DNA of 61,717 nt, from positions 1 through 61,717 of IMG/VR virus record IMGVR_UViG_3300027896_000040; one strand, written 5' to 3'. Made by a program: the position numbers and the translations under genes. The first letter of the stretch is position 1, and the number at the start of each line of letters is the position of its first letter. Below, one piece after another: positions 1 to 61,717 of the stretch. The stretch is from a virus (Duplodnaviria > Caudoviricetes). The notes under the pieces are model-generated. The model worked only from the letters and a program-made list of their open reading frames with translations, had not been told where the DNA came from and searched no databases.

Positions 1-68
1 TTACCCCCACCGTCATTAACGTCTACTGTTAGAGCCTTTACTGGTACATTTACTGTGTAAGTGATCAT
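1..68 (-). CDS. 5' part of a further HREDGPA-repeat paralog (runs off window)
   Basis: MITYTVNVPVKALTVDVNDGGG, same N-terminus and promoter as paralogs. Confidence 0.7.
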   Translation of the reverse strand, partial: MITYTVNVPVKALTVDVNDGGG

Positions 69-91
69 GTTATAATTATATCTCAGTTCCT

Positions 92-460
92 TTACACCTT
101 TGTAAGCTTGTACTTAACACCATCGACCTCTACGACCTTACCTTCGCATGACGGCTTCTTACATGCATTGAATTGCTCTTCGGTAAGCTCTTCACCATTA
201 ATATACCACCACTTATCTCCATTAGCACATTCACGAGCTGGACCATCTTCCCTATGGAGCTTACCATTAATATACCAACACTTATCTCCATTAGCACATT
301 CACAAGCTGGACCATCTTCCCTATGGAGCTTACCATTAATGTACCAATACTTAGATCCATTAGCCCATTCACAAGCTGGACCATCTTCCCTATGGCGCTT
401 ACCATTTACATACCAATACTTATCTCCACATTCATTAACATTTACCGTGTAAGTGATCAT
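92..460 (-). CDS. HREDGPA-repeat protein (3 x 23-aa repeats)
   Basis: Repeats of KxWYINGKLHREDGPAxExANG, common phage repeat family. Confidence 0.85.
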   Translation of the reverse strand: MITYTVNVNECGDKYWYVNGKRHREDGPACEWANGSKYWYINGKLHREDGPACECANGDKCWYINGKLHREDGPARECANGDKWWYINGEELTEEQFNACKKPSCEGKVVEVDGVKYKLTKV

Positions 461-488
461 ATTATAATTATATCAGTGTTCCAAACAC

Positions 489-520
489 AAAAGGAGGGGT
501 TGGCACCACCCAACCCCTCC
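489..520 (-). terminator. Intrinsic terminator
   Basis: GGAGGGGTTGG/CCAACCCCTCC stem followed by U-tract on minus strand. Confidence 0.8.
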
Positions 521-568
521 CGGATAATCGACGTCATCGATTATCCTCCTCCACCAAAACTGCCTAAC

Positions 569-910
569 TTAGGCAGTAACTGTATCAGCGGGAGCAGGCA
601 CCGGTGCCGGAGCAGGCTTACTCTTCGTAGTCTTCGTCTTCTTGGGAGCCTTCTGCGTACGAGCAGCCTGGAGCTTGGCCTTAAGGGCCTCATATGAGGC
701 CTTCTTACGCTCAGCCTTTGCAGCCGTGTTGGCAGCATTAACGGCCTCAGCCCTCGTAACGATGTCGCTCTTATGCTCTAGGGCAACATCGACGACAAGC
801 GTCATGAGCTCCTTCTCACTCAGGTTAGTCTCGTTGCGCAAAGCAACGATAGCATTCTTCGTATTCTGCTCAACAAGCGTGGCAGTGAACTTAGTATTGT
901 TGTTATTCAT
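569..910 (-). CDS. Basic Lys/Ala-rich protein, possibly nucleic-acid binding
   Basis: K/A/P-rich C-terminus; own promoter (962-977) and terminator. Confidence 0.6.
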   Translation of the reverse strand: MNNNNTKFTATLVEQNTKNAIVALRNETNLSEKELMTLVVDVALEHKSDIVTRAEAVNAANTAAKAERKKASYEALKAKLQAARTQKAPKKTKTTKSKPAPAPVPAPADTVTA

Positions 911-1014
911 ATGTATCTGTGTTTGTTTTTTGTTGTTTGTTATTGTTATCTTAACTCAATTATTATATCACCGTTCCTGTAATGTCCATCAAGGTAATTA
1001 CAATTTACTCAAAA

Positions 1015-1404
1015 TTAAAGCTGACCAATGATTATGTTGCTATTGAGCTTTGCACCATCAAGCCACACCTCGAAATTATTGGGATCGATATCATTGTCAT
1101 TGAAGGCCAGGTTAATCTCCTCACCATATCCAAACAGATATGGGTACTGCTCAACAGTGTCGCGTAGTCGACCACCGATTAAAGAGATCCAAAAAATGCC
1201 GTGCTTCTCAATGAGATTTTGAAACCAATTACTGCTCTCAGTATGCTTAAAAAGCTCAAGTATAAACAGATTATTTTGGTTTTTATCACTTTCGTACGTA
1301 ATAAGATCTTGGAGAGCATTAGCATGATATTCGTTTAACATCTGCATGCACTCACTGTAATCTAGATCGATACGTAGATTAACAATTTTACGTGTAATTT
1401 TCAT
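1015..1404 (-). CDS. Hypothetical protein
   Basis: ORF with GGAAC-N5-TATAAT 6 nt upstream of ATG. Confidence 0.7.
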   Translation of the reverse strand: MKITRKIVNLRIDLDYSECMQMLNEYHANALQDLITYESDKNQNNLFILELFKHTESSNWFQNLIEKHGIFWISLIGGRLRDTVEQYPYLFGYGEEINLAFNDNDIDPNNFEVWLDGAKLNSNIIIGQL

Positions 1405-1450
1405 ATTATGATTATATCTCAGTTCCTATCACCACAAGTTGTGATCTCCA

Positions 1451-1687
1451 TTACTCCCACATCTTGTGATCTCCATTACTCTCATTATCATCATACCCAG
1501 CATTGTATTCGGCAATCTGATCATCATCAAGATCAGTGACCCTGGGATCATTATAAGAGCCATTAGGGTACCAATGCGCATTATGGCCTCGGCGGTAATA
1601 GCTATCAGCACTCCCGCGATCAAAAAGTGATCCATGGCGCTCGCGATTAAATGATGCTTTATAGAGCTCTTGCATATCATTGTTCAT
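1451..1687 (-). CDS. Hypothetical phage protein (HGSLFDRGSADSYY motif)
   Basis: ORF with leaderless promoter. Confidence 0.7.
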   Translation of the reverse strand: MNNDMQELYKASFNRERHGSLFDRGSADSYYRRGHNAHWYPNGSYNDPRVTDLDDDQIAEYNAGYDDNESNGDHKMWE

Positions 1688-1710
1688 ACTATGATTATAT
1701 CTCAGTTCCT

Positions 1711-2217
1711 TTACACCTTTGTAAGCTTGTACTTAACACCATCGACCTCTACGACCTTACCTTCGCATAGGCTCTTCTTATGTGCATTGAATTGTTTTTC
1801 AGTAAGCTCTTCACCATTAATATACCAACACTTTGTTCCATTAGCCCATTCTACAGCTGGACCATCTTCCCTATGGAGCTTACCATTTACATACCAATAC
1901 TTATCTCCATTAGCCCATTCACAAGCTGGACCATCTTCCCTATGGCACTTACCATTTACATACCACCACTTTGTTCCATTAGCCCATTCACAAGCTGGAC
2001 CATCTTCCCTATGGAGCTTACCATTAATATACCAATACTTAGATCCATTAGCCCATTCAACAGCTGGACCATCTTCCCTATGGTAATTACCATTAATATA
2101 CCAACACTTATCTCCATCGGACCATTCTACAGCTGGACCATCTTCTCTATGGAGCTTACCATTAATATACCAATACTTTGTTCCATCGCAATTTACCTTT
2201 ACTGTGTAAGTGATCAT
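1711..2217 (-). CDS. HREDGPA-repeat protein (5 repeats)
   Basis: 23-aa repeats; C-terminus near-identical to 92..460. Confidence 0.85.
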   Translation of the reverse strand: MITYTVKVNCDGTKYWYINGKLHREDGPAVEWSDGDKCWYINGNYHREDGPAVEWANGSKYWYINGKLHREDGPACEWANGTKWWYVNGKCHREDGPACEWANGDKYWYVNGKLHREDGPAVEWANGTKCWYINGEELTEKQFNAHKKSLCEGKVVEVDGVKYKLTKV

Positions 2218-2480
2218 ACTATGATTATATCTTAGTTCCTGAAAACTGGCTTAACTGGAACTGTGATATAATATGGTTACAAGATGCCTATATGGCAGGC
2301 GAGGACTGGGTACAAATAACTTAAAATAACTAACAGGAACATTATTATAATGTGCGTTCGCGGTATGGGTAGTGGTGTGGGTGTGTATTAGAAGGGCTTA
2401 TATGTGGAGGTGTGTTTGGTGGCCCCATATTGGCTTATTTGGGGAATGGGAACGCAATTTGGGATGTCCTAAGGACTTAC

Positions 2481-2593
2481 TTAGTAAATCCGCAGTTACT
2501 GCAGTTACTGCAGTTTTTTCTTAGTAAATCCGCAGTTACTGCAGTTACTGCAGTTTTTTCTTAGTAAATCCGCAGTATCCGCAGTTAACTGCG
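2481..2593. repeat. 40-bp tandem repeat (2 full + partial) with internal GCAGTTACTGC palindromes
   Basis: TTAGTAAATCCGCAGTTACTGCAGTTACTGCAGTTTTTTC at 2481-2520 and 2521-2560, partial copy from 2561. Confidence 0.95.
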
Positions 2594-2636
2594 TGGTGCC
2601 GCACATCTGCATTGTATTGCGTGTACTTCTTTTGTG

Positions 2637-2843
2637 TTACCTATGCTTCTTGTTCTTGCCTCTACGCATATTAGCTTGCCAGTGTGCTAATTGCTTCTTG
2701 CGTTTACTTGCTGTTTTGCTATGCACTATTTTATCCAATTGCTTTAACGTTGAGTGTTTCTTTATTGCATATCTCTCACTGTCACCGCGCTTTCCGGGAC
2801 CTTTGTTATCGAGAAAGTTTTCGAAAAATAGCTTAAATTGCAT
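2637..2843 (-). CDS. Small basic protein, probable internal head protein
   Basis: MQFKLFFE N-terminus and very basic body typical of T4-like small late proteins. Confidence 0.55.
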   Translation of the reverse strand: MQFKLFFENFLDNKGPGKRGDSERYAIKKHSTLKQLDKIVHSKTASKRKKQLAHWQANMRRGKNKKHR

Positions 2844-2902
2844 ATAACTTACTTATCTACATTCAAAGCTATTATTTCAACGTACTTCTCATAACAAAAC
2901 GT

Positions 2903-3178
2903 TTATATTATATATTTGTTACGTTTTTGTAGAGATTGCAATAGCTCTTCGTATATTATTACTGCCGAATGCTCAGCATAAGCCTCTGAGGCAAAGACAC
3001 CTGCAAATAACGAACACGCTATTGCCACAGTGGTATGATTGGTGCTTTTAAACTTTACTGCAATTATTGTTACAGTAATAAACAACACTGTGTACGCATT
3101 GCGTAGAGCTTTTGCGTATGCCAATACCGTTTCATTTAATTGTATTAGCGCTTGTAGACACGTATTCTGTTCATTCAT
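2903..3178 (-). CDS. Hypothetical membrane protein (2 TM)
   Basis: Two hydrophobic segments. Confidence 0.55.
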   Translation of the reverse strand: MNEQNTCLQALIQLNETVLAYAKALRNAYTVLFITVTIIAVKFKSTNHTTVAIACSLFAGVFASEAYAEHSAVIIYEELLQSLQKRNKYII

Positions 3179-3373
3179 TTTCTGTTTTATTGTATTTCGT
3201 ATATCTTATTACAATGCTCTTTGTTATCTTTAGTCTCTCTTTGGTTCTATCTTCTAATAAACAACCAGGTAAATAACTATTTTCCCTTACTATAATAATA
3301 AATCGTAACAATTTTATATATTATTACAATATTCCCTATCTTTTTTACCGCACTTAGCTAATGGTATATGCTT

Positions 3374-3880
3374 TTATGCTTTTGTAAGCCTGTACTTAAC
3401 ACCGTCAACCTCTACAACCTTACCTTCACATGATGGCTTCTTACGTGCATTAAATTGCTCTTCGGTAAGCCTTATATCATCTATATACCACCACTTTGTT
3501 CCATTAGCATATTCACAAGCTGGACCGTCTTCCCTATGGCGCTTACCATTAATATACCAATACTTTGTTCCATCGGACCATTCTACAGCTGGACCATCTT
3601 CACGATGTAGCTTACCATTAATATACCAACACTTATATCCATTAACACATTCTACAGCTGGACCGTCTTCCCTATGGTAATTACCATTAATATACCAATA
3701 CTTATCTCCATTAGCCCATTCAACAGCTGGACCATCTTCTCTATGACGCTTACCATTAATATACCAATACTTATCTCCATTAGCACATTCTACAGCTGGA
3801 CCGTCTTCACGATGTTGCTTACCATTAATATACCAACACTTATCTCCACTGTTATTAACATTTACTGTGTAAGTGATCAT
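3374..3880 (-). CDS. HREDGPA-repeat protein (5 repeats)
   Basis: 23-aa repeats. Confidence 0.85.
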   Translation of the reverse strand: MITYTVNVNNSGDKCWYINGKQHREDGPAVECANGDKYWYINGKRHREDGPAVEWANGDKYWYINGNYHREDGPAVECVNGYKCWYINGKLHREDGPAVEWSDGTKYWYINGKRHREDGPACEYANGTKWWYIDDIRLTEEQFNARKKPSCEGKVVEVDGVKYRLTKA

Positions 3881-3904
3881 ATTATAATTATATCTCAGTT
3901 CCTT

Positions 3905-4411
3905 TTATGCTTTTGTAAGCCTGTACTTAACCCCGTCTATTTGTACTGTCTTACCTTCACATGATGGCTTCTTACGTGCATTAAATTGCTCTTCGGTAAG
4001 CCTTATATCATCTATATACCAACACTTTGTTCCATTAGCATATTCTACAGCTGGACCATCTTCACGATGTAATTTACCATTTACATACCACCACTTATCT
4101 CCATTAGCCCATTCACAAGCTGGACCATCTTCCCTATGGCGCTTACCATTAATATACCAACACTTATCTCCATTAGCATATTCTACAGCTGGACCATCTT
4201 CTCTATGGAACTTACCATTAATGTACCACCACTTAGATCCATCGGACCATTCTACAGCTGGACCATCTTCTCTATGGAGCTTACCATTAATATACCAACA
4301 CTTATCTCCATTAGCACATTCACGAGCTGGACCATCTTCCCTATGGAGCTTATCATTAATGTACCAATACTTTGTTCCACTGTTATTAACATTTACTGTG
4401 TAAGTGATCAT
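3905..4411 (-). CDS. HREDGPA-repeat protein (5 repeats)
   Basis: 23-aa repeats; tandem duplicate of 3374..3880. Confidence 0.85.
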   Translation of the reverse strand: MITYTVNVNNSGTKYWYINDKLHREDGPARECANGDKCWYINGKLHREDGPAVEWSDGSKWWYINGKFHREDGPAVEYANGDKCWYINGKRHREDGPACEWANGDKWWYVNGKLHREDGPAVEYANGTKCWYIDDIRLTEEQFNARKKPSCEGKTVQIDGVKYRLTKA

Positions 4412-4601
4412 GTTATAATTATATTAGTGTTCCTTACAATTTAACTGCAAATCTCTTATTTTATGAAGTTTTCTTAAATCATTAATAGCTGCAATAAGGT
4501 CAAAACAGACTCTTGTACCAAGATGAATGGTGTGCTCTCTGCAATTCATTATGTGCCACCACATCCTAAAAGGTACCGATTTGCTCTTTTGAACTCTTAT
4601 A

Positions 4602-4802
4602 TTAGTAATTGTCGCTAACCAAGTCTTTTTTGATGAAATCTAGATAATTAACTATCAATTCATCACGAGTGCTCTCGTCTGAATAATCATTCTCTTTAAT
4701 ATCAGCCATAATCTCATCAATTTCAGCTTCAATGAGCGTACGAATTTGATGGTAACGGGTACCGGCCATTGACGCTGTAAGTGAGGGGGTGCAAGTGTGC
4801 AT
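4602..4802 (-). CDS. Hypothetical protein
   Basis: ORF; start moved to ATG following upstream gene. Confidence 0.5.
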   Translation of the reverse strand: MHTCTPSLTASMAGTRYHQIRTLIEAEIDEIMADIKENDYSDESTRDELIVNYLDFIKKDLVSDNY

Positions 4803-4803
4803 G

Positions 4804-4980
4804 TTAATTTGAATAGGTAGAAAACTTTTCAGCCTTGTCAAGCTCTTTAGCAATAAATTGTTTAAACATCTCCCTATCAGTAATTACAACTCCAGGTATT
4901 TCGTATTGGGTTATCAAACCCTTTAGAACTGACTCAAGATAACCAACCCACCTCGCGTAACTAATTTTTTGATCGTTCAT
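4804..4980 (-). CDS. Hypothetical protein (58 aa, not in ORF track)
   Basis: MNDQKISYARWVGYLES...; GGAAC-N5-TAAATA directly upstream. Confidence 0.55.
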   Translation of the reverse strand: MNDQKISYARWVGYLESVLKGLITQYEIPGVVITDREMFKQFIAKELDKAEKFSTYSN

Positions 4981-5006
4981 ACAATTATTTATGATTGTTC
5001 CTATAA

Positions 5007-5195
5007 TTACTTTTCAAAAATTCGTTTAACCTCGTGATAGTAGTGCTCACTAATAGTATTGAAATCATAAGGCTCAGCTAGACACCCATTATCAGCACAT
5101 TCCCAATACTGGTCGTGAGCAATTTCACACATAAGCTTCAAAATTTTATTAATCTGCTTATCGTAGTTTTTGTTTTTAGTACCAGGTTTCTTCAT
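5007..5195 (-). CDS. Hypothetical protein
   Basis: ORF from MKKPGTK, coupled to upstream stop. Confidence 0.5.
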   Translation of the reverse strand: MKKPGTKNKNYDKQINKILKLMCEIAHDQYWECADNGCLAEPYDFNTISEHYYHEVKRIFEK

Positions 5196-5196
5196 T

Positions 5197-5415
5197 TTAA
5201 GTCTTGGTTGTATAAGAACCCTTAAACAAGATGCTAGTGAGGAAGTTAATCTTCCAAGCCATCCACAAACCAATTGACTTAAAGCCAAATAGTTCAGGCA
5301 TTGTACTATTCCACAACCACATAGTCGGGTACGCTAGTACAAATGACAGTGCAACAATTCTAACAATTACACCAATTACAATACCCACAACCTTACCAAA
5401 CAGTTTATATGTCAT
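5197..5415 (-). CDS. Small membrane protein
   Basis: Hydrophobic, MWLWNxxMPELFG motif; leaderless promoter. Confidence 0.65.
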   Translation of the reverse strand: MTYKLFGKVVGIVIGVIVRIVALSFVLAYPTMWLWNSTMPELFGFKSIGLWMAWKINFLTSILFKGSYTTKT

Positions 5416-5444
5416 ACAAACATTATATAACAGTTCCTAAAAAA

Positions 5445-5642
5445 CTAGTCTACGTGTAAAGAAGTTTGTTGCTTGGCAAATTCATAACCAGCGTTAAACC
5501 AATCTAAAGCCCTCCAATCAGTGGTACTATTACTATTGGCTAGTTTTTGAAATTCACTATTAACACACTCCACGTTTTGTTTTACATTGTGAGTAATTAC
5601 ACAAATATCTGCCTGTTGCTTGTTTTTTTGCTTTGTATGCAT
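5445..5642 (-). CDS. Hypothetical protein
   Basis: ORF. Confidence 0.45.
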   Translation of the reverse strand: MHTKQKNKQQADICVITHNVKQNVECVNSEFQKLANSNSTTDWRALDWFNAGYEFAKQQTSLHVD

Positions 5643-5678
5643 TTTTACTTCAATATTTGAGACCGTTTTATTTATCTT

Positions 5679-6302
5679 TTAGATAGAAATGGGCAGTATT
5701 GTACCATCTTTTTGTTCTGGTAAATCAGCCACTGGCACATAGTTACGACTAACACAAAAAGGGTCTGTCTTAGCAAACTCACGGTTTAAGGTACATACCC
5801 AACCACCAGACACGTGCAATTCGCCACGCTTACCAGTATGTTCACAAGTACGCGACGACAGCACTTCACCCATATGCACTATACCATCAATATAGTCAGA
5901 GTATCTATTTGCAAATTCTGTAGCTTTAGGCAATGGTGTTTCCCCGTAAGCAAGCTCTTTAAAACGCTCTTCAAACTCAAGATGAAAATAAAAACGCAAT
6001 GTACCATACTTCTCCTTAACTTGATCGGCCACAACTTGGGGGCACGTTACTGGGAGAATATATTGTGAAATATTGTTATAAACATATGGTGTTATGTTGC
6101 ATTGCTTGCCCCTAACCTCATCCACTTGTAAAGAGGTACTAAACGTGTATTGCATTGCTTCACACATTGCATCAACTATATGATACCAACCATCCCCACA
6201 GTCAAACCCCCAACACATAGCAGTTCCGTTCATCGGCTTATTGCGATTAACAAATATTTTTGGGTACTTTTCACAAAGCTTTTTGTCTAGTTCTGGGCTC
6301 AT
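5679..6302 (-). CDS. Conserved phage protein (GDGW...QVKEKYGTLRFY family)
   Basis: Recognisable motifs. Confidence 0.7.
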   Translation of the reverse strand: MSPELDKKLCEKYPKIFVNRNKPMNGTAMCWGFDCGDGWYHIVDAMCEAMQYTFSTSLQVDEVRGKQCNITPYVYNNISQYILPVTCPQVVADQVKEKYGTLRFYFHLEFEERFKELAYGETPLPKATEFANRYSDYIDGIVHMGEVLSSRTCEHTGKRGELHVSGGWVCTLNREFAKTDPFCVSRNYVPVADLPEQKDGTILPISI

Positions 6303-6496
6303 ATACGGTTATTTTTTATATTGTACATTACTTCCAAAAACACTTTATGAGCTTCCCCTGCATCTTGTATACGATTACCTTTGTAAACGAAACCCTCTTT
6401 GTCAATTACAAGTACTGGTGCCGAACTATTACCTGCAAAAGAGGTAATGTTTTGGTTGTGTGAATATGTTAAACGCAGCTCTTGGTGTTTGTCCAA
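6299..6496 (-). CDS. Hypothetical protein
   Basis: ORF overlapping next start. Confidence 0.5.
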   Translation of the reverse strand: MDKHQELRLTYSHNQNITSFAGNSSAPVLVIDKEGFVYKGNRIQDAGEAHKVFLEVMYNIKNNRI

Positions 6497-6524
6497 AGCT
6501 ATATTATATTATATGGTTGTTTAA

Positions 6525-6824
6525 TTACCAGTTCTTACAACTAAAATACCGAGCGGTGCCTGGTTTTGCTGAACTACACTTATGACGGGCTCTAAACGAT
6601 TTACGGCGTTTTGGATTGGACTTTTTAATGCGAAGGTGAGGATCACCGTAATGTATTCTTTTTAATTTACCATTTACCCGAGCACATCTCATGTACTTTT
6701 TATCAGAACGTGTTGATGACATTTGTCCAGTAACTTTAGTACAACGTGCACCTTTCTTTTCTTCCACTACACCAACAAACTCGTTTATTAATCTTTCGTA
6801 CGTGCTATTAAATGCTGTAAACAC
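6525..6824 (-). CDS. Small basic T4-like protein (KKSNPKRRKSFRARHKC family)
   Basis: Motif; TAAATA late-type motif upstream. Confidence 0.7.
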   Translation of the reverse strand: MFTAFNSTYERLINEFVGVVEEKKGARCTKVTGQMSSTRSDKKYMRCARVNGKLKRIHYGDPHLRIKKSNPKRRKSFRARHKCSSAKPGTARYFSCKNW

Positions 6825-6883
6825 GTAATTATTTATGCTAATTAATGATGCTTAAAATATATGTACATAGACCCTCCAACCGG

Positions 6884-7032
6884 TTACCGTAAATGTTATG
6901 TCTAAGTGTCGTTAGGGCAGTTATGTGGGCGGCGCAAATCGGGTTAATGCTGAGTCGCAGGCATGCACGGAAAAGCTCGATTGCGCTGCTCATTTGATTC
7001 CGATTGCTGCGAGTTCTACAATTAAACGGTAA
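6884..7032 (+). ncRNA. Candidate structured RNA (long rod, 6S-like shape)
   Basis: TTACCGT/ACGGTAA closing stem; ~20-bp inner helix with four G-U pairs on + strand. Confidence 0.5.
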
Positions 7033-7353
7033 TTAGATGGTACCGACTTTACTAACGACATTACGCTCCTTAAAATAACGCTTACACCGATTATAAAAAA
7101 AATTGTAGTGATCAATCATTGAAGCAGGCACCTCAGCAGCGCTTGCCTTACGTGACCTCTCAAAGGCAATAACAGTACCCATCTTTTTATCGAACCGGTC
7201 ACCAGCACGCTTATTTGCCCGGGACCACCCAATATGGACAACTGATGTATCGTAATCAGAAGGTACAGCAGCAAAGACGCCAACAGACTGACCGCGCTTA
7301 TTATACACGTACTCATGAATACCGTAACCATTATTGATATTTTTCATAATCAT
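7033..7353 (-). CDS. Hypothetical phage protein (IGWS...DRFDK family)
   Basis: ORF. Confidence 0.6.
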   Translation of the reverse strand: MIMKNINNGYGIHEYVYNKRGQSVGVFAAVPSDYDTSVVHIGWSRANKRAGDRFDKKMGTVIAFERSRKASAAEVPASMIDHYNFFYNRCKRYFKERNVVSKVGTI

Positions 7354-7368
7354 ATTTGTACATTTATT

Positions 7369-7584
7369 TTAAATTTGTTCCTTAATACCATTTTCACGTA
7401 ATGTTTTGTTAATACCCTCTCCCAAGCCATCTTGAAAACCATTTTTAAAACCATCTTCATAACCAATTCGTGTACCGTTAGCAAAAGCGTCATTTATTAC
7501 AAACAATACCAAGTGCCTATCTTGTGCAGATAAATTGTCTACAATTTTTTTACCTTTTTGTATAATTGAAGCTTCAACAGTCAT
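7369..7584 (-). CDS. Hypothetical protein (GxxxG repeats)
   Basis: GYEDGFKNGFQDG. Confidence 0.5.
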   Translation of the reverse strand: MTVEASIIQKGKKIVDNLSAQDRHLVLFVINDAFANGTRIGYEDGFKNGFQDGLGEGINKTLRENGIKEQI

Positions 7585-7605
7585 TGAAAAATTATAAGCA
7601 CAGCT

Positions 7606-8247
7606 TTAAATTTCTAAAGCTTTAAATGTGTGAGGAAAAATTTGCGTTAAAGAGTTCTTTATCTGTACAGCAATATCTCTATGTTCTTTTTGCGTACTCT
7701 CAGCACAGCGTAAATCCAAATAATGAATCCAAGAACGGAGAGTACCTGTCATATAAATAGTGGTGCTTGTGTTGAGAGGTAATATCATTCTAGCGCACTC
7801 TTTAGCTATACCTGCATCAATTAAAGAACTATAGGTACTCTTCAATAACATTTGAAGATTATCAAATGTTGACTGTAAGTTTGCCGGTAAAGTAATAACT
7901 TCATCTCCAACTTGCCTATTTGTTTTACCTTGCATACGCCATTCAACAGGCTCAAAATCATTAACTTCAGCATAACGTTGGCTAAACTCTTGAAATGTAA
8001 ATGAACGGTGCCGGAGGATTTGAGCAGCAATAGCTCTTGAGGTCTTTATTTCAAAGGTACAGCTTACATGCTCAAAAGGACTCCAATGCTTATGCTTAAT
8101 AAGATAGTTTAAAAGCTTTGGGCCAGTTTCTTTATTAAACTGATTGGCTGGGTTGCTAACACGAGCAATATAAACAATGAACTCTTCTGGTGACAATGCA
8201 TTAGTAGTCAATTGAGGGTTGGTAATGGCTACTAATTTTGTGTTCAT
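7606..8247 (-). CDS. thyX: Flavin-dependent thymidylate synthase
   Basis: HWSPFEH and RHRSFTFQEFSQRY ThyX motifs. Confidence 0.95.
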   Translation of the reverse strand: MNTKLVAITNPQLTTNALSPEEFIVYIARVSNPANQFNKETGPKLLNYLIKHKHWSPFEHVSCTFEIKTSRAIAAQILRHRSFTFQEFSQRYAEVNDFEPVEWRMQGKTNRQVGDEVITLPANLQSTFDNLQMLLKSTYSSLIDAGIAKECARMILPLNTSTTIYMTGTLRSWIHYLDLRCAESTQKEHRDIAVQIKNSLTQIFPHTFKALEI

Positions 8248-8795
8248 GTTGTATAATTATTGTGGAGGTCAACCGGTTTCCATGTCTTATGTTTTATTCG
8301 TTCTTTAATCTGTTGCATTGACACTGGCTTGTAGTCCCAACAATCAACTCCAACATCCAGAGAAAGACTATTTGGATCGTCTGGAAGAGAGCCATGCGAA
8401 TGCCCATACAGATGCCATGCACCCTTGTGAGACTTATCCCATACCTTCATTGCATAGTGACATAGAACGATACGCTGCCCATCAACCGAAATATGACGGA
8501 TGTGCTCAATATCCATTGGCCATAGGCTATTACCCATAACCAATTTAAGTCTATTATCATGATTACCCCAAACGAACTTAATATGCCCATTTAGTGCTGA
8601 GAGATAGTTCATAGCAGGACCCCCACCTACAGCAAAGTCGCCAAGATGGTACACAGTATCATCCGACCTAACAATAGCATTCCAGTTACTTATAATAGTA
8701 CGATCCATCTCATCTACATTAGCAAATGGACGGTTAGAGTAATCAATAATACGGCCATGGCCAAAATGTGTATCAGATGTAAAGTAAGTGGCCAT
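8244..8795 (-). CDS. Calcineurin-like metallophosphoesterase
   Basis: SDTHFGH, GDF, GNHD, GHSH. Confidence 0.9.
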   Translation of the reverse strand: MATYFTSDTHFGHGRIIDYSNRPFANVDEMDRTIISNWNAIVRSDDTVYHLGDFAVGGGPAMNYLSALNGHIKFVWGNHDNRLKLVMGNSLWPMDIEHIRHISVDGQRIVLCHYAMKVWDKSHKGAWHLYGHSHGSLPDDPNSLSLDVGVDCWDYKPVSMQQIKERIKHKTWKPVDLHNNYTT

Positions 8796-8797
8796 TA

Positions 8798-9298
8798 TTA
8801 ATTGTCATAAAAGAAAATAAAACGTACATCCATATTATCCTTGTAAAGCGAGCGAGCTGCAGCTACCATAGCACGATACACTGGAGAAGTGTTTCCACGT
8901 AAAGCCTTAGCCATTTGCTTAACAGTGCAATAGCCATGACTATGCCAATCAGGATTGGTTACAGCAACAATTTTACCTTCAGCGTTTGAAATAAACTTGC
9001 TAAAATTGCTTTTAACATAATGTTGTGCTGTCTCCATAGACACAACACCCTCCCTCACTTTTTCACTATCTTCTGTGATGTAAATGTTATTAGCGCAGTT
9101 AGCGGCCCAGCTAACATCTCTAGGCCAACCCGAAGTGGCAATAGGATCATCATTATCCCCACGCACACCTGAAAGCTTATTGAAAAGCTCGTAGCTGCGG
9201 CCCGGGTTGATCGGTTTGTAACCAAAAGAAGTCCACTTATCAGGCCAAGCACCTCTCTTAGCCCTGTATTCAATTAGAATATGTATATCACATCCCAT
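8798..9298 (-). CDS. Hypothetical phage protein (MGCDIH family)
   Basis: MGCDIH...RSYELF...LSGVRG...DWHS. Confidence 0.7.
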   Translation of the reverse strand: MGCDIHILIEYRAKRGAWPDKWTSFGYKPINPGRSYELFNKLSGVRGDNDDPIATSGWPRDVSWAANCANNIYITEDSEKVREGVVSMETAQHYVKSNFSKFISNAEGKIVAVTNPDWHSHGYCTVKQMAKALRGNTSPVYRAMVAAARSLYKDNMDVRFIFFYDN

Positions 9299-9458
9299 AA
9301 TAATATTGTTTCGTTTATTTTATACTTTTTCCCAATACTTAAATAACGAAGATTGTAAAGGAATAAATTTTTCATTATATGGGTTAAGCCAATAATATCT
9401 ACGCTTCTTTGAATCCACTCTCAAGTAAGCATAAAAAGTATATGCTGGTGTAACTTTT

Positions 9459-9932
9459 TTAGCTACTTTTTGCAGTGTCATATCCGTACCAAACGTCCAA
9501 CCTGTGCTCACCCACAACTAGACATTTCCAGCTTTTATTTAAGACTGCCCTTTTAATTAAGTTTTCTTTGGATATTTCTCCGATCAAGACTGCATTAGTT
9601 GGGTTAGTAATAATAGCATGAGCAAGTACGTACTTCTGCACACTTGCAAGTTTAAGTGATTTATCACTAGTACCCACTTTAAGTTGTTTATCTCTCCCCT
9701 CCCAAGTGGTTGTCTTAATTTGTGTATTTTTAAAGTCAGCTCCCCCATCACCTTTAAAATGTGAATACACTTTAAAGTTTACCTCCTGATTGGTGAACTT
9801 ACCATAAGCAATTTCACCTACTGTACCAATAAAGTAGTTTTCAAAGGTACCAGGACGTCCTGTACGAATAAGCTCGAACGCAAAGTCACGAGCTTTAGCA
9901 ACTTCCTTCTCAGTTAATTCAACTATTTTCAT
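9459..9932 (-). CDS. Possible PD-(D/E)XK-fold nuclease
   Basis: GTVGEIA...DGGADF...QIKTT. Confidence 0.45.
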   Translation of the reverse strand: MKIVELTEKEVAKARDFAFELIRTGRPGTFENYFIGTVGEIAYGKFTNQEVNFKVYSHFKGDGGADFKNTQIKTTTWEGRDKQLKVGTSDKSLKLASVQKYVLAHAIITNPTNAVLIGEISKENLIKRAVLNKSWKCLVVGEHRLDVWYGYDTAKSS

Positions 9933-10153
9933 TTACTTCTTTCCACCGCTTTGTAATTACCTTCTTATAACTATACCAAAGGTAAAATTTAAAACTAACA
10001 ATTGTTACCACTATTGTAATTACAATTGTTGCAATTGCTTGTACATTATCATTATCAAATTGCATCACTTATTATAAAAACGTTCCTAATCGTCAATACT
10101 ACTATCTACGGCGACAAATACAGTGATGACAATAATAATTAAAAGAGACACAA

Positions 10154-11089
10154 TCATCGCTTATATGTAGTATATTTAACATTAGAAAGATTTAAACAAA
10201 AAAGATCTTTACCACCAGCATAGGAAATCGCACTTTGCAGATCCATACGAATTTCTGATAACTTTGTTTGTATGGTATTTGTGGGGGTGAGGTGTGCAGT
10301 AAAGCCTTCAACATTTTTATTATGACCTTTATTACGTTCAGATGCACTGCCATAATACTCTTTTTTACCATCAATAATTTCAGCGGGTGAGTCTGAACAT
10401 GCAGCTAACATACCTCCAACCATAACAAAATCAGCCCCTGCAACTAAAGCCTTTACTATGTCTCCATTCTCTTTTATACCCCCATCAGCAATAATAGGTA
10501 CTTTAGCTACTTCAGCACATTGCATAATTGCTGTAAACATTGGTACATGAAAACCAGTTTTGTTTTTTGTACTGCATACTTGCCCCGGACCAATACCAAC
10601 TTTAATCATACTTGCACCCCAATTTTGCAAATCAATAACTGCATCAGGTGTAGTGACATTACCTGCAATGACAATAGTATTAGGAAATATTTCTAGGACC
10701 TTTCCAATCATATTCTTCATCATTAAGCTATGACCATGAGCTATATCAATACAAACACACGTTGGTTGTAAATTATAGAAGTGACGTAATTCATACAATT
10801 CAGTTACATCTTTTTCCTTAACTCCAACACTAATTGCTTTCCAATCGCATTGACAACCTTTTAAAAATTGAGCGTTATCTACATTGAAACGGTGCATTAT
10901 AGGAATAACGCCAGACAAAAAATACTTATGATAGGTACTTAAATCTATAACCGATTTCATATTAGCAGGAATGATCGGTAACTTAAAAGTGAAATCTTTA
11001 ATTGTTACCGACGTGTCTGCTTCGGCTCTTGATTTTAATTCGCTGTAGTTAGGAGTTAAATAAACGTCGCTATAATTTAGTGCCATCAT
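10154..11089 (-). CDS. guaC: GMP reductase (IMPDH/GMPR family)
   Basis: IDIAHGHS, KVGIGPGQVCST, IIADGGI, YYGSAS; no CBS domains. Confidence 0.9.
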   Translation of the reverse strand: MMALNYSDVYLTPNYSELKSRAEADTSVTIKDFTFKLPIIPANMKSVIDLSTYHKYFLSGVIPIMHRFNVDNAQFLKGCQCDWKAISVGVKEKDVTELYELRHFYNLQPTCVCIDIAHGHSLMMKNMIGKVLEIFPNTIVIAGNVTTPDAVIDLQNWGASMIKVGIGPGQVCSTKNKTGFHVPMFTAIMQCAEVAKVPIIADGGIKENGDIVKALVAGADFVMVGGMLAACSDSPAEIIDGKKEYYGSASERNKGHNKNVEGFTAHLTPTNTIQTKLSEIRMDLQSAISYAGGKDLFCLNLSNVKYTTYKR

Positions 11090-11574
11090 ACACTAACTAT
11101 TGTATCTACAATACGTTCTATTTCAACTGGTTCAAGACTTTGACTTTTAAACCCTTTATATGGGCTTATTTGAATGTATTTTGTCGGTCCAATTTGTTTA
11201 AGTACAGCAATTTTTTCATAATTTTGTGATTGTGGTAAATCATCAATCAAAAAATTCTTACCAGGAGGTACATCTATTTTACGATAACCTGCAGATCCTA
11301 CAATCTTTCTATCAAATACGCGGTTTGTATCTATACCAAGATCAAAGGCATTTATCATTGCAATTGCATACTCTCTTGTAGCTCTTGTAAGCATGTAAAC
11401 TTCCCCGAGTTGCTTCATTCTATTTACCAATAGTTTGGCACCAGGACGCACACTTGCATAGTAATTACACCCATCTACATCGACAGCAACTGTAGAGTTG
11501 TCATTCCCAAACATACTTGTATGGATGAGTGTTTCATCCAAGTCCAGAAAAATATTTCGAACCATATATTCCAT
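11086..11574 (-). CDS. HAD-family FCP1/NIF-like phosphatase
   Basis: FLDLDETLIH, VRPGA, LIDD. Confidence 0.8.
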   Translation of the reverse strand: MEYMVRNIFLDLDETLIHTSMFGNDNSTVAVDVDGCNYYASVRPGAKLLVNRMKQLGEVYMLTRATREYAIAMINAFDLGIDTNRVFDRKIVGSAGYRKIDVPPGKNFLIDDLPQSQNYEKIAVLKQIGPTKYIQISPYKGFKSQSLEPVEIERIVDTIVSV

Positions 11575-11582
11575 AGCTATAT

Positions 11583-11816
11583 TTACTTACCCATATAGTA
11601 TGGGCCGCTATAGTTTGTATATTTATTACACTGGGGGCAATAATCCGTGATGGTAAGTTGTTTGCGCGTTATTTCAGTTATAGCAAACCCGCAACGGTTG
11701 CACCTATAAAAAGCGTAACACTCTTTCTTTTCTTCAGTTATCGGCTCTTTCTTTGGCTTACTCTTTTTCATCACGCTTGTACAGCCATGTTTTAAAGCCT
11801 CTAAACACCCAATCAA
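11583..11816 (-). CDS. Small Zn-ribbon protein
   Basis: CNRC...CPQC; start probably further downstream. Confidence 0.5.
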   Translation of the reverse strand: MIGCLEALKHGCTSVMKKSKPKKEPITEEKKECYAFYRCNRCGFAITEITRKQLTITDYCPQCNKYTNYSGPYYMGK

Positions 11817-12012
11817 GAAAGTCTAATATGAATCCAACTGATTGGCAGAACCAAACTATTGGCCCACAAATTAAATTGTAAATTAATTTTTGTGGTCGAA
11901 GCCGAACCCTACCATGGTTATTAACCCAATGAATACCCCCACTAACTGCCCATGACCAACCAGCAATAATCGGCCAATGCAACCAAATATAATATTTTAT
12001 TGTATCGATCAT
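11758..12012 (-). CDS. Hypothetical membrane protein
   Basis: Trp-rich hydrophobic ORF. Confidence 0.5.
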   Translation of the reverse strand: MIDTIKYYIWLHWPIIAGWSWAVSGGIHWVNNHGRVRLRPQKLIYNLICGPIVWFCQSVGFILDFLDWVFRGFKTWLYKRDEKE

Positions 12013-12015
12013 AAA

Positions 12016-12660
12016 TTAAGTCCAAAGACGGTTCCTGTTAACAATAACCCATTGGCAAAGCTTAGTATCACACTCCTCTAACCAATCCTCCAACTTTGTA
12101 ACTTCATCGTAAATGCTAAGCCCTTTTTCTTTATAAAGATCTCCTTTAAGAGGTATTTTATTCCAAGCATCTTCTATTTGTTTAAGAAGCTTAGCACGTC
12201 CAAATTTAGCATAATCATATGCTTCTTTCAATTCTTTTTCAAATTTTTTATTTAAATCATCTGAATTGTAATCGGTAAACTCAAAGCACTTTTCGCGGTC
12301 AACAAACTCTAAAACACACTGAAGGTGAAATTCTATAACCATACCACATATGTCTACCCACTTAGGAGGGAATACAATATCACGCATTTCTTTGCGTGGA
12401 TTCTTAATACGGTATTTTAACTCTTGTACAAACTCACGCACTCGCATTATACGAACGCTAAAAAAAATATTTACATCATTTCTAATCCAGTACTGAATTG
12501 GGTAATTGGTTCTACCATATGTTTCAAATAAATCCCAACCTTCCATGGTAAGAGCATATGGTTGGGTGTACCATTTTGCAGGCCACCACCAGACCCAGCA
12601 CTCCTTTTTATTAGCAGGCTGATTAATGTAATGTTCAAATTCAAATGTATATTTATTCAT
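12016..12660 (-). CDS. Hypothetical phage protein
   Basis: ORF ending in RNRLWT. Confidence 0.65.
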   Translation of the reverse strand: MNKYTFEFEHYINQPANKKECWVWWWPAKWYTQPYALTMEGWDLFETYGRTNYPIQYWIRNDVNIFFSVRIMRVREFVQELKYRIKNPRKEMRDIVFPPKWVDICGMVIEFHLQCVLEFVDREKCFEFTDYNSDDLNKKFEKELKEAYDYAKFGRAKLLKQIEDAWNKIPLKGDLYKEKGLSIYDEVTKLEDWLEECDTKLCQWVIVNRNRLWT

Positions 12661-12869
12661 TATTTGTAGTCAACTGTCCAGTAAGTTTCGTTCAAGATAT
12701 GATCCCAAAGTGTTTCATATTCTTTGCTACCAATTTCAATATTATTATCTTTTGCTATTTCGTTAATAAGTTTATCAATTTTCTTATTAAAAGAGACATT
12801 TAACTTTTGAACAGCTGCAATCTTTTTTTTAGACTTCTTTGATAAAATGAGTTTGTGGGAATTATTCAT
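12660..12869 (-). CDS. Hypothetical protein
   Basis: Coupled ORF. Confidence 0.55.
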   Translation of the reverse strand: MNNSHKLILSKKSKKKIAAVQKLNVSFNKKIDKLINEIAKDNNIEIGSKEYETLWDHILNETYWTVDYK

Positions 12870-12870
12870 A

Positions 12871-13554
12871 TTAATATACTCTTACTATATTAGCTGTTTT
12901 TCCAACAATATCCACCACATAAGGTTTGTTAATGGGACTGTAAGCCTCGTTACAAATTGAGGCATTAACGTGGGTAACGTTATCTCTATAACAATCTCCA
13001 TACCCATAATGAACGTGACCACAAACATGTAGTAATGGCTTTATCTTTTTGATAGTATCAAGAAGATTTTGACAACCTACATTTTTAAGAACAGCTTTAT
13101 AATCTAAGCTGGGACACTCATCGCACCTAGAATAAGCAGGTCCATGTGTGATAAGCACGTCAGTATCTTTTGGAATAAGGTCCCAATGTTTCTGAATAGC
13201 TTCTCCCCTATCTCTGTTGAACGCCCAGTTAAAGAACGTGGGCTGAATAGGGGAGCCCCAGAATTTAATACCCTCTACCTCACAACCACTATCGTTAAGA
13301 TAGGTAATTTCAGGAGGAATAATAGCTTTAATCTCAGAATAAGAAGCTTTCTCCATCCACACATCATGGTTACCAGCAATAACGATCTTGTGTTTATGTG
13401 GTTTGGTATTAAACCAACCAAAGAACCGCATGCAATCAATCATATTACCATGATTGCAGAAATCGCCTGTATGAACGAGGATATCTCCATCAGGAAGGCT
13501 AGGAAGCATCATGTGCATTCCGTGCGTGTCAGAAATTGCTACAATTCTAGTCAT
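12871..13554 (-). CDS. Metallophosphoesterase (MPPED/239FB-like)
   Basis: ISDTH, HTGD, AGNHD, LITHGP, GHVHYGYG. Confidence 0.9.
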   Translation of the reverse strand: MTRIVAISDTHGMHMMLPSLPDGDILVHTGDFCNHGNMIDCMRFFGWFNTKPHKHKIVIAGNHDVWMEKASYSEIKAIIPPEITYLNDSGCEVEGIKFWGSPIQPTFFNWAFNRDRGEAIQKHWDLIPKDTDVLITHGPAYSRCDECPSLDYKAVLKNVGCQNLLDTIKKIKPLLHVCGHVHYGYGDCYRDNVTHVNASICNEAYSPINKPYVVDIVGKTANIVRVY

Positions 13555-13668
13555 TTAAAAAATTAAAAAAAAGGTTGTGTATTGTTTGGGGGTGGCATGT
13601 AAGGTATTGGGTCCCACCTTGATATGTCTTTAATTTCCCCGTGATAGGTAGTACAGCCAGTAACAATA

Positions 13669-13851
13669 CTAACCCCAGTTAGCGTAATCAGGATAATCAA
13701 AATGTTTTTGAATGACGTCATGAATTGCACAATAAAGTTTGTCTGTTGTTTGATCATTATAATCAAGTGCCCCATGATGTTCAAGATTATCTATAGCTGC
13801 TAATGCTGCGCTACGAACATCTTCCATGTACACTTTTCTTTCTGTTTTCAT
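13669..13851 (-). CDS. Hypothetical protein, paralog of next gene
   Basis: RKVYMEDV...FDYPDY. Confidence 0.6.
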   Translation of the reverse strand: MKTERKVYMEDVRSAALAAIDNLEHHGALDYNDQTTDKLYCAIHDVIQKHFDYPDYANWG

Positions 13852-14180
13852 TAATTGTGGTGCCTATAATCTGGCCATTGAAACTGTTTTTCAAGAAAAG
13901 CTTGAAGGTTGTCGCAAAAAGTATTATCTTCATTTACATTGACGAAATTAATATTGGACTTGTCCATTGCGTCATAAACAGCAAGGATCATATTGTTTAC
14001 ATCTTCCATATACACTTCTCTATTTGTAATAGCTTTACGGTCAGGATTAGTATCAGAAACAGGAATAGGTGTAGGTGGTGTTACTTGCTCTATAACCGGT
14101 TGTGGTTTCTTTCCGTAATTAGGACTGAAAAATGCTCTGCTAGACGTACCAGGTAGTTTGTTCATAATATAAATTATCAA
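13851..14180 (-). CDS. Hypothetical protein
   Basis: REVYMEDV...FQWPDY. Confidence 0.6.
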   Translation of the reverse strand: MIIYIMNKLPGTSSRAFFSPNYGKKPQPVIEQVTPPTPIPVSDTNPDRKAITNREVYMEDVNNMILAVYDAMDKSNINFVNVNEDNTFCDNLQAFLEKQFQWPDYRHHN

Positions 14181-14198
14181 CTTTCCTCTTAAAATAAA

Positions 14199-14765
14199 CT
14201 ATTTGATTGTTAGTAATTCTAACAAGGATGTATATTTAACCACACCAGTAGTCTCAATTTTAAATATCCAATATGTTCTCTTTATAAAAGTATCGTAATC
14301 TAATGTTTCAATAAAGAAGTCAAAAGCGGTATTTGAATTGAATGGTACATCTTTAGCATTAACTGTTGAAACCAATACCACATTATTTTTAAAGAAATAA
14401 ACTACTGCAGCGTGAGCATTAGCAGCACTTGGATCAGCTACCATTTCTTTTGGAAGCTCACCAACCCAGAAGTAAGGCACACCAATTTTTGTATCAAACT
14501 CTTTTTGATTACCTGCCATTACTTTCAAAGCAGAATAAAAAGGAGTTAAAGCGATTTCTGGCTCTTTCTTATGCCAAATATCTAACGCATCACGAAGTGT
14601 GGGAGTAGCTTCTTTACCGGTTGGGTAAAACTCTTTCATCCACATTTCATTCTTTGTTGGTTTGCCTAACAAGAATGTGATTGTTGTAAATGTGTTTGGG
14701 ATACAATCTTGTACCGCTACTAAACGTGTTGCAATAAGTACAAACAAAACTATAACAAATTTCAT
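14199..14765 (-). CDS. Secreted hypothetical protein
   Basis: Signal peptide. Confidence 0.6.
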   Translation of the reverse strand: MKFVIVLFVLIATRLVAVQDCIPNTFTTITFLLGKPTKNEMWMKEFYPTGKEATPTLRDALDIWHKKEPEIALTPFYSALKVMAGNQKEFDTKIGVPYFWVGELPKEMVADPSAANAHAAVVYFFKNNVVLVSTVNAKDVPFNSNTAFDFFIETLDYDTFIKRTYWIFKIETTGVVKYTSLLELLTIK

Positions 14766-14848
14766 ATGTAGATTATAATTATAGTTACTAGTAAAGCAAT
14801 TACAATAAGTGCCTTGGTACTTATTTTTATTTAATATCAGTTAAAAAA

Positions 14849-15100
14849 TTAACCTTTGCGAAAACTCATAGCCCTGTACTATTTCTTTTCACTAGATGCG
14901 CCGCGATTCTAAACGTTGATGACCGCGCAGGGTTCAGGTTAAAGAGACTTGGTTGTATAGCATATCTTGTATTGCCATGTATTGGTCAGTCGTCGGACAC
15001 GTGCTAACCATTGATTGCAGACTCGATTTTTATTGTCATCTGTATAATACAACTACTATTGACTTATTTGTCGTTTATTTGCAAATTGTTTAAAAGAGCA
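14849..15100 (-). ncRNA. Candidate structured RNA with own promoter and boxA-like element
   Basis: GGAAA-N5-TATAAT at 15106-15121, TGCTCTTTTAAACAA, two multi-stem domains, no ORF. Confidence 0.55.
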
Positions 15101-15140
15101 CCACCATTATAACTTATTTCCTTATTTAATCCACCCAACT

Positions 15141-15563
15141 TTAAAGCTTTACTGCCCACACATAAGGGATATCATCGGGGACGTCAAGCCATAGTGCGCG
15201 GTAATGCGAAGGTTGTTTTTTAATGAGATTTGATTTATGACTTAAATGAATATCTTCTCGTCCTAGCCAAGGAGGGAATGTGATTGGTTTAGAATTATCC
15301 AAATGATTGGTTATCTTTTGATAGCATGTATCTTTATACCCACGGCTCACCCATTCAATGCAAATAACTTGACCGTAAACTACCAACCCATTTTCATAAC
15401 CACGCCACATCTCTCTACAAGGATGATTTTTCCAGCCTTTGTAGTTTGGTTTATAAAATGAGTTGAGAAGGATTAAAACTTCAACCCTCTGTTTCCCTAA
15501 CCGCCTGTAATCTAAACATTTTGCGGACTTTTTAAAATCAGCGTACGGGAGAAATGTGTTCAT
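15141..15563 (-). CDS. Pyrimidine-dimer glycosylase-like protein (MSMEG_6728/DenV family)
   Basis: MNTFLPY...LDYRRLGKQRVE...NHP...MWRGY...SHKSNL. Confidence 0.85.
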   Translation of the reverse strand: MNTFLPYADFKKSAKCLDYRRLGKQRVEVLILLNSFYKPNYKGWKNHPCREMWRGYENGLVVYGQVICIEWVSRGYKDTCYQKITNHLDNSKPITFPPWLGREDIHLSHKSNLIKKQPSHYRALWLDVPDDIPYVWAVKL

Positions 15564-15750
15564 CGCGATTACTATGCTTAAACCAACCTAATGCATCTTC
15601 AAAAACATTATTATCATTGCTATTGAGCAAACTACGAACTACAACTGCTTCTGTTGTATTATACTTCTTGGCAAGATTTGAAATAATCAACGCTTCAGTA
15701 TCGTAACAGTTGATGTTGGTCAAGAGCTCAAACGACTTTGGTTTATTCAT
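15538..15750 (-). CDS. Hypothetical protein (possible ribbon-helix-helix)
   Basis: Start set by leaderless promoter at 15757-15772. Confidence 0.55.
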   Translation of the reverse strand: MNKPKSFELLTNINCYDTEALIISNLAKKYNTTEAVVVRSLLNSNDNNVFEDALGWFKHSNRDEHISPVR

Positions 15751-15785
15751 ACAATTATTATATGATTGTTCCGTTACTAAGCACA

Positions 15786-16091
15786 CTAAGAATACGTAAC
15801 TCTAACCTGTTGGTTGTTAAAATTGTAAACACGCTCACCAACATTATTATTAATAGGAGCTTTTGAAGTTTGCTCACCATTAAGAATAATTTTACCGTTC
15901 CAAGTTTTTGCCTCTTGACCTGTTGGCTTCTTTTGCTTTTTAGCACCCTTCATAACAAAAGTATTTATGAGAGTGGTTAGGTCTCCAGCCTTAGCAATTC
16001 TCTTTTCGATGTAAGGGCGGCTGTAATACTTTACCTTACAACCGGTGACTTTGCAAGTAAGAATAAGCGGAACTGGATAATCGGTGTTCAT
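15786..16091 (-). CDS. Hypothetical protein
   Basis: Leaderless promoter 16098-16113. Confidence 0.6.
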   Translation of the reverse strand: MNTDYPVPLILTCKVTGCKVKYYSRPYIEKRIAKAGDLTTLINTFVMKGAKKQKKPTGQEAKTWNGKIILNGEQTSKAPINNNVGERVYNFNNQQVRVTYS

Positions 16092-16129
16092 ACCAAAATT
16101 ATATCACAGTTCCGCTTATTAACTTTTAC

Positions 16130-16375
16130 TTACTGTAGTTCAATACCCTTTTCAGAAGCTAGAATGTAAACAGCTTCCTCGAAAGCATCATCGTAAATAC
16201 CATCATACTCATCCTCACTAAGATCCTCGTCAATCTTCATTGATACAATCTTAGGATGATTATCAATAATCTGTTCTGTCATAATCTCAATTTCCTTCTG
16301 ATACTTCTTCTCAAAGATATCAGCAGACATTGTCTTAGTATTGACCTTCTTGTTTATTTTTTTTGTCTTTGTCAT
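16130..16375 (-). CDS. Hypothetical acidic protein
   Basis: ORF from MTKTKK. Confidence 0.5.
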   Translation of the reverse strand: MTKTKKINKKVNTKTMSADIFEKKYQKEIEIMTEQIIDNHPKIVSMKIDEDLSEDEYDGIYDDAFEEAVYILASEKGIELQ

Positions 16376-16496
16376 ACGTGTTAATATTATAATTGTTCCT
16401 TTTAGAATTTTTGTTTCTAAAAATATCGTCAAACCTCTTACCATAATCTTCGTAAGAGATCTTAATTGGGCGTGGTTTGCTTCCTTTTCCAGACAT
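16335..16496 (-). CDS. Small phage protein (MSGKGSKPRP family), not in ORF track
   Basis: MSGKGSKPRPIKISYEDYGKRFDDIF. Confidence 0.6.
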   Translation of the reverse strand: MSGKGSKPRPIKISYEDYGKRFDDIFRNKNSKRNNYNINTYDKDKKNKQEGQY

Positions 16497-16501
16497 AATG
16501 A

Positions 16502-16669
16502 TTACTTGTTTTTTAAGTTATTATGCGAACCGTCGCATAAATCACCTTCGTCTTTAGTTGCACCGCAACCACAAAAGCGTACCTTTTCTGCAATAACTTT
16601 TGTACGCTTAAGGGGTTTGGTTTGTTTAATTGTAGTAAGTAACTTTGTTTGTTTAATAGTTTTGGGCAT
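16502..16669 (-). CDS. CDGSH iron-sulfur domain microprotein (55 aa, not in ORF track)
   Basis: RFCGCGATKDEGDLCDGSH. Confidence 0.8.
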   Translation of the reverse strand: MPKTIKQTKLLTTIKQTKPLKRTKVIAEKVRFCGCGATKDEGDLCDGSHNNLKNK

Positions 16670-16793
16670 ATACTATATTATAGTATAAACATTTAACCTT
16701 TCCACCCTGGGGGTGGTTCAGCAAAGTCAGCAGGAAAACCAGAAGTAGAGCTATTACCTTCTCTTATATTTATATTACGTTTTTAAAATTCAA

Positions 16794-17444
16794 TTACAAT
16801 TTATCAAATTTACCAACCAAACTGTTCATATCTTGTTGTTGGAATTTTAACGCTGCACCAATAGCTGCTGGACCTATTAATGCTAATACACCAGGTGGTA
16901 AATGGTTTAATATATCTTGCAAGTGAGGTATAAATGATGCACAACCTTGTAATGCAGTTAAACCTGCTACCCCACTTGAAATTAAAAATGATTTAGATTT
17001 AGCTATGTTTATTTTCTTTAAAGTATCTTTGCAGCGTTCTTTATGTACTTTTATCAGTGTGGTTGAAATGGTAGCATCTGCAGCCACCATTTTATTGTAT
17101 GCCTCTTTATTAAAATATGCTATCTTAACTGGTGTTTTAGCTTTAACTGTTGCATTACGCGGAGCGCCAGACATTAATGCACCCTCACCAATAAACGTAC
17201 CAGGGCCTAAAGTAGCTACAACTAGTTCTTTATCTTTTATCATTTTTATTACATCAACTTGACCACTTAAAACGATAAACATAAACTCTCCAAAATCACC
17301 TTCTTTAATGATCATTTCATTAGATTTATGTTCTATAGCTTCAGGAAATGTTGCAATCTTCTTTATTGTCTTTTCATGTACACCTGCAAATAAAGGACTA
17401 TTAACTATTTCCTCATAATTAATTTTCAATTTTTTAGCTGCCAT
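16794..17444 (-). CDS. Cyclic-nucleotide-binding domain protein with C-terminal membrane segments
   Basis: IIKEGDFG...GQV...GEGALMSGAPRNATV phosphate-binding cassette; no HTH; hydrophobic C-terminus. Confidence 0.85.
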   Translation of the reverse strand: MAAKKLKINYEEIVNSPLFAGVHEKTIKKIATFPEAIEHKSNEMIIKEGDFGEFMFIVLSGQVDVIKMIKDKELVVATLGPGTFIGEGALMSGAPRNATVKAKTPVKIAYFNKEAYNKMVAADATISTTLIKVHKERCKDTLKKINIAKSKSFLISSGVAGLTALQGCASFIPHLQDILNHLPPGVLALIGPAAIGAALKFQQQDMNSLVGKFDKL

Positions 17445-17449
17445 ACATT

Positions 17450-17462
17450 TATTTAATAAATA
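17450..17462. promoter_or_regulatory. Back-to-back TAAATA late-type promoters
   Basis: TAAATA on - (17450-17455) and + (17457-17462), each 5 nt from an ATG. Confidence 0.6.
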
Positions 17463-17467
17463 TGATT

Positions 17468-17932
17468 ATGTTAAAATTTTTGTTTATTTTCACATTACTT
17501 ACACAACAATTACTTGCAACACAATTAGATTTTGCATTTAAGTCTTCTGCATTTCAAACCAATGGTACATTTTCTAATTATGAAATAACATTAGAGAATT
17601 TAACTTATTCACGCAAACAAACTACAATTGCTCAACAAAAAGCTGATACTGCTACTGCGGTTGCTAATGCACAAAACACTCCAATAAATCAATTTATAAG
17701 TAACCTACAAGCTAGAATATATTCACAAATTGCGGCAAATGTTACAAACCAAATATTTCAAAACGGAGCTACGCAAGGTTCATTTAATCTACCCGGTGGG
17801 GCGTATGTCAATTGGGTAGTCAATGCTGGTACAGCTACTTTATCAATTTACGACCCATCTACCAACTCAACAACTACTTTAACAATTCCAGTCAGTAGTT
17901 TAATTACCCAGTCTAACGGAGGCAATGGATGA
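17468..17932 (+). CDS. csgF: Curli assembly protein CsgF-like
   Basis: Signal peptide, FAFKSSAF, FISNLQARIYSQIA; upstream of csgG. Confidence 0.75.
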   Translation: MLKFLFIFTLLTQQLLATQLDFAFKSSAFQTNGTFSNYEITLENLTYSRKQTTIAQQKADTATAVANAQNTPINQFISNLQARIYSQIAANVTNQIFQNGATQGSFNLPGGAYVNWVVNAGTATLSIYDPSTNSTTTLTIPVSSLITQSNGGNG

Positions 17933-18738
17933 GGTATCTAATAATTTTGTTAGCTATATTCTTAACAGGTTGCAGCACTACAAAAGTAAACGTTTCAAAT
18001 AAAATAGCAGAACAACCTTACGTACAAGAAAGTCCATTAGCTAAACAACTTAGAGGTTTACCAGAGTTAGATGGTCCCCCTATGACAGTTGCAGTTTATA
18101 AATTTGAAGATAAAACTGGCCAAAGAAAAACTTCCCAAACCATCGCACTATTTTCATCTGCAGTAACTCAAGGGGCTGAAAGTTGGTTAATTGATTCGTT
18201 TCAGCAAGCAAGCAACGGTAAATGGTTTATTGTACTTGAAAGAGCTGGGTTAGATGATTTGATTAAAGAAAGGCAAATGTATAGACAGGCCCGTGAAGAT
18301 TTTGAAAATTTAAAAAGCCCAGGCCCTCTAAAGCCAATGATCTTTGCTGGGGTGATAGCTGAGGGTGGTATAATAGGATATGATACTGATGTAAAGACGG
18401 GTGGTTATGGGGCTAATGTTTTAGGTATTGGTGCTAACGTACAATACTCAACTGACGTTATAACAACATCTTTACGTTTAGTAAGTACTAATACAGGTGA
18501 AGTATTAATTTCAGTAGCAGTAACAAAAACAGTGTATAGTGCAACTGTATCTGGTAATACTATGATATTTTTTAGTAACGGTACAAAGTATGGGGAAGGT
18601 GAATTAGGTGTAGGGGGTAATGAGCCAGTTACTTTAGCGTTAAGAGCTGCAATAGACGAGTCTGTTATTGAACTTATCAAACAAGGAGAGAAAAAAAGTT
18701 ATTGGAAGTTTAAGGGACAACGGAACAAAAACCAATAA
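17929..18738 (+). CDS. csgG: Curli secretion channel CsgG lipoprotein
   Basis: Lipobox LTGC, VAVYKFEDKTGQRK, FSSAVTQGA, WFIVLER, EGGIIGYD. Confidence 0.92.
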   Translation: MRYLIILLAIFLTGCSTTKVNVSNKIAEQPYVQESPLAKQLRGLPELDGPPMTVAVYKFEDKTGQRKTSQTIALFSSAVTQGAESWLIDSFQQASNGKWFIVLERAGLDDLIKERQMYRQAREDFENLKSPGPLKPMIFAGVIAEGGIIGYDTDVKTGGYGANVLGIGANVQYSTDVITTSLRLVSTNTGEVLISVAVTKTVYSATVSGNTMIFFSNGTKYGEGELGVGGNEPVTLALRAAIDESVIELIKQGEKKSYWKFKGQRNKNQ

Positions 18739-18754
18739 AAAAGTAAATATATAT

Positions 18755-19438
18755 ATGAACTACCTCCGAATAATTTTTGTTTTAACGTTCATTGCGTTAA
18801 AAGCACATGCTCAAAACGTTATTTACTTACAACAAATAAGTACATCTGCTACTGATAATATTACCCAAACAGGTACGTCTAACAGGGTTGGCTCTTCAAC
18901 CACACCTTCCACTATTAACGGTGATGGTGGTACGTTTACCATATCACAAATTGGTAGTAGTAATGCTTTAGATTTTAATTTAACTGGTGGTAGTTATAGT
19001 TTTTCTTTAACTAATACTGGTGACTCTAACACACAAGGTATATACTTAAACGGTAACAACAATTCGTTCTCTGGCACATTTACCGGTAGTTCAAATACAA
19101 TGCTATTTAATAAGGATGCTTCAACAGCCGGCACAACACAAGCAACCACTTTAAATGGTACGTTTGCATTTAATGTAACTGGTAATAGTAATTCATTTTT
19201 AATTGGTGAAAGCGATGGTTCGTATAACAATTTAAATTATACAGTTACTGGTAATGGAAATAGTTTTATTGCTTCACAATCGGGTACGGTTACTGGGGCA
19301 GCTGGACATTCACAAACAGTTACAACATCTGGTAACAACAATACATTAACAATTAATCAATCAGGTACATCAGCACAAACTGTTGATTTAACCCTTTCTG
19401 GTAGTAGTAATGTAATTACAGTAAAGCAAAGCCCGTAA
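18755..19438 (+). CDS. Curlin-like (CsgA/B-type) secreted repeat protein
   Basis: Signal peptide; repeated xQxGxxN / TGxSN beta-solenoid units. Confidence 0.7.
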   Translation: MNYLRIIFVLTFIALKAHAQNVIYLQQISTSATDNITQTGTSNRVGSSTTPSTINGDGGTFTISQIGSSNALDFNLTGGSYSFSLTNTGDSNTQGIYLNGNNNSFSGTFTGSSNTMLFNKDASTAGTTQATTLNGTFAFNVTGNSNSFLIGESDGSYNNLNYTVTGNGNSFIASQSGTVTGAAGHSQTVTTSGNNNTLTINQSGTSAQTVDLTLSGSSNVITVKQSP

Positions 19439-20373
19439 TGAAGAGCGTTGTTATAATAATAGCAACGCTCTTTCTGTGCACAAAATTATTTGCTATAGCT
19501 GGTAACATAACATCAATTACTGGCCCCACTCAAATAACTCGTTTAAACGATAAAATAAAAGGGGAGCTACAAACAATAATTGAAATGAATGATATAGTTG
19601 AGACTTTAAACTCTCGTACTGGTATTACATTTGTAGATAATACTATAGTATCGGTAACAGAGCATAGTAAATTAATAGTTGATAGCTTTGTATATGATCC
19701 ATCCAATGGTACAGGCAAGATAAGAATGAAAGCTGCATTAGGTACGATACGTTATACAACCGGTAAGATAGCACATAACAATCATAACAACGTAAACGTA
19801 CAAACACCTACAGCAAGTATTGCTGTCCGCGGTACTGACTTCAGTCTTACTGTTGATGAAATAGGAAAAAGTTTAATTATTTTATTACCTGCACTTAATA
19901 AAGAAAATGGTAAGTATAAGGTGGGGGTTATAGATGTAAAGACTGATGCAGGTTCTGTTACTTTAGATAAAGCTTTTGAAGCTACAATAGTATCAAGTGC
20001 TTTTACACCACCCACACCCCCGGTAGTTCTTAAGATAGATGAAGGTGGTATTGGCAATAACTTATTATTAGACACTCCAAAAGAAATAACAAATGATTCA
20101 ATATCTAAACAATCTCATGAAAATATAGAAAAACAACAAATACAACAAATTTACAATTCAGCTAAAGCGATTGAAGTAATTGATAATTCTAAGTTTGTAT
20201 TCGTTAATGATGGGGTTTATGCTACATTAAAAAATAATATTGGTGGTGATATTATTAGTTTAAAAATACCAGGTACTTCTAATGCAACGTTAATTTATAA
20301 TTATTCTGGAGGTACAGTATCAGCTAAGAACGGTGCTGGGGATGGAATATCAATAAATATTACACAAAGATGA
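19438..20373 (+). CDS. FecR-domain periplasmic protein
   Basis: ITFVDNTIV...VQTPTASIAVRGTDF. Confidence 0.85.
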   Translation: MKSVVIIIATLFLCTKLFAIAGNITSITGPTQITRLNDKIKGELQTIIEMNDIVETLNSRTGITFVDNTIVSVTEHSKLIVDSFVYDPSNGTGKIRMKAALGTIRYTTGKIAHNNHNNVNVQTPTASIAVRGTDFSLTVDEIGKSLIILLPALNKENGKYKVGVIDVKTDAGSVTLDKAFEATIVSSAFTPPTPPVVLKIDEGGIGNNLLLDTPKEITNDSISKQSHENIEKQQIQQIYNSAKAIEVIDNSKFVFVNDGVYATLKNNIGGDIISLKIPGTSNATLIYNYSGGTVSAKNGAGDGISINITQR

Positions 20374-22460
20374 AGTTAAGAATTTTACTTACCGGTTTTG
20401 GTATTTTAATATTTCTTACAACGTTACGTATAGTTGACCCATATCCGATAGAAATATTGAGATTGAAAGGTTTAGATTATTATCAAAGAAAACAACAAAA
20501 AGTTAAAAGCGACAGTATAGAGGTGGTGGAAATAGACGAACAGTCGTTAATGCAATATGGTCAGTGGCCATTTCCAAGAAACATTCTAGCTGATGGTATA
20601 CAAAAAGCATTTGAAAATGAAGCTCAATTAGTTGTACTTCCAATATTATTCAGTGAACAAGATAGGCTGGGTGGTGATAAAGCTTTCTTAGATACGCTTC
20701 AAAAGTATCCAGTTATAACTTCTCAATCGGCTTCTATAAAAGGTAAAGGTACCCCAGTACCAAGAGGTGTTGCAACAATAGGTACAGGAATTAATGATTG
20801 GATATTTAACTATCCAGCTGCAATAGGCCCTACGAAAGAAATTGGCGAATCATCTGCTGGTGTAGGCATGTTACTAACAGCTCCGGAACTCGATGGTGTC
20901 ACTAGAAGAATGCCTCTTATAGTGCAAGTAAACAAAGAAACGTATCCATGCTTACCTTTAGAAGTATTGAGAATGTTTGGAGGTGAAGAATCGTTTCAAG
21001 CTAAAGTAAGCGATGCTGGTGTTGATGCAGTTAGAGTAAAAGGTATAGCGCCGATAAAGACTGATAGTAATGGACGCGTTTGGATTAACTTTAAGTATAA
21101 GTTGGATAGTATTTCTTTTGTTGATAAAGATTGGTCAAAGGTAAAAGGTAAAATAGTTATATTAGCTTTAACTGCTGAAGGGCTTAACAATACTGTAGCT
21201 ACACCGATAGGAATATCTCAAGGGTATGAAGTATCAGCTCAAACATTACAAATGCTCATTGATGGTAATAGATTGCAAAGACCAGCAGAGTTTGACTTAT
21301 ATGAGATAGGTGGAGGGGTGTTATTAGCTGCTTTATTAATTGTAGCTGCTTGTTATTTTAGTTACACTGTAAATGGCGTGGGTATTATAGCTTTATTATG
21401 TGCACCTTTTTATGTCGGATTAAGTTTATTTGAAAACGGTGGGTATCTTGTTGACTACACTTGGCCTACATTAGCTGTACTAGTACCATGGGTGGGTAGT
21501 ATATTCATGCGATTTGTAATGGAGTTTAAATTAAAGCAGCAAATAAAAAAACAGTTTGGTACTTATCTATCAAAAGATATGGTAGATCAACTTCAAAAAG
21601 ATCCAAGTTTACTTAAGTTAGGTGGAGAGACAAAAGAACTAACTATATTATTTTCAGATATTAGAGGTTATACAGCGCTGTCTGAACATTTTGGTAAAGA
21701 CGTGCAAGGGCTTACAAGTCTTATTAATCGTTATATGGATACAATGCTACCTATAATAATGAATAATAAAGGTAATGTAGGAAAATTAATTGGAGATGCA
21801 ATTATGGCTTGGTGGTCAGCTCCAATAGAGGTAAAAAATCAAGCTACGTTAGCGGTAAAAACTGCGCAAGAAATGAAAGTTGCGCTAGATAAGCTTAATA
21901 AAGAATTAATTGCTGAAGGTATACCACCGCTAGGTATTGGAGTGGGTATTAATACGGGGGAGGTGGTTGTTGGTAATATGGGATCTAAAGATAGGTTTAG
22001 TTATGATATCTTAGGAGATGCTGTTAATTTAGCTTCTCGTTTGGAAGGACAATCTAAACCATATGGTGTGTTGATAGTAATAGGAAAAAATACGAAACTA
22101 AGATTAGAAAAAGAAACTGAATGCCTCGGAGATGCTCATATGAAGATGCAAATCTTACCTTTTTTATTTGAATTAGATTGTATTGCAGTGAAAGGAAAAT
22201 CAGAAGGTATTAAAATTTATACTATTCTAGAATCCCCATTAACTGAAAATGTTAACGAAATTATAAAATTACACGATGAGTTATTGTCTAATTATAGAAT
22301 GCAAAGATGGGACAATGCTATACAATTAGCTAAATCGTCAATAACTTATAATCCTGAGTTAGCTCACTATTATCAAAATATGATAGAGAGGATTGACGAA
22401 CTCAGAAATGCTAACTTACCAGCTGATTGGGATGGAGTATTTGTTGCGAAAAGTAAATAA
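20370..22460 (+). CDS. CHASE2-domain class III adenylate cyclase
   Basis: IDEQSL..YGQWPFPR (CHASE2), 3 TM, LFSDIRGYT, KLIGDAIMA, GDAVNLASRLE. Confidence 0.92.
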   Translation: MKLRILLTGFGILIFLTTLRIVDPYPIEILRLKGLDYYQRKQQKVKSDSIEVVEIDEQSLMQYGQWPFPRNILADGIQKAFENEAQLVVLPILFSEQDRLGGDKAFLDTLQKYPVITSQSASIKGKGTPVPRGVATIGTGINDWIFNYPAAIGPTKEIGESSAGVGMLLTAPELDGVTRRMPLIVQVNKETYPCLPLEVLRMFGGEESFQAKVSDAGVDAVRVKGIAPIKTDSNGRVWINFKYKLDSISFVDKDWSKVKGKIVILALTAEGLNNTVATPIGISQGYEVSAQTLQMLIDGNRLQRPAEFDLYEIGGGVLLAALLIVAACYFSYTVNGVGIIALLCAPFYVGLSLFENGGYLVDYTWPTLAVLVPWVGSIFMRFVMEFKLKQQIKKQFGTYLSKDMVDQLQKDPSLLKLGGETKELTILFSDIRGYTALSEHFGKDVQGLTSLINRYMDTMLPIIMNNKGNVGKLIGDAIMAWWSAPIEVKNQATLAVKTAQEMKVALDKLNKELIAEGIPPLGIGVGINTGEVVVGNMGSKDRFSYDILGDAVNLASRLEGQSKPYGVLIVIGKNTKLRLEKETECLGDAHMKMQILPFLFELDCIAVKGKSEGIKIYTILESPLTENVNEIIKLHDELLSNYRMQRWDNAIQLAKSSITYNPELAHYYQNMIERIDELRNANLPADWDGVFVAKSK

Positions 22461-22721
22461 TTAAGCTTTACTCAAAACAGTAACCAATCCATTAAAGATT
22501 GTGTTAACCATTTCAACATTAGCTACATCATCAGCCTCTGTTACTGATTCTTTAAGAGCATCTAAATCAGATGCGAGTTCTTTAAACTCGTCAATTGATA
22601 ACGAGCCACTTTCAACATCTTTAGCATTAGCAGCAATCTTAGCTGCAGCTTCAGCAATAACGCTATTAGCATTATTAGCAAATGGATCTAGTTTTTTTAA
22701 AAGAGGAGTTATATTGTCCAT
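22461..22721 (-). CDS. Hypothetical protein
   Basis: ORF downstream of lipoprotein. Confidence 0.6.
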   Translation of the reverse strand: MDNITPLLKKLDPFANNANSVIAEAAAKIAANAKDVESGSLSIDEFKELASDLDALKESVTEADDVANVEMVNTIFNGLVTVLSKA

Positions 22722-22729
22722 ACTATTAT

Positions 22730-23158
22730 TTATAAAGACTCACCACCAATTGTTGTTCTTAAAGTATCAGCAAGTTTTACAATTAACTCCATTTTTTTAT
22801 CGTAATATTTTCCACTAATAGTAGTTTCATTTCTTTCACGTTCTTGTAACTCCACTGTTACCTTTTTAAGCAATTCAATTTGATGTAAGATACGTTTATT
22901 ATAAGGACGACCACTAGCATATAGCTCCACATCTGATATTTTATCTACTAAACCATCTAAAACTAAAGAACTGCCTTTACTAATTGGTTGGTTAATAGCC
23001 AAGTATTTTGCAACAATTTCAATATCAACAGCTCTATTATATTCTTGAGCATCGTAGTGAGGGTAATGGCCAAGTACGCCATCTATAATGACTGCTGGTT
23101 TAATTGATGTACACCCTGTCAATGCAAATCCTAAAAATAAAATTGCTATTTTACGCAT
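22730..23158 (-). CDS. Lipoprotein
   Basis: Lipobox FALTGC; TAAATA upstream. Confidence 0.7.
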   Translation of the reverse strand: MRKIAILFLGFALTGCTSIKPAVIIDGVLGHYPHYDAQEYNRAVDIEIVAKYLAINQPISKGSSLVLDGLVDKISDVELYASGRPYNKRILHQIELLKKVTVELQERERNETTISGKYYDKKMELIVKLADTLRTTIGGESL

Positions 23159-23260
23159 ATAATTTATTTAATAAAAATTCAGGCGCTGACTTTATTGTCC
23201 GAGTCCGCCAGAAGGACAAGTTGTCATTTCCCTTTGAAATTATCTCGGGATATGATAGTG

Positions 23261-23599
23261 TTATACAGCTGGATAAACATGAGGATTATTTCTATGAAGG
23301 GTCCGCTGCAAATTTATTTTCTGTTCTTTATCTCTAGTATCACGCAAGTAGTCCACGTACTTGAAAAGATGGTTTGATGCTTCATCAAAAGTATCATAAC
23401 TAAACTTTTTAGCATTAACATCTGCACCATTTGGGTAACCAATTTGTGTGCAACCGTTAACAGCTGGTACAAACTTACCATCAGCTTTATAGATGGTTAA
23501 GTAGCAACAACGATAGTCGCCATACTCCCACGCACCACCCATATCAAGCCATTCATTAGGACGTGCATAGCATTCTGGTCTGTAACGAGCTTTACCCAT
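23261..23599 (-). CDS. Hypothetical protein
   Basis: Leaderless promoter 23605-23620. Confidence 0.6.
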   Translation of the reverse strand: MGKARYRPECYARPNEWLDMGGAWEYGDYRCCYLTIYKADGKFVPAVNGCTQIGYPNGADVNAKKFSYDTFDEASNHLFKYVDYLRDTRDKEQKINLQRTLHRNNPHVYPAV

Positions 23600-23619
23600 C
23601 CCTAATTATATCATAGTTC

Positions 23620-23826
23620 CTAGTACTCGTCGTCTTCTTCTTTTTCGTCGTAATTAGGATCTTCACTCTCGACTACACTAATAAATTCATCAGATAAAAA
23701 AGCTAACTTACGGGCTGCAACTTGCTCTTTATCAGATAAACTATCCATACCATAAGTAGCTAAGTACTCTAAGGCATCAACATAATCTTCATGAAGATCT
23801 TGGAAACGTTGTAAGTTCTTTGCCAT
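23620..23826 (-). CDS. Hypothetical acidic protein
   Basis: ORF. Confidence 0.55.
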   Translation of the reverse strand: MAKNLQRFQDLHEDYVDALEYLATYGMDSLSDKEQVAARKLAFLSDEFISVVESEDPNYDEKEEDDEY

Positions 23827-23848
23827 AATAATATATATTTAAATTTGT

Positions 23849-24925
23849 TTAGTTTGAAAGTTGTAAATCATTCTTTACCATTTTTTTTACTAATTCGTTG
23901 AATGATACTTTTGGTTTCCATAACAATTCTGTTCTTGCTTTATTTGAATTGCCAAGTAAAGTATTTACTTCTGCTGGTCTATATAAATCTTTACTGACGG
24001 CTACAAGTGTATGTTTTTTGTACTTAAAAACTTCATCTTCTGGATTAACACCTTTTACCCAGCTTCCTTTAATGCCAACAGCTTGAAATGCTAACTCTAC
24101 AAATTCTCTTACTGAATGATTTTCATTAGATGAAAGTAAATACTCTTTTACTGGACCTGTTTGATTGAGCATTAACCAAATACCTTCAACAAAATCTTCT
24201 GCATCACTCCAATCTCTTGTTGCTTCTAAATTGCCTAGCAATAGTGGTTCAAACGTTTGCTTCTTTGCGATAGCCTTTTTAATACGTGCAACATTTTTTG
24301 TGATTTTACGTGTTACAAACTCTTCACCACGTCTTGTACCTTCATGGTTAAATAATAAACCTTGCACTGCATACAAGCCGTATGACTCTCTATACACTTT
24401 AACTAGCTGTCTAGATGCTGCTTTAGAAGCACCGTACGGTGAACGAGGTCTTAATGGGTGTTTTTCATCTTGAGGTGAATAAATTACATCACCAAATTCT
24501 TCAGATGAACCGGCTTGGTAAAGTCTGCATGTTGGGCTATATGATCTAATAGCTTCTAAAATATGCAGAGTTGATGTTGCATTTGTCTCCCAAGTTTGAT
24601 AAGCAAAATCCCAACTACTACCAACAAAGCTCTGTGCTGCTAAGTTAATGAAGTATAATGGTTTAATTATCTCTACAGCTCTAGAAATAGAATGGCTATC
24701 AATTAAATCGAAATTTATTAGATGAAATCTATCACTTTTTATATGCCTGAGATTAATATGGTTATTAACACTTAAACGTCTTACACATCCAAATATTTCT
24801 AAATCTGTATTCTTAAGAAGAAAATCTACCATGTGTGATCCGTCTTGACCAGTAACACCGGTAACTATGACACAATTTTTATCACGTGCAAATAATGCTG
24901 CAGTATCTATATTAATGACGTTCAT
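23849..24925 (-). CDS. gmd: GDP-mannose 4,6-dehydratase
   Basis: VTGVTGQDGS, NLAAQSFV, SPYGASK, FNHEG..RGEEFVTRKI. Confidence 0.95.
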   Translation of the reverse strand: MNVINIDTAALFARDKNCVIVTGVTGQDGSHMVDFLLKNTDLEIFGCVRRLSVNNHINLRHIKSDRFHLINFDLIDSHSISRAVEIIKPLYFINLAAQSFVGSSWDFAYQTWETNATSTLHILEAIRSYSPTCRLYQAGSSEEFGDVIYSPQDEKHPLRPRSPYGASKAASRQLVKVYRESYGLYAVQGLLFNHEGTRRGEEFVTRKITKNVARIKKAIAKKQTFEPLLLGNLEATRDWSDAEDFVEGIWLMLNQTGPVKEYLLSSNENHSVREFVELAFQAVGIKGSWVKGVNPEDEVFKYKKHTLVAVSKDLYRPAEVNTLLGNSNKARTELLWKPKVSFNELVKKMVKNDLQLSN

Positions 24926-24974
24926 GTTATCTATTTTTTTAGATGTGTAATCTTTTGAAGGGGTAATCACAGTT

Positions 24975-26789
24975 TTAATTCTCTCTTCTTTCTTCCGGTT
25001 TGTAGTAAACAATTCTGTCATGTTTAACTGGAGCAGCTAATAACACTGCTGGTTGTAAATTCTTCTTTAATGTTTCTTGAAACATGTAAGACATCCAAGT
25101 TTGTTCGAACGGATGGGCCCATTTTGTATCGATAAACATCTTCTTATTACCTTTTTTATCTACAATCATCGGCCAGTTAGCATAATAGATTTCGCCGGTA
25201 ATATAACTCAATTCATCTTGAACATCTATTCTATCAAATTTAGTTCTTGGTGCGTATGGATCAAGTCCCGATACTGGCAACTTATCATAATCAGGCCATA
25301 AAGCTGTACGAACTGTTTGCGGTACATTATACCAAGATACTTGTATATTGTTGTCCATATACACTTCAGTGTACGATAGCTTTAAAAAGTCAAACTGCTC
25401 ACGTGCCATAATCTTATGCACTTTTGTATAAAGATCAGGTACATACTTTACAAGCCCATTACGGCAAGTAAGAGGTAAATCTCTTGGACCGTAAAATCCC
25501 ATATCGTCTTCAAAGAAGAAATAATAATCACTATCTGAATCATGGAAGTGTTCTGCAGCAAATTGCCTACCACCGCATATACCTCCATTCTTGCCCGTTA
25601 CAATATGTTCAAAGCCGTACTTATCTGCAATAGCTTTATTACCAACTATAGCCATTGCATCGGTAGAATTATCAATAAGAACTTTTCTTGGCTTATTCAA
25701 CCAATCTGGAGAGTTTGCAATCCAAGTTTGAATAGTATGCTCAATCTGCTGAGGAAAGTTAAATGTGAGCATGTAAAGGGTTGTTTTATCAACGGTCTCA
25801 TTATAAGAGCCTTTTGGTAACACATTCTTTCTATCTTGAATTGGTACCAACTCTACCTTATCTTGCAAAAGGTTTTGGATAAATTTAACAATCAAACCAT
25901 TTTCATCTAACTGATAACGCCTATAGATATGTGGTTCAGAGTTAGCCATAATGCTAAATATGCTCTCTTCTGTACCCATATAGCCATTACTAAGTGTATC
26001 ATTTAATAATGAATAATATGTACCATTAGCCTGTGATAAAAAGTCTTTATGACCACCAAACAACCCACCCCTACAAACATACTTTACATCATTATGTGCG
26101 TAACGGTCAATAGCTTTCTTATCAAACCCATGTATCTCAGATTTTGTTTCGTATGGATAACTTAAGAATAAGAATGTCTTTAAAAGGGGGGTAATCTTTG
26201 TTAATGCTTTATCATTAACAAAGAAGTTCTCGTAAACTGTATTAGTAATGCCAGCATCTAACCAAATGAAGTAATCAGTGTTAAATGCATTTATTACCTT
26301 GGCATCATGCAACATAAACATCTTAGACTGTACAATAGGGTTGTAATATTCTAATACTGTTTGCGGTGCTGACTTTAACCAACCATTCTCACCTGTCTGG
26401 TTAAACCAGTTTGGATCATTTCTTATCTTTTGTGTATTGTCCCAAAAAGGGGCATAGTAATTGCTCTTAATATCTTCTAACTCTAAAATCTTTACAATAG
26501 TATTATCTTTGCTGCGTCTCTCCCAAACAAAATCTTCTAACTCCTTAGGGACGTATATAAACATATACTGCTCCATTTGCAGAATCTTTTCAAAACATTC
26601 TTTGTAATGATCAAAGCTACGTCCTGGCTTACTTAAATTCCAAAGACCAGTTACTACTGTAAGCTTATCATCAGTTACTTGAGGCTTCTTACGCTGAAAC
26701 TCTATAAGCTGTTCATGTGAGTATTTGTTCAACGCAGACTCAATAGCTGTCTTACCATACTTTTCAATTAAACTTTCAACAGGGAGCAT
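24975..26789 (-). CDS. HtrL/YibB-like domain fused to GT-A glycosyltransferase
   Basis: TVVTGLWNL, FIWLDAG, GGLFGG, GTEE; second domain FFFEDD. Confidence 0.7.
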   Translation of the reverse strand: MLPVESLIEKYGKTAIESALNKYSHEQLIEFQRKKPQVTDDKLTVVTGLWNLSKPGRSFDHYKECFEKILQMEQYMFIYVPKELEDFVWERRSKDNTIVKILELEDIKSNYYAPFWDNTQKIRNDPNWFNQTGENGWLKSAPQTVLEYYNPIVQSKMFMLHDAKVINAFNTDYFIWLDAGITNTVYENFFVNDKALTKITPLLKTFLFLSYPYETKSEIHGFDKKAIDRYAHNDVKYVCRGGLFGGHKDFLSQANGTYYSLLNDTLSNGYMGTEESIFSIMANSEPHIYRRYQLDENGLIVKFIQNLLQDKVELVPIQDRKNVLPKGSYNETVDKTTLYMLTFNFPQQIEHTIQTWIANSPDWLNKPRKVLIDNSTDAMAIVGNKAIADKYGFEHIVTGKNGGICGGRQFAAEHFHDSDSDYYFFFEDDMGFYGPRDLPLTCRNGLVKYVPDLYTKVHKIMAREQFDFLKLSYTEVYMDNNIQVSWYNVPQTVRTALWPDYDKLPVSGLDPYAPRTKFDRIDVQDELSYITGEIYYANWPMIVDKKGNKKMFIDTKWAHPFEQTWMSYMFQETLKKNLQPAVLLAAPVKHDRIVYYKPEERREN

Positions 26790-26803
26790 AATATAATTTT
26801 ATA

Positions 26804-28618
26804 TTAACTAATATACTTTTCAATCATTTGAGAGGTAAATATATTCTTTTTATATTTAGCTACGTTATTGTTCTTGAAGATGTTACAACCTTCAGCACCT
26901 TCATGTGATGTATGAGCTAGTACCGGGAATGTAATAGCACCGCCACCCTTTTGCCAATCATCTACTGTTTCATAGTACGGTGTTAAAGTTTCGTGATAAG
27001 TGGTTACTCTCTTTATACCTTTAAAGCCAAGGTATGCTGATACAAATGAATCATCACACCATGTGTAGTATTCATCCATAAGTTGCTTTAAATCATCTTC
27101 AAAGTACTTACGTTTGTAAGAAATGGACTTATAATGTTGTAAGGTTTTTGTCTTTACATGCTTTCTAACAGCAGTTAAATAATGATCTCTTACATCATTA
27201 TAAATAGGTTGCCAGCAAGCAAGACCATCATAACCAACAGCACTATTTGGAAACTTGAATTGATTAATGATTTGCTCTTTGAGCATATCTTCATGGTAAA
27301 CTAAATCATCATCAACCACTACAATAAAGCTTTCTGGGTCTTTTACTCTTAATAACGTTGGGTATAATTTAGTAATTGGTCCAAAGTCATCAGTTCTAAA
27401 GATTTTAAAGCGAGGAAACTGATTTGGTAAATCTAATACCCAATTTGGTATCTCATACTTTTCACCAGTACTCTTACAAACAAATGGTACATTGAAATGA
27501 ATTTCATACTCACCTGGATAATTTTGCATAAGCAAAGAGTAAATGCATTTAGTAATACCATTGGGTTTGGTGTCAGCTAGTCTTGTTGGTACTGTAGTGA
27601 AGGTGATAACTGGCTTTACCGGCCATACAAAGTTATTCATGTCAACAGCTACTGGAATAGCATCACCTGGGGGGTATTTTGTATCAGATGGTATTGCAAC
27701 TGGTGTAGCTACTTTAGCTTGTTCAGGCTTGGGCTCATCAGCCTCAGAGAACGGTGGTTCATAGTACCAGTTATCACAATCAAACTTTAACACTGACTCT
27801 AAATCTTTCCTAACAAAGCCTAAATGATTACCAGTCTTTTGTCTAAACAAATTAAAACCGGTATCAGTTGCATAAGATAATTGCTTTAAAATAGGGTAAT
27901 GGTGAGAATGCTTACCAAGCCCACAAGCAGAGTAATTAACTGGGATAAAGTTATTTTCTTTATCCCAAGCTAACATTATAAAGTTAATTTTCTTCTTTCT
28001 CAAATAATAACCAACAACAAGATCATCACTATCAGCAACACCTAAGTACTCATCAGTAAAAAAGTCATCACCAAAGAACTTACGTTTATAAGTTACAGAA
28101 TGCCAATGGCCTGGTATAGCTGCATACGTGTCGTGCTTTAAAGGAAAAAAAGCATGTGTACCCAACAATATATACTTCTTTATACCATTCTTATCAATAA
28201 ACTCTCTCTTATCAACAATGTTATCACCTCTGAATCCTATAGCAGTGTTTGGATACTTATCCATTCTTGCAGACACATACTCTATAAGATCATCATAATA
28301 AACATGATCGTCATCTAAAGTAATAATAACATCTTCTGGGTCGGTAACAATGTTAAAACAGCCAATAACCTTTTCAATTGGACCCCTATCAGTGTCTATT
28401 CTATTGATAATAAGTTTTGGGTTCGATGCTGCTAATTGTGTTAGTTCATCTGGTACAATATAAGGCATGTTTCTGTTCTTATAAATTTTTGGAATGTTGA
28501 TAACTACTTTATAGTCCCTATCTGTCTTTTGGTTTATTAATGATAATACATTTTGCTTAAACTCTGGCCAAGTTGATAGCCTTTCTGGGACTGTAGTCAA
28601 TGAAATATAAGTGCTCAT
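26804..28618 (-). CDS. Tandem two-domain GT-A glycosyltransferase
   Basis: Two ISLTT(V)PxR...GP(I)xK...DDD units. Confidence 0.75.
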   Translation of the reverse strand: MSTYISLTTVPERLSTWPEFKQNVLSLINQKTDRDYKVVINIPKIYKNRNMPYIVPDELTQLAASNPKLIINRIDTDRGPIEKVIGCFNIVTDPEDVIITLDDDHVYYDDLIEYVSARMDKYPNTAIGFRGDNIVDKREFIDKNGIKKYILLGTHAFFPLKHDTYAAIPGHWHSVTYKRKFFGDDFFTDEYLGVADSDDLVVGYYLRKKKINFIMLAWDKENNFIPVNYSACGLGKHSHHYPILKQLSYATDTGFNLFRQKTGNHLGFVRKDLESVLKFDCDNWYYEPPFSEADEPKPEQAKVATPVAIPSDTKYPPGDAIPVAVDMNNFVWPVKPVITFTTVPTRLADTKPNGITKCIYSLLMQNYPGEYEIHFNVPFVCKSTGEKYEIPNWVLDLPNQFPRFKIFRTDDFGPITKLYPTLLRVKDPESFIVVVDDDLVYHEDMLKEQIINQFKFPNSAVGYDGLACWQPIYNDVRDHYLTAVRKHVKTKTLQHYKSISYKRKYFEDDLKQLMDEYYTWCDDSFVSAYLGFKGIKRVTTYHETLTPYYETVDDWQKGGGAITFPVLAHTSHEGAEGCNIFKNNNVAKYKKNIFTSQMIEKYIS

Positions 28619-28619
28619 T

Positions 28620-29573
28620 TTAATAGTAATTTTTTTGTTGCTTATCGTAAAAGTATATATCAAATTCTGGCTTGTTTCTCAAGTCACATTCATTGACTAT
28701 TTCGAATATTTTTTGCTGAACCCAATTATCGGGAGCTAAATTGTTGCCTGGTCTACCAGGCAAAGTAAACTTACCATGCCCTACCATCTCTACGTATGTT
28801 ATAATAAACTTTTGATTAGCATAAGGATAGTAATCAAACGTCATATACTTACTGCATAATGTTCTAAACATATAATCTTCATTAGAAGACCAAGGGAGAT
28901 AATAGTCTAATGAACCAACATGATGATCACGATATGTACCGTTTTTACCTTTGATATGGGAGCTATCTAAATGGTGCAATCTACAATCTGGATTATATTT
29001 GAAAAGCTCTTTATATGATGACTTTCTCCATATACAAGGTTGTACGCTAAATTGATGCATATGCCCATCACCAACATAATATAGTTCATCACTTTTAAAG
29101 CCATATTTTTCACTAAAAGGAAACAACTTAAAAAAGTTTGGAGGTTGCTGTGTTTTATTGTGGTTTTCTGGCTGAAACGATGAAAATGTATAATTGTCTA
29201 CTTTTTCATTTGTAAAGATATTAATAAGTTTGTTAAGTGATTCAAAATCCAAATCACTAGTTAGCATATAATCTTCACAAAAGTAAAAGATAAAATCTTC
29301 TGTAATCGAATCAATAGCATGTGCCATTACAGGAGCAAAATGATGACCACCTGGATCAAAAGGTATTTGTGGCGACAAATAATTTACTTTATCACAATAT
29401 GGCAAGTTTGAAACATCATTAAATCTGTTTAGTGCAACTGAAATGTTAATGTTATCTAAACCCACATATTTATCAAAATACTTTAAACAAATACCTGCTA
29501 AAGGTATAGTTCTTTCATTGCAATAAATTACAAAGTGTGTATTAGGTACTTTGTTGTGGTTCTTTAAAATCAT
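28620..29573 (-). CDS. Probable GT-A glycosyltransferase
   Basis: FYFCEDY, FSVQPCIWRK. Confidence 0.6.
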   Translation of the reverse strand: MILKNHNKVPNTHFVIYCNERTIPLAGICLKYFDKYVGLDNINISVALNRFNDVSNLPYCDKVNYLSPQIPFDPGGHHFAPVMAHAIDSITEDFIFYFCEDYMLTSDLDFESLNKLINIFTNEKVDNYTFSSFQPENHNKTQQPPNFFKLFPFSEKYGFKSDELYYVGDGHMHQFSVQPCIWRKSSYKELFKYNPDCRLHHLDSSHIKGKNGTYRDHHVGSLDYYLPWSSNEDYMFRTLCSKYMTFDYYPYANQKFIITYVEMVGHGKFTLPGRPGNNLAPDNWVQQKIFEIVNECDLRNKPEFDIYFYDKQQKNYY

Positions 29574-30333
29574 GTAAGAAACTTAAATCAAGATCTTTAT
29601 CGCCTGGGTTAGCTCTATTTCTGCAATCTAGCTTTTCTATAGGATAGTTTTGAGTATCCGGGGCAATATAATTAACAAATCTTTTATTTTCAAATGTTAC
29701 TTCCCAAACTCTTGGGATAGTATAGATTACCGATTTTGAATCGTGAATCTTTTGCTCATACTTAAAAACTTCACCCCAATTGTTACCATGGACATGTGTA
29801 AGAACAAAGTACTCATTAAGTCTGTTGATAATAACTTCAGCCTTCTGTCTCCATTCTGGACCATCAAGCCAATGTATTTCTAAAATGATACCAGTACAAT
29901 ACTTTGCAATTTCAGCAATATCTGTTTTTGCAAAGTAATCATACTCAGAGCCTTCAGTATCAATTTTTAATAATACATCCCCCTTAATGCCTAACTCTTT
30001 ATAAAGTTGAACAACCTCTTTAGCTGGTATATTATTAACATTAGTACCAGCTAAACCTAAACCTACCTTGTAAAAATAAATTTCTGGATCTTCTTTAGCA
30101 GGACGATCAACGAATGGGTCAAACATGTAAACTGGTTTCTTAAACCTTTTAGCAAAGTCAAACTCATATCTAGTCTCTCCACCCACACCAAAGGTAAATA
30201 AGCATGAACACTTATCTATCATCATTTGTGAACAGACATAACCACCATCTGAGTGCTCATTATCTCTTTCACTGTATGGTCCAACCCTGACTTTCTTCTC
30301 GTTAATAGTTTTTGGTTTTAATAAATGAAACAT
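29542..30333 (-). CDS. FkbM-like SAM methyltransferase
   Basis: DGGY, FGVG, LKIDTEGSE, HVHGNN. Confidence 0.8.
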   Translation of the reverse strand: MFHLLKPKTINEKKVRVGPYSERDNEHSDGGYVCSQMMIDKCSCLFTFGVGGETRYEFDFAKRFKKPVYMFDPFVDRPAKEDPEIYFYKVGLGLAGTNVNNIPAKEVVQLYKELGIKGDVLLKIDTEGSEYDYFAKTDIAEIAKYCTGIILEIHWLDGPEWRQKAEVIINRLNEYFVLTHVHGNNWGEVFKYEQKIHDSKSVIYTIPRVWEVTFENKRFVNYIAPDTQNYPIEKLDCRNRANPGDKDLDLSFLHDFKEPQQST

Positions 30334-30337
30334 AAAT

Positions 30338-31237
30338 TTATTGTATTACATCTTCATCATATACTTTATCAAACCCACAGTTAATATAGTTTGTATCAAA
30401 ATCTTTTCTAACTACACCGTGTGTTGGGTTTTCTTTACAAGCATTTCTATAAACAGCAAACCCAGTATGTGATGGCATTGATAATTGTCTTTTAATAGGA
30501 TAATGAGATGAAGGTGTACCTATATCTTTACCATTATGTTTAACTAAACTATTAACTGGTATGAAGTTAGTTTCATCATCATAGGCTAACATAATAAAGT
30601 GTATTTTTTTAGCTCTTAAATAGTAGCTTATTGTTAAATCATCAGATTTAGCTACACCTAAAAATTCATCAGTAAAGAAATCATCTTGTATAAACTTACG
30701 TCTATATGTTACTGAATGCCAATGACCTGGTATAGTGGCATAGGTGTCATGTTTAACTGGAAAGTAAACACCATGAGAAGATATTAGAATAAACTTTTTA
30801 TTACCATTATCATCTATAAATGTTCTTTTTTCTAATGGATTATCTCCTCTAAAACCAACAGCATAGTTTGGATATTTTGGAAGCTTTTTAAGAATATACT
30901 CAATCATACTATCTTCATATGCATGATCATCATCTAAAGCTATAATAATATCTTCAGGGTCGTTAATAATGTTGAACCCACCTACTACCTTTTCAATAGG
31001 ACCCCTATCTGTGTTTATTCTATTTAAAATTAACTTTGGATTTTCATCTGCTAACTTTTGTAACTCAGCTGGTATAATGTAAGGGGAGTTATCTGGGACG
31101 TACACATAAGGTATATTAAATATAACCTTATACTCTTTATCAGTTTTTTGATTGAGCAATGAAGTTATATTTTCAATTACAGAAGGTACATCTGCCAATC
31201 GTTTAGGTACTGTTGTCAAAGATATGAATATTCTCAT
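30338..31237 (-). CDS. GT-A glycosyltransferase, paralog of N-domain of 26804..28618
   Basis: Shared TDRGPIEKV, LDDDH, IPGHWHSVTY. Confidence 0.75.
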   Translation of the reverse strand: MRIFISLTTVPKRLADVPSVIENITSLLNQKTDKEYKVIFNIPYVYVPDNSPYIIPAELQKLADENPKLILNRINTDRGPIEKVVGGFNIINDPEDIIIALDDDHAYEDSMIEYILKKLPKYPNYAVGFRGDNPLEKRTFIDDNGNKKFILISSHGVYFPVKHDTYATIPGHWHSVTYRRKFIQDDFFTDEFLGVAKSDDLTISYYLRAKKIHFIMLAYDDETNFIPVNSLVKHNGKDIGTPSSHYPIKRQLSMPSHTGFAVYRNACKENPTHGVVRKDFDTNYINCGFDKVYDEDVIQ

Positions 31238-31243
31238 AAAAAA

Positions 31244-32524
31244 TTATTTATTAATGATATGTTCTATACGTTCTGCCCAGCCTTGTGATTTACTATGAGC
31301 CCAGATAACCCACTTATGAGGCTTCTTATCAGTTAAGAAGAACCGTTCAAAACTTGTCCAGTTATCTTTACGCGACATAATTTCTTTGACTTGTGCTTCA
31401 GTTAAATCTTCTCTTTGAACTGCAATACCGTTTTCATCATCAAACGCTACAACCCAAAAGTCATAATCATTCAATTTAAAATTACTCTTATCAAAGTTAA
31501 CTAAACAATAGAAAGAAGATGCAAAAGACTTCTCCCACTCTTCCTCATTATTAATTGGAGGGTTAGGTGGAAAGTTATTATGAACTGTGTACATCTGCAC
31601 TGCTTTACGCTTGAAATGCACACCAGCATACTTCTCATAATCTCTTAACGTTCTCACTGTACCAAGATCATAGCCAGTTAAATCTACATCATCATCTTTT
31701 TGAGTACGTAAAAGGTTACGAATACGCTTCCATGCTGCTTGTTGCTGTGCATACCAATCAACACCCCGCTTATATTGATCGTCCCATACTAACTTACCAG
31801 ATCTTTCCTCTCTCATTGTTGCATGCCATATAACTATCTTATGTGGGTGGAATAGATCGTAACCATACGTAAACGAACGCACAGTCATGTTGAGCTCTTC
31901 ACCACTAAACACAATACCTGGATCGTGCTTAATGTCTTTAGCCCATTGAGTGCGAGCAAACAAAAAGTGTCCAGAAATGAATCTTGAATGCACTGGCTCT
32001 GTTCTTGATTGCCAACCTTGTAGTAAGCTTGGACGGATAAAGATGGTACCGTGTGGATAGAAGCAAGCAAACTGCTGTTGCCAAGGCTCCTGACAACGAC
32101 TTTTTGGATCATTGAACGGGTCATAGTATGGTAGATAAGCTGTAAGGATTGGTTTGAAGCCTTTGTCTTCTAGTCCTTTGTGCATACTAATCAAAGTTTC
32201 ATCCCAATCCTTAGTAAATCTATGGTGAGAGTCTAATTGTAATAGATACGTCTCATCTGTAATCATATTGTTGATGCGTTGGCGAGCGTATGGTAATCCT
32301 TTAGCTTCCGTATAAAGCATCTCATCTATCTTAAAACGTGAATCGTTTCTAAATTCATCAATGTTATCAAATTTATCATCCGGGTGATACTGCCTGCAAA
32401 TACCGAAAACTAAACGTGATGGGTCCTTTGCCTGTGCTAAGCAATCTTTAATTGTTGGTACTAATTCTGGCTCTCTGTAAGCTGGTAAGTGTACCAAAAT
32501 AGTTTCTTTGTTTTGCTTTTTCAT
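31244..32524 (-). CDS. GT60-like polypeptide GlcNAc transferase
   Basis: AYREPE, LQLDSHHRF..DWD, FSGEE. Confidence 0.8.
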   Translation of the reverse strand: MKKQNKETILVHLPAYREPELVPTIKDCLAQAKDPSRLVFGICRQYHPDDKFDNIDEFRNDSRFKIDEMLYTEAKGLPYARQRINNMITDETYLLQLDSHHRFTKDWDETLISMHKGLEDKGFKPILTAYLPYYDPFNDPKSRCQEPWQQQFACFYPHGTIFIRPSLLQGWQSRTEPVHSRFISGHFLFARTQWAKDIKHDPGIVFSGEELNMTVRSFTYGYDLFHPHKIVIWHATMREERSGKLVWDDQYKRGVDWYAQQQAAWKRIRNLLRTQKDDDVDLTGYDLGTVRTLRDYEKYAGVHFKRKAVQMYTVHNNFPPNPPINNEEEWEKSFASSFYCLVNFDKSNFKLNDYDFWVVAFDDENGIAVQREDLTEAQVKEIMSRKDNWTSFERFFLTDKKPHKWVIWAHSKSQGWAERIEHIINK

Positions 32525-33777
32525 ACGTATGGTAAATTGTTCTCAATAATTTTGCATTCCCAACCTTTTGACTTACTATGCGGCCATAATGTCCATTTAG
32601 TTGGTCTTACATCTGTACTAAACTCTCTCCAAATGTGAATAAACTTATCATTTGGATCTGTTTGCATAAGAGCCTTTAATTCATTTTCATCAATATCTTT
32701 TCTAAACAAGTCTGTATTCTTTTCGTCCTTGAACACACATACAATGAAATCGTAATCAGGCTCTGGTAAGTCAGGCTTATAAACGTCAATACAGTGTTTG
32801 GTCCAGCTGCAAAGACTCTTATCAAACTCTTCTCTTGTTGTGAATGGTACTGGGGGGGTTGACTCATCTAAACAATTCTTATGGAAGCGTCTTGTTTTAA
32901 AGTATACACCAGCAAAGTTTTCAAAATCAGTTAACGTTTTTTTTGTACCTAAACCGTAAGCACCGAAGTTAATTTGATTTGGATTTTCACCATCAATACC
33001 TAAAAGAATCTTAACTCTCTTATACGAGATTAAATTGATATCATTCCAATTCTTATGATCATCCCAATGCTTCTTTTGATTAGCTCTGGTGTATTGATGC
33101 CAAATAAACACCTTATGTGGTGCAAACAAATCGTAACCTTTAGTAAATGATCTCACTGCTAACGATATTTCCTCACCGTGAAAGTAAAGATCTGGATCGT
33201 ACGGCACCTCTAAACACCACTTACCTTGTGTAAAAATAAAATGAGCTGAAAATCCTCTGCTTGGGGCTGGTAACGTACGATTCTGCCAATCTCTTAATGT
33301 AGAAGGTCTTAGAAAAATCACCCCTTCTGGTAAGAATCTATCGTAGTTAACTTGCCAAGGCTCCATAACCCTACCATTCGGTTCAGTTGTTGGATCGTAA
33401 CTTGGAAGATAACTACTGAGTAATGGCTTGGTGACACCACTCTCTTTTAAACTTTTATACATTTCAATAGCAGTAACATCCCAATCCTGTGCAAATCTAT
33501 GATGCGAGTCTAACTGTAAAGTGTATGTCTCACCATCGTACTGCTGCTGTATTTTACTTCTTATCCAACAAGCACCTTTTGTTTCAGTGTAAGGTACGTC
33601 TAAGATTTTAACTTGCGGTAAATTTTTAATCTGTGAAATATCTTCATCACCAGCATGTTGCCACCCGATGCAAATATGTAATGATTTTGGGTGTTTAGCT
33701 TTTGCGATACAATCTAAAACTGTTGGCACTAATTCAGGGTCTCTGTAAGAAGCTATTTGAACAAAAATCGTATGCAT
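32521..33777 (-). CDS. GT60-like polypeptide GlcNAc transferase
   Basis: IFVQIASYRDPE, LQLDSHHRF..DWD, EVPYDP.LYFHGEE. Confidence 0.85.
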   Translation of the reverse strand: MHTIFVQIASYRDPELVPTVLDCIAKAKHPKSLHICIGWQHAGDEDISQIKNLPQVKILDVPYTETKGACWIRSKIQQQYDGETYTLQLDSHHRFAQDWDVTAIEMYKSLKESGVTKPLLSSYLPSYDPTTEPNGRVMEPWQVNYDRFLPEGVIFLRPSTLRDWQNRTLPAPSRGFSAHFIFTQGKWCLEVPYDPDLYFHGEEISLAVRSFTKGYDLFAPHKVFIWHQYTRANQKKHWDDHKNWNDINLISYKRVKILLGIDGENPNQINFGAYGLGTKKTLTDFENFAGVYFKTRRFHKNCLDESTPPVPFTTREEFDKSLCSWTKHCIDVYKPDLPEPDYDFIVCVFKDEKNTDLFRKDIDENELKALMQTDPNDKFIHIWREFSTDVRPTKWTLWPHSKSKGWECKIIENNLPYV

Positions 33778-33815
33778 AAAATTATATTATATTACAAAAC
33801 AAAAAAAATCTACTC

Positions 33816-34190
33816 TTATAACATATTATCAAAGTATTTGATTTCTTTACCGTCAGTATTGTACATCTTTTCAAATCCATAATCATCTAACTCACACCCA
33901 TACCCTTTGTAATCATCTGTTATACCTTCATAAGCATATGAATTACGAACACCGATATAAAAATAGTCGTTATCCAACACGGTAAATTCGTCAATGTACG
34001 AAGCATCTTTTTCATTTATATAATCGTAAAGGTTGCCATCCTTATCGCAATGCTCTTCCATCCACAACTTACTATAATGGTTAAAAGCGTCCTTTATTGA
34101 ACCGGCAAATTCCGGTAACAGTTCACCTTTTTGAAACCCGTTATGATTGTAAGTTATTTTACGTACCTTAATTTTATCAAAATCAATCAT
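33816..34190 (-). CDS. Hypothetical protein
   Basis: ORF. Confidence 0.55.
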   Translation of the reverse strand: MIDFDKIKVRKITYNHNGFQKGELLPEFAGSIKDAFNHYSKLWMEEHCDKDGNLYDYINEKDASYIDEFTVLDNDYFYIGVRNSYAYEGITDDYKGYGCELDDYGFEKMYNTDGKEIKYFDNML

Positions 34191-34465
34191 GCAACATTAT
34201 CAGCATCATGCTGAATAATTTGAGCAACTTTTACGATAGGGTTCTTGATATCTTCAGCTAAATACTTTGCAGTCTCACGTAAATCGCGTTTTGAAATCTT
34301 ATTATCACGGCATTCATAATTGAATATAAAAAATGATTCCATAAGGTCCTTCAACCTCTTAACGTAAATAGGTGACCTGATTCTTTTAAGATATTCAGCT
34401 CTTGGATCTTTTATTTCTGTTGTTTTCGTACTTTTCATTAAAAATTTCTCGATAACATGTGACAA
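34187..34465 (-). CDS. Hypothetical protein
   Basis: ORF. Confidence 0.5.
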   Translation of the reverse strand: MSHVIEKFLMKSTKTTEIKDPRAEYLKRIRSPIYVKRLKDLMESFFIFNYECRDNKISKRDLRETAKYLAEDIKNPIVKVAQIIQHDADNVA

Positions 34466-35010
34466 ATGTTCCCAGCTTCATAAAAAAACTTATAAATATA
34501 TAACCTAACTTTCATAATAAATTTTGTGTGTAGGAAATATTTATTATACCAAATGTTATTGGTTCTTATAATTTCGTCTTCTATTGCCATGTCTCTTGCT
34601 TTACGTTCAGCATTGTCAGTCTTTTTGAACTCAGACAGAGTAATCTCCACTACATCACCATACAATAAAGTAGCGTTATATTCCACCCAACAATCCCATT
34701 TACCCTGTACATCTCTTATGCTATCATAAAAATTAATCACACCAGTATGTAAAACTCGCTCCACGTACGGGCCGTTATATTCAATGTGCCCTAAATTAAA
34801 ACGTTTATCATTATTTTTTTCTGGTTCAATATATTTTGATTCTTTATACTTTTCAATATAAAGCTTACCCCCTTCAATGGTAAAATTGCACAGTATATTA
34901 TCCAAGTCTTTAGTTTGAAAGTTAATTAAAGTGCCGCTAAGACCTAACGAAGTCATGTCATCGTTGTAAGGTAAATCATCTTTATAAGCTATGTAATCAA
35001 AAAGTCCCAT
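34438..35010 (-). CDS. Hypothetical phage protein (MGLFD...FQTKDL family)
   Basis: Motifs. Confidence 0.65.
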   Translation of the reverse strand: MGLFDYIAYKDDLPYNDDMTSLGLSGTLINFQTKDLDNILCNFTIEGGKLYIEKYKESKYIEPEKNNDKRFNLGHIEYNGPYVERVLHTGVINFYDSIRDVQGKWDCWVEYNATLLYGDVVEITLSEFKKTDNAERKARDMAIEDEIIRTNNIWYNKYFLHTKFIMKVRLYIYKFFYEAGNICHMLSRNF

Positions 35011-35053
35011 ACATTAATTATAGTACTTTTCCGAAATAAACAAGTGTATAAAC

Positions 35054-35080
35054 AAAAAAGCTCTAGCTTTCGCTAGAGCT
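35054..35080 (-). terminator. Intrinsic terminator
   Basis: AGCTCTAGC-GAAA-GCTAGAGCT plus U-tract. Confidence 0.85.
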
Positions 35081-35096
35081 CTTGTTGTAAGTTTTA

Positions 35097-36086
35097 TTAA
35101 GCTACTGTCATCAGTGCCTTCTGACCGGCATTGATAAACTCATTAACCTGGTTATCATTACGGATAACATTCCAGAAGTTCTGCTTAGCCATGCGTCCAA
35201 GCCCGAACTCTGACGAAACAAACTGCCTGCCGGTATTCGCACCTTTATTGCGGGTAGACTCGTGCGTGTAAAAATCAGTAACAGCACTAAATGCATCAGC
35301 ACGATTCTTACCATCGTTACCCTTACCGGTAGCAAAAAGCTCTGTAAGACGATTTACCTTATTAAGGCTTCGAATGGAGATCTCCTTATCCATATCATTA
35401 CGGAGAGTCCAACCCGTAAACAAATTACGTGCGTCATTAGCACTGAGATCAATGCTCATCAAACGTTTAAACTCAGCCTTATATTCAGCCTGGCAACCAA
35501 GATGAGCATCGATAATCTCAGCAATGTTAGAGATCTTTACTTCAACATTACCGCGGTGAAAAACGCGAATATCAATAACAGAGTTCTTATTGTTAAGATT
35601 GTACGAAAACGTATTATTACAAACGGTACAAACGTTCGTGTTATTAACCCATAGAACACAAGACTGGTCATGACCATTACCAAAGTTAAGGTAATCCATA
35701 AACTCACGCTTACCAATCTTATAAAACGAACTATCCTTTAGTGAAAGCGAAACAAATACACGTCCGCGGTTGCAAACCGATCCAACCGACTCAACCTTAA
35801 CCCCCTTAATACCAGAGACAGCTTCCTTGATCATACCAAGAAAGATGCTATTGCTAATGGGTTTGTAAGTGTCTGGGAACGGCTTACCGATAACCTCACC
35901 ATCGTCGTTACCGACAAGAATACTAAAATCCGTATCAACCCCATCAAGCTGTAGCCTACGAGTTTCGATATCCCACTTAGTGAGCCAATTATTGTCGAGA
36001 CCGAGATCGATCATCACATCGGTTAGACCGTGCCAACCCATCTCAACGCCTTGCTGCTTATCACGCTTTTCGATTCTATGTGCCAT
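35097..36086 (-). CDS. DUF932 family protein
   Basis: MAH, WHGL, NGHD, VCNNT. Confidence 0.8.
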   Translation of the reverse strand: MAHRIEKRDKQQGVEMGWHGLTDVMIDLGLDNNWLTKWDIETRRLQLDGVDTDFSILVGNDDGEVIGKPFPDTYKPISNSIFLGMIKEAVSGIKGVKVESVGSVCNRGRVFVSLSLKDSSFYKIGKREFMDYLNFGNGHDQSCVLWVNNTNVCTVCNNTFSYNLNNKNSVIDIRVFHRGNVEVKISNIAEIIDAHLGCQAEYKAEFKRLMSIDLSANDARNLFTGWTLRNDMDKEISIRSLNKVNRLTELFATGKGNDGKNRADAFSAVTDFYTHESTRNKGANTGRQFVSSEFGLGRMAKQNFWNVIRNDNQVNEFINAGQKALMTVA

Positions 36087-36149
36087 ATGATTTGTTAGTT
36101 AATTGTTACTTGAAGTAATTATAAAGAAGTTCCTTCAAGTAACAATTAT

Positions 36150-36692
36150 TTAAACAAATATTTTCGTTTCTTGCAATTGGCGGTAAATAGCTATTGTATA
36201 ATTATACCCCATCACTACTTCATCTAACACATCAACAGACACCTTATTGGATAGCACTTCTAAAGTATCATTTATGTAATCAAAATCCAAATACGTGCAA
36301 GGCTGTGTAAGCTTTGTCTTTGTAATTTGCCCACCTGTTAAATCCTCCCCATACCTAACGTACATATGAGCTAATACACAGTTGTAATCGTTCGATTCTT
36401 TAATGTAATTACAGTATTCATGGGTTGCAGGTAATATAACATGTTTGATATTTTCCCCAACGAGACTTTCGTAATTATGTTTGGCTAACAAATATCTAGG
36501 CAAAGAAGGTAAATTGTCTAACAAATTAAACTTTGAAGCAGTATCTTCCAGTGCTTGGTAAATTTGTATCATTTGGTAGATATATTTGCTGCAATCCTCT
36601 AATGTAGCCTCTCCTGATTGTAAGTATCTATAGAAAAGCATTGTAACTAACTCTTCATGTTTAGGTTGTAGAATTTCTTTGAAAGAGTTCAT
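36150..36692 (-). CDS. Heme oxygenase-like protein
   Basis: KHEE, IYQALE, LAHMYVRY...DLTGGQI. Confidence 0.75.
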   Translation of the reverse strand: MNSFKEILQPKHEELVTMLFYRYLQSGEATLEDCSKYIYQMIQIYQALEDTASKFNLLDNLPSLPRYLLAKHNYESLVGENIKHVILPATHEYCNYIKESNDYNCVLAHMYVRYGEDLTGGQITKTKLTQPCTYLDFDYINDTLEVLSNKVSVDVLDEVVMGYNYTIAIYRQLQETKIFV

Positions 36693-36707
36693 ATATGTGA
36701 TTATAAT

Positions 36708-36740
36708 AAAAAACCCCTTACTTTTTATTGCGGTAAGGGG
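36708..36740 (-). terminator. Intrinsic terminator
   Basis: CCCCTTAC/GTAAGGGG plus U-tract. Confidence 0.75.
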
Positions 36741-36765
36741 TCAATTATATCTAGTTAAAGAATTA

Positions 36766-37467
36766 TTAGAACTTTAACTTATAGCCTACGTCATAACCAA
36801 CAACCTGGTTGATTTTGGTTGTCACATCTACGCGATGTACAAAGCCATCTACGTAGATCCCGTAGTAGTTAAGACCGATACCTGCTGTTGCATAGTGCTT
36901 GTCGTTCTTAAGTACTGCGAGTGTTGGAGCGCCTGGATCGTTAAAACCAACTCCAACTGCTGGAACAACCTTAAGACCCTTTACTAAGCCCGTATTAATT
37001 GGAAGACGGACATTAGCTTCGTAGTTATTGCTACGGTTCTTGGTATCGTTAAGAGCTGTTGCATCCCAAACAAACATTTCAGTAATATGACCATCAATTC
37101 TTACGAATGGTAGTACATCTGACTTTACTTTGTTGAATGCATATGCAGTGTCAGCATTGCGAAGATCGGCACCAAATGTCAAGTTAGCAAGATCTGACTT
37201 GAATGTGTAGCCTGCGTTAGCAATTAATAGCTTATATCCACCCCTAACACCGTTATTTGCTTGATATGCACTGTATGTGTCGAGACCGAGATCAACGCCA
37301 TATACAGAAACACCTACACCAGCTGTAATAAAATTAGATCCAATTAAAGCACCTTGCTGAATAAGCTTTGATGTAAAGCCTACGTCAATAGACACATTTA
37401 CTGGAGTCTGACTATAGCCAGTTGCTATAACAAGAACCAATGTTAATATAGTTATTAGTTTTTTCAT
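36766..37467 (-). CDS. Outer-membrane beta-barrel protein
   Basis: Signal peptide, amphipathic strands, C-terminal VGYKLKF. Confidence 0.75.
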   Translation of the reverse strand: MKKLITILTLVLVIATGYSQTPVNVSIDVGFTSKLIQQGALIGSNFITAGVGVSVYGVDLGLDTYSAYQANNGVRGGYKLLIANAGYTFKSDLANLTFGADLRNADTAYAFNKVKSDVLPFVRIDGHITEMFVWDATALNDTKNRSNNYEANVRLPINTGLVKGLKVVPAVGVGFNDPGAPTLAVLKNDKHYATAGIGLNYYGIYVDGFVHRVDVTTKINQVVGYDVGYKLKF

Positions 37468-37515
37468 ACGTCAATATTTAATCTTGTTTTGATTTTTTAC
37501 CAATTAGGAACTTTT

Positions 37516-37782
37516 TTAAACACTCTTTTTTTGTTTTCTCTGTTTCTTACTAACGGGAGAGGTAGTATCTGATACCACTTCAAACGTTTCATTATTGGAA
37601 ATCTCCTCTTTTTGCTCCTTTTTTTCTGGCTGCGGAGCGGTCCACTCTAGTTTCAAGTTCAAAACTTGGCACAAAACATCCAAATATGCTCTATTATTGT
37701 CGTGCTCTTCTAATGAAAGAGGAGCCTTACGTGTGGCATTGTATAGATTAATAAGTGCTTGTTGAGCTGTTATTGGTTTCAT
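37516..37782 (-). CDS. Hypothetical protein
   Basis: ORF. Confidence 0.55.
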   Translation of the reverse strand: MKPITAQQALINLYNATRKAPLSLEEHDNNRAYLDVLCQVLNLKLEWTAPQPEKKEQKEEISNNETFEVVSDTTSPVSKKQRKQKKSV

Positions 37783-37826
37783 ATCTAATATAATATATTA
37801 TCTTCTTTGAAATACAACTTTTAAAA

Positions 37827-37882
37827 TGGCGGGTACGACAGGGCTCCCACCTGTAACCGGAAATTTTAGAGATTTCTGCTCT
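37827..37882 (-). pseudogene. 3' remnant of tRNA with CUA (amber) anticodon
   Basis: GAAAT-CTCTAAA-ATTTC arm, degenerate T-loop, ends CCA; D-arm missing. Confidence 0.6.
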
Positions 37883-37887
37883 GGAAA

Positions 37888-37962
37888 TGGTACCCCCGGC
37901 GGGATTCGAACCCACATAAGACGGCTTAGAAGACCGGTGCACATCCATTATACCACAGGGGC
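37888..37962 (-). tRNA. tRNA-Arg(TCT)
   Basis: Cloverleaf, loop CTTCTAA, CCA. Confidence 0.85.
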
Positions 37963-37969
37963 ATGAAAT

Positions 37970-38045
37970 TGGAGCGGCAGATGGGGCTCGAACCCACAAC
38001 ATCCAGCTTGGAAGGATGGCGCTCTACCAATTGAGCTACTACCGC
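37970..38045 (-). tRNA. tRNA-Gly(TCC)
   Basis: Loop CTTCCAA, CCA. Confidence 0.9.
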
Positions 38046-38230
38046 AAATTGGTTAAATCAAACAACGTAAAGTCATTTATTATATCTTCGTACCCTTTAT
38101 CTTGTTTATAAATTTGCAAAATACGGCCATGCTCATAATCTGTAGTAGGGAAGATCTTTGGTTCGTACCCAGGTAAAAAGATTGCCGTGTATGAATGTTG
38201 TCTGTCCACCATTCTACGTATTACCATCAT
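38039..38230 (-). CDS. Hypothetical protein
   Basis: ORF. Confidence 0.5.
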   Translation of the reverse strand: MMVIRRMVDRQHSYTAIFLPGYEPKIFPTTDYEHGRILQIYKQDKGYEDIINDFTLFDLTNLR

Positions 38231-38251
38231 AATAGTCAGATGTGTCTTTAG

Positions 38252-38497
38252 TTACTTCCACTGAACTCTCTTATGGCTTGTCTTCTTTTGTATCTTACCT
38301 TTAATTGATTTGCACTGAGCGTGGGTAGGTCTGCATGCTGGGTACTTATCACCTTTACTCTTTGAAGAGCAAGGACCGCCAGTACGGCAATTAACCCAAC
38401 CTTTAAAACGTTTACCTGTTCTCTTATCAATATGTGGTTTAAACCAATCTCTAAGAGACTCATGTATTAAAGCTATCTGTCTGTCAAACTCTCTCAT
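38252..38497 (-). CDS. Small basic T4-like protein (ESLRDWF...KYPACRP)
   Basis: Motif. Confidence 0.7.
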   Translation of the reverse strand: MREFDRQIALIHESLRDWFKPHIDKRTGKRFKGWVNCRTGGPCSSKSKGDKYPACRPTHAQCKSIKGKIQKKTSHKRVQWK

Positions 38498-38664
38498 TTT
38501 TTCTTTTTAAATGCTTTACCTTTACGGCATTTAGCTAATGCACCCGATGCATAAGCACTTGGCCACACTTTATATCTAGCTTTAACTGCATAATAGCATC
38601 TATCTTTCTTTTCAGATAGCAATTGGTTTTCAATCTCTTCAATCTTACTATTAAACAAGTTCAC
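38494..38664 (-). CDS. Small basic T4-like protein (KVWPSAYASGAL..CRK)
   Basis: Motif; GTG start after TAAATA. Confidence 0.7.
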   Translation of the reverse strand: MNLFNSKIEEIENQLLSEKKDRCYYAVKARYKVWPSAYASGALAKCRKGKAFKKKK

Positions 38665-38685
38665 ACCATTATTTAATGATAAAAG

Positions 38686-38722
38686 TGGTGGGTAAAGAGG
38701 GACTCGAACCCACAACACCCCC
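38686..38722 (-). pseudogene. 3' tRNA fragment (T-arm, acceptor 3' strand, CCA)
   Basis: GTGGGTTCGAGTCCCTCTTTACCCACCA without 5' half. Confidence 0.65.
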
Positions 38723-38750
38723 ACGTATTACGATCATAATATTATTTAAA

Positions 38751-38827
38751 TGGGGCGATAGACGAGATTTGAACTCGCAATCCCAAGATCCACAATCTTG
38801 TGCCTTAACCGTTTGGCCACTACCGCC
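38751..38827 (-). tRNA. tRNA-His(GTG)
   Basis: Loop TTGTGGA, G-1, CCA. Confidence 0.9.
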
Positions 38828-38843
38828 ATTATACAGGAGCAAA

Positions 38844-39155
38844 TTAATCAGATGTGTCTTTTGTGTACCAAACCTTTAATGAAGGTGAAAGGTAGTGGTG
38901 GGTATGCATACCAGTAGACCACTCTAGCCAATCTTTTGTTTCATCAATAATGCTAGTATCAAAATTTGCACCACCATACAAACCACCTATACCACCAAGG
39001 TGCTTATACCCTTGTGGTACCCCTTTTACAAATGTAACTGGTACTTTCTCACCATTTGGGTATTTCCATATTACTTCTTGCGGACCATTAAAACCCCATT
39101 TCTCTGTAACAAAACTATATTGTTCTGCTATTGCGTAATAGTCTTTTGTACTCAT
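38844..39155 (-). CDS. Hypothetical protein
   Basis: From MSTKDYY, TAAATA upstream. Confidence 0.6.
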   Translation of the reverse strand: MSTKDYYAIAEQYSFVTEKWGFNGPQEVIWKYPNGEKVPVTFVKGVPQGYKHLGGIGGLYGGANFDTSIIDETKDWLEWSTGMHTHHYLSPSLKVWYTKDTSD

Positions 39156-39167
39156 GTAATTATTTAA

Positions 39168-39250
39168 TGGTGCCCTGGGAGGGATTCGAACCCTCAAAAA
39201 GCTGCGGTCTAAACGCAGTAGCTGTACCAATTTGCATGTCTCACCGGGGC
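39168..39250 (-). tRNA. tRNA-Leu(TAG), short variable arm, enlarged D-loop
   Basis: CTGCG-TTTAGAC-CGCAG. Confidence 0.85.
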
Positions 39251-39257
39251 ATAAAAA

Positions 39258-39333
39258 TGGTGCACTAGCCGAGACTCGAACTCGGAGTTTCCTGCTTGGC
39301 AAGCAGGTGCATTAACCATTATGCTACTAGTGC
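39258..39333 (-). tRNA. tRNA-Gly(GCC)
   Basis: Loop TTGCCAA. Confidence 0.9.
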
Positions 39334-39358
39334 ATTTAAAATTACTTATCGACTAAAA

Positions 39359-39434
39359 TGGAGCTTCCAGCCGGTATTGAACCGGCCGCCTCAATCTTAC
39401 CAAGATCGCGCTCTACCATCTGAGTTATGGAAGC
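39359..39434 (-). tRNA. tRNA-Thr(GGT)
   Basis: Loop TTGGTAA. Confidence 0.9.
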
Positions 39435-39440
39435 ATAAAA

Positions 39441-39514
39441 TGGTAGGGCCTTCCGGACTTGAACCGATATATGAGAGTTTGCAGACTCTTGCCTGGCCGT
39501 TTGGCTACTGATGC
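39441..39514 (-). pseudogene. Chimeric pseudo-tRNA-Cys(GCA)
   Basis: Acceptor strands GCATCAG/AGGCCCT do not pair; 6-nt anticodon loop. Confidence 0.65.
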
Positions 39515-39520
39515 ATAAAA

Positions 39521-39597
39521 TGGTACACTCGGAGGGATTTAAACCCCCAGCCTTCCGGTCCGTGGCCAGAAGCTCTATTCAGTTGAGCTACAAGTGT
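39521..39597 (-). tRNA. tRNA-Arg(ACG)
   Basis: Loop CCACGGA (C33). Confidence 0.85.
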
Positions 39598-39598
39598 A

Positions 39599-39683
39599 TG
39601 GTGCTCCAGCGGGGAATCGAACCCCGAAAACGACAGATTTTAAGTCTGTAAGCTGTACCGATTCGCTACTACGTCACTGGAGC
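39599..39683 (-). tRNA. tRNA-Leu(TAA), short variable arm, enlarged D-loop
   Basis: ACAGA-CTTAAAA-TCTGT. Confidence 0.85.
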
Positions 39684-39692
39684 GTAAAAAAA

Positions 39693-39779
39693 CGGAAAGG
39701 GAGGGATTCGAACCCCCGGATGCCTTAAAGCATCGGAAGTTTAGTAAACTTCTGCTATAGACCGCTCAGCCACCTTTCC
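39693..39779 (-). tRNA. tRNA-Ser(ACT)
   Basis: GAAGT-TTACTAA-ACTTC, long variable arm, G73, no encoded CCA. Confidence 0.85.
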
Positions 39780-39828
39780 ATAAGAGTGAAATGGTTGTAC
39801 CAGTTTCCTTATTCATATACCCAAACTT

Positions 39829-39915
39829 AGGAAGAGGTGGGATTCGAACCCACGGCCGGCTCTCACCGACATTCGATTTCAAGTCGAGTGCCTTTAACCA
39901 CTCAGCCACTCTTCC
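39829..39915 (-). tRNA. tRNA-Ser(TGA)
   Basis: Loop CTTGAAA, long variable arm. Confidence 0.9.
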
Positions 39916-39922
39916 AAAAAAT

Positions 39923-40016
39923 TGGTAGTCCTGCTCGGAATTGAACCGAGGCTCGGCGCCAATCTAGCGCACACAGTTTATAAGACTGTCGGTGCTTCCA
40001 ATTACACTACAGGACT
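39923..40016 (-). tRNA. tRNA-Ile(TAT) with long variable arm
   Basis: ACAGT-CTTATAA-ACTGT. Confidence 0.8.
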
Positions 40017-40022
40017 AAAAAA

Positions 40023-40096
40023 TGGTTGCCCCCGATCGATTCGAACGATCACAAAGCGGGTCAAAGCCGCGTATCCTACCTTTAGATGAGGGGGCA
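40023..40096 (-). tRNA. tRNA-Gln(TTG)
   Basis: Loop CTTTGAC. Confidence 0.9.
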
Positions 40097-40102
40097 ATAA
40101 AA

Positions 40103-40177
40103 TGGTCGGCGCGGCAAGATTCGAACTTGCGACCATTCCGTCCCAAACGGAACATTCTACCGCTGAACTACGCGCCG
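40103..40177 (-). tRNA. tRNA-Pro(TGG)
   Basis: Loop TTTGGGA. Confidence 0.9.
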
Positions 40178-40239
40178 GTTTTAATAATAAAATTATTAAT
40201 ATATTAGTTGATCTTATCAACTACCAAATGCTTAAATTT

Positions 40240-40478
40240 ACTGTGCCAATACTGGTGATGTGTGGGGTACGTACTGGTAGCTGCTGCAGCATCGCCAGCC
40301 TCTCGTGGTCGAGCAGCCCGCTCACATTTTCCTCTCTTTTTAGTAGGCCAAAAGCAAGGAACCGACTACGGTTACCCCGCCGCGCGTAATTGATGTCGCT
40401 CGATTCTGTTTCCGCAGAAGTCATCACCGCCGATGTTACTTGGTCCGGCTGCGTCGTATTTCAACGATATCGAGCGAT
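40240..40478 (-). ncRNA. Unassigned highly structured RNA with two candidate pseudoknots
   Basis: GC-rich island with at least 8 complementary segments between tmRNA and tRNA-Pro. Confidence 0.7.
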
Positions 40479-40482
40479 AAAT

Positions 40483-40871
40483 TGGTGGAGCTGCCGGGAT
40501 TTGAACCCGGGTGTTCCGTAACTTTCCGATCAGTTTCTACAAGCTTAGTAGTAATAATAAGACCATACCTTAACTACAAGATATTGGAATTTTCAGAATA
40601 CGTGTAACGTTATTTTACCTACTCTGATAATCTCAAACAACGTTCTCACTGTTTAACAGCTACACAATATAGTGAGAATCTATTGTATAACTGATCGCAG
40701 ATTAAGCTGCGAGTGGAGTAACTTCTGGAACAAAAGCTTCGGAAAGCTTTGCGAAGTAACCCTTTACTTTGCTTGTTAATTTAGCATTTATGTTTTTGCT
40801 AGTTTTGAAAGGTCTAACAACCTTGCTTGCTTCTAATAAGTCTGGTACAGAATAGAATCCATAACAGCCCC
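40483..40871 (-). ncRNA. ssrA: tmRNA
   Basis: GGGGCTG/CAGCTCC-ACCA acceptor with G3-U70, T-arm, tag ORF (A)AKLTSKVKGYFAKLSEAFVPEVTPLAA*. Confidence 0.92.
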
Positions 40872-40905
40872 AAAAAATGTGTCAAATAACTAAAAATGTA
40901 TTATA

Positions 40906-41331
40906 TTAATGTTCCAATTGTTTTAAAATTCTATCAAAATCTAAAAAATCTTCATAATAGTTTATACCTTTTGTTTGCCCATTTTTGTCTTGTTAATTCT
41001 AAAAACAAAACCATTTTTTCCCTTTAAATCATCCCAACCTACGTATATGACTTTATCATTTGGTAACAAACAAGCAAACACATCCACGTCTTTTTTTGTA
41101 TATGTAAATTCATAATTTGGACCAGATTTATGTATTGAAAAAGGAATCAAATTATTACTGTTAATAGATGCTAAATTTTTTACTTGTATTTTAATACATT
41201 TATAATCAACAATTGTTATTATATCCACTTTACAAAGATCTCCCAATTCTTTAAATATTGGTAAACCTTTTTTTGTTAACCCCAACGCTACCGCTATCTC
41301 TCCAATATTTCCTTTTTTGTTTACTGTGCAT
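40906..41331 (-). pseudogene. Frameshifted PD-(D/E)XK homing endonuclease (I-Ssp6803I-like family)
   Basis: MHSKQKGNIGE...VDII...IQVK; +1 at A-run 41313-18 and -1 at A-run 40982-86. Confidence 0.7.
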
Positions 41332-41343
41332 TAATAATTATTG

Positions 41344-41376
41344 TTTAATCAGCTATATACAAGGTAGCTGATTAAA
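41344..41376. terminator. 12-bp hairpin (terminator/processing site)
   Basis: TTTAATCAGCTA/TAGCTGATTAAA. Confidence 0.55.
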
Positions 41377-41381
41377 GAAAT

Positions 41382-41647
41382 TGGTGGGGGCATAGGGACT
41401 TGAACCCTAAACCTACTGCTTAACATACCACTATAGCTTTCGCTACATAGCTTTCGCTACTGCGTGGTCTGGACTATGCCTTCACCATTTGACAGGTGGG
41501 TGATTATAGTCTCTACACCTTCCCTTTCGGGCTTGGCTCGGCGTTGGGAGGTTAAACCGTTCACCGAATTTACACCATTCACGTATAATCTTTCGATTAT
41601 AGTGCTCCTATTAAAGGCAGCTGCTCTAACCATTGAGCTATACCCCC
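41382..41647 (-). tRNA. tRNA-Lys(TTT), split by group I intron (exons 41614-41647, 41382-41423)
   Basis: Spliced loop CTT|TTAA in stem GCTGC/GCAGT; GGGGGTA/TGCCCCC acceptor. Confidence 0.85.
41424..41613 (-). mobile_element. ORF-less group I intron (IC3-like, ~190 nt)
   Basis: AAATTCGGTGAA (P), CGCCGAGCCAAG (Q), GTAGAGACTATA (R), GGCATAGTCC (S), terminal G. Confidence 0.85.
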
Positions 41648-41785
41648 ATAAAATAATGGCACCTCTAATCTGGTGCCCAGAGAATTGAAACCTTCGTGCA
41701 CGGCAATATCTAGAAGAGCAGTACACTACATGTCACTCTGTCGCGAAATTGTTAAAAGAACATAACAATTATATCTATGTTCCTA

Positions 41786-42643
41786 TTATCTCAATTCATC
41801 CAAATCTAAAACAGATAACAAAATACCAATATTTTTTAAAACCGTACCGTTCTTTTTATACCATTCATAGCCATTGTTAGCTATGGTTTGTAGTAAGTCA
41901 TTTCTATTGATAATCATGTCATACGTTTCAATCATATTACCCATCATTAGTTTAAAATCACTATGTCTTTCAAATGGAATATAATGCACCCAAGGTAACA
42001 AAGGATTGTGGAATACACAATTGACTATTCTTGGTCTAAGCATCGGTACACCTATACCTAAATATTCAATATCCCTTGTATTGATTTCAGCTGCACCATC
42101 TAAGTTTAATGCAACCTTACACTTAGCTGTTCTAATAAGATAATCTTTAAAATTTGAATCAACATATGGCTTAACTAAAAACTTATCTGATTGTTGCTGT
42201 GAAAGATATTCTCTAAACAAATAAAGTAATCCAGTAAAGAGCATCTGATTTTCTGTTCTTTCAATTTTCATACTCTTTACCTCATCAACATCTCTTTCAT
42301 GCCATATGCAATTGTTAATCCAATATGAAACACCTGTGATAGGAGCACTTGTATGCTTTCTTACCGTAAGTGCATTAGCACAACCATAAAATCTAACTAA
42401 GTTACTATCAAAAATAAAATCGTATGGTCTATCAGGATAGTCAAGATACGAAATCACAATGTGTTTATTAGTTTGTGTATTTCTGATAGCCATCTGACCT
42501 AATGTATTATTCTCTGTAAGCTTTACATTATCTTCACCATACTTTAAGATAAGCTGGTTAATAACCGCATTAAAAATTAATGCTATTGGCCATGACGTAT
42601 CAGTCTTTATTCTACTATGGTAAGCAATTACTTCTAGTTGCAT
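41786..42643 (-). CDS. Glycosyltransferase-like protein
   Basis: KVALNLDG..EINTRDIEY..IGVP, PWVHYIP, TIANNGYEWY. Confidence 0.7.
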   Translation of the reverse strand: MQLEVIAYHSRIKTDTSWPIALIFNAVINQLILKYGEDNVKLTENNTLGQMAIRNTQTNKHIVISYLDYPDRPYDFIFDSNLVRFYGCANALTVRKHTSAPITGVSYWINNCIWHERDVDEVKSMKIERTENQMLFTGLLYLFREYLSQQQSDKFLVKPYVDSNFKDYLIRTAKCKVALNLDGAAEINTRDIEYLGIGVPMLRPRIVNCVFHNPLLPWVHYIPFERHSDFKLMMGNMIETYDMIINRNDLLQTIANNGYEWYKKNGTVLKNIGILLSVLDLDELR

Positions 42644-42655
42644 ATTAATATATAG

Positions 42656-42731
42656 TGGTGGAGATACGGGAACTCGAATCCCGACTTGTTGAATGCAAAT
42701 CAACTGTGCTGCCAATTATCACTATATCCCC
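42656..42731 (-). tRNA. tRNA-Ala(TGC)
   Basis: Loop TTTGCAT, G3-U70. Confidence 0.9.
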
Positions 42732-42838
42732 AGTTTTGAAATTATTTCTGTCAAATAACCATATAACAATTGTTATTTGTTTTCCCATACATTATACTTA
42801 TGTTGGACTACCTTTAAATTAAATTATTGTTGTGCAAA

Positions 42839-42913
42839 TGGTACCCCCACCGGGATTCGAACCCGGATAAACTGCTTGAGAAGCAGACGAACTAACCGCT
42901 ATTCGATAGGGGC
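42839..42913 (-). tRNA. tRNA-Glu(CTC)
   Basis: Loop TTCTCAA. Confidence 0.9.
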
Positions 42914-42919
42914 ATAAAA

Positions 42920-42995
42920 TGGTAGCGACGACGGGATTCGAACCCGTACAAACCGCTGTGAAAGAGCGGTGACCTAGCCATTAGTCCACGTCGCC
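42920..42995 (-). tRNA. tRNA-Glu(TTC)
   Basis: Loop CTTTCAC. Confidence 0.9.
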
Positions 42996-43182
42996 ATGTT
43001 ATCATATAATTCATAATATACTCGCCTAGTCGAGTAAAATTGATCATTTTAGGTTGGGGAGACTCCTGACTACTCCCAGCATTTGTACACATTCAGTTAT
43101 TCAGTCAGTTGAAACTGTCGTCTCTAATGCGCCGTCATATCAGATGTATTTTATCTACATAGGTGTTTAAAGAACGAAAGAA

Positions 43183-43670
43183 TTATATACTAGTTCCATT
43201 GGCTGTAAGTTTTTTCAAAAATCGTTTAAGAGCAACAACTGCTCTTTTTTTGTACAAAAATCCTTTTAATTCTGAGTCCGGATAATCTTTACCAAAGTCT
43301 TCAACTGTATTTACATGTACACTAAAATCTACCTTATTATTTCTTATCATTTTTGCAAGTTCAACTCCGGTACCTCCTAGAACTTAAAATTTTTCAGCTA
43401 TTTGATTTAAAATCTTTGGATCGTTTACTGTATAAAAGATTTTATCACCATCTGATGCAGGATCGAGACCGACCGTTGTTATCTTTAATACTGGAGTACC
43501 ATTTTTGTATATAAAAGATATAACATCTGTTGGAAGCTGATATTCACTAGATACTAACATTAAGTCATTTTGATAATCTAAAAAATCAAAACAACTATCT
43601 TCATCTAACTGTTGGTGATCAACAATAAAATGCGGTAGTTACTCTCAAAGAAGAATGTTTTAAACGACAT
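43183..43670 (-). pseudogene. Disrupted late gene (MSFKTFFFES...)
   Basis: 1-nt frameshift near 43640 and in-frame TAA at 43384-86. Confidence 0.6.
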
Positions 43671-43687
43671 GTAACTATTTATTAAAA

Positions 43688-43764
43688 TGGTGCTGAGGGT
43701 CCGACTTGAACGGACGACAACCGGTGTGTAGGACCGATGCTCTAACCAACTGAGCTACCCCAGC
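43688..43764 (-). tRNA. tRNA-Val(TAC)
   Basis: Loop CCTACAC (C33). Confidence 0.88.
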
Positions 43765-43770
43765 ATAAAA

Positions 43771-43846
43771 TGGTAGGAGAGATGGGATTTGAACCCATAT
43801 ATAGCACCTTATGACGGTGATGCCTTATCTGTCGAGCCACTCTCCT
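43771..43846 (-). tRNA. tRNA-Met/Ile2(CAT)
   Basis: Loop GTCATAA; paired 1-72, so not initiator. Confidence 0.8.
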
Positions 43847-43849
43847 GTA

Positions 43850-43885
43850 AAATAAAGAGCTCCGTTAAATTGCTTTAACGGAGCG
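43850..43885 (-). terminator. Intrinsic terminator inside tRNA array
   Basis: GCTCCGTTAAA/TTTAACGGAGC plus U-rich tail. Confidence 0.7.
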
Positions 43886-43896
43886 TTGTTTTCTTT

Positions 43897-44082
43897 TTAT
43901 AAGCTACGGAATATGATGCCGTTATATGCTGGGTCTTTCACACTCATAATCTTTTGATAATATGAAGTGTTATTACCCTTGTAATCATTTATAGCGAGTA
44001 CAATAATTCCGGCAACAGCTCCGTATGCTATAGCTAATACTATAATCATACGTTTTTGTGTCTTTCTTGTTAGAACCGCCAC
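43897..44082 (-). CDS. Small membrane protein
   Basis: One TM segment. Confidence 0.5.
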   Translation of the reverse strand: MAVLTRKTQKRMIIVLAIAYGAVAGIIVLAINDYKGNNTSYYQKIMSVKDPAYNGIIFRSL

Positions 44083-44194
44083 CTGAAGGCTTTGGTTGTT
44101 GAAAATTATTTATTATAGATACTAGTAAAACCTAATTGGAATACCATAGAAGTTAACTATGGTATCTATAACTAGAATTAACTATAAAGGAAAA

Positions 44195-44269
44195 TGGCTG
44201 CTCGGGTTCGGATCGAACGAACGACTCTTCGCTTAACAGGCGAGCACTCTGCCCCTGAGTTACCGAGCA
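44195..44269 (-). tRNA. tRNA-Asn(GTT)
   Basis: Loop CTGTTAA. Confidence 0.9.
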
Positions 44270-44278
44270 ATAAAAAAA

Positions 44279-44352
44279 CGGGATGCACGAGGGTTGAACT
44301 CGTGACCTTTTGATTGACAATCAAACGCTCTGACCAGCTGAGCTAGCACCCC
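44279..44352 (-). tRNA. tRNA-Asp(GTC)
   Basis: Loop TTGTCAA; no encoded CCA. Confidence 0.9.
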
Positions 44353-44361
44353 ATATTAAAT

Positions 44362-44478
44362 TGGCAGGAGCGGTAAGACTTTAACTTACGACTGATCTAA
44401 AGTACGCTTTAGACCCGGCTCAACTTCAAACCTAAGCTTCTCGCTCGTCAGCTTATCGCCTTTGGCACCAGCGCTCCT
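44362..44478 (-). ncRNA. 117-nt atypical tRNA-like RNA
   Basis: Perfect acceptor AGGAGCG/CGCTCCT-GCCA and T-arm; two hairpins in D region; 8-nt anticodon loop; long variable arm. Confidence 0.75.
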
Positions 44479-44492
44479 ATGTTTAATAAAAT

Positions 44493-44566
44493 TGGCACGG
44501 ATACAAGGAGTTAAACCCTGACAGAATCTTTTGGAGAGATTCGTGCTATCATTACACTATATCCGT
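44493..44566 (-). tRNA. tRNA-Trp(CCA)
   Basis: Loop CTCCAAA. Confidence 0.88.
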
Positions 44567-44579
44567 AAATTCCTTGAAA

Positions 44580-44672
44580 TGGTGGGCAAGGAGGGAATCG
44601 AACCCCCAATGTTACTCGAAAGAGAACGGATTTACAGTCCGTTGCTACACAACCAATAGTAGCCTCTTACCC
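44580..44672 (-). tRNA. tRNA-Tyr(GTA)
   Basis: ACGGA-CTGTAAA-TCCGT; 5' end overlaps HNH stop codon. Confidence 0.88.
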
Positions 44673-45404
44673 TTTATAGCATTTTCTAGGTATAGGGGTA
44701 TATTCAGGTATAAATTTTTTCCATAATTTACACAAACTCGTTAAAGAGTAATTATATTCTTTTTGTGTGTGTAAGAAATCTCTGACTGACCTACAACCGC
44801 TACTTAAAAAATTATTATATAGTTTTCTTGCAAAAACTTGTTTATTATGCTGCCTTTCTAGTTGTCTTTTTTTGTTTAAAACGTCTTTTTCCTGTTTGAT
44901 TTTCTTACGCGTAGCTTTTTTAACTTGTTTTTGGTAATTTAGTTCCTGTCTTTTATTAAAACTATCAAAATTAATAACTCTACCTTTACGCCAACCTTCA
45001 GGTATAATGTCGGTTTTGTTAATGCGTTTAGACTGTCTTAAGACAGGGTTATGTATCCATTTCATATTAAAACATTGATTGTTACTGCCTTTATTTGCTA
45101 TTGAATTATGTTTACCTATTGCTAGAGCATGTTTACGTTTTAGCCAACCATAAAGTTTATTATTAAATCTTCCACAGCACATTTTATGAGCAGCAAACAC
45201 TAACAAGGAGTTATTAGGGTATATCTTTACAAGCAATTGATGTGCAACATAATGCTCTTCCGGAGTCAAAGCAACTAGATTATTGGGATCATCAGACCCA
45301 CCCATACATTTGGGTATAACGTGATGCTTTTCAGTGTAACCTTCTAAAGAAGTTCTACTCTTAGCTTTTTCAATTAATCTTTCATATATTAAACTGTAGT
45401 TCAC
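44667..45404 (-). CDS. Free-standing HNH homing endonuclease (MobE-like)
   Basis: EKHHVIPKCMGGSDDPNNLVALTPEEHYVAHQLL; GWRKGR DNA-binding motif. Confidence 0.88.
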   Translation of the reverse strand: MNYSLIYERLIEKAKSRTSLEGYTEKHHVIPKCMGGSDDPNNLVALTPEEHYVAHQLLVKIYPNNSLLVFAAHKMCCGRFNNKLYGWLKRKHALAIGKHNSIANKGSNNQCFNMKWIHNPVLRQSKRINKTDIIPEGWRKGRVINFDSFNKRQELNYQKQVKKATRKKIKQEKDVLNKKRQLERQHNKQVFARKLYNNFLSSGCRSVRDFLHTQKEYNYSLTSLCKLWKKFIPEYTPIPRKCYKG

Positions 45405-45457
45405 TCTGTTAATATTTATGCTAGAACAGGTCAACCTCATGACTTTTAATTAAAAAA

Positions 45458-45496
45458 GTTTACAGTCTTCTGCAGTTGCCGCTGTGCCATACTCCC
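45458..45496 (-). pseudogene. 5' half of tRNA-Tyr(GTA), truncated after anticodon loop
   Basis: GGGAGTATGGCACAGCGGCAACTGCAGAAGA-CTGTAAA then unrelated sequence. Confidence 0.75.
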
Positions 45497-45672
45497 AAGA
45501 AAAGGGAGAGAGTGTTTGGTTATGAGACTTATTCCGTAGTGCGTAGATCCTACCGCGTACATCCCGGTAGCAGTACCCTTAACTCTCTATAAAATTTTTG
45601 CAGTGTCAGCAGAAATTATCACCCGACGTTTCATTACCCGAGGGTTATCTGGTTACTGGCGGGTCTGCAAAG

Positions 45673-45761
45673 TGGAGGCTCCTCCCGGACTCGAACCGAG
45701 AAACGACTTTCGTCTATGCTTCTTTACAAAAGAAGTCCTGTACCAATTGAGGCAAGGAGCC
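45673..45761 (-). tRNA. tRNA-Thr(TGT) with long variable arm
   Basis: CTTCT-TTTGTAA-AGAAG; V-arm GAC-GAAA-GTC. Confidence 0.85.
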
Positions 45762-45931
45762 AAAACTAATAAAAAAATTGGCCCGGCAGTTATTTAAAGA
45801 CGTCCGGGGCTCGTCTATATATTATTGAAACAAAGAACTTATTAATCTTGCCCCTCTCAGCTTTTGATTTACTGGTTTGGACACCCATTGTCGGTCGTTT
45901 GGGCTAGTTATGGCACTAGCCTGGCATTAAT

Positions 45932-45991
45932 AAAAAAACCCTAAGCTTTTTAGGTCTTAGGGTTTTAAATGTATAAAAAGATTTAAACCCT
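45932..45991 (-). promoter_or_regulatory. Attenuator: overlapping antiterminator and intrinsic terminator
   Basis: AGGGTTTAAAT/ATTTAAAACCCT competes with AAAACCCTAAG/CTTAGGGTTTT + U7. Confidence 0.8.
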
Positions 45992-46069
45992 TCAACACGA
46001 ATCGCGTGGTCCTACATAACCTGTATTAGGTAATGTAAACCATTTAATTGCCTGTTGTGTTTCTATCAT
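45992..46069 (-). CDS. Leader peptide MIETQQAIKWFTLPNTGYVGPRDSC (25 aa)
   Basis: Between promoter 46088-46103 and attenuator; stop abuts antiterminator strand. Confidence 0.75.
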   Translation of the reverse strand: MIETQQAIKWFTLPNTGYVGPRDSC

Positions 46070-46087
46070 TGTTATTAATATTTATAT

Positions 46088-46103
46088 ATTATAAACCTGT
46101 TCC
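46088..46103 (-). promoter_or_regulatory. GGAAC-N5-TATAAT promoter (with TATAAATA immediately downstream) heading the tRNA array
   Basis: Instance of a motif seen more than 20 times in the window. Confidence 0.75.
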
Positions 46104-46105
46104 AA

Positions 46106-46750
46106 TTAATCAATATGTAAATAAGGTTTCCATTCATCTCTTATGGTGAAGTTTTCTGGGATAATGGAAGCGTACATACTGCTAATTTTTGGATTAACTT
46201 CTTTACCATCGACATCAAAGTAAGGGTATTTGTTATCCTTGGCACTATTGCAAGAACGGCAAGCAAGTACGAGGTTAAAGTCATGATTAGTACCACCTAA
46301 AGATCTCGGATAAAGATGGTCTTTAGTTGCTTCTGACATAGAAACCTTTTCATAGCAGTACTGGCAAATACCTTTATAAACAGAGTAAAGATATTTGAGT
46401 GAAACATATTCACCTGTTTTACGTCTGTAACCGAAATGGTAATTACACAATAGTATGGTTGGTACTGCCCATTGCTTTTCAGTACCGATTACTGGGTCTG
46501 GAGCACTACGAAGACAAGGTTGGTCCTCGAAAAGAGATACTTCATTATTGTACCAACGTAAAGTGCTTGGTGTGTTTCCAAGTTGAATATCAGTACCAGA
46601 CCACGATACAATGTTACCCATTGCATCGATACCTTTAACTCTATCAGTCATAAGGTGTCTAATAGCAGCTCTAGCTGTAACTAAAGCAATAGCTTGGTGG
46701 TTGCGGTTGAGTAAAAGAGAAGTTTTTTCTTGTGGTTGTACTGCTTTCAT
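46106..46750 (-). CDS. HNH endonuclease (McrA-type)
   Basis: CQYC...TKDHLYPRSLGG....NLVLACRSCNSAKDN. Confidence 0.88.
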   Translation of the reverse strand: MKAVQPQEKTSLLLNRNHQAIALVTARAAIRHLMTDRVKGIDAMGNIVSWSGTDIQLGNTPSTLRWYNNEVSLFEDQPCLRSAPDPVIGTEKQWAVPTILLCNYHFGYRRKTGEYVSLKYLYSVYKGICQYCYEKVSMSEATKDHLYPRSLGGTNHDFNLVLACRSCNSAKDNKYPYFDVDGKEVNPKISSMYASIIPENFTIRDEWKPYLHID

Positions 46751-46782
46751 AAAAAAAGCCTAGAAAATTAATTCTAGGCTTT
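46751..46782 (-). terminator. Intrinsic terminator
   Basis: AAAGCCTAGAA/TTCTAGGCTTT plus U-tract. Confidence 0.8.
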
Positions 46783-46807
46783 TGAATTAGAATTAATAAT
46801 TTATATT

Positions 46808-47350
46808 TTATCTATGTTCCCGCTCGCGAGGGTTTCTATGTTTTATCTCTTGATGGTTATAAAAATGTTCACTTTCGTGACCTAAACGCAATGGGCGGTG
46901 CCAAAACCCAACATACCAGTTTACAAATGCATTGTACGGGTAATAAGTTGATACCCACATAACACCATTCCATTGATAAACAAATACATATTCTGGGTAA
47001 CCTAATTGATTAATAGGGCCGTAACCGTACTGAATAAACGGGTTTCCAGTTGATATAAACTCAACAACTACTGGAGCTCCAGGGGGTACAGGGGTACAAA
47101 CAACTGCTGCACCTACTGGGGGTGCTGGTGTCTGTACAATTACCGGTTTCTGTTGATTTTGTTCAATAGCATTACCAATTACACCTCCTACAATGGCACC
47201 AGCAACTGCTCCTGCTACGGGAGCGTGGTTATTAGCACCAATTAAAGCCCCAGCTACTGCACCTACTGCGGCACCGTCCGCTGTGGTTTGTTGAGCATTT
47301 ACCGTTGCAGTAAATGCTAACACTGCGATGATAGGTATAATGTTTTTCAT
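46808..47350 (-). CDS. Secreted glycine-zipper protein
   Basis: Signal peptide; GAAVGAVAGALIG...GAVAGAIVGGVIG. Confidence 0.75.
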   Translation of the reverse strand: MKNIIPIIAVLAFTATVNAQQTTADGAAVGAVAGALIGANNHAPVAGAVAGAIVGGVIGNAIEQNQQKPVIVQTPAPPVGAAVVCTPVPPGAPVVVEFISTGNPFIQYGYGPINQLGYPEYVFVYQWNGVMWVSTYYPYNAFVNWYVGFWHRPLRLGHESEHFYNHQEIKHRNPREREHR

Positions 47351-47385
47351 ACGTTTATATTTATATCAATATTTTTAAAAAAAGT

Positions 47386-47418
47386 AAGAGCCTAAGCTAT
47401 TAATAGCCTAGGCTCTTT
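47386..47418 (-). terminator. Probable terminator hairpin
   Basis: AAGAGCCTAAGCTA/TAGCCTAGGCTCTT. Confidence 0.65.
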
Positions 47419-47431
47419 TATAAGACAAATC

Positions 47432-47656
47432 TTAGGCGACTGTAACCTGAGAGTTGCGGAGAGCAGTAAGGAAATTACGGCTATCAACACGAACCCAATC
47501 TGCCTCATATTGGTTAACAACATCGAGCATCTTGGTCTCATTGCCTACGATTGTAAAGTTACCACTACGATCGCGCTCGAGCGTAACGGTAAATGTCTTT
47601 GGACGAATGTCACGATTGCTGAGATATTCATTCCACTGTTCGTTTGGATTTTTCAT
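47432..47656 (-). CDS. Hypothetical protein
   Basis: ORF. Confidence 0.55.
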   Translation of the reverse strand: MKNPNEQWNEYLSNRDIRPKTFTVTLERDRSGNFTIVGNETKMLDVVNQYEADWVRVDSRNFLTALRNSQVTVA

Positions 47657-47715
47657 ACACCACTATTATAACGGGGGTTTTATAATATCCACTTTATTTT
47701 TCAATAAATAATAGT

Positions 47716-48387
47716 ATGTCATATAATCCGTACCTTATCTCGCGTAACATCCGCGACATGGAATACAACAAGTACACCGAAATTGTAAATGATACACGTT
47801 TTCCTCAAATCACATCTGTAATTCAAAGTTATGATATTGGTCCAACAGGCCAACCACAGGCACAGACAAACTATTATAATAAGACAGCTGAGTTGGTGTA
47901 CTTGGTTAACGCCAGTGATATTAACCAAAACATTACATTATCTGCTACAAACATTCAAGTAAGTAATGTTGGTATTACAGGTGTTGCAGCAGTTAGTGGC
48001 ACTGTTAACGTTCAAACAAATGGTACGTATGCAATTGCAGTATCATCAAATAATACAAATGTAACCAATACGGTAGCAGTAAGTGGTAACGTAGCAGCAA
48101 CAGGCAATGTTGGTGTTGCAGCTGCTACAAATTGGTACGTGACACAAGTTCAAGTTACAACAGCAGGCTTTACACCATTCCCATCATTAACAGGTAGAGT
48201 AGCTACGGTTGTTAATACAACTGGTGATACATTATTGTTAACAAGGGCTGGGCAAGGTATTGCATTGCCATTCTTAAATAACTCTTCATTGGACATCACT
48301 TTAACTAACAACGTAAGTGAAATTCAATTAAAAGCTCAGACATTGGTAACCCCTGGTTCAGCTTACGCTTTAGTAACAAACTATTGA
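47716..48387 (+). CDS. Probable virion structural protein
   Basis: V/T/N-rich beta-strand composition; TAAATA upstream. Confidence 0.6.
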   Translation: MSYNPYLISRNIRDMEYNKYTEIVNDTRFPQITSVIQSYDIGPTGQPQAQTNYYNKTAELVYLVNASDINQNITLSATNIQVSNVGITGVAAVSGTVNVQTNGTYAIAVSSNNTNVTNTVAVSGNVAATGNVGVAAATNWYVTQVQVTTAGFTPFPSLTGRVATVVNTTGDTLLLTRAGQGIALPFLNNSSLDITLTNNVSEIQLKAQTLVTPGSAYALVTNY

Positions 48388-48389
48388 TA

Positions 48390-48581
48390 ATGGCAACAAA
48401 ATATTCATTAGCACCACCCACAAAACCTTTACAAACAGTGCCCGCTGCTTCTAAAGGCAAAAAAAGGGATGCTTTTGGTATGGTATCTAATGATACAAAT
48501 TACTTTTATTACTGTACAGGAAACTACGGCGGTATTACTAATATATGGTGCCGCGTATCTAATACAGGAGCTTCATTCTAA
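48390..48581 (+). CDS. Small tail-fibre-associated protein
   Basis: DTNYFYYCT...WCRV motif. Confidence 0.6.
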   Translation: MATKYSLAPPTKPLQTVPAASKGKKRDAFGMVSNDTNYFYYCTGNYGGITNIWCRVSNTGASF

Positions 48582-49687
48582 TGTCCTCAAACTATAATAT
48601 TGGTTTTCAAAACCCTTACACCAACTCTGCATGTAATAATGTGTTAAGTGCAGTTGGTGGGTTTACCACGGCAGGTATTTTTACTGTCAACGGTAACTCA
48701 ACATCAACCACAACAATAAGTGGTGGTTCTTTTTATATGCATGTACCTTATGTGTCAGGTGGTACGGGAGGTGCATTTAATTTAGTTGGTTCTAGTAGTG
48801 GTGCTTATCAAAATATTATTAATGCTGGTGACTTGTTCCATGTAACTGGTAATGACAACACTCAAACAAGAATTACATTTGACGGCTTTGGGTTATCAGC
48901 AACAAATTTAAACCCAAACCAAAACGCGTTCCCCAATTTAATTATAAGAAGTGCTAGAGGTACGGTAGCTACCCCATCAGGCCTTTCAGCGGGTGATGTT
49001 TTAGGCCGTATAACGTTTAACGGTTATCAAGGCAGTTCATATTTACCACCAGGATCTGCTCAAGGTCAGAATTACTTACAGTACGTTGCAACGAGTAACT
49101 ACACCGCTTCAGCAGCAAGTTCTCAAGTTCAATTCTGGCTAGCCCCAACTGGGACGAATCAAAGTACACTTGCATTAGCTTTAGATTCATATGCATTATC
49201 TTCAAACAATATTGAAGTAAATCCAGGCAATGCAATTATATTTAGTGATAATTCAGCTCAAACAACAGCATTCTACCAGTTAACAGGTACTTGGACACCT
49301 AAACTGTCAAGTTCAAATAACGGTTCGGGTATATCAGCAACTAATGTAACATCCGGTGTTTATATTAAATCGGGAAAACAAGTATACTGTACTTTTATTA
49401 TTACCTTAAGTTCAATTGACTCAGCTTCAGGCAACGTTTATCTTTATAATTTACCTTACCCAGTTGCCATCGGTAATACAATTTGGGGTGATTGTAGAGT
49501 AACAAGCTTTGCTGCTTCAAACGGCCAGTTAATTGGTATTGTAGGTGATAATAGTGGTTCGTTGCAAGACTTTACCTTGTACGGTATTTACCGTAATAGT
49601 GGTGGAGGTAGTAATAACTTACAAGTATCAGACTTGGGAGCTACTGCATACCTTAAAGGAGCTATAAACTACGTTGCTGCTTATTAA
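48581..49687 (+). CDS. Tail fibre-like protein
   Basis: RSARGT...GDVLGRITFNGY; GTWTP...GVYIKSGKQV...LPYP. Confidence 0.7.
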   Translation: MSSNYNIGFQNPYTNSACNNVLSAVGGFTTAGIFTVNGNSTSTTTISGGSFYMHVPYVSGGTGGAFNLVGSSSGAYQNIINAGDLFHVTGNDNTQTRITFDGFGLSATNLNPNQNAFPNLIIRSARGTVATPSGLSAGDVLGRITFNGYQGSSYLPPGSAQGQNYLQYVATSNYTASAASSQVQFWLAPTGTNQSTLALALDSYALSSNNIEVNPGNAIIFSDNSAQTTAFYQLTGTWTPKLSSSNNGSGISATNVTSGVYIKSGKQVYCTFIITLSSIDSASGNVYLYNLPYPVAIGNTIWGDCRVTSFAASNGQLIGIVGDNSGSLQDFTLYGIYRNSGGGSNNLQVSDLGATAYLKGAINYVAAY

Positions 49688-49924
49688 TCACTCAAGCATT
49701 ACTTGATTGTATTCGTTAATTTTCTGAGAGATGTAAATTATTTCCATTTGAAAATCTCTCATTGAAGAACAATTAACTTGAGACCTGTAAATGCACTGAG
49801 CTTTACTATTCTCTACTAATACCTCATTTAAACTGGTATCGTAAACGCTAATAAACCCTGACTTGTCGTAAATGTAAAGATAACCATTTACGGTTGTATT
49901 ATAAACAATATCGTTCTTATTCAT
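49688..49924 (-). CDS. Hypothetical protein
   Basis: ORF. Confidence 0.5.
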   Translation of the reverse strand: MNKNDIVYNTTVNGYLYIYDKSGFISVYDTSLNEVLVENSKAQCIYRSQVNCSSMRDFQMEIIYISQKINEYNQVMLE

Positions 49925-50109
49925 TAGTTCAAATCCAAAACAATTTGTCTATCGAACTCAATAATAGCCTCTCCAGCTTTATTATCTCTAAATTGCTTCA
50001 AAACACATAGAAGCGTTTCAACGTGCTTTACGTCAACAACTTGTTTATCCTGAATTTCTCTTTCTATAGAAATAATAATTCTATCCAAATTCTCGTAATT
50101 CATGCACAT
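49924..50109 (-). CDS. Hypothetical protein
   Basis: ORF. Confidence 0.5.
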   Translation of the reverse strand: MCMNYENLDRIIISIEREIQDKQVVDVKHVETLLCVLKQFRDNKAGEAIIEFDRQIVLDLN

Positions 50110-50327
50110 ACGTTCTTAGAAAAATTCTTTATAGCAGACCTTGCGCCATTAGCATCGTAATAATGCTTAGTTTTTTCAAATGACTCCTTTGTAAAAATCT
50201 CAATCTCACCAGCAGTCTTATGCGCGTAACACATTCTTCCAAACCTATTGCGTTCCTTCTCACGTGGAACAAAATTAGGATCAGTAAAAATGCCCAGTTC
50301 AATTAGTTTTTTAATGGTATCGTTCAT
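50100..50327 (-). CDS. Hypothetical protein
   Basis: ORF. Confidence 0.5.
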   Translation of the reverse strand: MNDTIKKLIELGIFTDPNFVPREKERNRFGRMCYAHKTAGEIEIFTKESFEKTKHYYDANGARSAIKNFSKNVCA

Positions 50328-50339
50328 ACATGTATTATA

Positions 50340-50807
50340 TCAATTTTCCTTGTATTTTGAATGGTTGTAAAATTGTTTCTTTGTAGTAATAAGATTGTTG
50401 TAAAGTTTAAGTACCTTTTCACTCATTTCCATCTCAAACCTATCAGCATCTAACTCAACCGGTGAGCCAAGATAAGACTTAACTGTTGATTCATCATAGT
50501 TCTTTTTAGTTAGCGGTATCTTAAAAATTTTATCTTGCATGAAGTGTCTGAATTCATGAAGTAAATATGAGTTCATTTTTTTAAAATTTTTTACAATATG
50601 GCTAACATGTACACGGACAAATCTACCACTCTGAAACCTGTAAAAAGAGTAGTTATACTTTGTCTCATGCAAATACAATACATAACTACGTTTCCTTTTT
50701 ACTTTATAAACGCTATCAAAAATGATTGAATAAACCAAAGAAAGGGTATTAAAATCTACGCCTTTATACTTTAGTTTGAATTGCTTAGTTGGTTTAAAAA
50801 CAATCAT
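50340..50807 (-). CDS. HExxH metallopeptidase-like protein
   Basis: LLHEFRHFMQ...Y...PVELDA. Confidence 0.65.
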   Translation of the reverse strand: MIVFKPTKQFKLKYKGVDFNTLSLVYSIIFDSVYKVKRKRSYVLYLHETKYNYSFYRFQSGRFVRVHVSHIVKNFKKMNSYLLHEFRHFMQDKIFKIPLTKKNYDESTVKSYLGSPVELDADRFEMEMSEKVLKLYNNLITTKKQFYNHSKYKEN

Positions 50808-50815
50808 TTGAAAAG

Positions 50816-50901
50816 TGGTAGGGGTGAACGGACTCGAACCGTTACGACCTTCCGGTCAACAGATTTTAAGTCTATAGTGTCTACCATTCCACCACACCCC
50901 C
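50816..50901 (-). tRNA. tRNA-Leu(TAA), canonical long variable arm
   Basis: ATAGA-CTTAAAA-TCTGT, CCA. Confidence 0.92.
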
Positions 50902-50909
50902 ATCTTATA

Positions 50910-51887
50910 TTAATTAGTTACCAAACCCCCATTAACCATTGTAGTAAAATTACTATTAGTTGGAATGTTGAGTTTAAAATTCTTTGCAGTTACCTTATAC
51001 ACCGCCTTATCACCGCGACCATACTTCTTGATATCATCCCTATAACACAACTCCTTAAGTATCACATAAGCCTGTGATGAAGTAATATCAAGCTCCTTCA
51101 TCACCCTCTTCTTCGTAATGTAAGGTGGTTCAATCATGGCAATAACCTTTTTCATTTGCTCTTTCATACGCTGCTCCTTAGAGAGAGCTTTTTCAGCAAC
51201 CTGCTTACGTCCGGTAAAAATAAATCCCTTATCAGTAAGAAGGCTTGTAAATTCGTTGCAAGGACCAAATCTATTCTTTGAAAACGTAATGATACGTGCC
51301 CTATCATCACCAGAAGCTTCATCAATGGTAATTTCCATATTAACATCAACGGTATGGGGAATAAGAGTACCACCCTTAAGCACACCAGCTTTGGTAAGGT
51401 GCATTACGAAAAAGATTGCACATTCATTTCCCTTTGCAGCATTTACAAGAGAAGTAATTGCATAGTGCTCTTTCTCTCTTGAGTTCATATCTGTCTTTGT
51501 AGAAAGAGCTTGAAATGAATCAACAACGATAGCGTCGAACGTCTCAGTTGCCTTTACTAGCTCATCAATATCAGTAATGTTAGCAATACAGAGATTGGTT
51601 ACATTAAGACGTTTGCAATTAAAAGCTAGCTGAGTAATATTTTCCTCACCAGAAGCATAACCAACATTGTAACCGGTCTTAGCAAGAGCTTCAAACACTT
51701 GTAGCAAGAAAGTAGTCTTACCACAACCTGCCTTGGCAGTTACAGTAAAAGAAGACCCAGGTAGAATACCATTACCAAATAGTTCGTCAATTTCAGTAAT
51801 GCCAGTCTTGAACCTTCTATAAAATATATCAGGTATTTGAATATCTGAAACTCTTGTAAAAGAGGTCTCTTGTAGATTAAGATTCAT
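50910..51887 (-). CDS. RadA/Sms-like RecA-family ATPase
   Basis: AKAGCGKTT, YASGEE, VVDSFQ, HLTKAG, KNRFG; lacks Zn finger and Lon domain. Confidence 0.85.
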   Translation of the reverse strand: MNLNLQETSFTRVSDIQIPDIFYRRFKTGITEIDELFGNGILPGSSFTVTAKAGCGKTTFLLQVFEALAKTGYNVGYASGEENITQLAFNCKRLNVTNLCIANITDIDELVKATETFDAIVVDSFQALSTKTDMNSREKEHYAITSLVNAAKGNECAIFFVMHLTKAGVLKGGTLIPHTVDVNMEITIDEASGDDRARIITFSKNRFGPCNEFTSLLTDKGFIFTGRKQVAEKALSKEQRMKEQMKKVIAMIEPPYITKKRVMKELDITSSQAYVILKELCYRDDIKKYGRGDKAVYKVTAKNFKLNIPTNSNFTTMVNGGLVTN

Positions 51888-51908
51888 ACGTTTATTGTAT
51901 CAATGTTC

Positions 51909-52316
51909 CTAGACAAACTTAGTTACATCACGGTTAAAATGTTTCCTAAAATTGGACGCAATAGTTTGCATCTCATTCTTGACACGGGCAATAGCTTCCT
52001 GATTGAAGTTATCTTTAAGATTTTCAATGCAAGCCTTGTAACATATTACAAGATAATCAGAATATGCATTTAATGAGAACTGATCATCTGTATAACCATC
52101 ATCTTCGAGCTTTTTCTTAGCTGCACTCTTTTGTGCATAATGCTTAAGAAAATACTCAAAGTTATTCTTGTAATGCTTTTTGATGAGCTTTTCAAGAAAC
52201 TTGTGGTATATAGGTACAAATTCGCCGGTAATGTTACACTTGGCTTTGTACGAAGATGGAATCTGCTGCACTCCGTCAGCAAACTCGTATAAGTGAAATT
52301 TAGCTTTTCTTGCCAT
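51909..52316 (-). CDS. Hypothetical protein
   Basis: Leaderless promoter. Confidence 0.6.
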   Translation of the reverse strand: MARKAKFHLYEFADGVQQIPSSYKAKCNITGEFVPIYHKFLEKLIKKHYKNNFEYFLKHYAQKSAAKKKLEDDGYTDDQFSLNAYSDYLVICYKACIENLKDNFNQEAIARVKNEMQTIASNFRKHFNRDVTKFV

Positions 52317-52378
52317 ACTATATTATGTCACAGTTCCTCACTCAAACTGTTATCATAAATTAGGAACTCGTGTATAAT

Positions 52379-52603
52379 TTAACGTACAACAGCCCAATCA
52401 TTATACTCAGGATCAATGAATCTGTCACTAATCTCGGCAACCGACATAACGCTATTTGTAACATTGTTCACAAGAATGCCAGGCCCGTACTTAAAGTGGG
52501 GAATGAACTTCCAATTCTCTCCCATACCTCTAAGATAGCCAGGTCGGCTATTGCTAAGCTCACCATTGTTAATGCACTTAATTAGATAATCTGCAATTGT
52601 CAT
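52379..52603 (-). CDS. Hypothetical protein
   Basis: Leaderless promoter 52610-52625. Confidence 0.6.
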   Translation of the reverse strand: MTIADYLIKCINNGELSNSRPGYLRGMGENWKFIPHFKYGPGILVNNVTNSVMSVAEISDRFIDPEYNDWAVVR

Positions 52604-52656
52604 ACCGATATTATATTTACGTTCCTAAATAGTCAAGTTTATATTAAATATTATAA

Positions 52657-53316
52657 ATGGGCTACGTAACAATTCTAGAATTACCAGCAGTAGAAAATGT
52701 CTTACCATTAACAGCAGGTGACGTAATGCCTATAGTTCATGGCGCAACAACTTATAATGTTGATCTTTCAACATTACAGCAGTACTTTAACTTTAACATT
52801 GCTTTATCGGCTGCTGGTAAAAAAAATTACGTTCAATTCGCTTCAAGTAGTTCAGCTTTATGTGCTGATCCAGGCTTTGTTTATATCCCACAGTTAAGTA
52901 GTTTACAAATCGGTTTTAATAATGTAATGGCTGGTTTGTATGGTGGTATTTTAGGCGGCTATCAAAATACAAATTACAGTAACAATGCTTTCATTATTGG
53001 TAGTAATTTAACTACATTCCAAGACAATTTAACTTTAGTAAATGCTATTAGTGCTCAGAATTATGTTTATGATACAACAGGCAATTCATCACAATGGTCA
53101 ACAGCTTACACTTACGTAGTATCTCAATCATCGATTTCAACAACTGTAGCTACAATTACCACACCAGTTGCATTTAATGCATTACCATCTAAAGTTGCAG
53201 GTATGAGAGCATTCGTTAATAATTGTAATACAGTTGTTTTTGGAAATTCAGCTAATGGTGCTGGTTTATTAACAGTGCCTGTTTGGACGGATGGTATTAA
53301 GTGGTATGTAGGCTAA
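52657..53316 (+). CDS. Probable tail fibre/virion protein
   Basis: TILELP...DVMPIV N-terminal anchor; AGMRAFV...VPVWTDG..W C-terminus. Confidence 0.7.
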   Translation: MGYVTILELPAVENVLPLTAGDVMPIVHGATTYNVDLSTLQQYFNFNIALSAAGKKNYVQFASSSSALCADPGFVYIPQLSSLQIGFNNVMAGLYGGILGGYQNTNYSNNAFIIGSNLTTFQDNLTLVNAISAQNYVYDTTGNSSQWSTAYTYVVSQSSISTTVATITTPVAFNALPSKVAGMRAFVNNCNTVVFGNSANGAGLLTVPVWTDGIKWYVG

Positions 53317-53328
53317 TAAATATAATAA

Positions 53329-55096
53329 ATGCCTAACGAAAGAATATATTAATTTCCAAACGTTTTTACACCAAGTGCTGATGACGTTATTCCTATTGAC
53401 GGTGTTACAAATGGTACAAGAAATTTATCTGCAGTAAGAGTTGGTAATGGTTTAGATTACCCAGCTTACGTTACAAGCCAATTTTTACCATTAAGTGGTG
53501 TAGGTTCAACAGTTACTGATGCTGCACACGGAGCAATGACCGGTAGAATATTCATTACTAATAGCGTTGCTGGTAATTTTTTTCACATTACAATCACAAA
53601 ACGCAAGCACAGCTACAAACGCTGTTGCTGGTCAAACCATTGCAAATAGTACAAACAATCTTATTGATGTAATTACAAGCACTGGTTATTCTGGTACTTA
53701 TTTAACAAATGGTATTGTTGGACAAACAGCAGCTTCATTTACTAATGCTTTAGTACCATACAGTCTTGGAACAAACAATATAGCTGCAATAAACATTGAT
53801 ACATCTCAAAACGTATATATTCCAAACTTAGCAAGTGCTCAAACAATTACAAACACATCTGGTAAATTGCAAAAAACAAATGGTGTATTTAATGTTCAAG
53901 CATACGGTGCAAAAGGTGATGGCAGTACAGATGATACTTCAACCATTAACGCAGCTATTACCGCTTTACAAGCTTTTTCGTCCGGCTATTCAGGTGGTGT
54001 TCTTTATTTTCCAGCTGGTACTTACAAAATTAGTTCTGCATTAGCTGTATCAATCAGTAATCCACAATTGGTAACAATTTGCGGTGATAGAAAAGCATCT
54101 ATTATTTTACAAACAGCATCTGCAGCAGACGGATTAACAATAACAATAGCCCATGGTAGTGGTAATACTGCATTAGCATCTGTTGAAGTTTGCGATTTAA
54201 GTTTTTCAACTAATACAACAGCAGCTAACGCTATCACAATTACGTATGGATCAACAGGCACTGGTTCAAGTGAAGCAACTGACGGTGTTCGTGTACATGA
54301 CATTAACATTTACAATAATGGTAACGCTGCGAGTAACACGCAAGGTTGGACAAATGGTATTTATCTTTACAATATTTGGAAAGCTCAAGTAAGTAAAATT
54401 TTTGGTTGTGGTGGTGCAACAAGCGGTAACGTTGTTGTACATGATAATACAACACCATCTACAGGTGGTTCAACCCCAGGTCAAGGTGCATGTATAGCAA
54501 TTTTTGGTACAATCAATACAACCATTACAGACATACAAGCAGAGTTTTGGCAATATGCAATTTATTTAGGAGCTCTTCCAGGTGGTGGTGTTGGTCCTCA
54601 AGGTGTGTTCATAAACAACTTTATTTGTGTTGCTGTTTATAGGGGTTTATATCAAAATGGTGGTACTTATGTATCAAACATTCAATGTAATAATATGTTA
54701 ATAGATCAAGGCAATTCCCCCTATAATAGCGGTATACAAAACATTGCAATTGATCTAAACAATTCATCTGGAGCAGCGTCAGGTTGGTCATTAAACAATA
54801 ACGGATTTAATTTGTTTAATAACATAGCTTGGACCCAGCTAGGTACGGGTTATGGTATTTACATGGCAAACACTAATTATTGTCAATTCTCTAACCTTAA
54901 TGCATTTGCAAATGGTTCTGGTGGTGCAGTATATTTAAATGGTGGTTGCAGCTATAATACATTCTCAAATGGTTATTATGGTGGTGGTACAATTACATTA
55001 ACATCTACATGTTCTGGTAATGCTTTTAATAATATTGGAGGCTCCACATTTACTAATTCCGGTACTAACAATATAAGCAAGACAACATTGTTTTAA
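53329..55096 (+). pseudogene. Tail spike/beta-helix depolymerase with TAA at codon 8 and T7 frameshift (intact catalytic part 53567..55096)
   Basis: MPNERIY*FPNVFTPSADDVIPIDG; frameshift at 53577-83; FNVQAYGAKGDGSTDDT pectate-lyase-3 motif. Confidence 0.75.
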
Positions 55097-55133
55097 TTAG
55101 TTTACTAACCCATACTGATAATTAAATATATTT

Positions 55134-56402
55134 GTGGGTAATGTAACTTTTGATATCTATAATAGACTCAATGTAGAGATGTGGCCAATGACAGGCTACA
55201 CTTTACCGTTCGAAGTTTTTACATTCGTACCTAATTTCAGTAATGCTCCGAAGTACGTGTCTAATAAGCAAGTTATTTGGAATTTCGGTGATGGTACAAC
55301 ATCAACTAACTTAACTGCAACCCACAGTTATGTCTACCCTGGTACATATCCAGTAACTTTAACAACATTCTTATCAACAGGCGATAGTACGGTTATACCT
55401 GTTGTATCATCGATAAGTTTAATAAATTTAATTCAAGACCAGCTTCTTTTAACAACAAAAACTAATATTCAAACTGGCGGTCAAAGTAATAACCCAATTT
55501 ATCTTGAAAGGTATAATTCTTACCAAACAACAGTTTCAGGGAAAAACACTGTAATTAAACTATCTGTTGCTAATAATGCATCACCATTTGCTACATCTCT
55601 TCAGTATTATTCAAATAAAAATGCACAATTTTTATCAATTTCAAGATTTGCAATTCAAACTCCGTTAGGGCTTACTATTGTAGATGAAGTTTCTACAACT
55701 AATGATACTCTTTACGCAACTGCAACTGGTACATCTGTTAACCTTTCTTTAACACCAACAGGTAATAGTGTTGTTGCCGGTTCTAGTGGTTGTGCTGCGT
55801 TTTATTATATTGAAGATGCACAATATGGTTATGTACCGCCTTCAATAACCCCATCACCATCATCACCCCCTTCAGTTACACCAACCCCAACACCAACCCC
55901 AACACCAACACCTTCAGTTACATCTGGTTATGTTTATCCATCAGTTACACCGACACCATCAATAACACCGAGTAAGACACCTTCAGTTACACCAACACCT
56001 TCTATCACCCCCTCAAAAACACCTACCCCTTCATTGACCCCAACTTCAACCCCACATATTTCTCCAACACCTACAACTAGTGTAACACCATCACCAACCC
56101 CTTCACCATCTAGTATTTGTTATGGTTATATAATTACATCAAATTTACCAGCCGTTAATTATTCACCAACAAATCCAGTTTATCAATTTTATTTTAGTTA
56201 TAATGAATGTGGTACCAATGCATCTGTTAATATCAATAATACTTATCCCGCTGGTACACAAATTTATATTTGTCCAGCTGATGGATCGTTACAATGTTAC
56301 CCAGGTACAATAAGTACGCGTGTAGCTGGTGCTTTTTGTGCTCCGGGTTCTTATTACCCACCACCAGCTATTCCACCGGGTAATTATTACCCTGGGTTTT
56401 AA
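55134..56402 (+). CDS. PKD-domain virion protein with Pro/Thr/Ser repeats
   Basis: WNFGDGTTS...THSY..PGTY.VTL; ~90-aa TP/SP tract. Confidence 0.8.
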
Positions 56403-56524
56403 TTCCCCACCAGAACCTATTGTACCAGGTGGTGGCTGTTAACACATCCCTACACACCAGACAACCATATTAATTGATTATTAGTTAATTGATTATTAGT
56501 TTTTGTATATTAAAATATTAAAAT

Positions 56525-57232
56525 ATGGTTTTGTTTGATAAAGAAGCACACTCTTATACTAATTCCGAAACTGGTAGAAAATATATTTCTGTTTCTCAAT
56601 TGCTTTCCTTATATAAGGAGCCGTTTGATAGGGATTATTTTGCTGCAAAGGTAGCTAAAAGACAAGGTGTTAGTAAAGAGAAGGTTATTAGTGAGTGGGT
56701 TAAGACAAATAAAGATGCCTGTGATAAAGGAACTTCTATTCATGAAATAATTGAAAATTATATTAAGACAGGTGAAATACTAGAACAGGATTACGAATTA
56801 GTTAAAAGTTTAGAAGATGTTTTTAATAGAAATGATTATAAGAATATTTTAAGTGAAGAGCTTGTTTATAGTGATCATTACGAAGTGGCTGGTACATCAG
56901 ATTTGATATGTGGTGTAGATGAAAATTACTTTGATGTATTAGATGTTAAGACCAACAAAAAGTTTGAATTTTACAGCAAATATGGAAAACATTTAAAAAC
57001 TCCATTAAATAATTTACAGCAGTGTCATTACAATGATTATAGCTTACAATTGTCTTTATATGCATACCTATATAGTGGGTTAACTGGTAAAAAGGTAAGA
57101 AAAATATGCATACTATATCATGACGGTAAAAAATTTATTAGCTATCCAGTACCGTATTTGTTCTGGGAAGTTTCAGCATTGCTGAAACACTATTCTTTAA
57201 ATCATGGACAAAAACCTGATAAACAAAGTTAA
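56525..57232 (+). CDS. PD-(D/E)XK exonuclease (Cas4/RecB-like)
   Basis: YISVS, KGTSIH, AGTSDL, LDVKT, YSLQLSLY. Confidence 0.85.
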   Translation: MVLFDKEAHSYTNSETGRKYISVSQLLSLYKEPFDRDYFAAKVAKRQGVSKEKVISEWVKTNKDACDKGTSIHEIIENYIKTGEILEQDYELVKSLEDVFNRNDYKNILSEELVYSDHYEVAGTSDLICGVDENYFDVLDVKTNKKFEFYSKYGKHLKTPLNNLQQCHYNDYSLQLSLYAYLYSGLTGKKVRKICILYHDGKKFISYPVPYLFWEVSALLKHYSLNHGQKPDKQS

Positions 57233-57470
57233 ACAACTATTAACAAAGTGTACACCTAACAACGCCGATCAGATAAAAACTCAGCTAATGGTTACATTAA
57301 AGCCGGAAGAAGCTAACCAAGTTTACGATTATTTTTTACGTGAAGAGCCAGACTTTATATATAAAAACTATAAAGTATGGGATAACCAGGTAATCCCACA
57401 ATACAACGATTATTTTACCGACAATAGTACATTATCCGACATAGTAGATGACGATGACTACGTGGATTAA
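57204..57470 (+). CDS. Hypothetical protein
   Basis: ORF. Confidence 0.5.
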   Translation: MDKNLINKVKQLLTKCTPNNADQIKTQLMVTLKPEEANQVYDYFLREEPDFIYKNYKVWDNQVIPQYNDYFTDNSTLSDIVDDDDYVD

Positions 57471-57479
57471 ATATTTTTG

Positions 57480-60400
57480 ATGCTTTCGGCGTTTGCATAT
57501 TCTTTGTCGGGATTTAATAGTCTCTTACCTGTTGAGTTCATTTATCAGCATGATAATGATTTGATTATAAATCAAAACCAATTTGTAACGCAGCAAGGCT
57601 TGGTAATGAACTTGGTTAATGCTTTAAGTGGTCTTCAAGACGAAGCAATCATCAATTATTCAAACATGTTCTTAACCAACGCTATGTCGGTTAATGACAT
57701 TGTTTATTTACCACCAAAAGCAAGTACGTTAAATTTCACTTTTCCAACATATTTAGCATTTAATGCTTACCCAACAATAACACCAAGCTCATATTACCTT
57801 TATTATAATTCAAGCCCTTCAAATACAAGCACCCTCACATTTAGTTACTCATTAAGTAGTACATCCAACACAAATTTTATATTCTATGATGTTGATGGAT
57901 TGCATTGCACTATTTCTGTAATTGATCAAGGTATAACAAAATATCTTTCAGTTGGTGGTAATAATATATGCAATTTAAACTCGCAATACACTTTACTTGA
58001 ATATGCTATTGATAGTAATGGTAATTTAAAACTATTCTATAGAACACCAACAAACTTCTATTCATTAACATCCATAAACACGCAATACTTAAGTGCTGTT
58101 GATGTTTCAGTTACCCCGGTTGCATCAATTGGCTTTATTGTTACAAATTACTTAACACAGCCTCAACTTTATTTCAAAAACGACTTCATTTACTACAATA
58201 AGTCGGGTGTTAAAGACTTTTTAGTAAATTCAAGCAAGTCAGTAACAGATGTTCCACAAAACCATCTCCTTTATTACAATTACCAAAGTAAATATAACTT
58301 CTTAACAAGTTCAGATGTAAATGTAGATTTCTTTAAAGCCAAGAACGTTTTAAGTGACAATTATTACATCAATGATAAGTTACCATTTGGTAATGAAAAT
58401 GTTGTTCAAAGAAATTACACAAACATTCTTTCAAAACAAAATTCAGAAACGTTTAATGCACAATTACAATTAAATTACAATTACTATACAAAGGAATATG
58501 CTTTCTTACCAGACGTGGTTACAAAGTTTACATTACCACAAACCCTTTACCCGTACAGTGTTATTAACATAGATGATAGTAATTTAGTAAATGAAGGTGC
58601 TTATGGTGGGTTGACACCAGTGTTTTCTGATAAGGTTACAAAGTGGTTAAATCCAAATACAAACGTTGTAAACTATAATGAACAAAATGGTATATATCTT
58701 TATTCTTGGCTTTATACAGACACATCTCAATTAACATCATATTGGTTGGACAGATACTATTACCCAAAAGCAAATGCTCTTAACGTTGCTTATTCCGGTG
58801 TAAATGTTCAATCATTTAATTACACACCAGGGCTATCAAGTTTCTTACAAAGTAATAATGTACCAAGCTCACTTTACTACGATATTAGAAGTTCATTAAC
58901 TTTTGAGCCTTCATCAACTTATTACTATTCAAGAATTGGTAATAACTACATTAACAAGGTTGTTAATACATTTACTAAAGCAATTACAGCAGTTCAGTCA
59001 TTTAATGGTGCTAATGTAATGCAGCAACCAACAACAAGTCTCTCATTCTTTGGTAGTTCTTATGGTGCGTTCGTTGCTCAATCCCCACAAACAAATTCAT
59101 TAACAATTTCATTTGATTTAGAAACAAATACTCTTGATAATATAAACTCTAATTTAATAGTTGGTAATAATTATGATGAAGGTCTAAGTATATATAAAGG
59201 TGGGGTTAAAAATATCTTTACACCAGGCTATTTAGTCAATACCCTTTCTAGTGTTAACTTCTTTGATATTGACAATTTTAATACATTTAATGTTGCTGTA
59301 AGCACATTTATCAACTCACCTATCAAAGTACTTGATATAGTTAATACGGGTAATGACCACGTATTGAAGTTATTTTATTATAACCTTTCAAACAACACCC
59401 CTGGTTTCTTAGACTTTGCTGTTTATGGTAAAGTGTTGAACATTTTTGAATTCCCACAATTAGGTTCAGGATTTATTCCAAGTAGTCCAGGTACAAAATT
59501 TGGTTATCAAAACTTGTATGGTAAGCAATATATTGGTAATAGTCAAATCTGGTACTTATTAAAGCTTACACCTCAATTTGATAACGTTTCTTCAATTCAA
59601 GGTATAGCTTATGGTTTTGATTATCTAAACAATATATACCTTGGTTCTGTGGCATTACCAAATACAAACCAAGGGTTTTTCAATAGCTTTATTTCGTATA
59701 ATAATGCACTTTCAACGTTATCAGGTTATAGTGGTTTAATATTTGATAACATGGTAGGTGTATCAAAGTTAAACAATACAGTTTACTATAAAGACCTTTC
59801 AGCAGGTACAGAATATCCAACGTTATGCACCACCGGTGGTATCTTTGATATTGTTGCTTTAGACAATTATCTTTATATTCAAACAAATAGTTTTGTTGCT
59901 CAATTTGACGTATATAAGAACCCATACAACACCTACTTTAATAATACCAGTGCAGTTTCAGGATTAAAAATTGACTTTATAAACGATAACTTTAAAACGA
60001 AGTTAATTAGTTATGTTGCTGATGCTAATGGTCATATTTTAATTGATAAATTTGATTTAGTTACTGCAGAATTAGAAAGTACATACAATACTGGTATATT
60101 AGCTGATCCAGTTTTCTATAATGAATTCACATACACAAAGCCAGCATCTTATAATCTCTTTAAAGCAACTGGATTTGTAAACGGTAACTTTGTAAGTGGT
60201 GGTGTTGTAAATGCATACACACAAGTCACACCAATTTTAGATAGCCAAACATCAGTTAATGTAAATGCAGCAATTGTTGCTTATTCAATCGATGCAACTA
60301 ATAATTCGTTACTATCAGGTGTTGTTGATATTGGGGGTGGCCCAATACCAAACGATTTAGTAGTGTTTTTAATTAATACATCAAACAATACTATTATATC

Positions 60401-61717
60401 ATCATTAACAAGTGATGGTTCAATGACATCTTTAAATATAGTTTATTCCGGGTTACAACCAACAGGTTATAAGTTACAAGTTGTTAGGACAAATAATGTA
60501 AGCCAACCAGTAAACCTATCGCTTTCTATTCAAAGCGGTTCATTTTATAATGGTTCGTTTTATAATTATCTTATACCGCAGCAATACTTACCATACGGTG
60601 CAAGTATAATACCAACATATTTTACAGGTTATAATACAGCAAGTCTTACAGAGAAATATGGATTTATTAATCAAGCAGCAGTTAATGCTCTATCTTCATA
60701 TTATTTCCCATACAATACAATAACCCCAGTGAATGGTGTTATTAGCTTTAATAGCGTTACTTCTACAAATGGTAACTACCCATTCGCTAGTACATATAAC
60801 AATTATGTTTCACCAACGTTACCGTTATTTGTTCTAAGTGCATATGGCACGCAGAACATTACACCATACCAGATGTTAGTTGCTGTAACACCTAACGGTT
60901 CAATACCAGTGCCGCCATTATCTGGCATTGCTTTCCAAGTTCCAACAAATCTTGCTACAATTAATGCAGTAAATGAATTTGATCAGGGTGATATGGTAGC
61001 TAGATTAGACTTATATTCAGGCTTTGATTATAAGAATAAACAAATTGAAATTGTACCGTTTAATTTAGTAAATAACGCTTCTCAAATTGCTGTTGTATTA
61101 GATGTTATAAATGGATTTTTAAACATTTATACCGATGCAGAATTAATACAAACGGTTTCATTATCAGCAAATGTATTCTTTACAAGTCATTACTTGAATA
61201 ATAACTTCGGTGTTGGTGTACCATTTATTGATAACAAATCGATTTCAACGTTAGGTGAAAATTATAATAGTTACCCAAATAACTACACACTTAATAATAT
61301 CAATGTTTATAATGAAGCATTAAACCCGGACGAAATTAAGTTTAATTACTTAGCTAACCAAACAATTGATACAATCAATTTTGATGTCCCACAAGGTGTT
61401 AGAAACAATACTGATACAGTTACATCATTTAACAAAATGGTTGTACCTGGTAGAAAGAATAATAACTTAAAACTTTATGTTAAAAACGCTAACTTAACCC
61501 CAACAAGTCAAGCTCAATTAACACCACTTTTACTTTCTAAGTTACAGCAAATTATTCCACTATATATTAACAATGATCCAATTGATATTGAATATCTAGA
61601 TTATGTTGATACAACAACAATTAATCCATTAATTTCACCATCACCAACACCGTCAGTAACACCTACACCATCTGTTACACCATCAATAACGCCTTCAGTT
61701 ACACCGTCATTTACACC
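57480..61717 (+). CDS. Very large (>1400 aa) probable virion protein, runs off window; not in ORF track
   Basis: ATG after TAAATA, frame open wherever checked and at the window end; LamG-like motif near end and TP/SP repeats from ~61636. Confidence 0.8.
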   Translation, partial: MLSAFAYSLSGFNSLLPVEFIYQHDNDLIINQNQFVTQQGLVMNLVNALSGLQDEAIINYSNMFLTNAMSVNDIVYLPPKASTLNFTFPTYLAFNAYPTITPSSYYLYYNSSPSNTSTLTFSYSLSSTSNTNFIFYDVDGLHCTISVIDQGITKYLSVGGNNICNLNSQYTLLEYAIDSNGNLKLFYRTPTNFYSLTSINTQYLSAVDVSVTPVASIGFIVTNYLTQPQLYFKNDFIYYNKSGVKDFLVNSSKSVTDVPQNHLLYYNYQSKYNFLTSSDVNVDFFKAKNVLSDNYYINDKLPFGNENVVQRNYTNILSKQNSETFNAQLQLNYNYYTKEYAFLPDVVTKFTLPQTLYPYSVINIDDSNLVNEGAYGGLTPVFSDKVTKWLNPNTNVVNYNEQNGIYLYSWLYTDTSQLTSYWLDRYYYPKANALNVAYSGVNVQSFNYTPGLSSFLQSNNVPSSLYYDIRSSLTFEPSSTYYYSRIGNNYINKVVNTFTKAITAVQSFNGANVMQQPTTSLSFFGSSYGAFVAQSPQTNSLTISFDLETNTLDNINSNLIVGNNYDEGLSIYKGGVKNIFTPGYLVNTLSSVNFFDIDNFNTFNVAVSTFINSPIKVLDIVNTGNDHVLKLFYYNLSNNTPGFLDFAVYGKVLNIFEFPQLGSGFIPSSPGTKFGYQNLYGKQYIGNSQIWYLLKLTPQFDNVSSIQGIAYGFDYLNNIYLGSVALPNTNQGFFNSFISYNNALSTLSGYSGLIFDNMVGVSKLNNTVYYKDLSAGTEYPTLCTTGGIFDIVALDNYLYIQTNSFVAQFDVYKNPYNTYFNNTSAVSGLKIDFINDNFKTKLISYVADANGHILIDKFDLVTAELESTYNTGILADPVFYNEFTYTKPASYNLFKATGFVNGNFVSGGVVNAYTQVTPILDSQTSVNVNAAIVAYSIDATNNSLLSGVVDIGGGPIPNDLVVFLINTSNNTIISSLTSDGSMTSLNIVYSGLQPTGYKLQVVRTNNVSQPVNLSLSIQSGSFYNGSFYNYLIPQQYLPYGASIIPTYFTGYNTASLTEKYGFINQAAVNALSSYYFPYNTITPVNGVISFNSVTSTNGNYPFASTYNNYVSPTLPLFVLSAYGTQNITPYQMLVAVTPNGSIPVPPLSGIAFQVPTNLATINAVNEFDQGDMVARLDLYSGFDYKNKQIEIVPFNLVNNASQIAVVLDVINGFLNIYTDAELIQTVSLSANVFFTSHYLNNNFGVGVPFIDNKSISTLGENYNSYPNNYTLNNINVYNEALNPDEIKFNYLANQTIDTINFDVPQGVRNNTDTVTSFNKMVVPGRKNNNLKLYVKNANLTPTSQAQLTPLLLSKLQQIIPLYINNDPIDIEYLDYVDTTTINPLISPSPTPSVTPTPSVTPSITPSVTPSFT

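What the first reader, a model, noticed from the sequence alone, without database searches (positions are those of the whole stretch)
40240..40478. Unassigned ~240-nt doubly pseudoknotted RNA directly behind tmRNA
A GC-rich island in an AT-rich genome. Minus-strand pairings: TCGCTCGAT(40477-69)/ATCGAGCGA(40404-396) encloses three hairpins. GGTGATG(40428-22) pairs with distant CATCACC(40260-54). GGGGTAAC(40378-71)/GTACCCC(40270-64) is crossed by CCAGTAC(40277-71)/GTATTGG(40252-46). Also GGCTGCT/AGCAGCT and TTCCT/AGGAA. Flanking tRNA-like units would release it by processing. Large RNAs of unknown function (GOLLD, ROOL) occur in phage tRNA regions but are much longer; I cannot assign this one.
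Basis: partly seen in the sequence, partly recalled or inferred. Interest (0 to 1): 0.7.

Follow-up and report, generated by a model that had tools for sequence, protein, structure and literature searches.

The report
Orphan GC-rich stretch behind phage tmRNA
A 247-base GC-rich non-coding stretch just after a freshwater phage's tmRNA gene is real and fits no known RNA family, but the proposed double-pseudoknot fold is no better than chance, so it is at most a loosely structured RNA found so far only in this phage.

Summary
The window is a 61.7-kb fragment of an uncultured freshwater phage, distantly related to Methylophilales phage Melnitz and Pelagibacter phage HTVC008M. It carries a minus-strand array of 22 tRNAs and a one-piece tmRNA.

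The stretch 40236-40482 (-) is real: 52% GC against 36% for the window. It matches no Rfam family.

The proposed architecture is not supported:
- Helix counts equal those of shuffles.
- The MFE z-score is -1.07, and a two-level pseudoknot proxy gives -0.89. The neighbouring pseudoknotted tmRNA and an intron-split tRNA give -5.1 and -4.0.
- A natural variant deletes 34 nt, including one arm of a claimed pseudoknot helix.

No homologue turned up in any collection. The exception is one 55-nt piece (87% identity) in a lake metagenome.

The features that look non-random are:
- An 84-nt four-way junction 5 nt after the tmRNA CCA (z -2.2).
- A hypervariable linker.
- Two variant substitutions that each turn A.C into G-C beside a helix.

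Best reading (0.4): a lineage-restricted, modular, non-coding 3' extension of the tmRNA transcript. Main rival (0.33): decaying relic DNA. Interest is low to moderate.

The parts
40483..40871 (-). One-piece tmRNA (context). Its CCA end lies 5 nt before the first helix of the stretch.
   Evidence: ARAGORN. Rfam RF00023, 109.7 bits. MFE z -5.12.
40900..40927 (-). Promoter-like site (TTTAAA, 16-nt spacer, TATAAT) upstream of the tmRNA. Likely start of the transcript that would run into the stretch.
   Evidence: Consensus scan. A match to a consensus only; function is inferred.
40395..40478 (-). 5' module: an 84-nt four-way junction (cloverleaf shape). A 9-bp closing helix (10 bp in variant X3) encloses three hairpins.
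   Evidence: Fold of 40393-40480: -27.2 kcal/mol, z -2.18, 7 of 200 shuffles as good. X3 changes at 40478 and 40441 each turn A.C into G-C. No tRNA-model hit.
40361..40394 (-). Hypervariable 34-nt linker. It holds the GGGGTAAC arm and most of a small terminator-like hairpin (scan coordinates 40373-40360).
   Evidence: Deleted in the X3 contig; both X2 substitutions in the stretch (40367, 40381) lie here. 3 of 9 variable events fall in these 34 nt, p 0.003. Terminator-like site. Fold z -0.03.
40330..40360 (-). 31-nt hairpin (TCCTT.GCTTT ... AAAAG.AGGA).
   Evidence: Fold: z -1.39 for 40328-40362. No variants seen in X2 or X3.
40242..40326 (-). 3' module: three hairpins closed by a 4-bp stem. 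It holds a 55-nt core (40265-40319), the only piece seen in another lineage.
   Evidence: Fold of 40236-40360: z -1.06. An X7 151-nt contig matches 40265-40319 with 7 differences. No variants in X2 or X3.
40178..40235 (-). AT-rich spacer with an 8-bp hairpin and a promoter-like site (TTGATA, 17-nt spacer, AATAAT; 40220-40192) before tRNA-Pro. Marks the 3' limit of the stretch.
   Evidence: X7 and X8 contigs match tRNA-Pro plus this spacer (40095-40205 and 40099-40235). The X8 record runs 67 nt further without matching.
40103..40177 (-). tRNA-Pro(UGG), the first gene of the downstream tRNA run (context).
   Evidence: ARAGORN. Rfam, 67.4 bits.

Best explanation
The 247 nt are a lineage-restricted, non-coding 3' extension of the tmRNA transcription unit. 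They are built of local modules, not one compact knotted fold.

Inferred course of events:
- Transcription starts at the promoter-like site before the tmRNA and runs through the stretch to the AU-rich hairpin in front of the tRNA-Pro promoter-like site.
- Maturation of the tmRNA 3' end releases the rest as a roughly 250-300-nt by-product or small stable RNA.

This would make it comparable to the species I and II RNAs that are cut out of the T4 tRNA-cluster transcript.

The first module is an 84-nt four-way junction. It sits where the next tRNA of an array would sit, and it could serve as an RNase P-type cleavage signal that defines a short tmRNA trailer. The 34-nt linker is dispensable.

Shown: position, composition, absence of a family match, local fold of the 5' module, and the variant pattern. 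Inferred: transcription, processing and any function.
For: Composition. GC is 0.52 against 0.357 for the window. Other short gaps in the array range from GC 0.23 to 0.48.

Other GC islands. Seven other islands with GC of at least 0.5 lie between 37.7 and 46 kb outside ARAGORN calls. I recognised 4 as RNA-like: 39171-91, 39601, 41451-511 and 44401. I did not examine the other 3.

Position. The closing helix starts 5 nt after the tmRNA CCA. Neighbouring tRNAs in the array are about 7 nt apart (sequence).

Local fold. The 5' module folds alone into a four-way junction, z -2.18, with 7 of 200 shuffles as good.

Variants.
- In haplotype X3 both substitutions in that module (minus-strand A to G at 40478 and 40441) turn an A.C into a G-C next to a helix. 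The X3 MFE is a clean chain of modules.
- Variation concentrates in the linker between modules: 3 of 5 events inside the stretch, p 0.02.
- The hairpin and the 3' module show no change in X2 or X3.
- A 55-nt core recurs at 87% identity in another lake sample.

Not coding.
- Open frames occur on both strands in several frames, and the 34-nt deletion shifts the 68-aa frame.
- Pfam finds nothing.
- Protein searches return only the same ORF at 99% plus repeat proteins.

Signals. Promoter-like sites flank the unit.

Precedent. T4 species I and II RNAs come from the tRNA-cluster precursor (PMC2330249, passages seen).
Against: No homologue was found, so there is no covariation.

The whole-stretch MFE is not better than shuffles, z -1.07, and the 3' half gives -1.06. 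The tmRNA and the intron-split tRNA next door give -5.12 and -4.02.

The z -2.18 of the 5' module is one of six sub-folds tried and would not survive correction.

The stretch carries 5 of 9 variable events in a quarter of the laid kilobase, p 0.046. That means it is less constrained than the tmRNA and tRNA-Pro.

The two A.C to G-C changes are not compensatory pairs, and their direction is unknown.

A relative's contig (X8) keeps tRNA-Pro and the spacer but stops matching at 40235. The stretch is therefore absent or strongly diverged there.

The four-way junction lacks tRNA D-loop and T-loop signatures and gets no tRNA-model score.

Transcription is not shown.
Confidence: 0.4

Rival explanations
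1. Non-functional relic. The stretch is decaying remains of former RNA genes (tRNA-like units, an intron) or of GC-richer foreign DNA picked up together with the tmRNA. It is transcribed, if at all, as inert spacer.
For: No homologue in any collection. Pairings and MFE are at chance level. A 34-nt deletion polymorphism and a variant density about four times that of the flanks, p 0.046. The X8 relative diverges exactly at the 3' boundary. The modules are tRNA-sized: 84, about 68 and 85 nt. Contigs of other organisms in X2 and X3 match the tmRNA 3' end plus 15 nt of the stretch, 40468-40513. That fits capture from, or exchange with, a bacterial ssrA locus.
Against: 52% GC in a 36% GC genome should erode unless the DNA is recent or selected. 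No tRNA-model score down to 9.7 bits, no group I intron or RNase P score. No paralogy to anything else in the window; longest match is 13 nt. No protein-fragment signal. Variation avoids the hairpin and the 3' module.
Confidence: 0.33
2. This is one compact ~240-nt RNA held together by two pseudoknots, a new large structured RNA or ribozyme released by processing of the flanking tRNA-like units.
For: All listed helices exist and their order crosses twice. Helices of 7 or more with G.U allowed are enriched, 21 against 12, p 0.014. GC island on the array strand. No known family.
Against: Watson-Crick helix counts are at chance (p 0.31-0.33). MFE z is -1.07. The two-level proxy gives z -0.89, with no second-level pairing left. 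Pseudoknotted controls next door give z -5.1 and -4.0. Haplotype X3 lacks 40361-40394, including one arm of the GGGGTAAC/GTACCCC helix. In its MFE the 9-bp helix replaces the GGTGATG/CATCACC pairing. The 9-bp helix and GGTGATG/CATCACC also compete in the wild-type MFE.
Confidence: 0.1
3. Remnant or second copy of a permuted (two-piece) tmRNA. The tmRNA T-arm and CCA would act as the acceptor piece, and the GGGCTG...TCGAC segment at about 40319 as the start of a coding piece, as in the relatives Melnitz and HTVC008M.
For: Melnitz and HTVC008M carry permuted alpha-type tmRNAs. The Rfam tmRNA_permuted model aligns 40314-40510 at 20.6 bits, E 0.025 in the small search.
Against: The score is far below the gathering score of 47 and comes mostly from the T-arm of the intact one-piece tmRNA. 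ARAGORN finds no tmRNA in 40178-40560; with relaxed thresholds it gives only implausible calls. By my reading, position 1 of the acceptor is mismatched, the D-loop analogue is missing, no P2 partner exists, and no frame ends in a typical tag.
Confidence: 0.03
4. A small protein gene: the 68-aa GTG-start ORF at 40224-40427 (-).
For: The frame is open. The same ORF was called in another assembly (P0002, 99% identity).
Against: The 34-nt deletion in X3 shifts the frame. Long open frames occur in several frames on both strands, as expected at 52% GC. 0 Pfam families at E up to 10. The other 3 of 4 phmmer hits are tandem-repeat proteins whose scores add up over 3-11 weak stretches.
Confidence: 0.03

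Closest known systems
Bacteriophage T4 species I and II RNAs (small stable RNAs encoded in the T4 tRNA gene cluster)
   Same: Non-tRNA RNAs that sit inside a phage tRNA cluster on the same strand and are cut from a precursor shared with tRNAs (PMC2330249, Discussion passage seen). No assigned family match here either.
   Different: The T4 RNAs are shown to be expressed and processed; that their function is still unknown is my recollection. Here nothing is shown beyond sequence. This stretch follows a tmRNA.
Group I intron in a tRNA gene (an example lies in this same window, 41445-41624 inside a split tRNA at 41384-41651)
   Same: A GC-rich, pseudoknotted RNA of about 200 nt in the same array. 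It shows that this phage carries structured RNA beyond tRNAs.
   Different: The neighbour scores 32.8 bits, E 1e-6, with Rfam Intron_gpI and MFE z -4.02. The stretch gets no Intron_gpI hit at E up to 10. It lies between genes, not inside one, and has z -1.07.
Intervening and trailer segments of tmRNA precursors (permuted alpha-type tmRNAs of phages Melnitz and HTVC008M)
   Same: Non-conserved RNA directly after the tmRNA CCA end that has to be removed during maturation (alignments).
   Different: In the permuted genes the segment is followed by a coding piece and is AT-rich. Here the tmRNA is one-piece and complete (109.7 bits), and the segment is GC-rich and 247 nt long.
GOLLD and ROOL large RNAs
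   Same: Large RNAs of unknown function that often lie near tRNAs in phage genomes (recalled, not from a call).
   Different: They are much longer, and as far as I recall both are Rfam families. Nothing in the window matched them at gathering score, nor in the stretch at E up to 10.

Membership tests
tRNA (Rfam RF00005) or tRNA pseudogene | Covariance-model score at or near the gathering score of 29 bits | tested here: not met
   29 matches at E up to 10 in the record, down to 9.7 bits; 0 lie in 40236-40482. None in the 371-nt scan. ARAGORN finds none, also at 80% thresholds.
tRNA (Rfam RF00005) or tRNA pseudogene | Cloverleaf secondary structure with a closing acceptor stem | tested here: met
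   40395-40478 folds into a closing helix plus three hairpins. But the closing stem is 9 bp, the middle loop 13 nt, and the third hairpin loop 6 nt.
tRNA (Rfam RF00005) or tRNA pseudogene | Conserved D-loop and T-loop nucleotides, and a 3' discriminator plus CCA (or a site for its addition) | tested here: not met
   Read from the sequence: the loops are TGAAAT and CGGAAA, and the 3' strand is followed by CATC. Which loop motifs define a tRNA is recalled knowledge.
Group I intron (RF00028) | Covariance-model match to the P3-P9 core | tested here: not met
   No hit at E up to 10 in 40150-40520. The same kind of scan finds the neighbour intron at 32.8 bits. The whole-record search by another tool missed even that one, so only one search counts.
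Group I intron (RF00028) | Interrupts a host gene whose exons flank it | tested here: not met
   It lies between a complete tmRNA and a complete tRNA-Pro.
Bacterial RNase P RNA (RF00010 and relatives) | Covariance-model match | tested here: not met
   No RNase P family at E up to 10. RF00010 finds nothing in the record, while 11 of 14 control genomes ring.
Bacterial RNase P RNA (RF00010 and relatives) | A circularly permuted arrangement of the core | not testable with these tools
   Two short motifs reminded me of the P4 strands, in reversed order (recalled resemblance only). A permuted sequence could not be submitted.
Permuted tmRNA (RF04321) | Covariance-model score of at least 47 bits, with a coding piece holding a resume codon and tag frame | tested here: not met
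   20.6 bits, mostly from the T-arm of the one-piece tmRNA. No ARAGORN call. Melnitz and HTVC008M score 113.4 and 90.6 bits as positive controls.
Small stable RNAs of phage tRNA clusters (T4 species I/II kind) | Encoded inside a phage tRNA cluster, on the same strand, non-coding | tested here: met
   Coding potential rejected.
Small stable RNAs of phage tRNA clusters (T4 species I/II kind) | Co-transcribed with tRNAs and processed to a stable product | not testable with these tools
   No RNA data were available. Only consensus promoter-like and terminator-like sites.
GOLLD / ROOL | Match to the family models; length of several hundred nt | tested here: not met
   No such match. The stretch is 247 nt. 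That both families are in Rfam is recalled.

The most novel reading that the evidence does not exclude
The stretch encodes a new phage RNA in two parts.
- An 84-nt four-way junction mimics a pre-tRNA, so that RNase P cuts 4-5 nt behind the tmRNA CCA. This would be a 'tRNA punctuation' module that a phage uses to mature its own tmRNA.
- A separate 3' module has a 55-nt core that is conserved across lake phage lineages and acts as a small stable RNA of its own.
Probability: 0.1. Interest if true: 0.55.

Novelty: new member of a known kind. Interest (0 to 1): 0.25.

Why it matters
If the stretch is a real RNA, it would add a tmRNA-linked example to the few unassigned stable RNAs known from phage tRNA clusters. 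It could also show how a phage matures a tmRNA that is not followed by a tRNA.

As it stands, the main value is negative. A list of complementary segments in a GC-rich island is not evidence of a knotted fold. The same tests that fail here succeed clearly on the tmRNA and the group I intron a few hundred bases away.

The window itself is of some interest as a poorly sampled freshwater relative of the Melnitz/HTVC008M phages, with an unusually rich and partly non-canonical RNA gene array.

Tried and rejected
**Homologue hunts, all empty**
- blastn against 50,697 phage records. The 723-nt query gave no match at E 1e-5. The 247-nt query at E up to 10 gave 9 records, with matches of only 22-41 nt at E of 3 or more.
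- Exact or degenerate patterns in viral contigs: 0 hits.
- Translated-frame scans of the stretch: 15 pattern hits in viral contigs, 390 in metagenome contigs and 229 in genome contigs. None was confirmed.
- One degenerate-pattern hit in a Conexibacter MAG shares only 17 of 18 nt. By my translation it lies in a coding frame, and about one chance hit was expected.
- Anchors through neighbours. The 284-aa and DUF932 ORFs have no related loci. The 284-aa ORF has a single 96% homologue.
- tmRNA 3' end pattern: hits only the two att-like ends of one unrelated provirus.
- tRNA-Pro patterns. One gave an unrelated phage, L009. The other gave a true relative, L010, but its contig starts 23 nt before tRNA-Pro, so it says nothing about the stretch.
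- A single-sequence covariance model (R1) found nothing in 4 of 4 records, including Melnitz and HTVC008M. This is a weak test.
- The 1413-aa ORF has no phage match.

**Sequencing runs**
- No RNA holder is listed, so expression is untested.
- Parts of the laid kilobase without cover in X7 and X8 are not evidence.

**Readings rejected**
- Similarity to the HA (helicase-associated) domain. P0004 is an HA-repeat protein, but the 68-aa ORF itself has 0 Pfam hits. The phmmer score sums 3 weak stretches.
- Paralogy within the window: longest match 13 nt.
- The opposite strand as the RNA: z -1.32.
- A hammerhead or C/D-box reading of the GTGATGA...GAAAC motif. No stem II is possible, no D box is present, and there is no Rfam hit.

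- The search of earlier findings was not open.

Full report
**Context.** The window is a whole IMG/VR virus record of 61,717 bases with no terminal repeats, estimated at about 25% complete. ARAGORN finds 22 tRNAs and one tmRNA, all on the minus strand between 37.9 and 50.9 kb. Rfam at gathering score confirms the tmRNA (109.7 bits, full length) and 20 tRNAs. The only well-conserved protein I found is an adenylate-cyclase-like ORF (20370-22460). It is 39-42% identical to proteins of Methylophilales phage Melnitz and Pelagibacter phage HTVC008M, both Kyanoviridae. Near-identical DNA occurs in freshwater and aquatic metagenomes from 5 studies. The phage is sparsely sampled: several of its proteins have no relative in GenBank phages or IMG/VR.

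**The observation.** The finding lies between the tmRNA (40483-40871) and tRNA-Pro (40103-40177). The GC-rich part is 40236-40482 on the minus strand: 247 nt at GC 0.522, against 0.357 for the window. Behind it lies a 58-nt AT-rich spacer. One helix is weaker than written: GGGGTAAC/GTACCCC has 6 perfect pairs. The sequence description is therefore correct.

**Is it more than chance?** No, for the structure as proposed.
- Against 500 dinucleotide-preserving shuffles, Watson-Crick helices of 6 or more number 6 against 4.7 expected (p 0.33).
- Helices of 7 or more number 2 against 1.1 (p 0.31).
- The longest helix, 9 bp, has p 0.08.
- Only helices of 7 or more that allow G.U are enriched: 21 against 12, p 0.014.
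- The MFE of the 247 nt is -76.1 kcal/mol against -71.1 +/- 4.7 for shuffles, z -1.07, with 29 of 200 as good.
- A proxy that folds once and then folds the leftover bases again, to catch crossing helices, gives z -0.89 over 300 shuffles. It finds no second-level pairing.
- The opposite strand gives z -1.32.

One could argue that pseudoknots hide the signal from nested folding. The controls next door say otherwise. The tmRNA (389 nt) gives z -5.12 with 0 of 100 shuffles as good. The intron-split tRNA (268 nt) gives z -4.02 with 0 of 200.

**Known families.**
- A scan of 40150-40520 against all 4227 Rfam models at E up to 10, with the laxest filters, returns the end of the tmRNA and three or four chance-level hits.
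- Among these is tmRNA_permuted at 20.6 bits, against a gathering score of 47. It rests mostly on the T-arm of the intact tmRNA.
- The tRNA model finds 29 places in the record down to 9.7 bits, none of them in the stretch.
- RNase P type A finds nothing.
- Intron_gpI finds nothing in the stretch. It does find a group I intron at 41445-41624 (32.8 bits, E 1e-6) inside a tRNA that ARAGORN missed.
- ARAGORN finds neither a tRNA nor a tmRNA in 40178-40560. With thresholds lowered to 60-70% it gives only implausible calls.

The "unassigned" part of the title holds.

**Homologues.** I could not find any, so the decisive covariation test could not be done. Empty results:
- blastn against GenBank phages.
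- Three patterns in viral contigs.
- Six-pattern translated scans of viral, metagenome and genome contigs, with 15, 390 and 229 pattern hits and none confirmed.
- Protein-level searches with the 68-aa frame. These returned only the same ORF at 99% (P0002) and three tandem-repeat proteins whose scores add up many weak stretches.
- A single-sequence covariance model against Melnitz, HTVC008M and two other records, 0 of 4 matched.
- One genome hit that is a chance match.

These methods need exact words, so relatives below about 85-90% identity could have been missed.

**Population variants.** Laying contigs of four runs on 40000-41000 gave the most useful data.
- Run X2 holds a 1124-nt contig covering 40123-40919 with three differences. 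Two are in the stretch (plus-strand 40367 T>C and 40381 C>T).
- Run X3 holds a 1416-nt contig that skips 40361-40394 (34 nt) and differs at 40441 and 40478 in the stretch. It also differs at 40807, 40813 and 40960, and has a 1-nt insertion elsewhere.
- So 5 of 9 variable events fall in the 247 nt, a quarter of the kilobase, p 0.046.
- 3 of 9 fall in the 34-nt segment, p 0.003.
- The deletion removes the GGGGTAAC arm of one claimed pseudoknot helix.
- The hairpin 40330-40360 and the 3' part 40242-40326 show no change.
- The two X3 changes in the 5' part are minus-strand A to G. One lets 40478 pair with C40395, extending the 9-bp helix to 10. The other turns an A.C into G-C in a CCGA/TCGG hairpin.
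- These are suggestive. They are not compensatory double changes, and the ancestral state is unknown.

Two further observations bound the element.
- An X8 contig of 223 nt matches tRNA-Pro and the spacer (40099-40235, 7 differences). Its remaining 67 nt do not match at 80% or better. I infer that this relative lacks the stretch or has it strongly diverged.
- An X7 contig of 151 nt matches only 40265-40319, with 7 differences in 55.

**Anatomy.** Taken in pieces, the stretch is modular.
1. 40395-40478 folds alone into a four-way junction: a 9-bp closing helix, then three hairpins of 4, 7 (with one internal mismatch) and 4-5 pairs. Energy is -27.2 kcal/mol, z -2.18, with 7 of 200 shuffles as good. 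It starts 5 nt after the tmRNA CCA, about where the next tRNA of an array would start. It is cloverleaf-shaped but is not a tRNA by any test.
2. 40361-40394 is the variable linker. It holds most of a small hairpin that is followed by a T-run and scores as terminator-like.
3. 40330-40360 is a 31-nt hairpin.
4. 40242-40326 can form three hairpins closed by 4 pairs, but the fold is no better than shuffles (z -1.06 for the 3' 125 nt).

The MFE of the natural deletion form is exactly this chain of modules. Promoter-like sites lie before the tmRNA (40927-40900) and before tRNA-Pro (40220-40192). These are consensus matches only.

**Most likely explanation (0.4).** The stretch is a lineage-restricted, non-coding 3' extension of the tmRNA transcript made of local modules. 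It is released when the tmRNA 3' end is matured. It is comparable in kind to the species I and II RNAs that come out of the T4 tRNA-cluster precursor (PMC2330249; I saw the search listing and passages).

The four-way junction may act as a tRNA-like cleavage signal that leaves the tmRNA with a short trailer. This step, like transcription itself, is inference.

Arguments for some function:
- The GC content.
- 4 of the 7 other GC-rich islands outside ARAGORN calls in the array are RNA-like elements. The other 3 were not examined.
- The array-like spacing.
- The fold of the 5' module.
- Variation that spares the modules.

Arguments against: no homologues, weak thermodynamics, and above-average variability.

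**Rivals.**
- Relic DNA (0.33) explains the same negatives equally well, as well as the boundary seen in X8. It explains the GC content only if the DNA is recent.
- A remnant of a permuted tmRNA gets 0.03. It is tempting because Melnitz and HTVC008M have permuted tmRNAs, but it fails on score, acceptor, P2 and tag.
- A 68-aa protein gets 0.03. It fails on the frameshifting deletion, on open frames in many frames of both strands, and on the lack of any family.

**Novelty and verdict.** The stretch is a real, unassigned, GC-rich non-coding island, and it is not in Rfam 15. I found nothing in print on an RNA behind a phage tmRNA, but only two literature searches were made and supplements were closed.

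It is best filed as one more unassigned RNA-like element of a phage tRNA cluster, not as a new class of knotted RNA. Interest is 0.25. It would rise if relatives or transcripts show the four-way junction to be conserved and cut.

Noticed in passing
window 41384-41651 (-): A tRNA that ARAGORN and Rfam gathering missed. It is split in the anticodon loop by a group I intron of about 190 nt (Intron_gpI 32.8 bits, E 1e-6, below the gathering score of 50; MFE z -4.02). The loop reads CTTT...TAA, so tRNA-Lys(UUU) is my guess. No Lys tRNA is otherwise called.
   Followed up: partly
window 39598-39691, 39170-39252, 39435-39520 (-): Three gaps in the array hold sub-threshold tRNA-like genes (tRNA model 27.0, 23.5 and 17.6 bits). 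They have acceptor stems, T-arms and CCA ends but odd D-arm regions. Two share an AATYGGTACAGCT motif. By my reading the anticodon loops suggest Leu(UAA), Leu(UAG) and Cys(GCA).
   Followed up: partly
window 44362-44478 (-): A 117-nt multi-branched RNA between tRNA-Asp and tRNA-Trp. It has a 6-7-bp acceptor-like closing stem, a T-arm-like hairpin and a GCCA end. The tRNA model scores 19.5 bits on its 3' two-thirds only. MFE z -1.42. Identity unknown.
   Followed up: partly
window 40483-40871 (-); L004 1195-1647; L005 1463-1804: This phage has a one-piece tmRNA with an unusually long 27-aa tag. Its nearest GenBank relatives, Melnitz and HTVC008M, carry permuted alpha-type tmRNAs (113.4 and 90.6 bits). 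In Melnitz a glutamine riboswitch (52.8 bits) directly follows the tmRNA.
   Followed up: partly
window 40468-40513: In runs X2 and X3, longer contigs of other organisms (2.2 kb, and 11.4 kb at about 3 times the phage depth) match the tmRNA 3' end plus 15 nt of the stretch with 3-4 differences. The 11.4-kb contig has a second 19-nt copy 1.36 kb away. This could be a host ssrA locus or an att-like site. The contigs could not be read.
   Followed up: no
window 39692-39780 and 39923-40016 (-): ARAGORN calls a tRNA-Ser with anticodon ACT and a 94-nt tRNA-Ile with anticodon TAT. Both are unusual for bacteria-type sets and may point to odd decoding or mis-assigned identities.
   Followed up: no
window 44667-45440 and 46106-46750 (-): Two free-standing HNH endonuclease ORFs sit among the tRNA genes (Pfam HNH E 8.7e-4 and 7.8e-11). 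This recalls the homing endonuclease genes in the T4 and T5 tRNA clusters.
   Followed up: no
window 28620-33777 (-) and 20370-22460 (+): A run of glycosyltransferase ORFs, including two PF11397 GlcNAc-transferase-like proteins (E 9e-55 and 2e-68). Also an adenylate/guanylate-cyclase-like ORF shared with Melnitz and HTVC008M.
   Followed up: no

What the first reader, a model, noticed from the sequence alone, without database searches (positions are those of the whole stretch)
45932..46103. Pan-codon leader-peptide attenuator controlling the phage tRNA array
Seen in sequence (minus strand): a promoter at 46088-46103, then a 25-codon ORF MIETQQAIKWFTLPNTGYVGPRDSC* (46069-45992). Next comes AGGGTTTAAAT, starting right at the stop codon, which can pair with ATTTAAAACCCT (antiterminator). 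That pairing is mutually exclusive with the terminator AAAACCCTAAG/CTTAGGGTTTT+U7, and the tRNA array follows. The peptide contains 19 of 20 amino acids (only His is missing) and 23 distinct codons. Repeated residues use different synonymous codons (Ile ATA/ATT, Gln CAA/CAG, Gly GGT/GGA, Pro CCT/CCA). Only ACA recurs (3x), and the first tRNA downstream is Thr(TGT). Most leader codons have a cognate tRNA in the array. Established: in trp/his-type attenuators, a ribosome reaching the stop masks the antiterminator strand and transcription terminates, while stalling allows read-through; those leaders are enriched for one amino acid. Inference: this leader instead samples nearly every tRNA, so loss of any one (anticodon nucleases, toxins, starvation) would induce phage replacement tRNAs. 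Caveat: internal promoters at 43182, 41768 and 40900 mean it may govern only the first block.
Basis: partly seen in the sequence, partly recalled or inferred. Interest (0 to 1): 0.93.

Follow-up and report, generated by a model that had tools for sequence, protein, structure and literature searches.

The report
Leader-peptide attenuator before phage tRNA array
An uncultured freshwater phage and its relatives place a tiny translated reading frame and a terminator/antiterminator RNA switch in front of their tRNA genes, which probably lets the phage make more tRNAs when translation runs short of them.

Summary
The window holds a promoter, a 25-codon ORF, an antiterminator and an overlapping intrinsic terminator at the stated places.

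The arrangement is conserved in related uncultured phage contigs. I found 19 distinct ATG-started leaders, plus one that starts with TTG.
- Every leader has its stop codon in, or next to, the 5' strand of an antiterminator whose 3' strand overlaps the terminator.
- The antiterminator helix covaries: 6 of 14 pairs are compensatory, and 0 of 500 shuffles reach the observed score.
- The leader frame has 0 stop codons, against 12 and 16 in the other two frames.
- The peptides themselves are very divergent.

I conclude that this is a ribosome-dependent transcription attenuator. It lies ahead of a conserved, unidentified ~150-nt structured RNA and then the tRNA array.

The "pan-codon" idea is only partly supported. 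Fourteen of 19 leaders use 18-20 amino-acid types, one of them all 20 in 28 residues. One clade sits at chance level (14-15 types), and a close variant dropped to 16.

The family-wide coding signal is enrichment of ACA (21 observed, 4.8 expected, in 10 of 10 representative leaders) and of TCA. These are the codons of tRNA-Thr(UGU) and tRNA-Ser(UGA), which head the arrays.

There is no expression data. No matching description turned up in five literature searches or in Rfam.

The parts
46088..46103 (-). Promoter of the phage's recurrent type (GGAAC, 5 bases, TATAAT).
   Evidence: The site is an exact copy of a motif found 39 times in the window (23 exact) against 7.06 expected. The same motif sits at the same place in L005 and L013. 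Other clades have a sigma-70-like -35/-10 pair there instead (read by eye).
46079..46086 (-). A second -10-like box (TATAAATA) 9 nt before the ATG. It would give a nearly leaderless mRNA.
   Evidence: Sequence. The same box lies 6-18 nt before the leader ATG, or before the RNA element, in L013, L026, L032 and L018. That it works as a promoter is inference.
45992..46069 (-). Leader ORF of 25 codons plus a TGA stop. No Shine-Dalgarno sequence precedes it.
   Evidence: An ORF of 23-32 codons is kept in all 19 distinct homologous leaders. Stop codons by frame number 0/12/16. The chance of such an ORF is 2-4% per lineage. Only 3 of 53 long ORFs of the window have a strong Shine-Dalgarno sequence.
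45981..45991 (-). Antiterminator 5' strand. It starts at the base after the stop codon.
   Evidence: In 10 of 11 representatives the stop codon lies at or inside this strand; the window is the exception, with the strand starting at +3. The same holds in L088 and L121.
45959..45970 (-). Antiterminator 3' strand. It shares 7 nt with the terminator's 5' strand.
   Evidence: Covariation of this helix across 11 sequences: 91.5% of cells paired, 6 of 14 pairs with changes on both sides, 0 of 500 shuffles as high.
45932..45966 (-). Intrinsic terminator with an 11-bp stem, a 10-nt loop and a T run.
   Evidence: -12.2 kcal/mol. A hairpin plus T run is present in 13 of 13 representative relatives. A strain variant at 45945 turns a G-C pair into G-U.
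45771..45925 (-). Conserved structured RNA of unknown kind, ending in a hairpin plus T run. It is the first thing transcribed after read-through.
   Evidence: In an alignment of 12 sequences, 9 of 23 predicted pairs have compensatory changes. No Rfam match. It is present in all related loci, with or without the leader.
45673..45761 (-). First tRNA of the array, Thr (anticodon TGT). Here it is an unusual 89-nt form.
   Evidence: ARAGORN. It is not matched by Rfam's tRNA model at E <= 1. In relatives the first tRNA is an ordinary 75-76 nt Thr(TGT).
46106..46750 (-). Upstream HNH endonuclease gene. It is a neighbour, not part of the switch.
   Evidence: Pfam HNH_5 and HNH, and PHROGs HNH endonuclease. 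The leader also occurs without this gene directly upstream, in L121 and L025.

Best explanation
This is a ribosome-dependent (leader-peptide) transcription attenuator at the head of the phage's tRNA operon.

Proposed mechanism:
1. Transcription starts at the promoter at 46103..46088, and the short ORF is translated at once.
2. If the ribosome runs through to the stop codon, it covers the strand just after the stop (45991..45981). The overlapping terminator (45966..45932) then forms and the transcript ends.
3. If the ribosome is held up earlier in the ORF, or is absent, that strand pairs with 45970..45959. This sequesters part of the terminator's 5' strand, and RNA polymerase reads on.
4. Read-through continues into a conserved ~150-nt structured RNA and the first block of tRNA genes.

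The leader is enriched in ACA (Thr) and TCA (Ser) codons. They are read by tRNA-Thr(UGU) and tRNA-Ser(UGA), the tRNAs that head these arrays. The switch most likely works as feedback on the supply of these tRNAs. In most lineages, where the leader samples 18-20 amino acids, it would respond to charged tRNAs in general.

What is shown: the anatomy, its conservation, the covariation, the maintained ORF and the codon bias. What is inferred: that the ORF is translated, that the terminator terminates, and that stalling causes read-through.
For: Family: relatives were fetched by three independent anchors, namely the HNH protein, the downstream RNA element and the antiterminator helix. Of 19 unique related sequences found through the RNA-element pattern, 14 carry the leader plus the switch.

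Structure:
- In 11 of 11 representatives the antiterminator's 3' strand overlaps the terminator's 5' strand by 4-9 nt. The stop codon lies at or inside the antiterminator's 5' strand in 10, and just before it in the window. L088 and L121, found later, conform.
- Antiterminator covariation: 91.5% of cells paired against 80.5 +/- 1.8 in shuffles (0 of 500 as high). Six of 14 pairs changed on both sides (5 of 500). Slid registers give 22-61% paired.
- Constrained folding: with a ribosome placed on the stop codon the full terminator forms in 13 of 13. Without a ribosome it is absent in 8 of 13.

Translation:
- Stop codons in 10 leaders number 0 in frame, against 12 and 16 in the other two frames.
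- An ATG ORF of 22 or more codons that ends at the fixed stop arises in 2-4% of shuffles per lineage. The product over six lineages is 4.6e-10 if they are independent.
- A strain variant at 45998 is synonymous, TCG to TCC.
- The phage hardly uses Shine-Dalgarno sequences (3 of 53 long ORFs), so its absence here is normal.

Codons:
- ACA: 21 observed against 4.84 expected, present in 10 of 10 representatives (P = 3e-8). TCA: 13 against 3.69 (P = 1e-4).
- Both are frame-specific: ACA 21/4/11 and TCA 13/5/5 by frame. ACA against nucleotide shuffles: 6.7 +/- 2.5, with 0 of 20,000 as high.
- 14 of 16 leaders have two or more ACA codons. One leader per lineage gives P = 0.01-0.10 each.
- Thr(TGT) is the first tRNA after the switch in 15 of 16 loci that hold any downstream tRNA, and the second in L066. 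Ser(TGA) is next in 14 of 15 loci with two or more.

Promoter. No copy of that motif lies on the minus strand between 46088 and 43197, so the first tRNAs have no other promoter of that type.
Against: - There is no expression, ribosome-profiling or 3'-end data, and no RNA run was available to test transcription.
- The window's own antiterminator is the weakest of the family: -6.2 against -12.2 kcal/mol for the terminator, with a bulge. At equilibrium the terminator wins in every modelled state, so the switch could work here only kinetically.
- Without a ribosome the terminator is also the minimum-energy fold in 5 of 13 representatives.
- Modelled stalls at ACA or TCA codons do not always free the antiterminator, for example in L026 and L046.
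- The window's stop (TGA) lies two codons before the stop position of most relatives.
- Five of 19 related unique sequences lack the switch, one of them (L041) through a deletion, so it is dispensable.
- The RNA element ends in its own hairpin plus T run. That hairpin may stop transcripts before they reach the tRNAs.
- The leaders are not phylogenetically independent, so the pooled P values are too small. CAA enrichment is not frame-specific. The leader region is A-rich at all three codon positions.
- Exact-cognate matching to the array is at background level.
Confidence: 0.75

Rival explanations
1. Pan-amino-acid sensor. The leader is selected to contain nearly every amino acid, so that loss of any one charged tRNA induces the replacement tRNAs.
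For: - 14 of 19 distinct leaders have 18-20 amino-acid types against a null mean of 13.3-15.3.
- L037-type leaders have all 20 in 28 residues (P = 3e-4), and the window has 19 in 25 (P = 0.0012).
- These peptides are very divergent yet keep the high count.
- Rare residues are enriched (Trp 2.3-fold, Cys 2-fold) and common ones are depleted (Leu 0.34, Lys 0.54, Asp 0.43).
- Distinct-codon counts are high in the same leaders (P = 0.004-0.07).
Against: - The four leaders of the clade of L033, L046, L055 and L063 have 14-15 types (P = 0.33-0.64), with the same switch.
- L121 differs from L007 by three residues and lost Phe and Cys, giving 16 types.
- 4 of 412 spurious short ORFs also reach 18 types.
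- Codons in the last four or five positions cannot report a stall, because a ribosome there already masks the antiterminator (inference).
- Shared ancestry inflates the pooled significance.
Confidence: 0.3
2. General translation-capacity sensor. Any slowing or lack of ribosomes on the leader raises read-through, and codon content is secondary. Triggers could include few ribosomes early in infection, translation-blocking defence systems, or antibiotics.
For: - Without a ribosome the terminator is absent from the minimum-energy fold in 8 of 13 representatives, and with a ribosome at the stop it forms in 13 of 13. The default state is therefore 'on'.
- The peptide sequence is not conserved.
- A tmRNA gene lies in the same array.
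Against: It does not explain the frame-specific ACA and TCA enrichment, nor the raised amino-acid diversity in most lineages.
Confidence: 0.2
3. No regulation. The hairpins are simply the 3' end of the upstream HNH transcript, or an insulator before the tRNA genes. The short ORF is an accident, or it encodes a small protein with a function of its own.
For: - The terminator follows the HNH gene by 140 nt.
- The window's antiterminator is weak.
- Short ORFs are common: 61 ORFs of 20 or more codons lie in 44500-48500.
Against: - The leader and switch occur without an HNH gene directly upstream, in L121 and L025, and they have their own promoter.
- The ORF is kept open across lineages where the DNA no longer aligns.
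- The stop codon keeps its place in a covarying helix.
- The peptide is too variable for a conserved protein function.
Confidence: 0.05

Closest known systems
Leader-peptide attenuators of amino-acid operons in Enterobacteria (trp, his, leu, thr, ilv, phe). The comparison rests on my own knowledge of the textbook model. The thr leader, which is rich in Thr and Ile codons, is the nearest in flavour.
   Same: - A short translated ORF at the 5' end, and an intrinsic terminator before the regulated genes.
- An antiterminator that shares a strand with the terminator.
- A ribosome that reaches the stop masks the antiterminator strand.
- Enrichment of particular codons, here ACA and TCA.
   Different: - It controls tRNA genes and an unknown RNA of a phage, not biosynthetic enzymes.
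- Regulatory codons are scattered (2-3 ACA, 0-2 TCA) rather than in runs.
- Most leaders sample 18-20 amino acids.
- No conserved pairing of the coding region with the antiterminator strand (the 1:2 hairpin of trp) was looked for or found.
- There is no Shine-Dalgarno sequence, and the 5' UTR is probably very short.
- No Rfam leader family matched.
Leaderless short ORFs that act as cysteine-responsive attenuators in mycobacteria (bioRxiv 10.1101/834739; I saw only the search listing and the start of the abstract).
   Same: A short ORF at, or almost at, the 5' end of the transcript, without a Shine-Dalgarno sequence. Its translation sets expression of the genes downstream.
   Different: Those ORFs are poly-Cys and lie in cellular operons. 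I did not read how they act. Here the read-out is an intrinsic terminator, and the targets are tRNA genes.
Ribosome-stalling attenuators induced by antibiotics (erm, cat and others; own knowledge, plus the listing of PMC6851288).
   Same: A stalled ribosome in a leader ORF frees an alternative pairing that switches on the downstream genes.
   Different: Those depend on a specific arrest peptide and a drug. Here the peptide is not conserved.
T-box riboswitches.
   Same: They sense tRNA status and act through a terminator/antiterminator choice.
   Different: A T-box binds the tRNA directly and needs no ORF. No T-box match was found, whereas here an ORF is conserved.
Phage tRNAs as a counter-measure to tRNA-targeting defence (PMC11555353; I saw only the listing and the start of the abstract).
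   Same: Phage tRNA genes matter when host tRNAs are attacked. This gives a plausible reason to regulate them by tRNA supply.
   Different: Going by its abstract, that paper concerns what the tRNAs do, not a leader-peptide switch that controls them.

Membership tests
Ribosome-dependent (leader-peptide) transcription attenuator | A short ORF at the 5' end of the transcript, downstream of a promoter. | tested here: met
   ORF 46069..45992. Promoter motif at 46103..46088. The ORF is kept in 19 distinct leaders. Stop codons by frame number 0/12/16. Chance per lineage is 2-4%.
Ribosome-dependent (leader-peptide) transcription attenuator | An intrinsic terminator between the leader ORF and the regulated genes. 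| tested here: met
   A hairpin of -10.4 to -17.2 kcal/mol followed by a T run in 13 of 13 representatives.
Ribosome-dependent (leader-peptide) transcription attenuator | An antiterminator that is mutually exclusive with the terminator. | tested here: met
   Overlap of 4-9 nt in 11 of 11. Covariation: 6 of 14 pairs compensatory, 0 of 500 shuffles as high.
Ribosome-dependent (leader-peptide) transcription attenuator | The stop codon is placed so that a terminating ribosome masks the antiterminator strand. | tested here: met
   The stop lies at or inside the strand in 10 of 11, and directly before it in the window. With the ribosome footprint masked, the terminator forms in 13 of 13.
Ribosome-dependent (leader-peptide) transcription attenuator | Regulatory codons that relate to the product of the operon. 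| tested here: met
   ACA 21 against 4.84 expected and TCA 13 against 3.69, both in frame. Thr(TGT) and Ser(TGA) head the arrays. The codons are scattered, not in runs.
Ribosome-dependent (leader-peptide) transcription attenuator | Read-through depends on translation of the leader and on charged tRNA. | not testable with these tools
   This needs reporter, Term-seq or Ribo-seq experiments. No RNA run was listed.
trp-type attenuator specifically | A 1:2 hairpin that pairs the coding region with the antiterminator strand, causing termination when the leader is not translated. | tested here: not met
   Without a ribosome the antiterminator, not the terminator, is in the minimum-energy fold of 8 of 13. 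In the window the coding region folds on itself, not with 45991..45981.
T-box riboswitch | A specifier loop and the T-box sequence, recognised by the Rfam model. | tested here: not met
   No such match at E <= 1 in window 36000-52000, or in L026, L037 and L046.
Rfam amino-acid operon leader families | A match to a curated leader model. | tested here: not met
   Only tRNA, tmRNA and weak chance hits are listed.
   14 of 19 leaders have 18 or more types. Five of 19 have 14-16, which is at or near the null.

The most novel reading that the evidence does not exclude
A phage-encoded tRNA-supply sensor. The leader works as a miniature test translation that reads ACA and TCA codons and, in most lineages, nearly every amino acid. 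It switches on a replacement tRNA array, together with a new structured RNA, when host tRNAs are scarce or are being destroyed by anticodon nucleases or other tRNA-targeting defences. It switches the array off again once the phage's own tRNAs have refilled the pool. This would be the first attenuator known to regulate tRNA genes by tRNA availability, and a regulated counter-defence.
Probability: 0.3. Interest if true: 0.9.

Novelty: new variant of a known kind. Interest (0 to 1): 0.8.

Why it matters
How phages time and dose the expression of their tRNA arrays is largely unknown. A leader-peptide switch in front of an array would mean the phage measures decoding capacity directly and adjusts its tRNA supply by feedback.

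It links the classical attenuation mechanism to current work on tRNA-targeting defence and phage tRNA counter-defence. It also offers a compact natural sensor of tRNA availability that can be tested with reporter constructs.

The family has clades with leaders of 14-15 amino-acid types and clades with 18-20. This gives natural variants with which to ask what the leader senses. It also brings to light an unidentified conserved RNA at the head of the arrays.

Tried and rejected
- GenBank phages. blastn of window 45500-46800 found nothing. Window 44001-52000 matched only homing-endonuclease pieces. L046 and L037 queries matched only tRNA genes. No cultured relative and no host name came out of this.
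- Generic sigma-70 scan. 56 sites against 52.4 in shuffles, so it was uninformative.
- First pattern scan for the terminator. Nine of its 11 loci were unrelated palindromes.
- Metagenome scan. My pattern required a form of the RNA element that the window's own type lacks. It found 9 loci, of which only L075 and L080 were new relatives and L077 was L013's contig.
- Second RNA-element pattern. Of 27 new unique sequences, 2 belonged to the family: L088/L110, which gave a new leader, and L106, which is L013's contig. The other 25 were chance matches.
- Antiterminator pattern. Of 11 loci, 9 are family members and 2 (L123, L124) are chance.
- Bacterial genomes. None shows the hallmarks of the element. 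This gives no host and no cellular homologue, and is not proof of absence.
- No RNA holder was listed for the stretch. The four DNA runs I laid gave only five strain differences.
- MAFFT alignments of the whole switch (A4) and of the terminators (A5) put rows in different registers. I therefore made no formal pair count for the terminator. In A6, L005's 5' strand is misplaced and the window's 3' strand is shifted by one column because of its bulge, so both count partly as unpaired.
- Exact-cognate test of leader codons against the array's tRNAs: not significant in 4 of 4 loci.
- CAA enrichment was rejected as a codon signal because it is not frame-specific.
- I looked for similar switches after the internal promoter at 43182 and before tRNA-Leu at 50901, and saw nothing similar.
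- PHROGs annotation of ten large proteins gave no taxonomic placement.
- Literature. Five searches listed no paper on a leader-peptide attenuator before tRNA genes. I read only listings and the starts of abstracts. Supplements were closed and were not consulted.
Full report
**What is in the window**

The window is a 61.7-kb uncultured virus record, estimated at about 25% complete, with 35.7% G+C. On the minus strand an HNH endonuclease gene (46750..46106) is followed by these features:
- A promoter-like site at 46103..46088.
- A 25-codon ATG ORF at 46069..45992 that ends in TGA.
- A strand at 45991..45981 that pairs with 45970..45959.
- A terminator hairpin, 45966..45956 paired with 45945..45935, with a T run.

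The two hairpins share 7 nt. ARAGORN finds 22 tRNA genes and a tmRNA, and 21 of the tRNAs lie downstream on the same strand.

**The promoter**

The site is an exact copy of a motif (GGAAC, five bases, TATAAT).
- The motif occurs 39 times in the window at up to one mismatch, 23 times exactly. Shuffles give 7.06 +/- 2.51.
- Many copies lie a few bases before the ATG of long ORFs, and only 3 of 53 long ORFs have a strong Shine-Dalgarno sequence. The lack of one before the leader is therefore normal for this phage, and several mRNAs are probably leaderless or nearly so (inference).
- No copy lies on the minus strand between 46088 and 43197. The RNA element, tRNA-Thr, a homing-endonuclease gene and the next tRNAs therefore have no other promoter of this type.

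**Relatives**

No GenBank phage matches the region. Related contigs were fetched from IMG/VR and metagenomes in five ways:
- an exact pattern of the terminator (sorted by BLAST);
- the HNH protein alignment;
- two patterns of a conserved RNA that follows the terminator;
- the antiterminator helix;
- one metagenome scan.

Of 19 unique related sequences found through the first RNA-element pattern, 14 carry a leader ORF with the switch and 5 do not. One of the five (L041) keeps the first codons of the leader but has lost the rest and both hairpins.

Over all searches there are 19 distinct ATG-started leaders of 23-32 codons. L047 adds one that starts with TTG at the usual distance from the -10-like box. 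The leader also occurs where no HNH gene is directly upstream, in L121 and L025.

**The RNA switch is conserved and covaries**

- In 11 of 11 representatives the antiterminator's 3' strand overlaps the terminator's 5' strand by 4-9 nt. The stop codon lies at or inside the antiterminator's 5' strand in 10 of them, and directly before it in the window.
- Three clades use different sequences for the shared segment, and both partner strands change with it.
- On alignment A6 the antiterminator helix has 91.5% of cells paired, against 80.5 +/- 1.8 in shuffles (0 of 500 as high).
- Six of 14 pairs changed on both sides (5 of 500 shuffles as high), and slid registers give 22-61% paired. Two rows are partly out of register in that alignment and count against the helix.
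- L088, found later and more distant, has the same design.
- In most relatives the antiterminator is as stable as the terminator or more so: -11.3 to -25.5 against -10.4 to -17.2 kcal/mol. The window is the exception, at -6.2 against -12.2.
- With a ribosome footprint placed on the stop codon the full terminator forms in 13 of 13. With no ribosome it is absent in 8 of 13.
- These are equilibrium folds, whereas the real choice is made during transcription.

**The ORF is maintained**

- Ten representative leaders have 0 in-frame stop codons, against 12 and 16 in the other two frames.
- With the stop codon fixed by the structure, an ATG ORF of 22 or more codons arises in 2.0-4.1% of shuffles of the upstream 102 nt. 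Over six lineages the product is 4.6e-10 if they are independent, which they are only in part.
- The peptides differ so much that BLAST did not align the leader of L007 to that of the window.
- What is conserved is being open, being about 25-30 codons long, and where the frame ends.
- Among strains of this phage in four DNA runs, the one change inside the ORF is synonymous. One change in the terminator turns a G-C pair into G-U.

**What the leader samples: amino-acid diversity**

- Null expectations are 13.3-15.3 types for 23-32 residues.
- Fourteen of 19 leaders have 18-20 types. The window has 19 of 25 (P = 0.0012). The L037 type has all 20 in 28 residues (P = 3e-4). The others have P = 0.008-0.076.
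- The four leaders of the clade of L033, L046, L055 and L063 have 14-15 types (P = 0.33-0.64).
- L121, three residues away from L007, has 16.
- Four of 412 spurious short ORFs reach 18 types.
- High diversity is thus common and probably selected in part of the family, but it is not a defining property.

**What the leader samples: codons**

- In ten representatives, ACA occurs 21 times against 4.84 expected and is present in all ten (P = 3e-8). TCA occurs 13 times against 3.69 (P = 1e-4).
- Both are enriched in the leader frame only: ACA 21/4/11 and TCA 13/5/5 by frame. Nucleotide shuffles give 6.7 +/- 2.5 ACA, with 0 of 20,000 as high.
- Fourteen of 16 leaders have two or more ACA codons, including the low-diversity clade and the later-found L088.
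- Taking one leader per lineage, P = 0.01-0.10 each.
- A-ending codons make up 40.5% of leader codons against 24.3% in long ORFs. However, the region is A-rich at all three codon positions.
- CAA enrichment is not frame-specific.
- The share of leader codons with an exactly cognate phage tRNA is at background level in 4 of 4 loci.

**What lies downstream**

- Directly after the terminator comes a conserved RNA of about 150 nt (window 45925..45771). It has several hairpins, and 9 of 23 predicted pairs carry compensatory changes.
- It ends in a hairpin plus T run. That hairpin's long-range pairing also shows a compensating change in L121, which I read by eye.
- The element has no Rfam match and is present in related loci with or without the leader. 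I could not identify it.
- tRNA arrays of up to 25 genes follow.
- Thr(TGT) is the first tRNA in 15 of 16 loci that hold any downstream tRNA, and the second in L066. Ser(TGA) is the next in 14 of 15 loci with two or more, the window being the exception.
- The two codons enriched in the leaders are therefore those read by the two tRNAs at the head of the arrays.

**Interpretation**

The anatomy meets each structural criterion of a ribosome-dependent attenuator. It differs from the trp type in that the untranslated state favours read-through. The best reading is as follows.
- Efficient translation of the leader terminates transcription.
- A ribosome delayed at ACA or TCA, or in most lineages at almost any codon, lets the antiterminator form. 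The RNA element and the first tRNA block are then transcribed.
- This gives feedback on tRNA supply.
- A pure pan-amino-acid sensor and a pure general translation sensor remain possible variants. An unregulated 3' end is unlikely.

Points against, or still open:
- There is no expression evidence.
- The window's antiterminator is weak, and its stop codon is shifted.
- The second hairpin may limit how far read-through reaches.
- Internal promoters mean that only the first block can depend on the switch.
- The sequences are related, so the pooled statistics overstate the support.

**Novelty**

Five full-text searches listed no description of a leader-peptide attenuator before tRNA genes (I read only listings and the starts of abstracts). 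Rfam has no matching family. The mechanism is classical, while its target and its leader design are new. I therefore class it as a new variant of a known kind.

Noticed in passing
window 45771-45925 (-); also L037:3783-3942, L026:3877-4026, L046:7809-7961, L018:3701-3854: A conserved structured RNA of about 150 nt lies between the attenuator and the first tRNA. Nine of 23 predicted pairs have compensatory changes, several single-stranded stretches are invariant, and it ends in a hairpin plus T run. It has no Rfam match and is also present in loci that lack the leader. Its function is unknown; it could be a small RNA gene or a cis-acting element of the tRNA operon.
   Followed up: partly
window, 39 sites, e.g. 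75-90, 3887-3902, 16098-16113, 40900-40915, 52322-52337: A recurrent promoter-like motif (GGAAC, five bases, TATAAT) has 23 exact copies against about 7 matches expected at up to one mismatch. It often lies 6 nt before an ATG. Only 3 of 53 long ORFs have a Shine-Dalgarno sequence, which suggests many leaderless mRNAs.
   Followed up: partly
window 45673-45761 (-): ARAGORN calls an 89-nt tRNA-Thr(TGT) with a long extra arm, but Rfam's tRNA model does not match it at E <= 1. In relatives the first tRNA is an ordinary 75-76 nt Thr(TGT).
   Followed up: no
window 40483-40871 (-), promoter copy at 40900-40915: A tmRNA gene (Rfam 109.7 bits) sits inside the tRNA array, directly behind its own copy of the promoter motif.
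   Followed up: no
L037 about 3943-4008; L005 about 8550-8620; L007 about 8290-8440; L026 about 4027-4180: In many relatives, further conserved non-coding pieces lie between the RNA element and tRNA-Thr. One is a roughly 70-nt piece that looks like a small multi-arm fold. In some relatives there is also an insert of about 87 nt. Both are absent from the window.
   Followed up: no
L041:3600-3670 (= L057): This is a natural deletion variant. The promoter and the first eight or so leader codons remain, but the rest of the leader, the antiterminator and the terminator are gone, so the frame runs into the RNA element.
   Followed up: partly
window 44667-45440 (-) and 46106-46750 (-): Two homing/HNH endonuclease genes flank or interrupt the first tRNA block. 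The HNH family occurs in several other genomic contexts in related contigs (L015, L016, L020, L022, L028).
   Followed up: partly
window 39692-39780 and 39923-40016 (-): ARAGORN reports a tRNA-Ser with anticodon ACT and a 94-nt tRNA-Ile(TAT). Both are unusual and were not examined.
   Followed up: no
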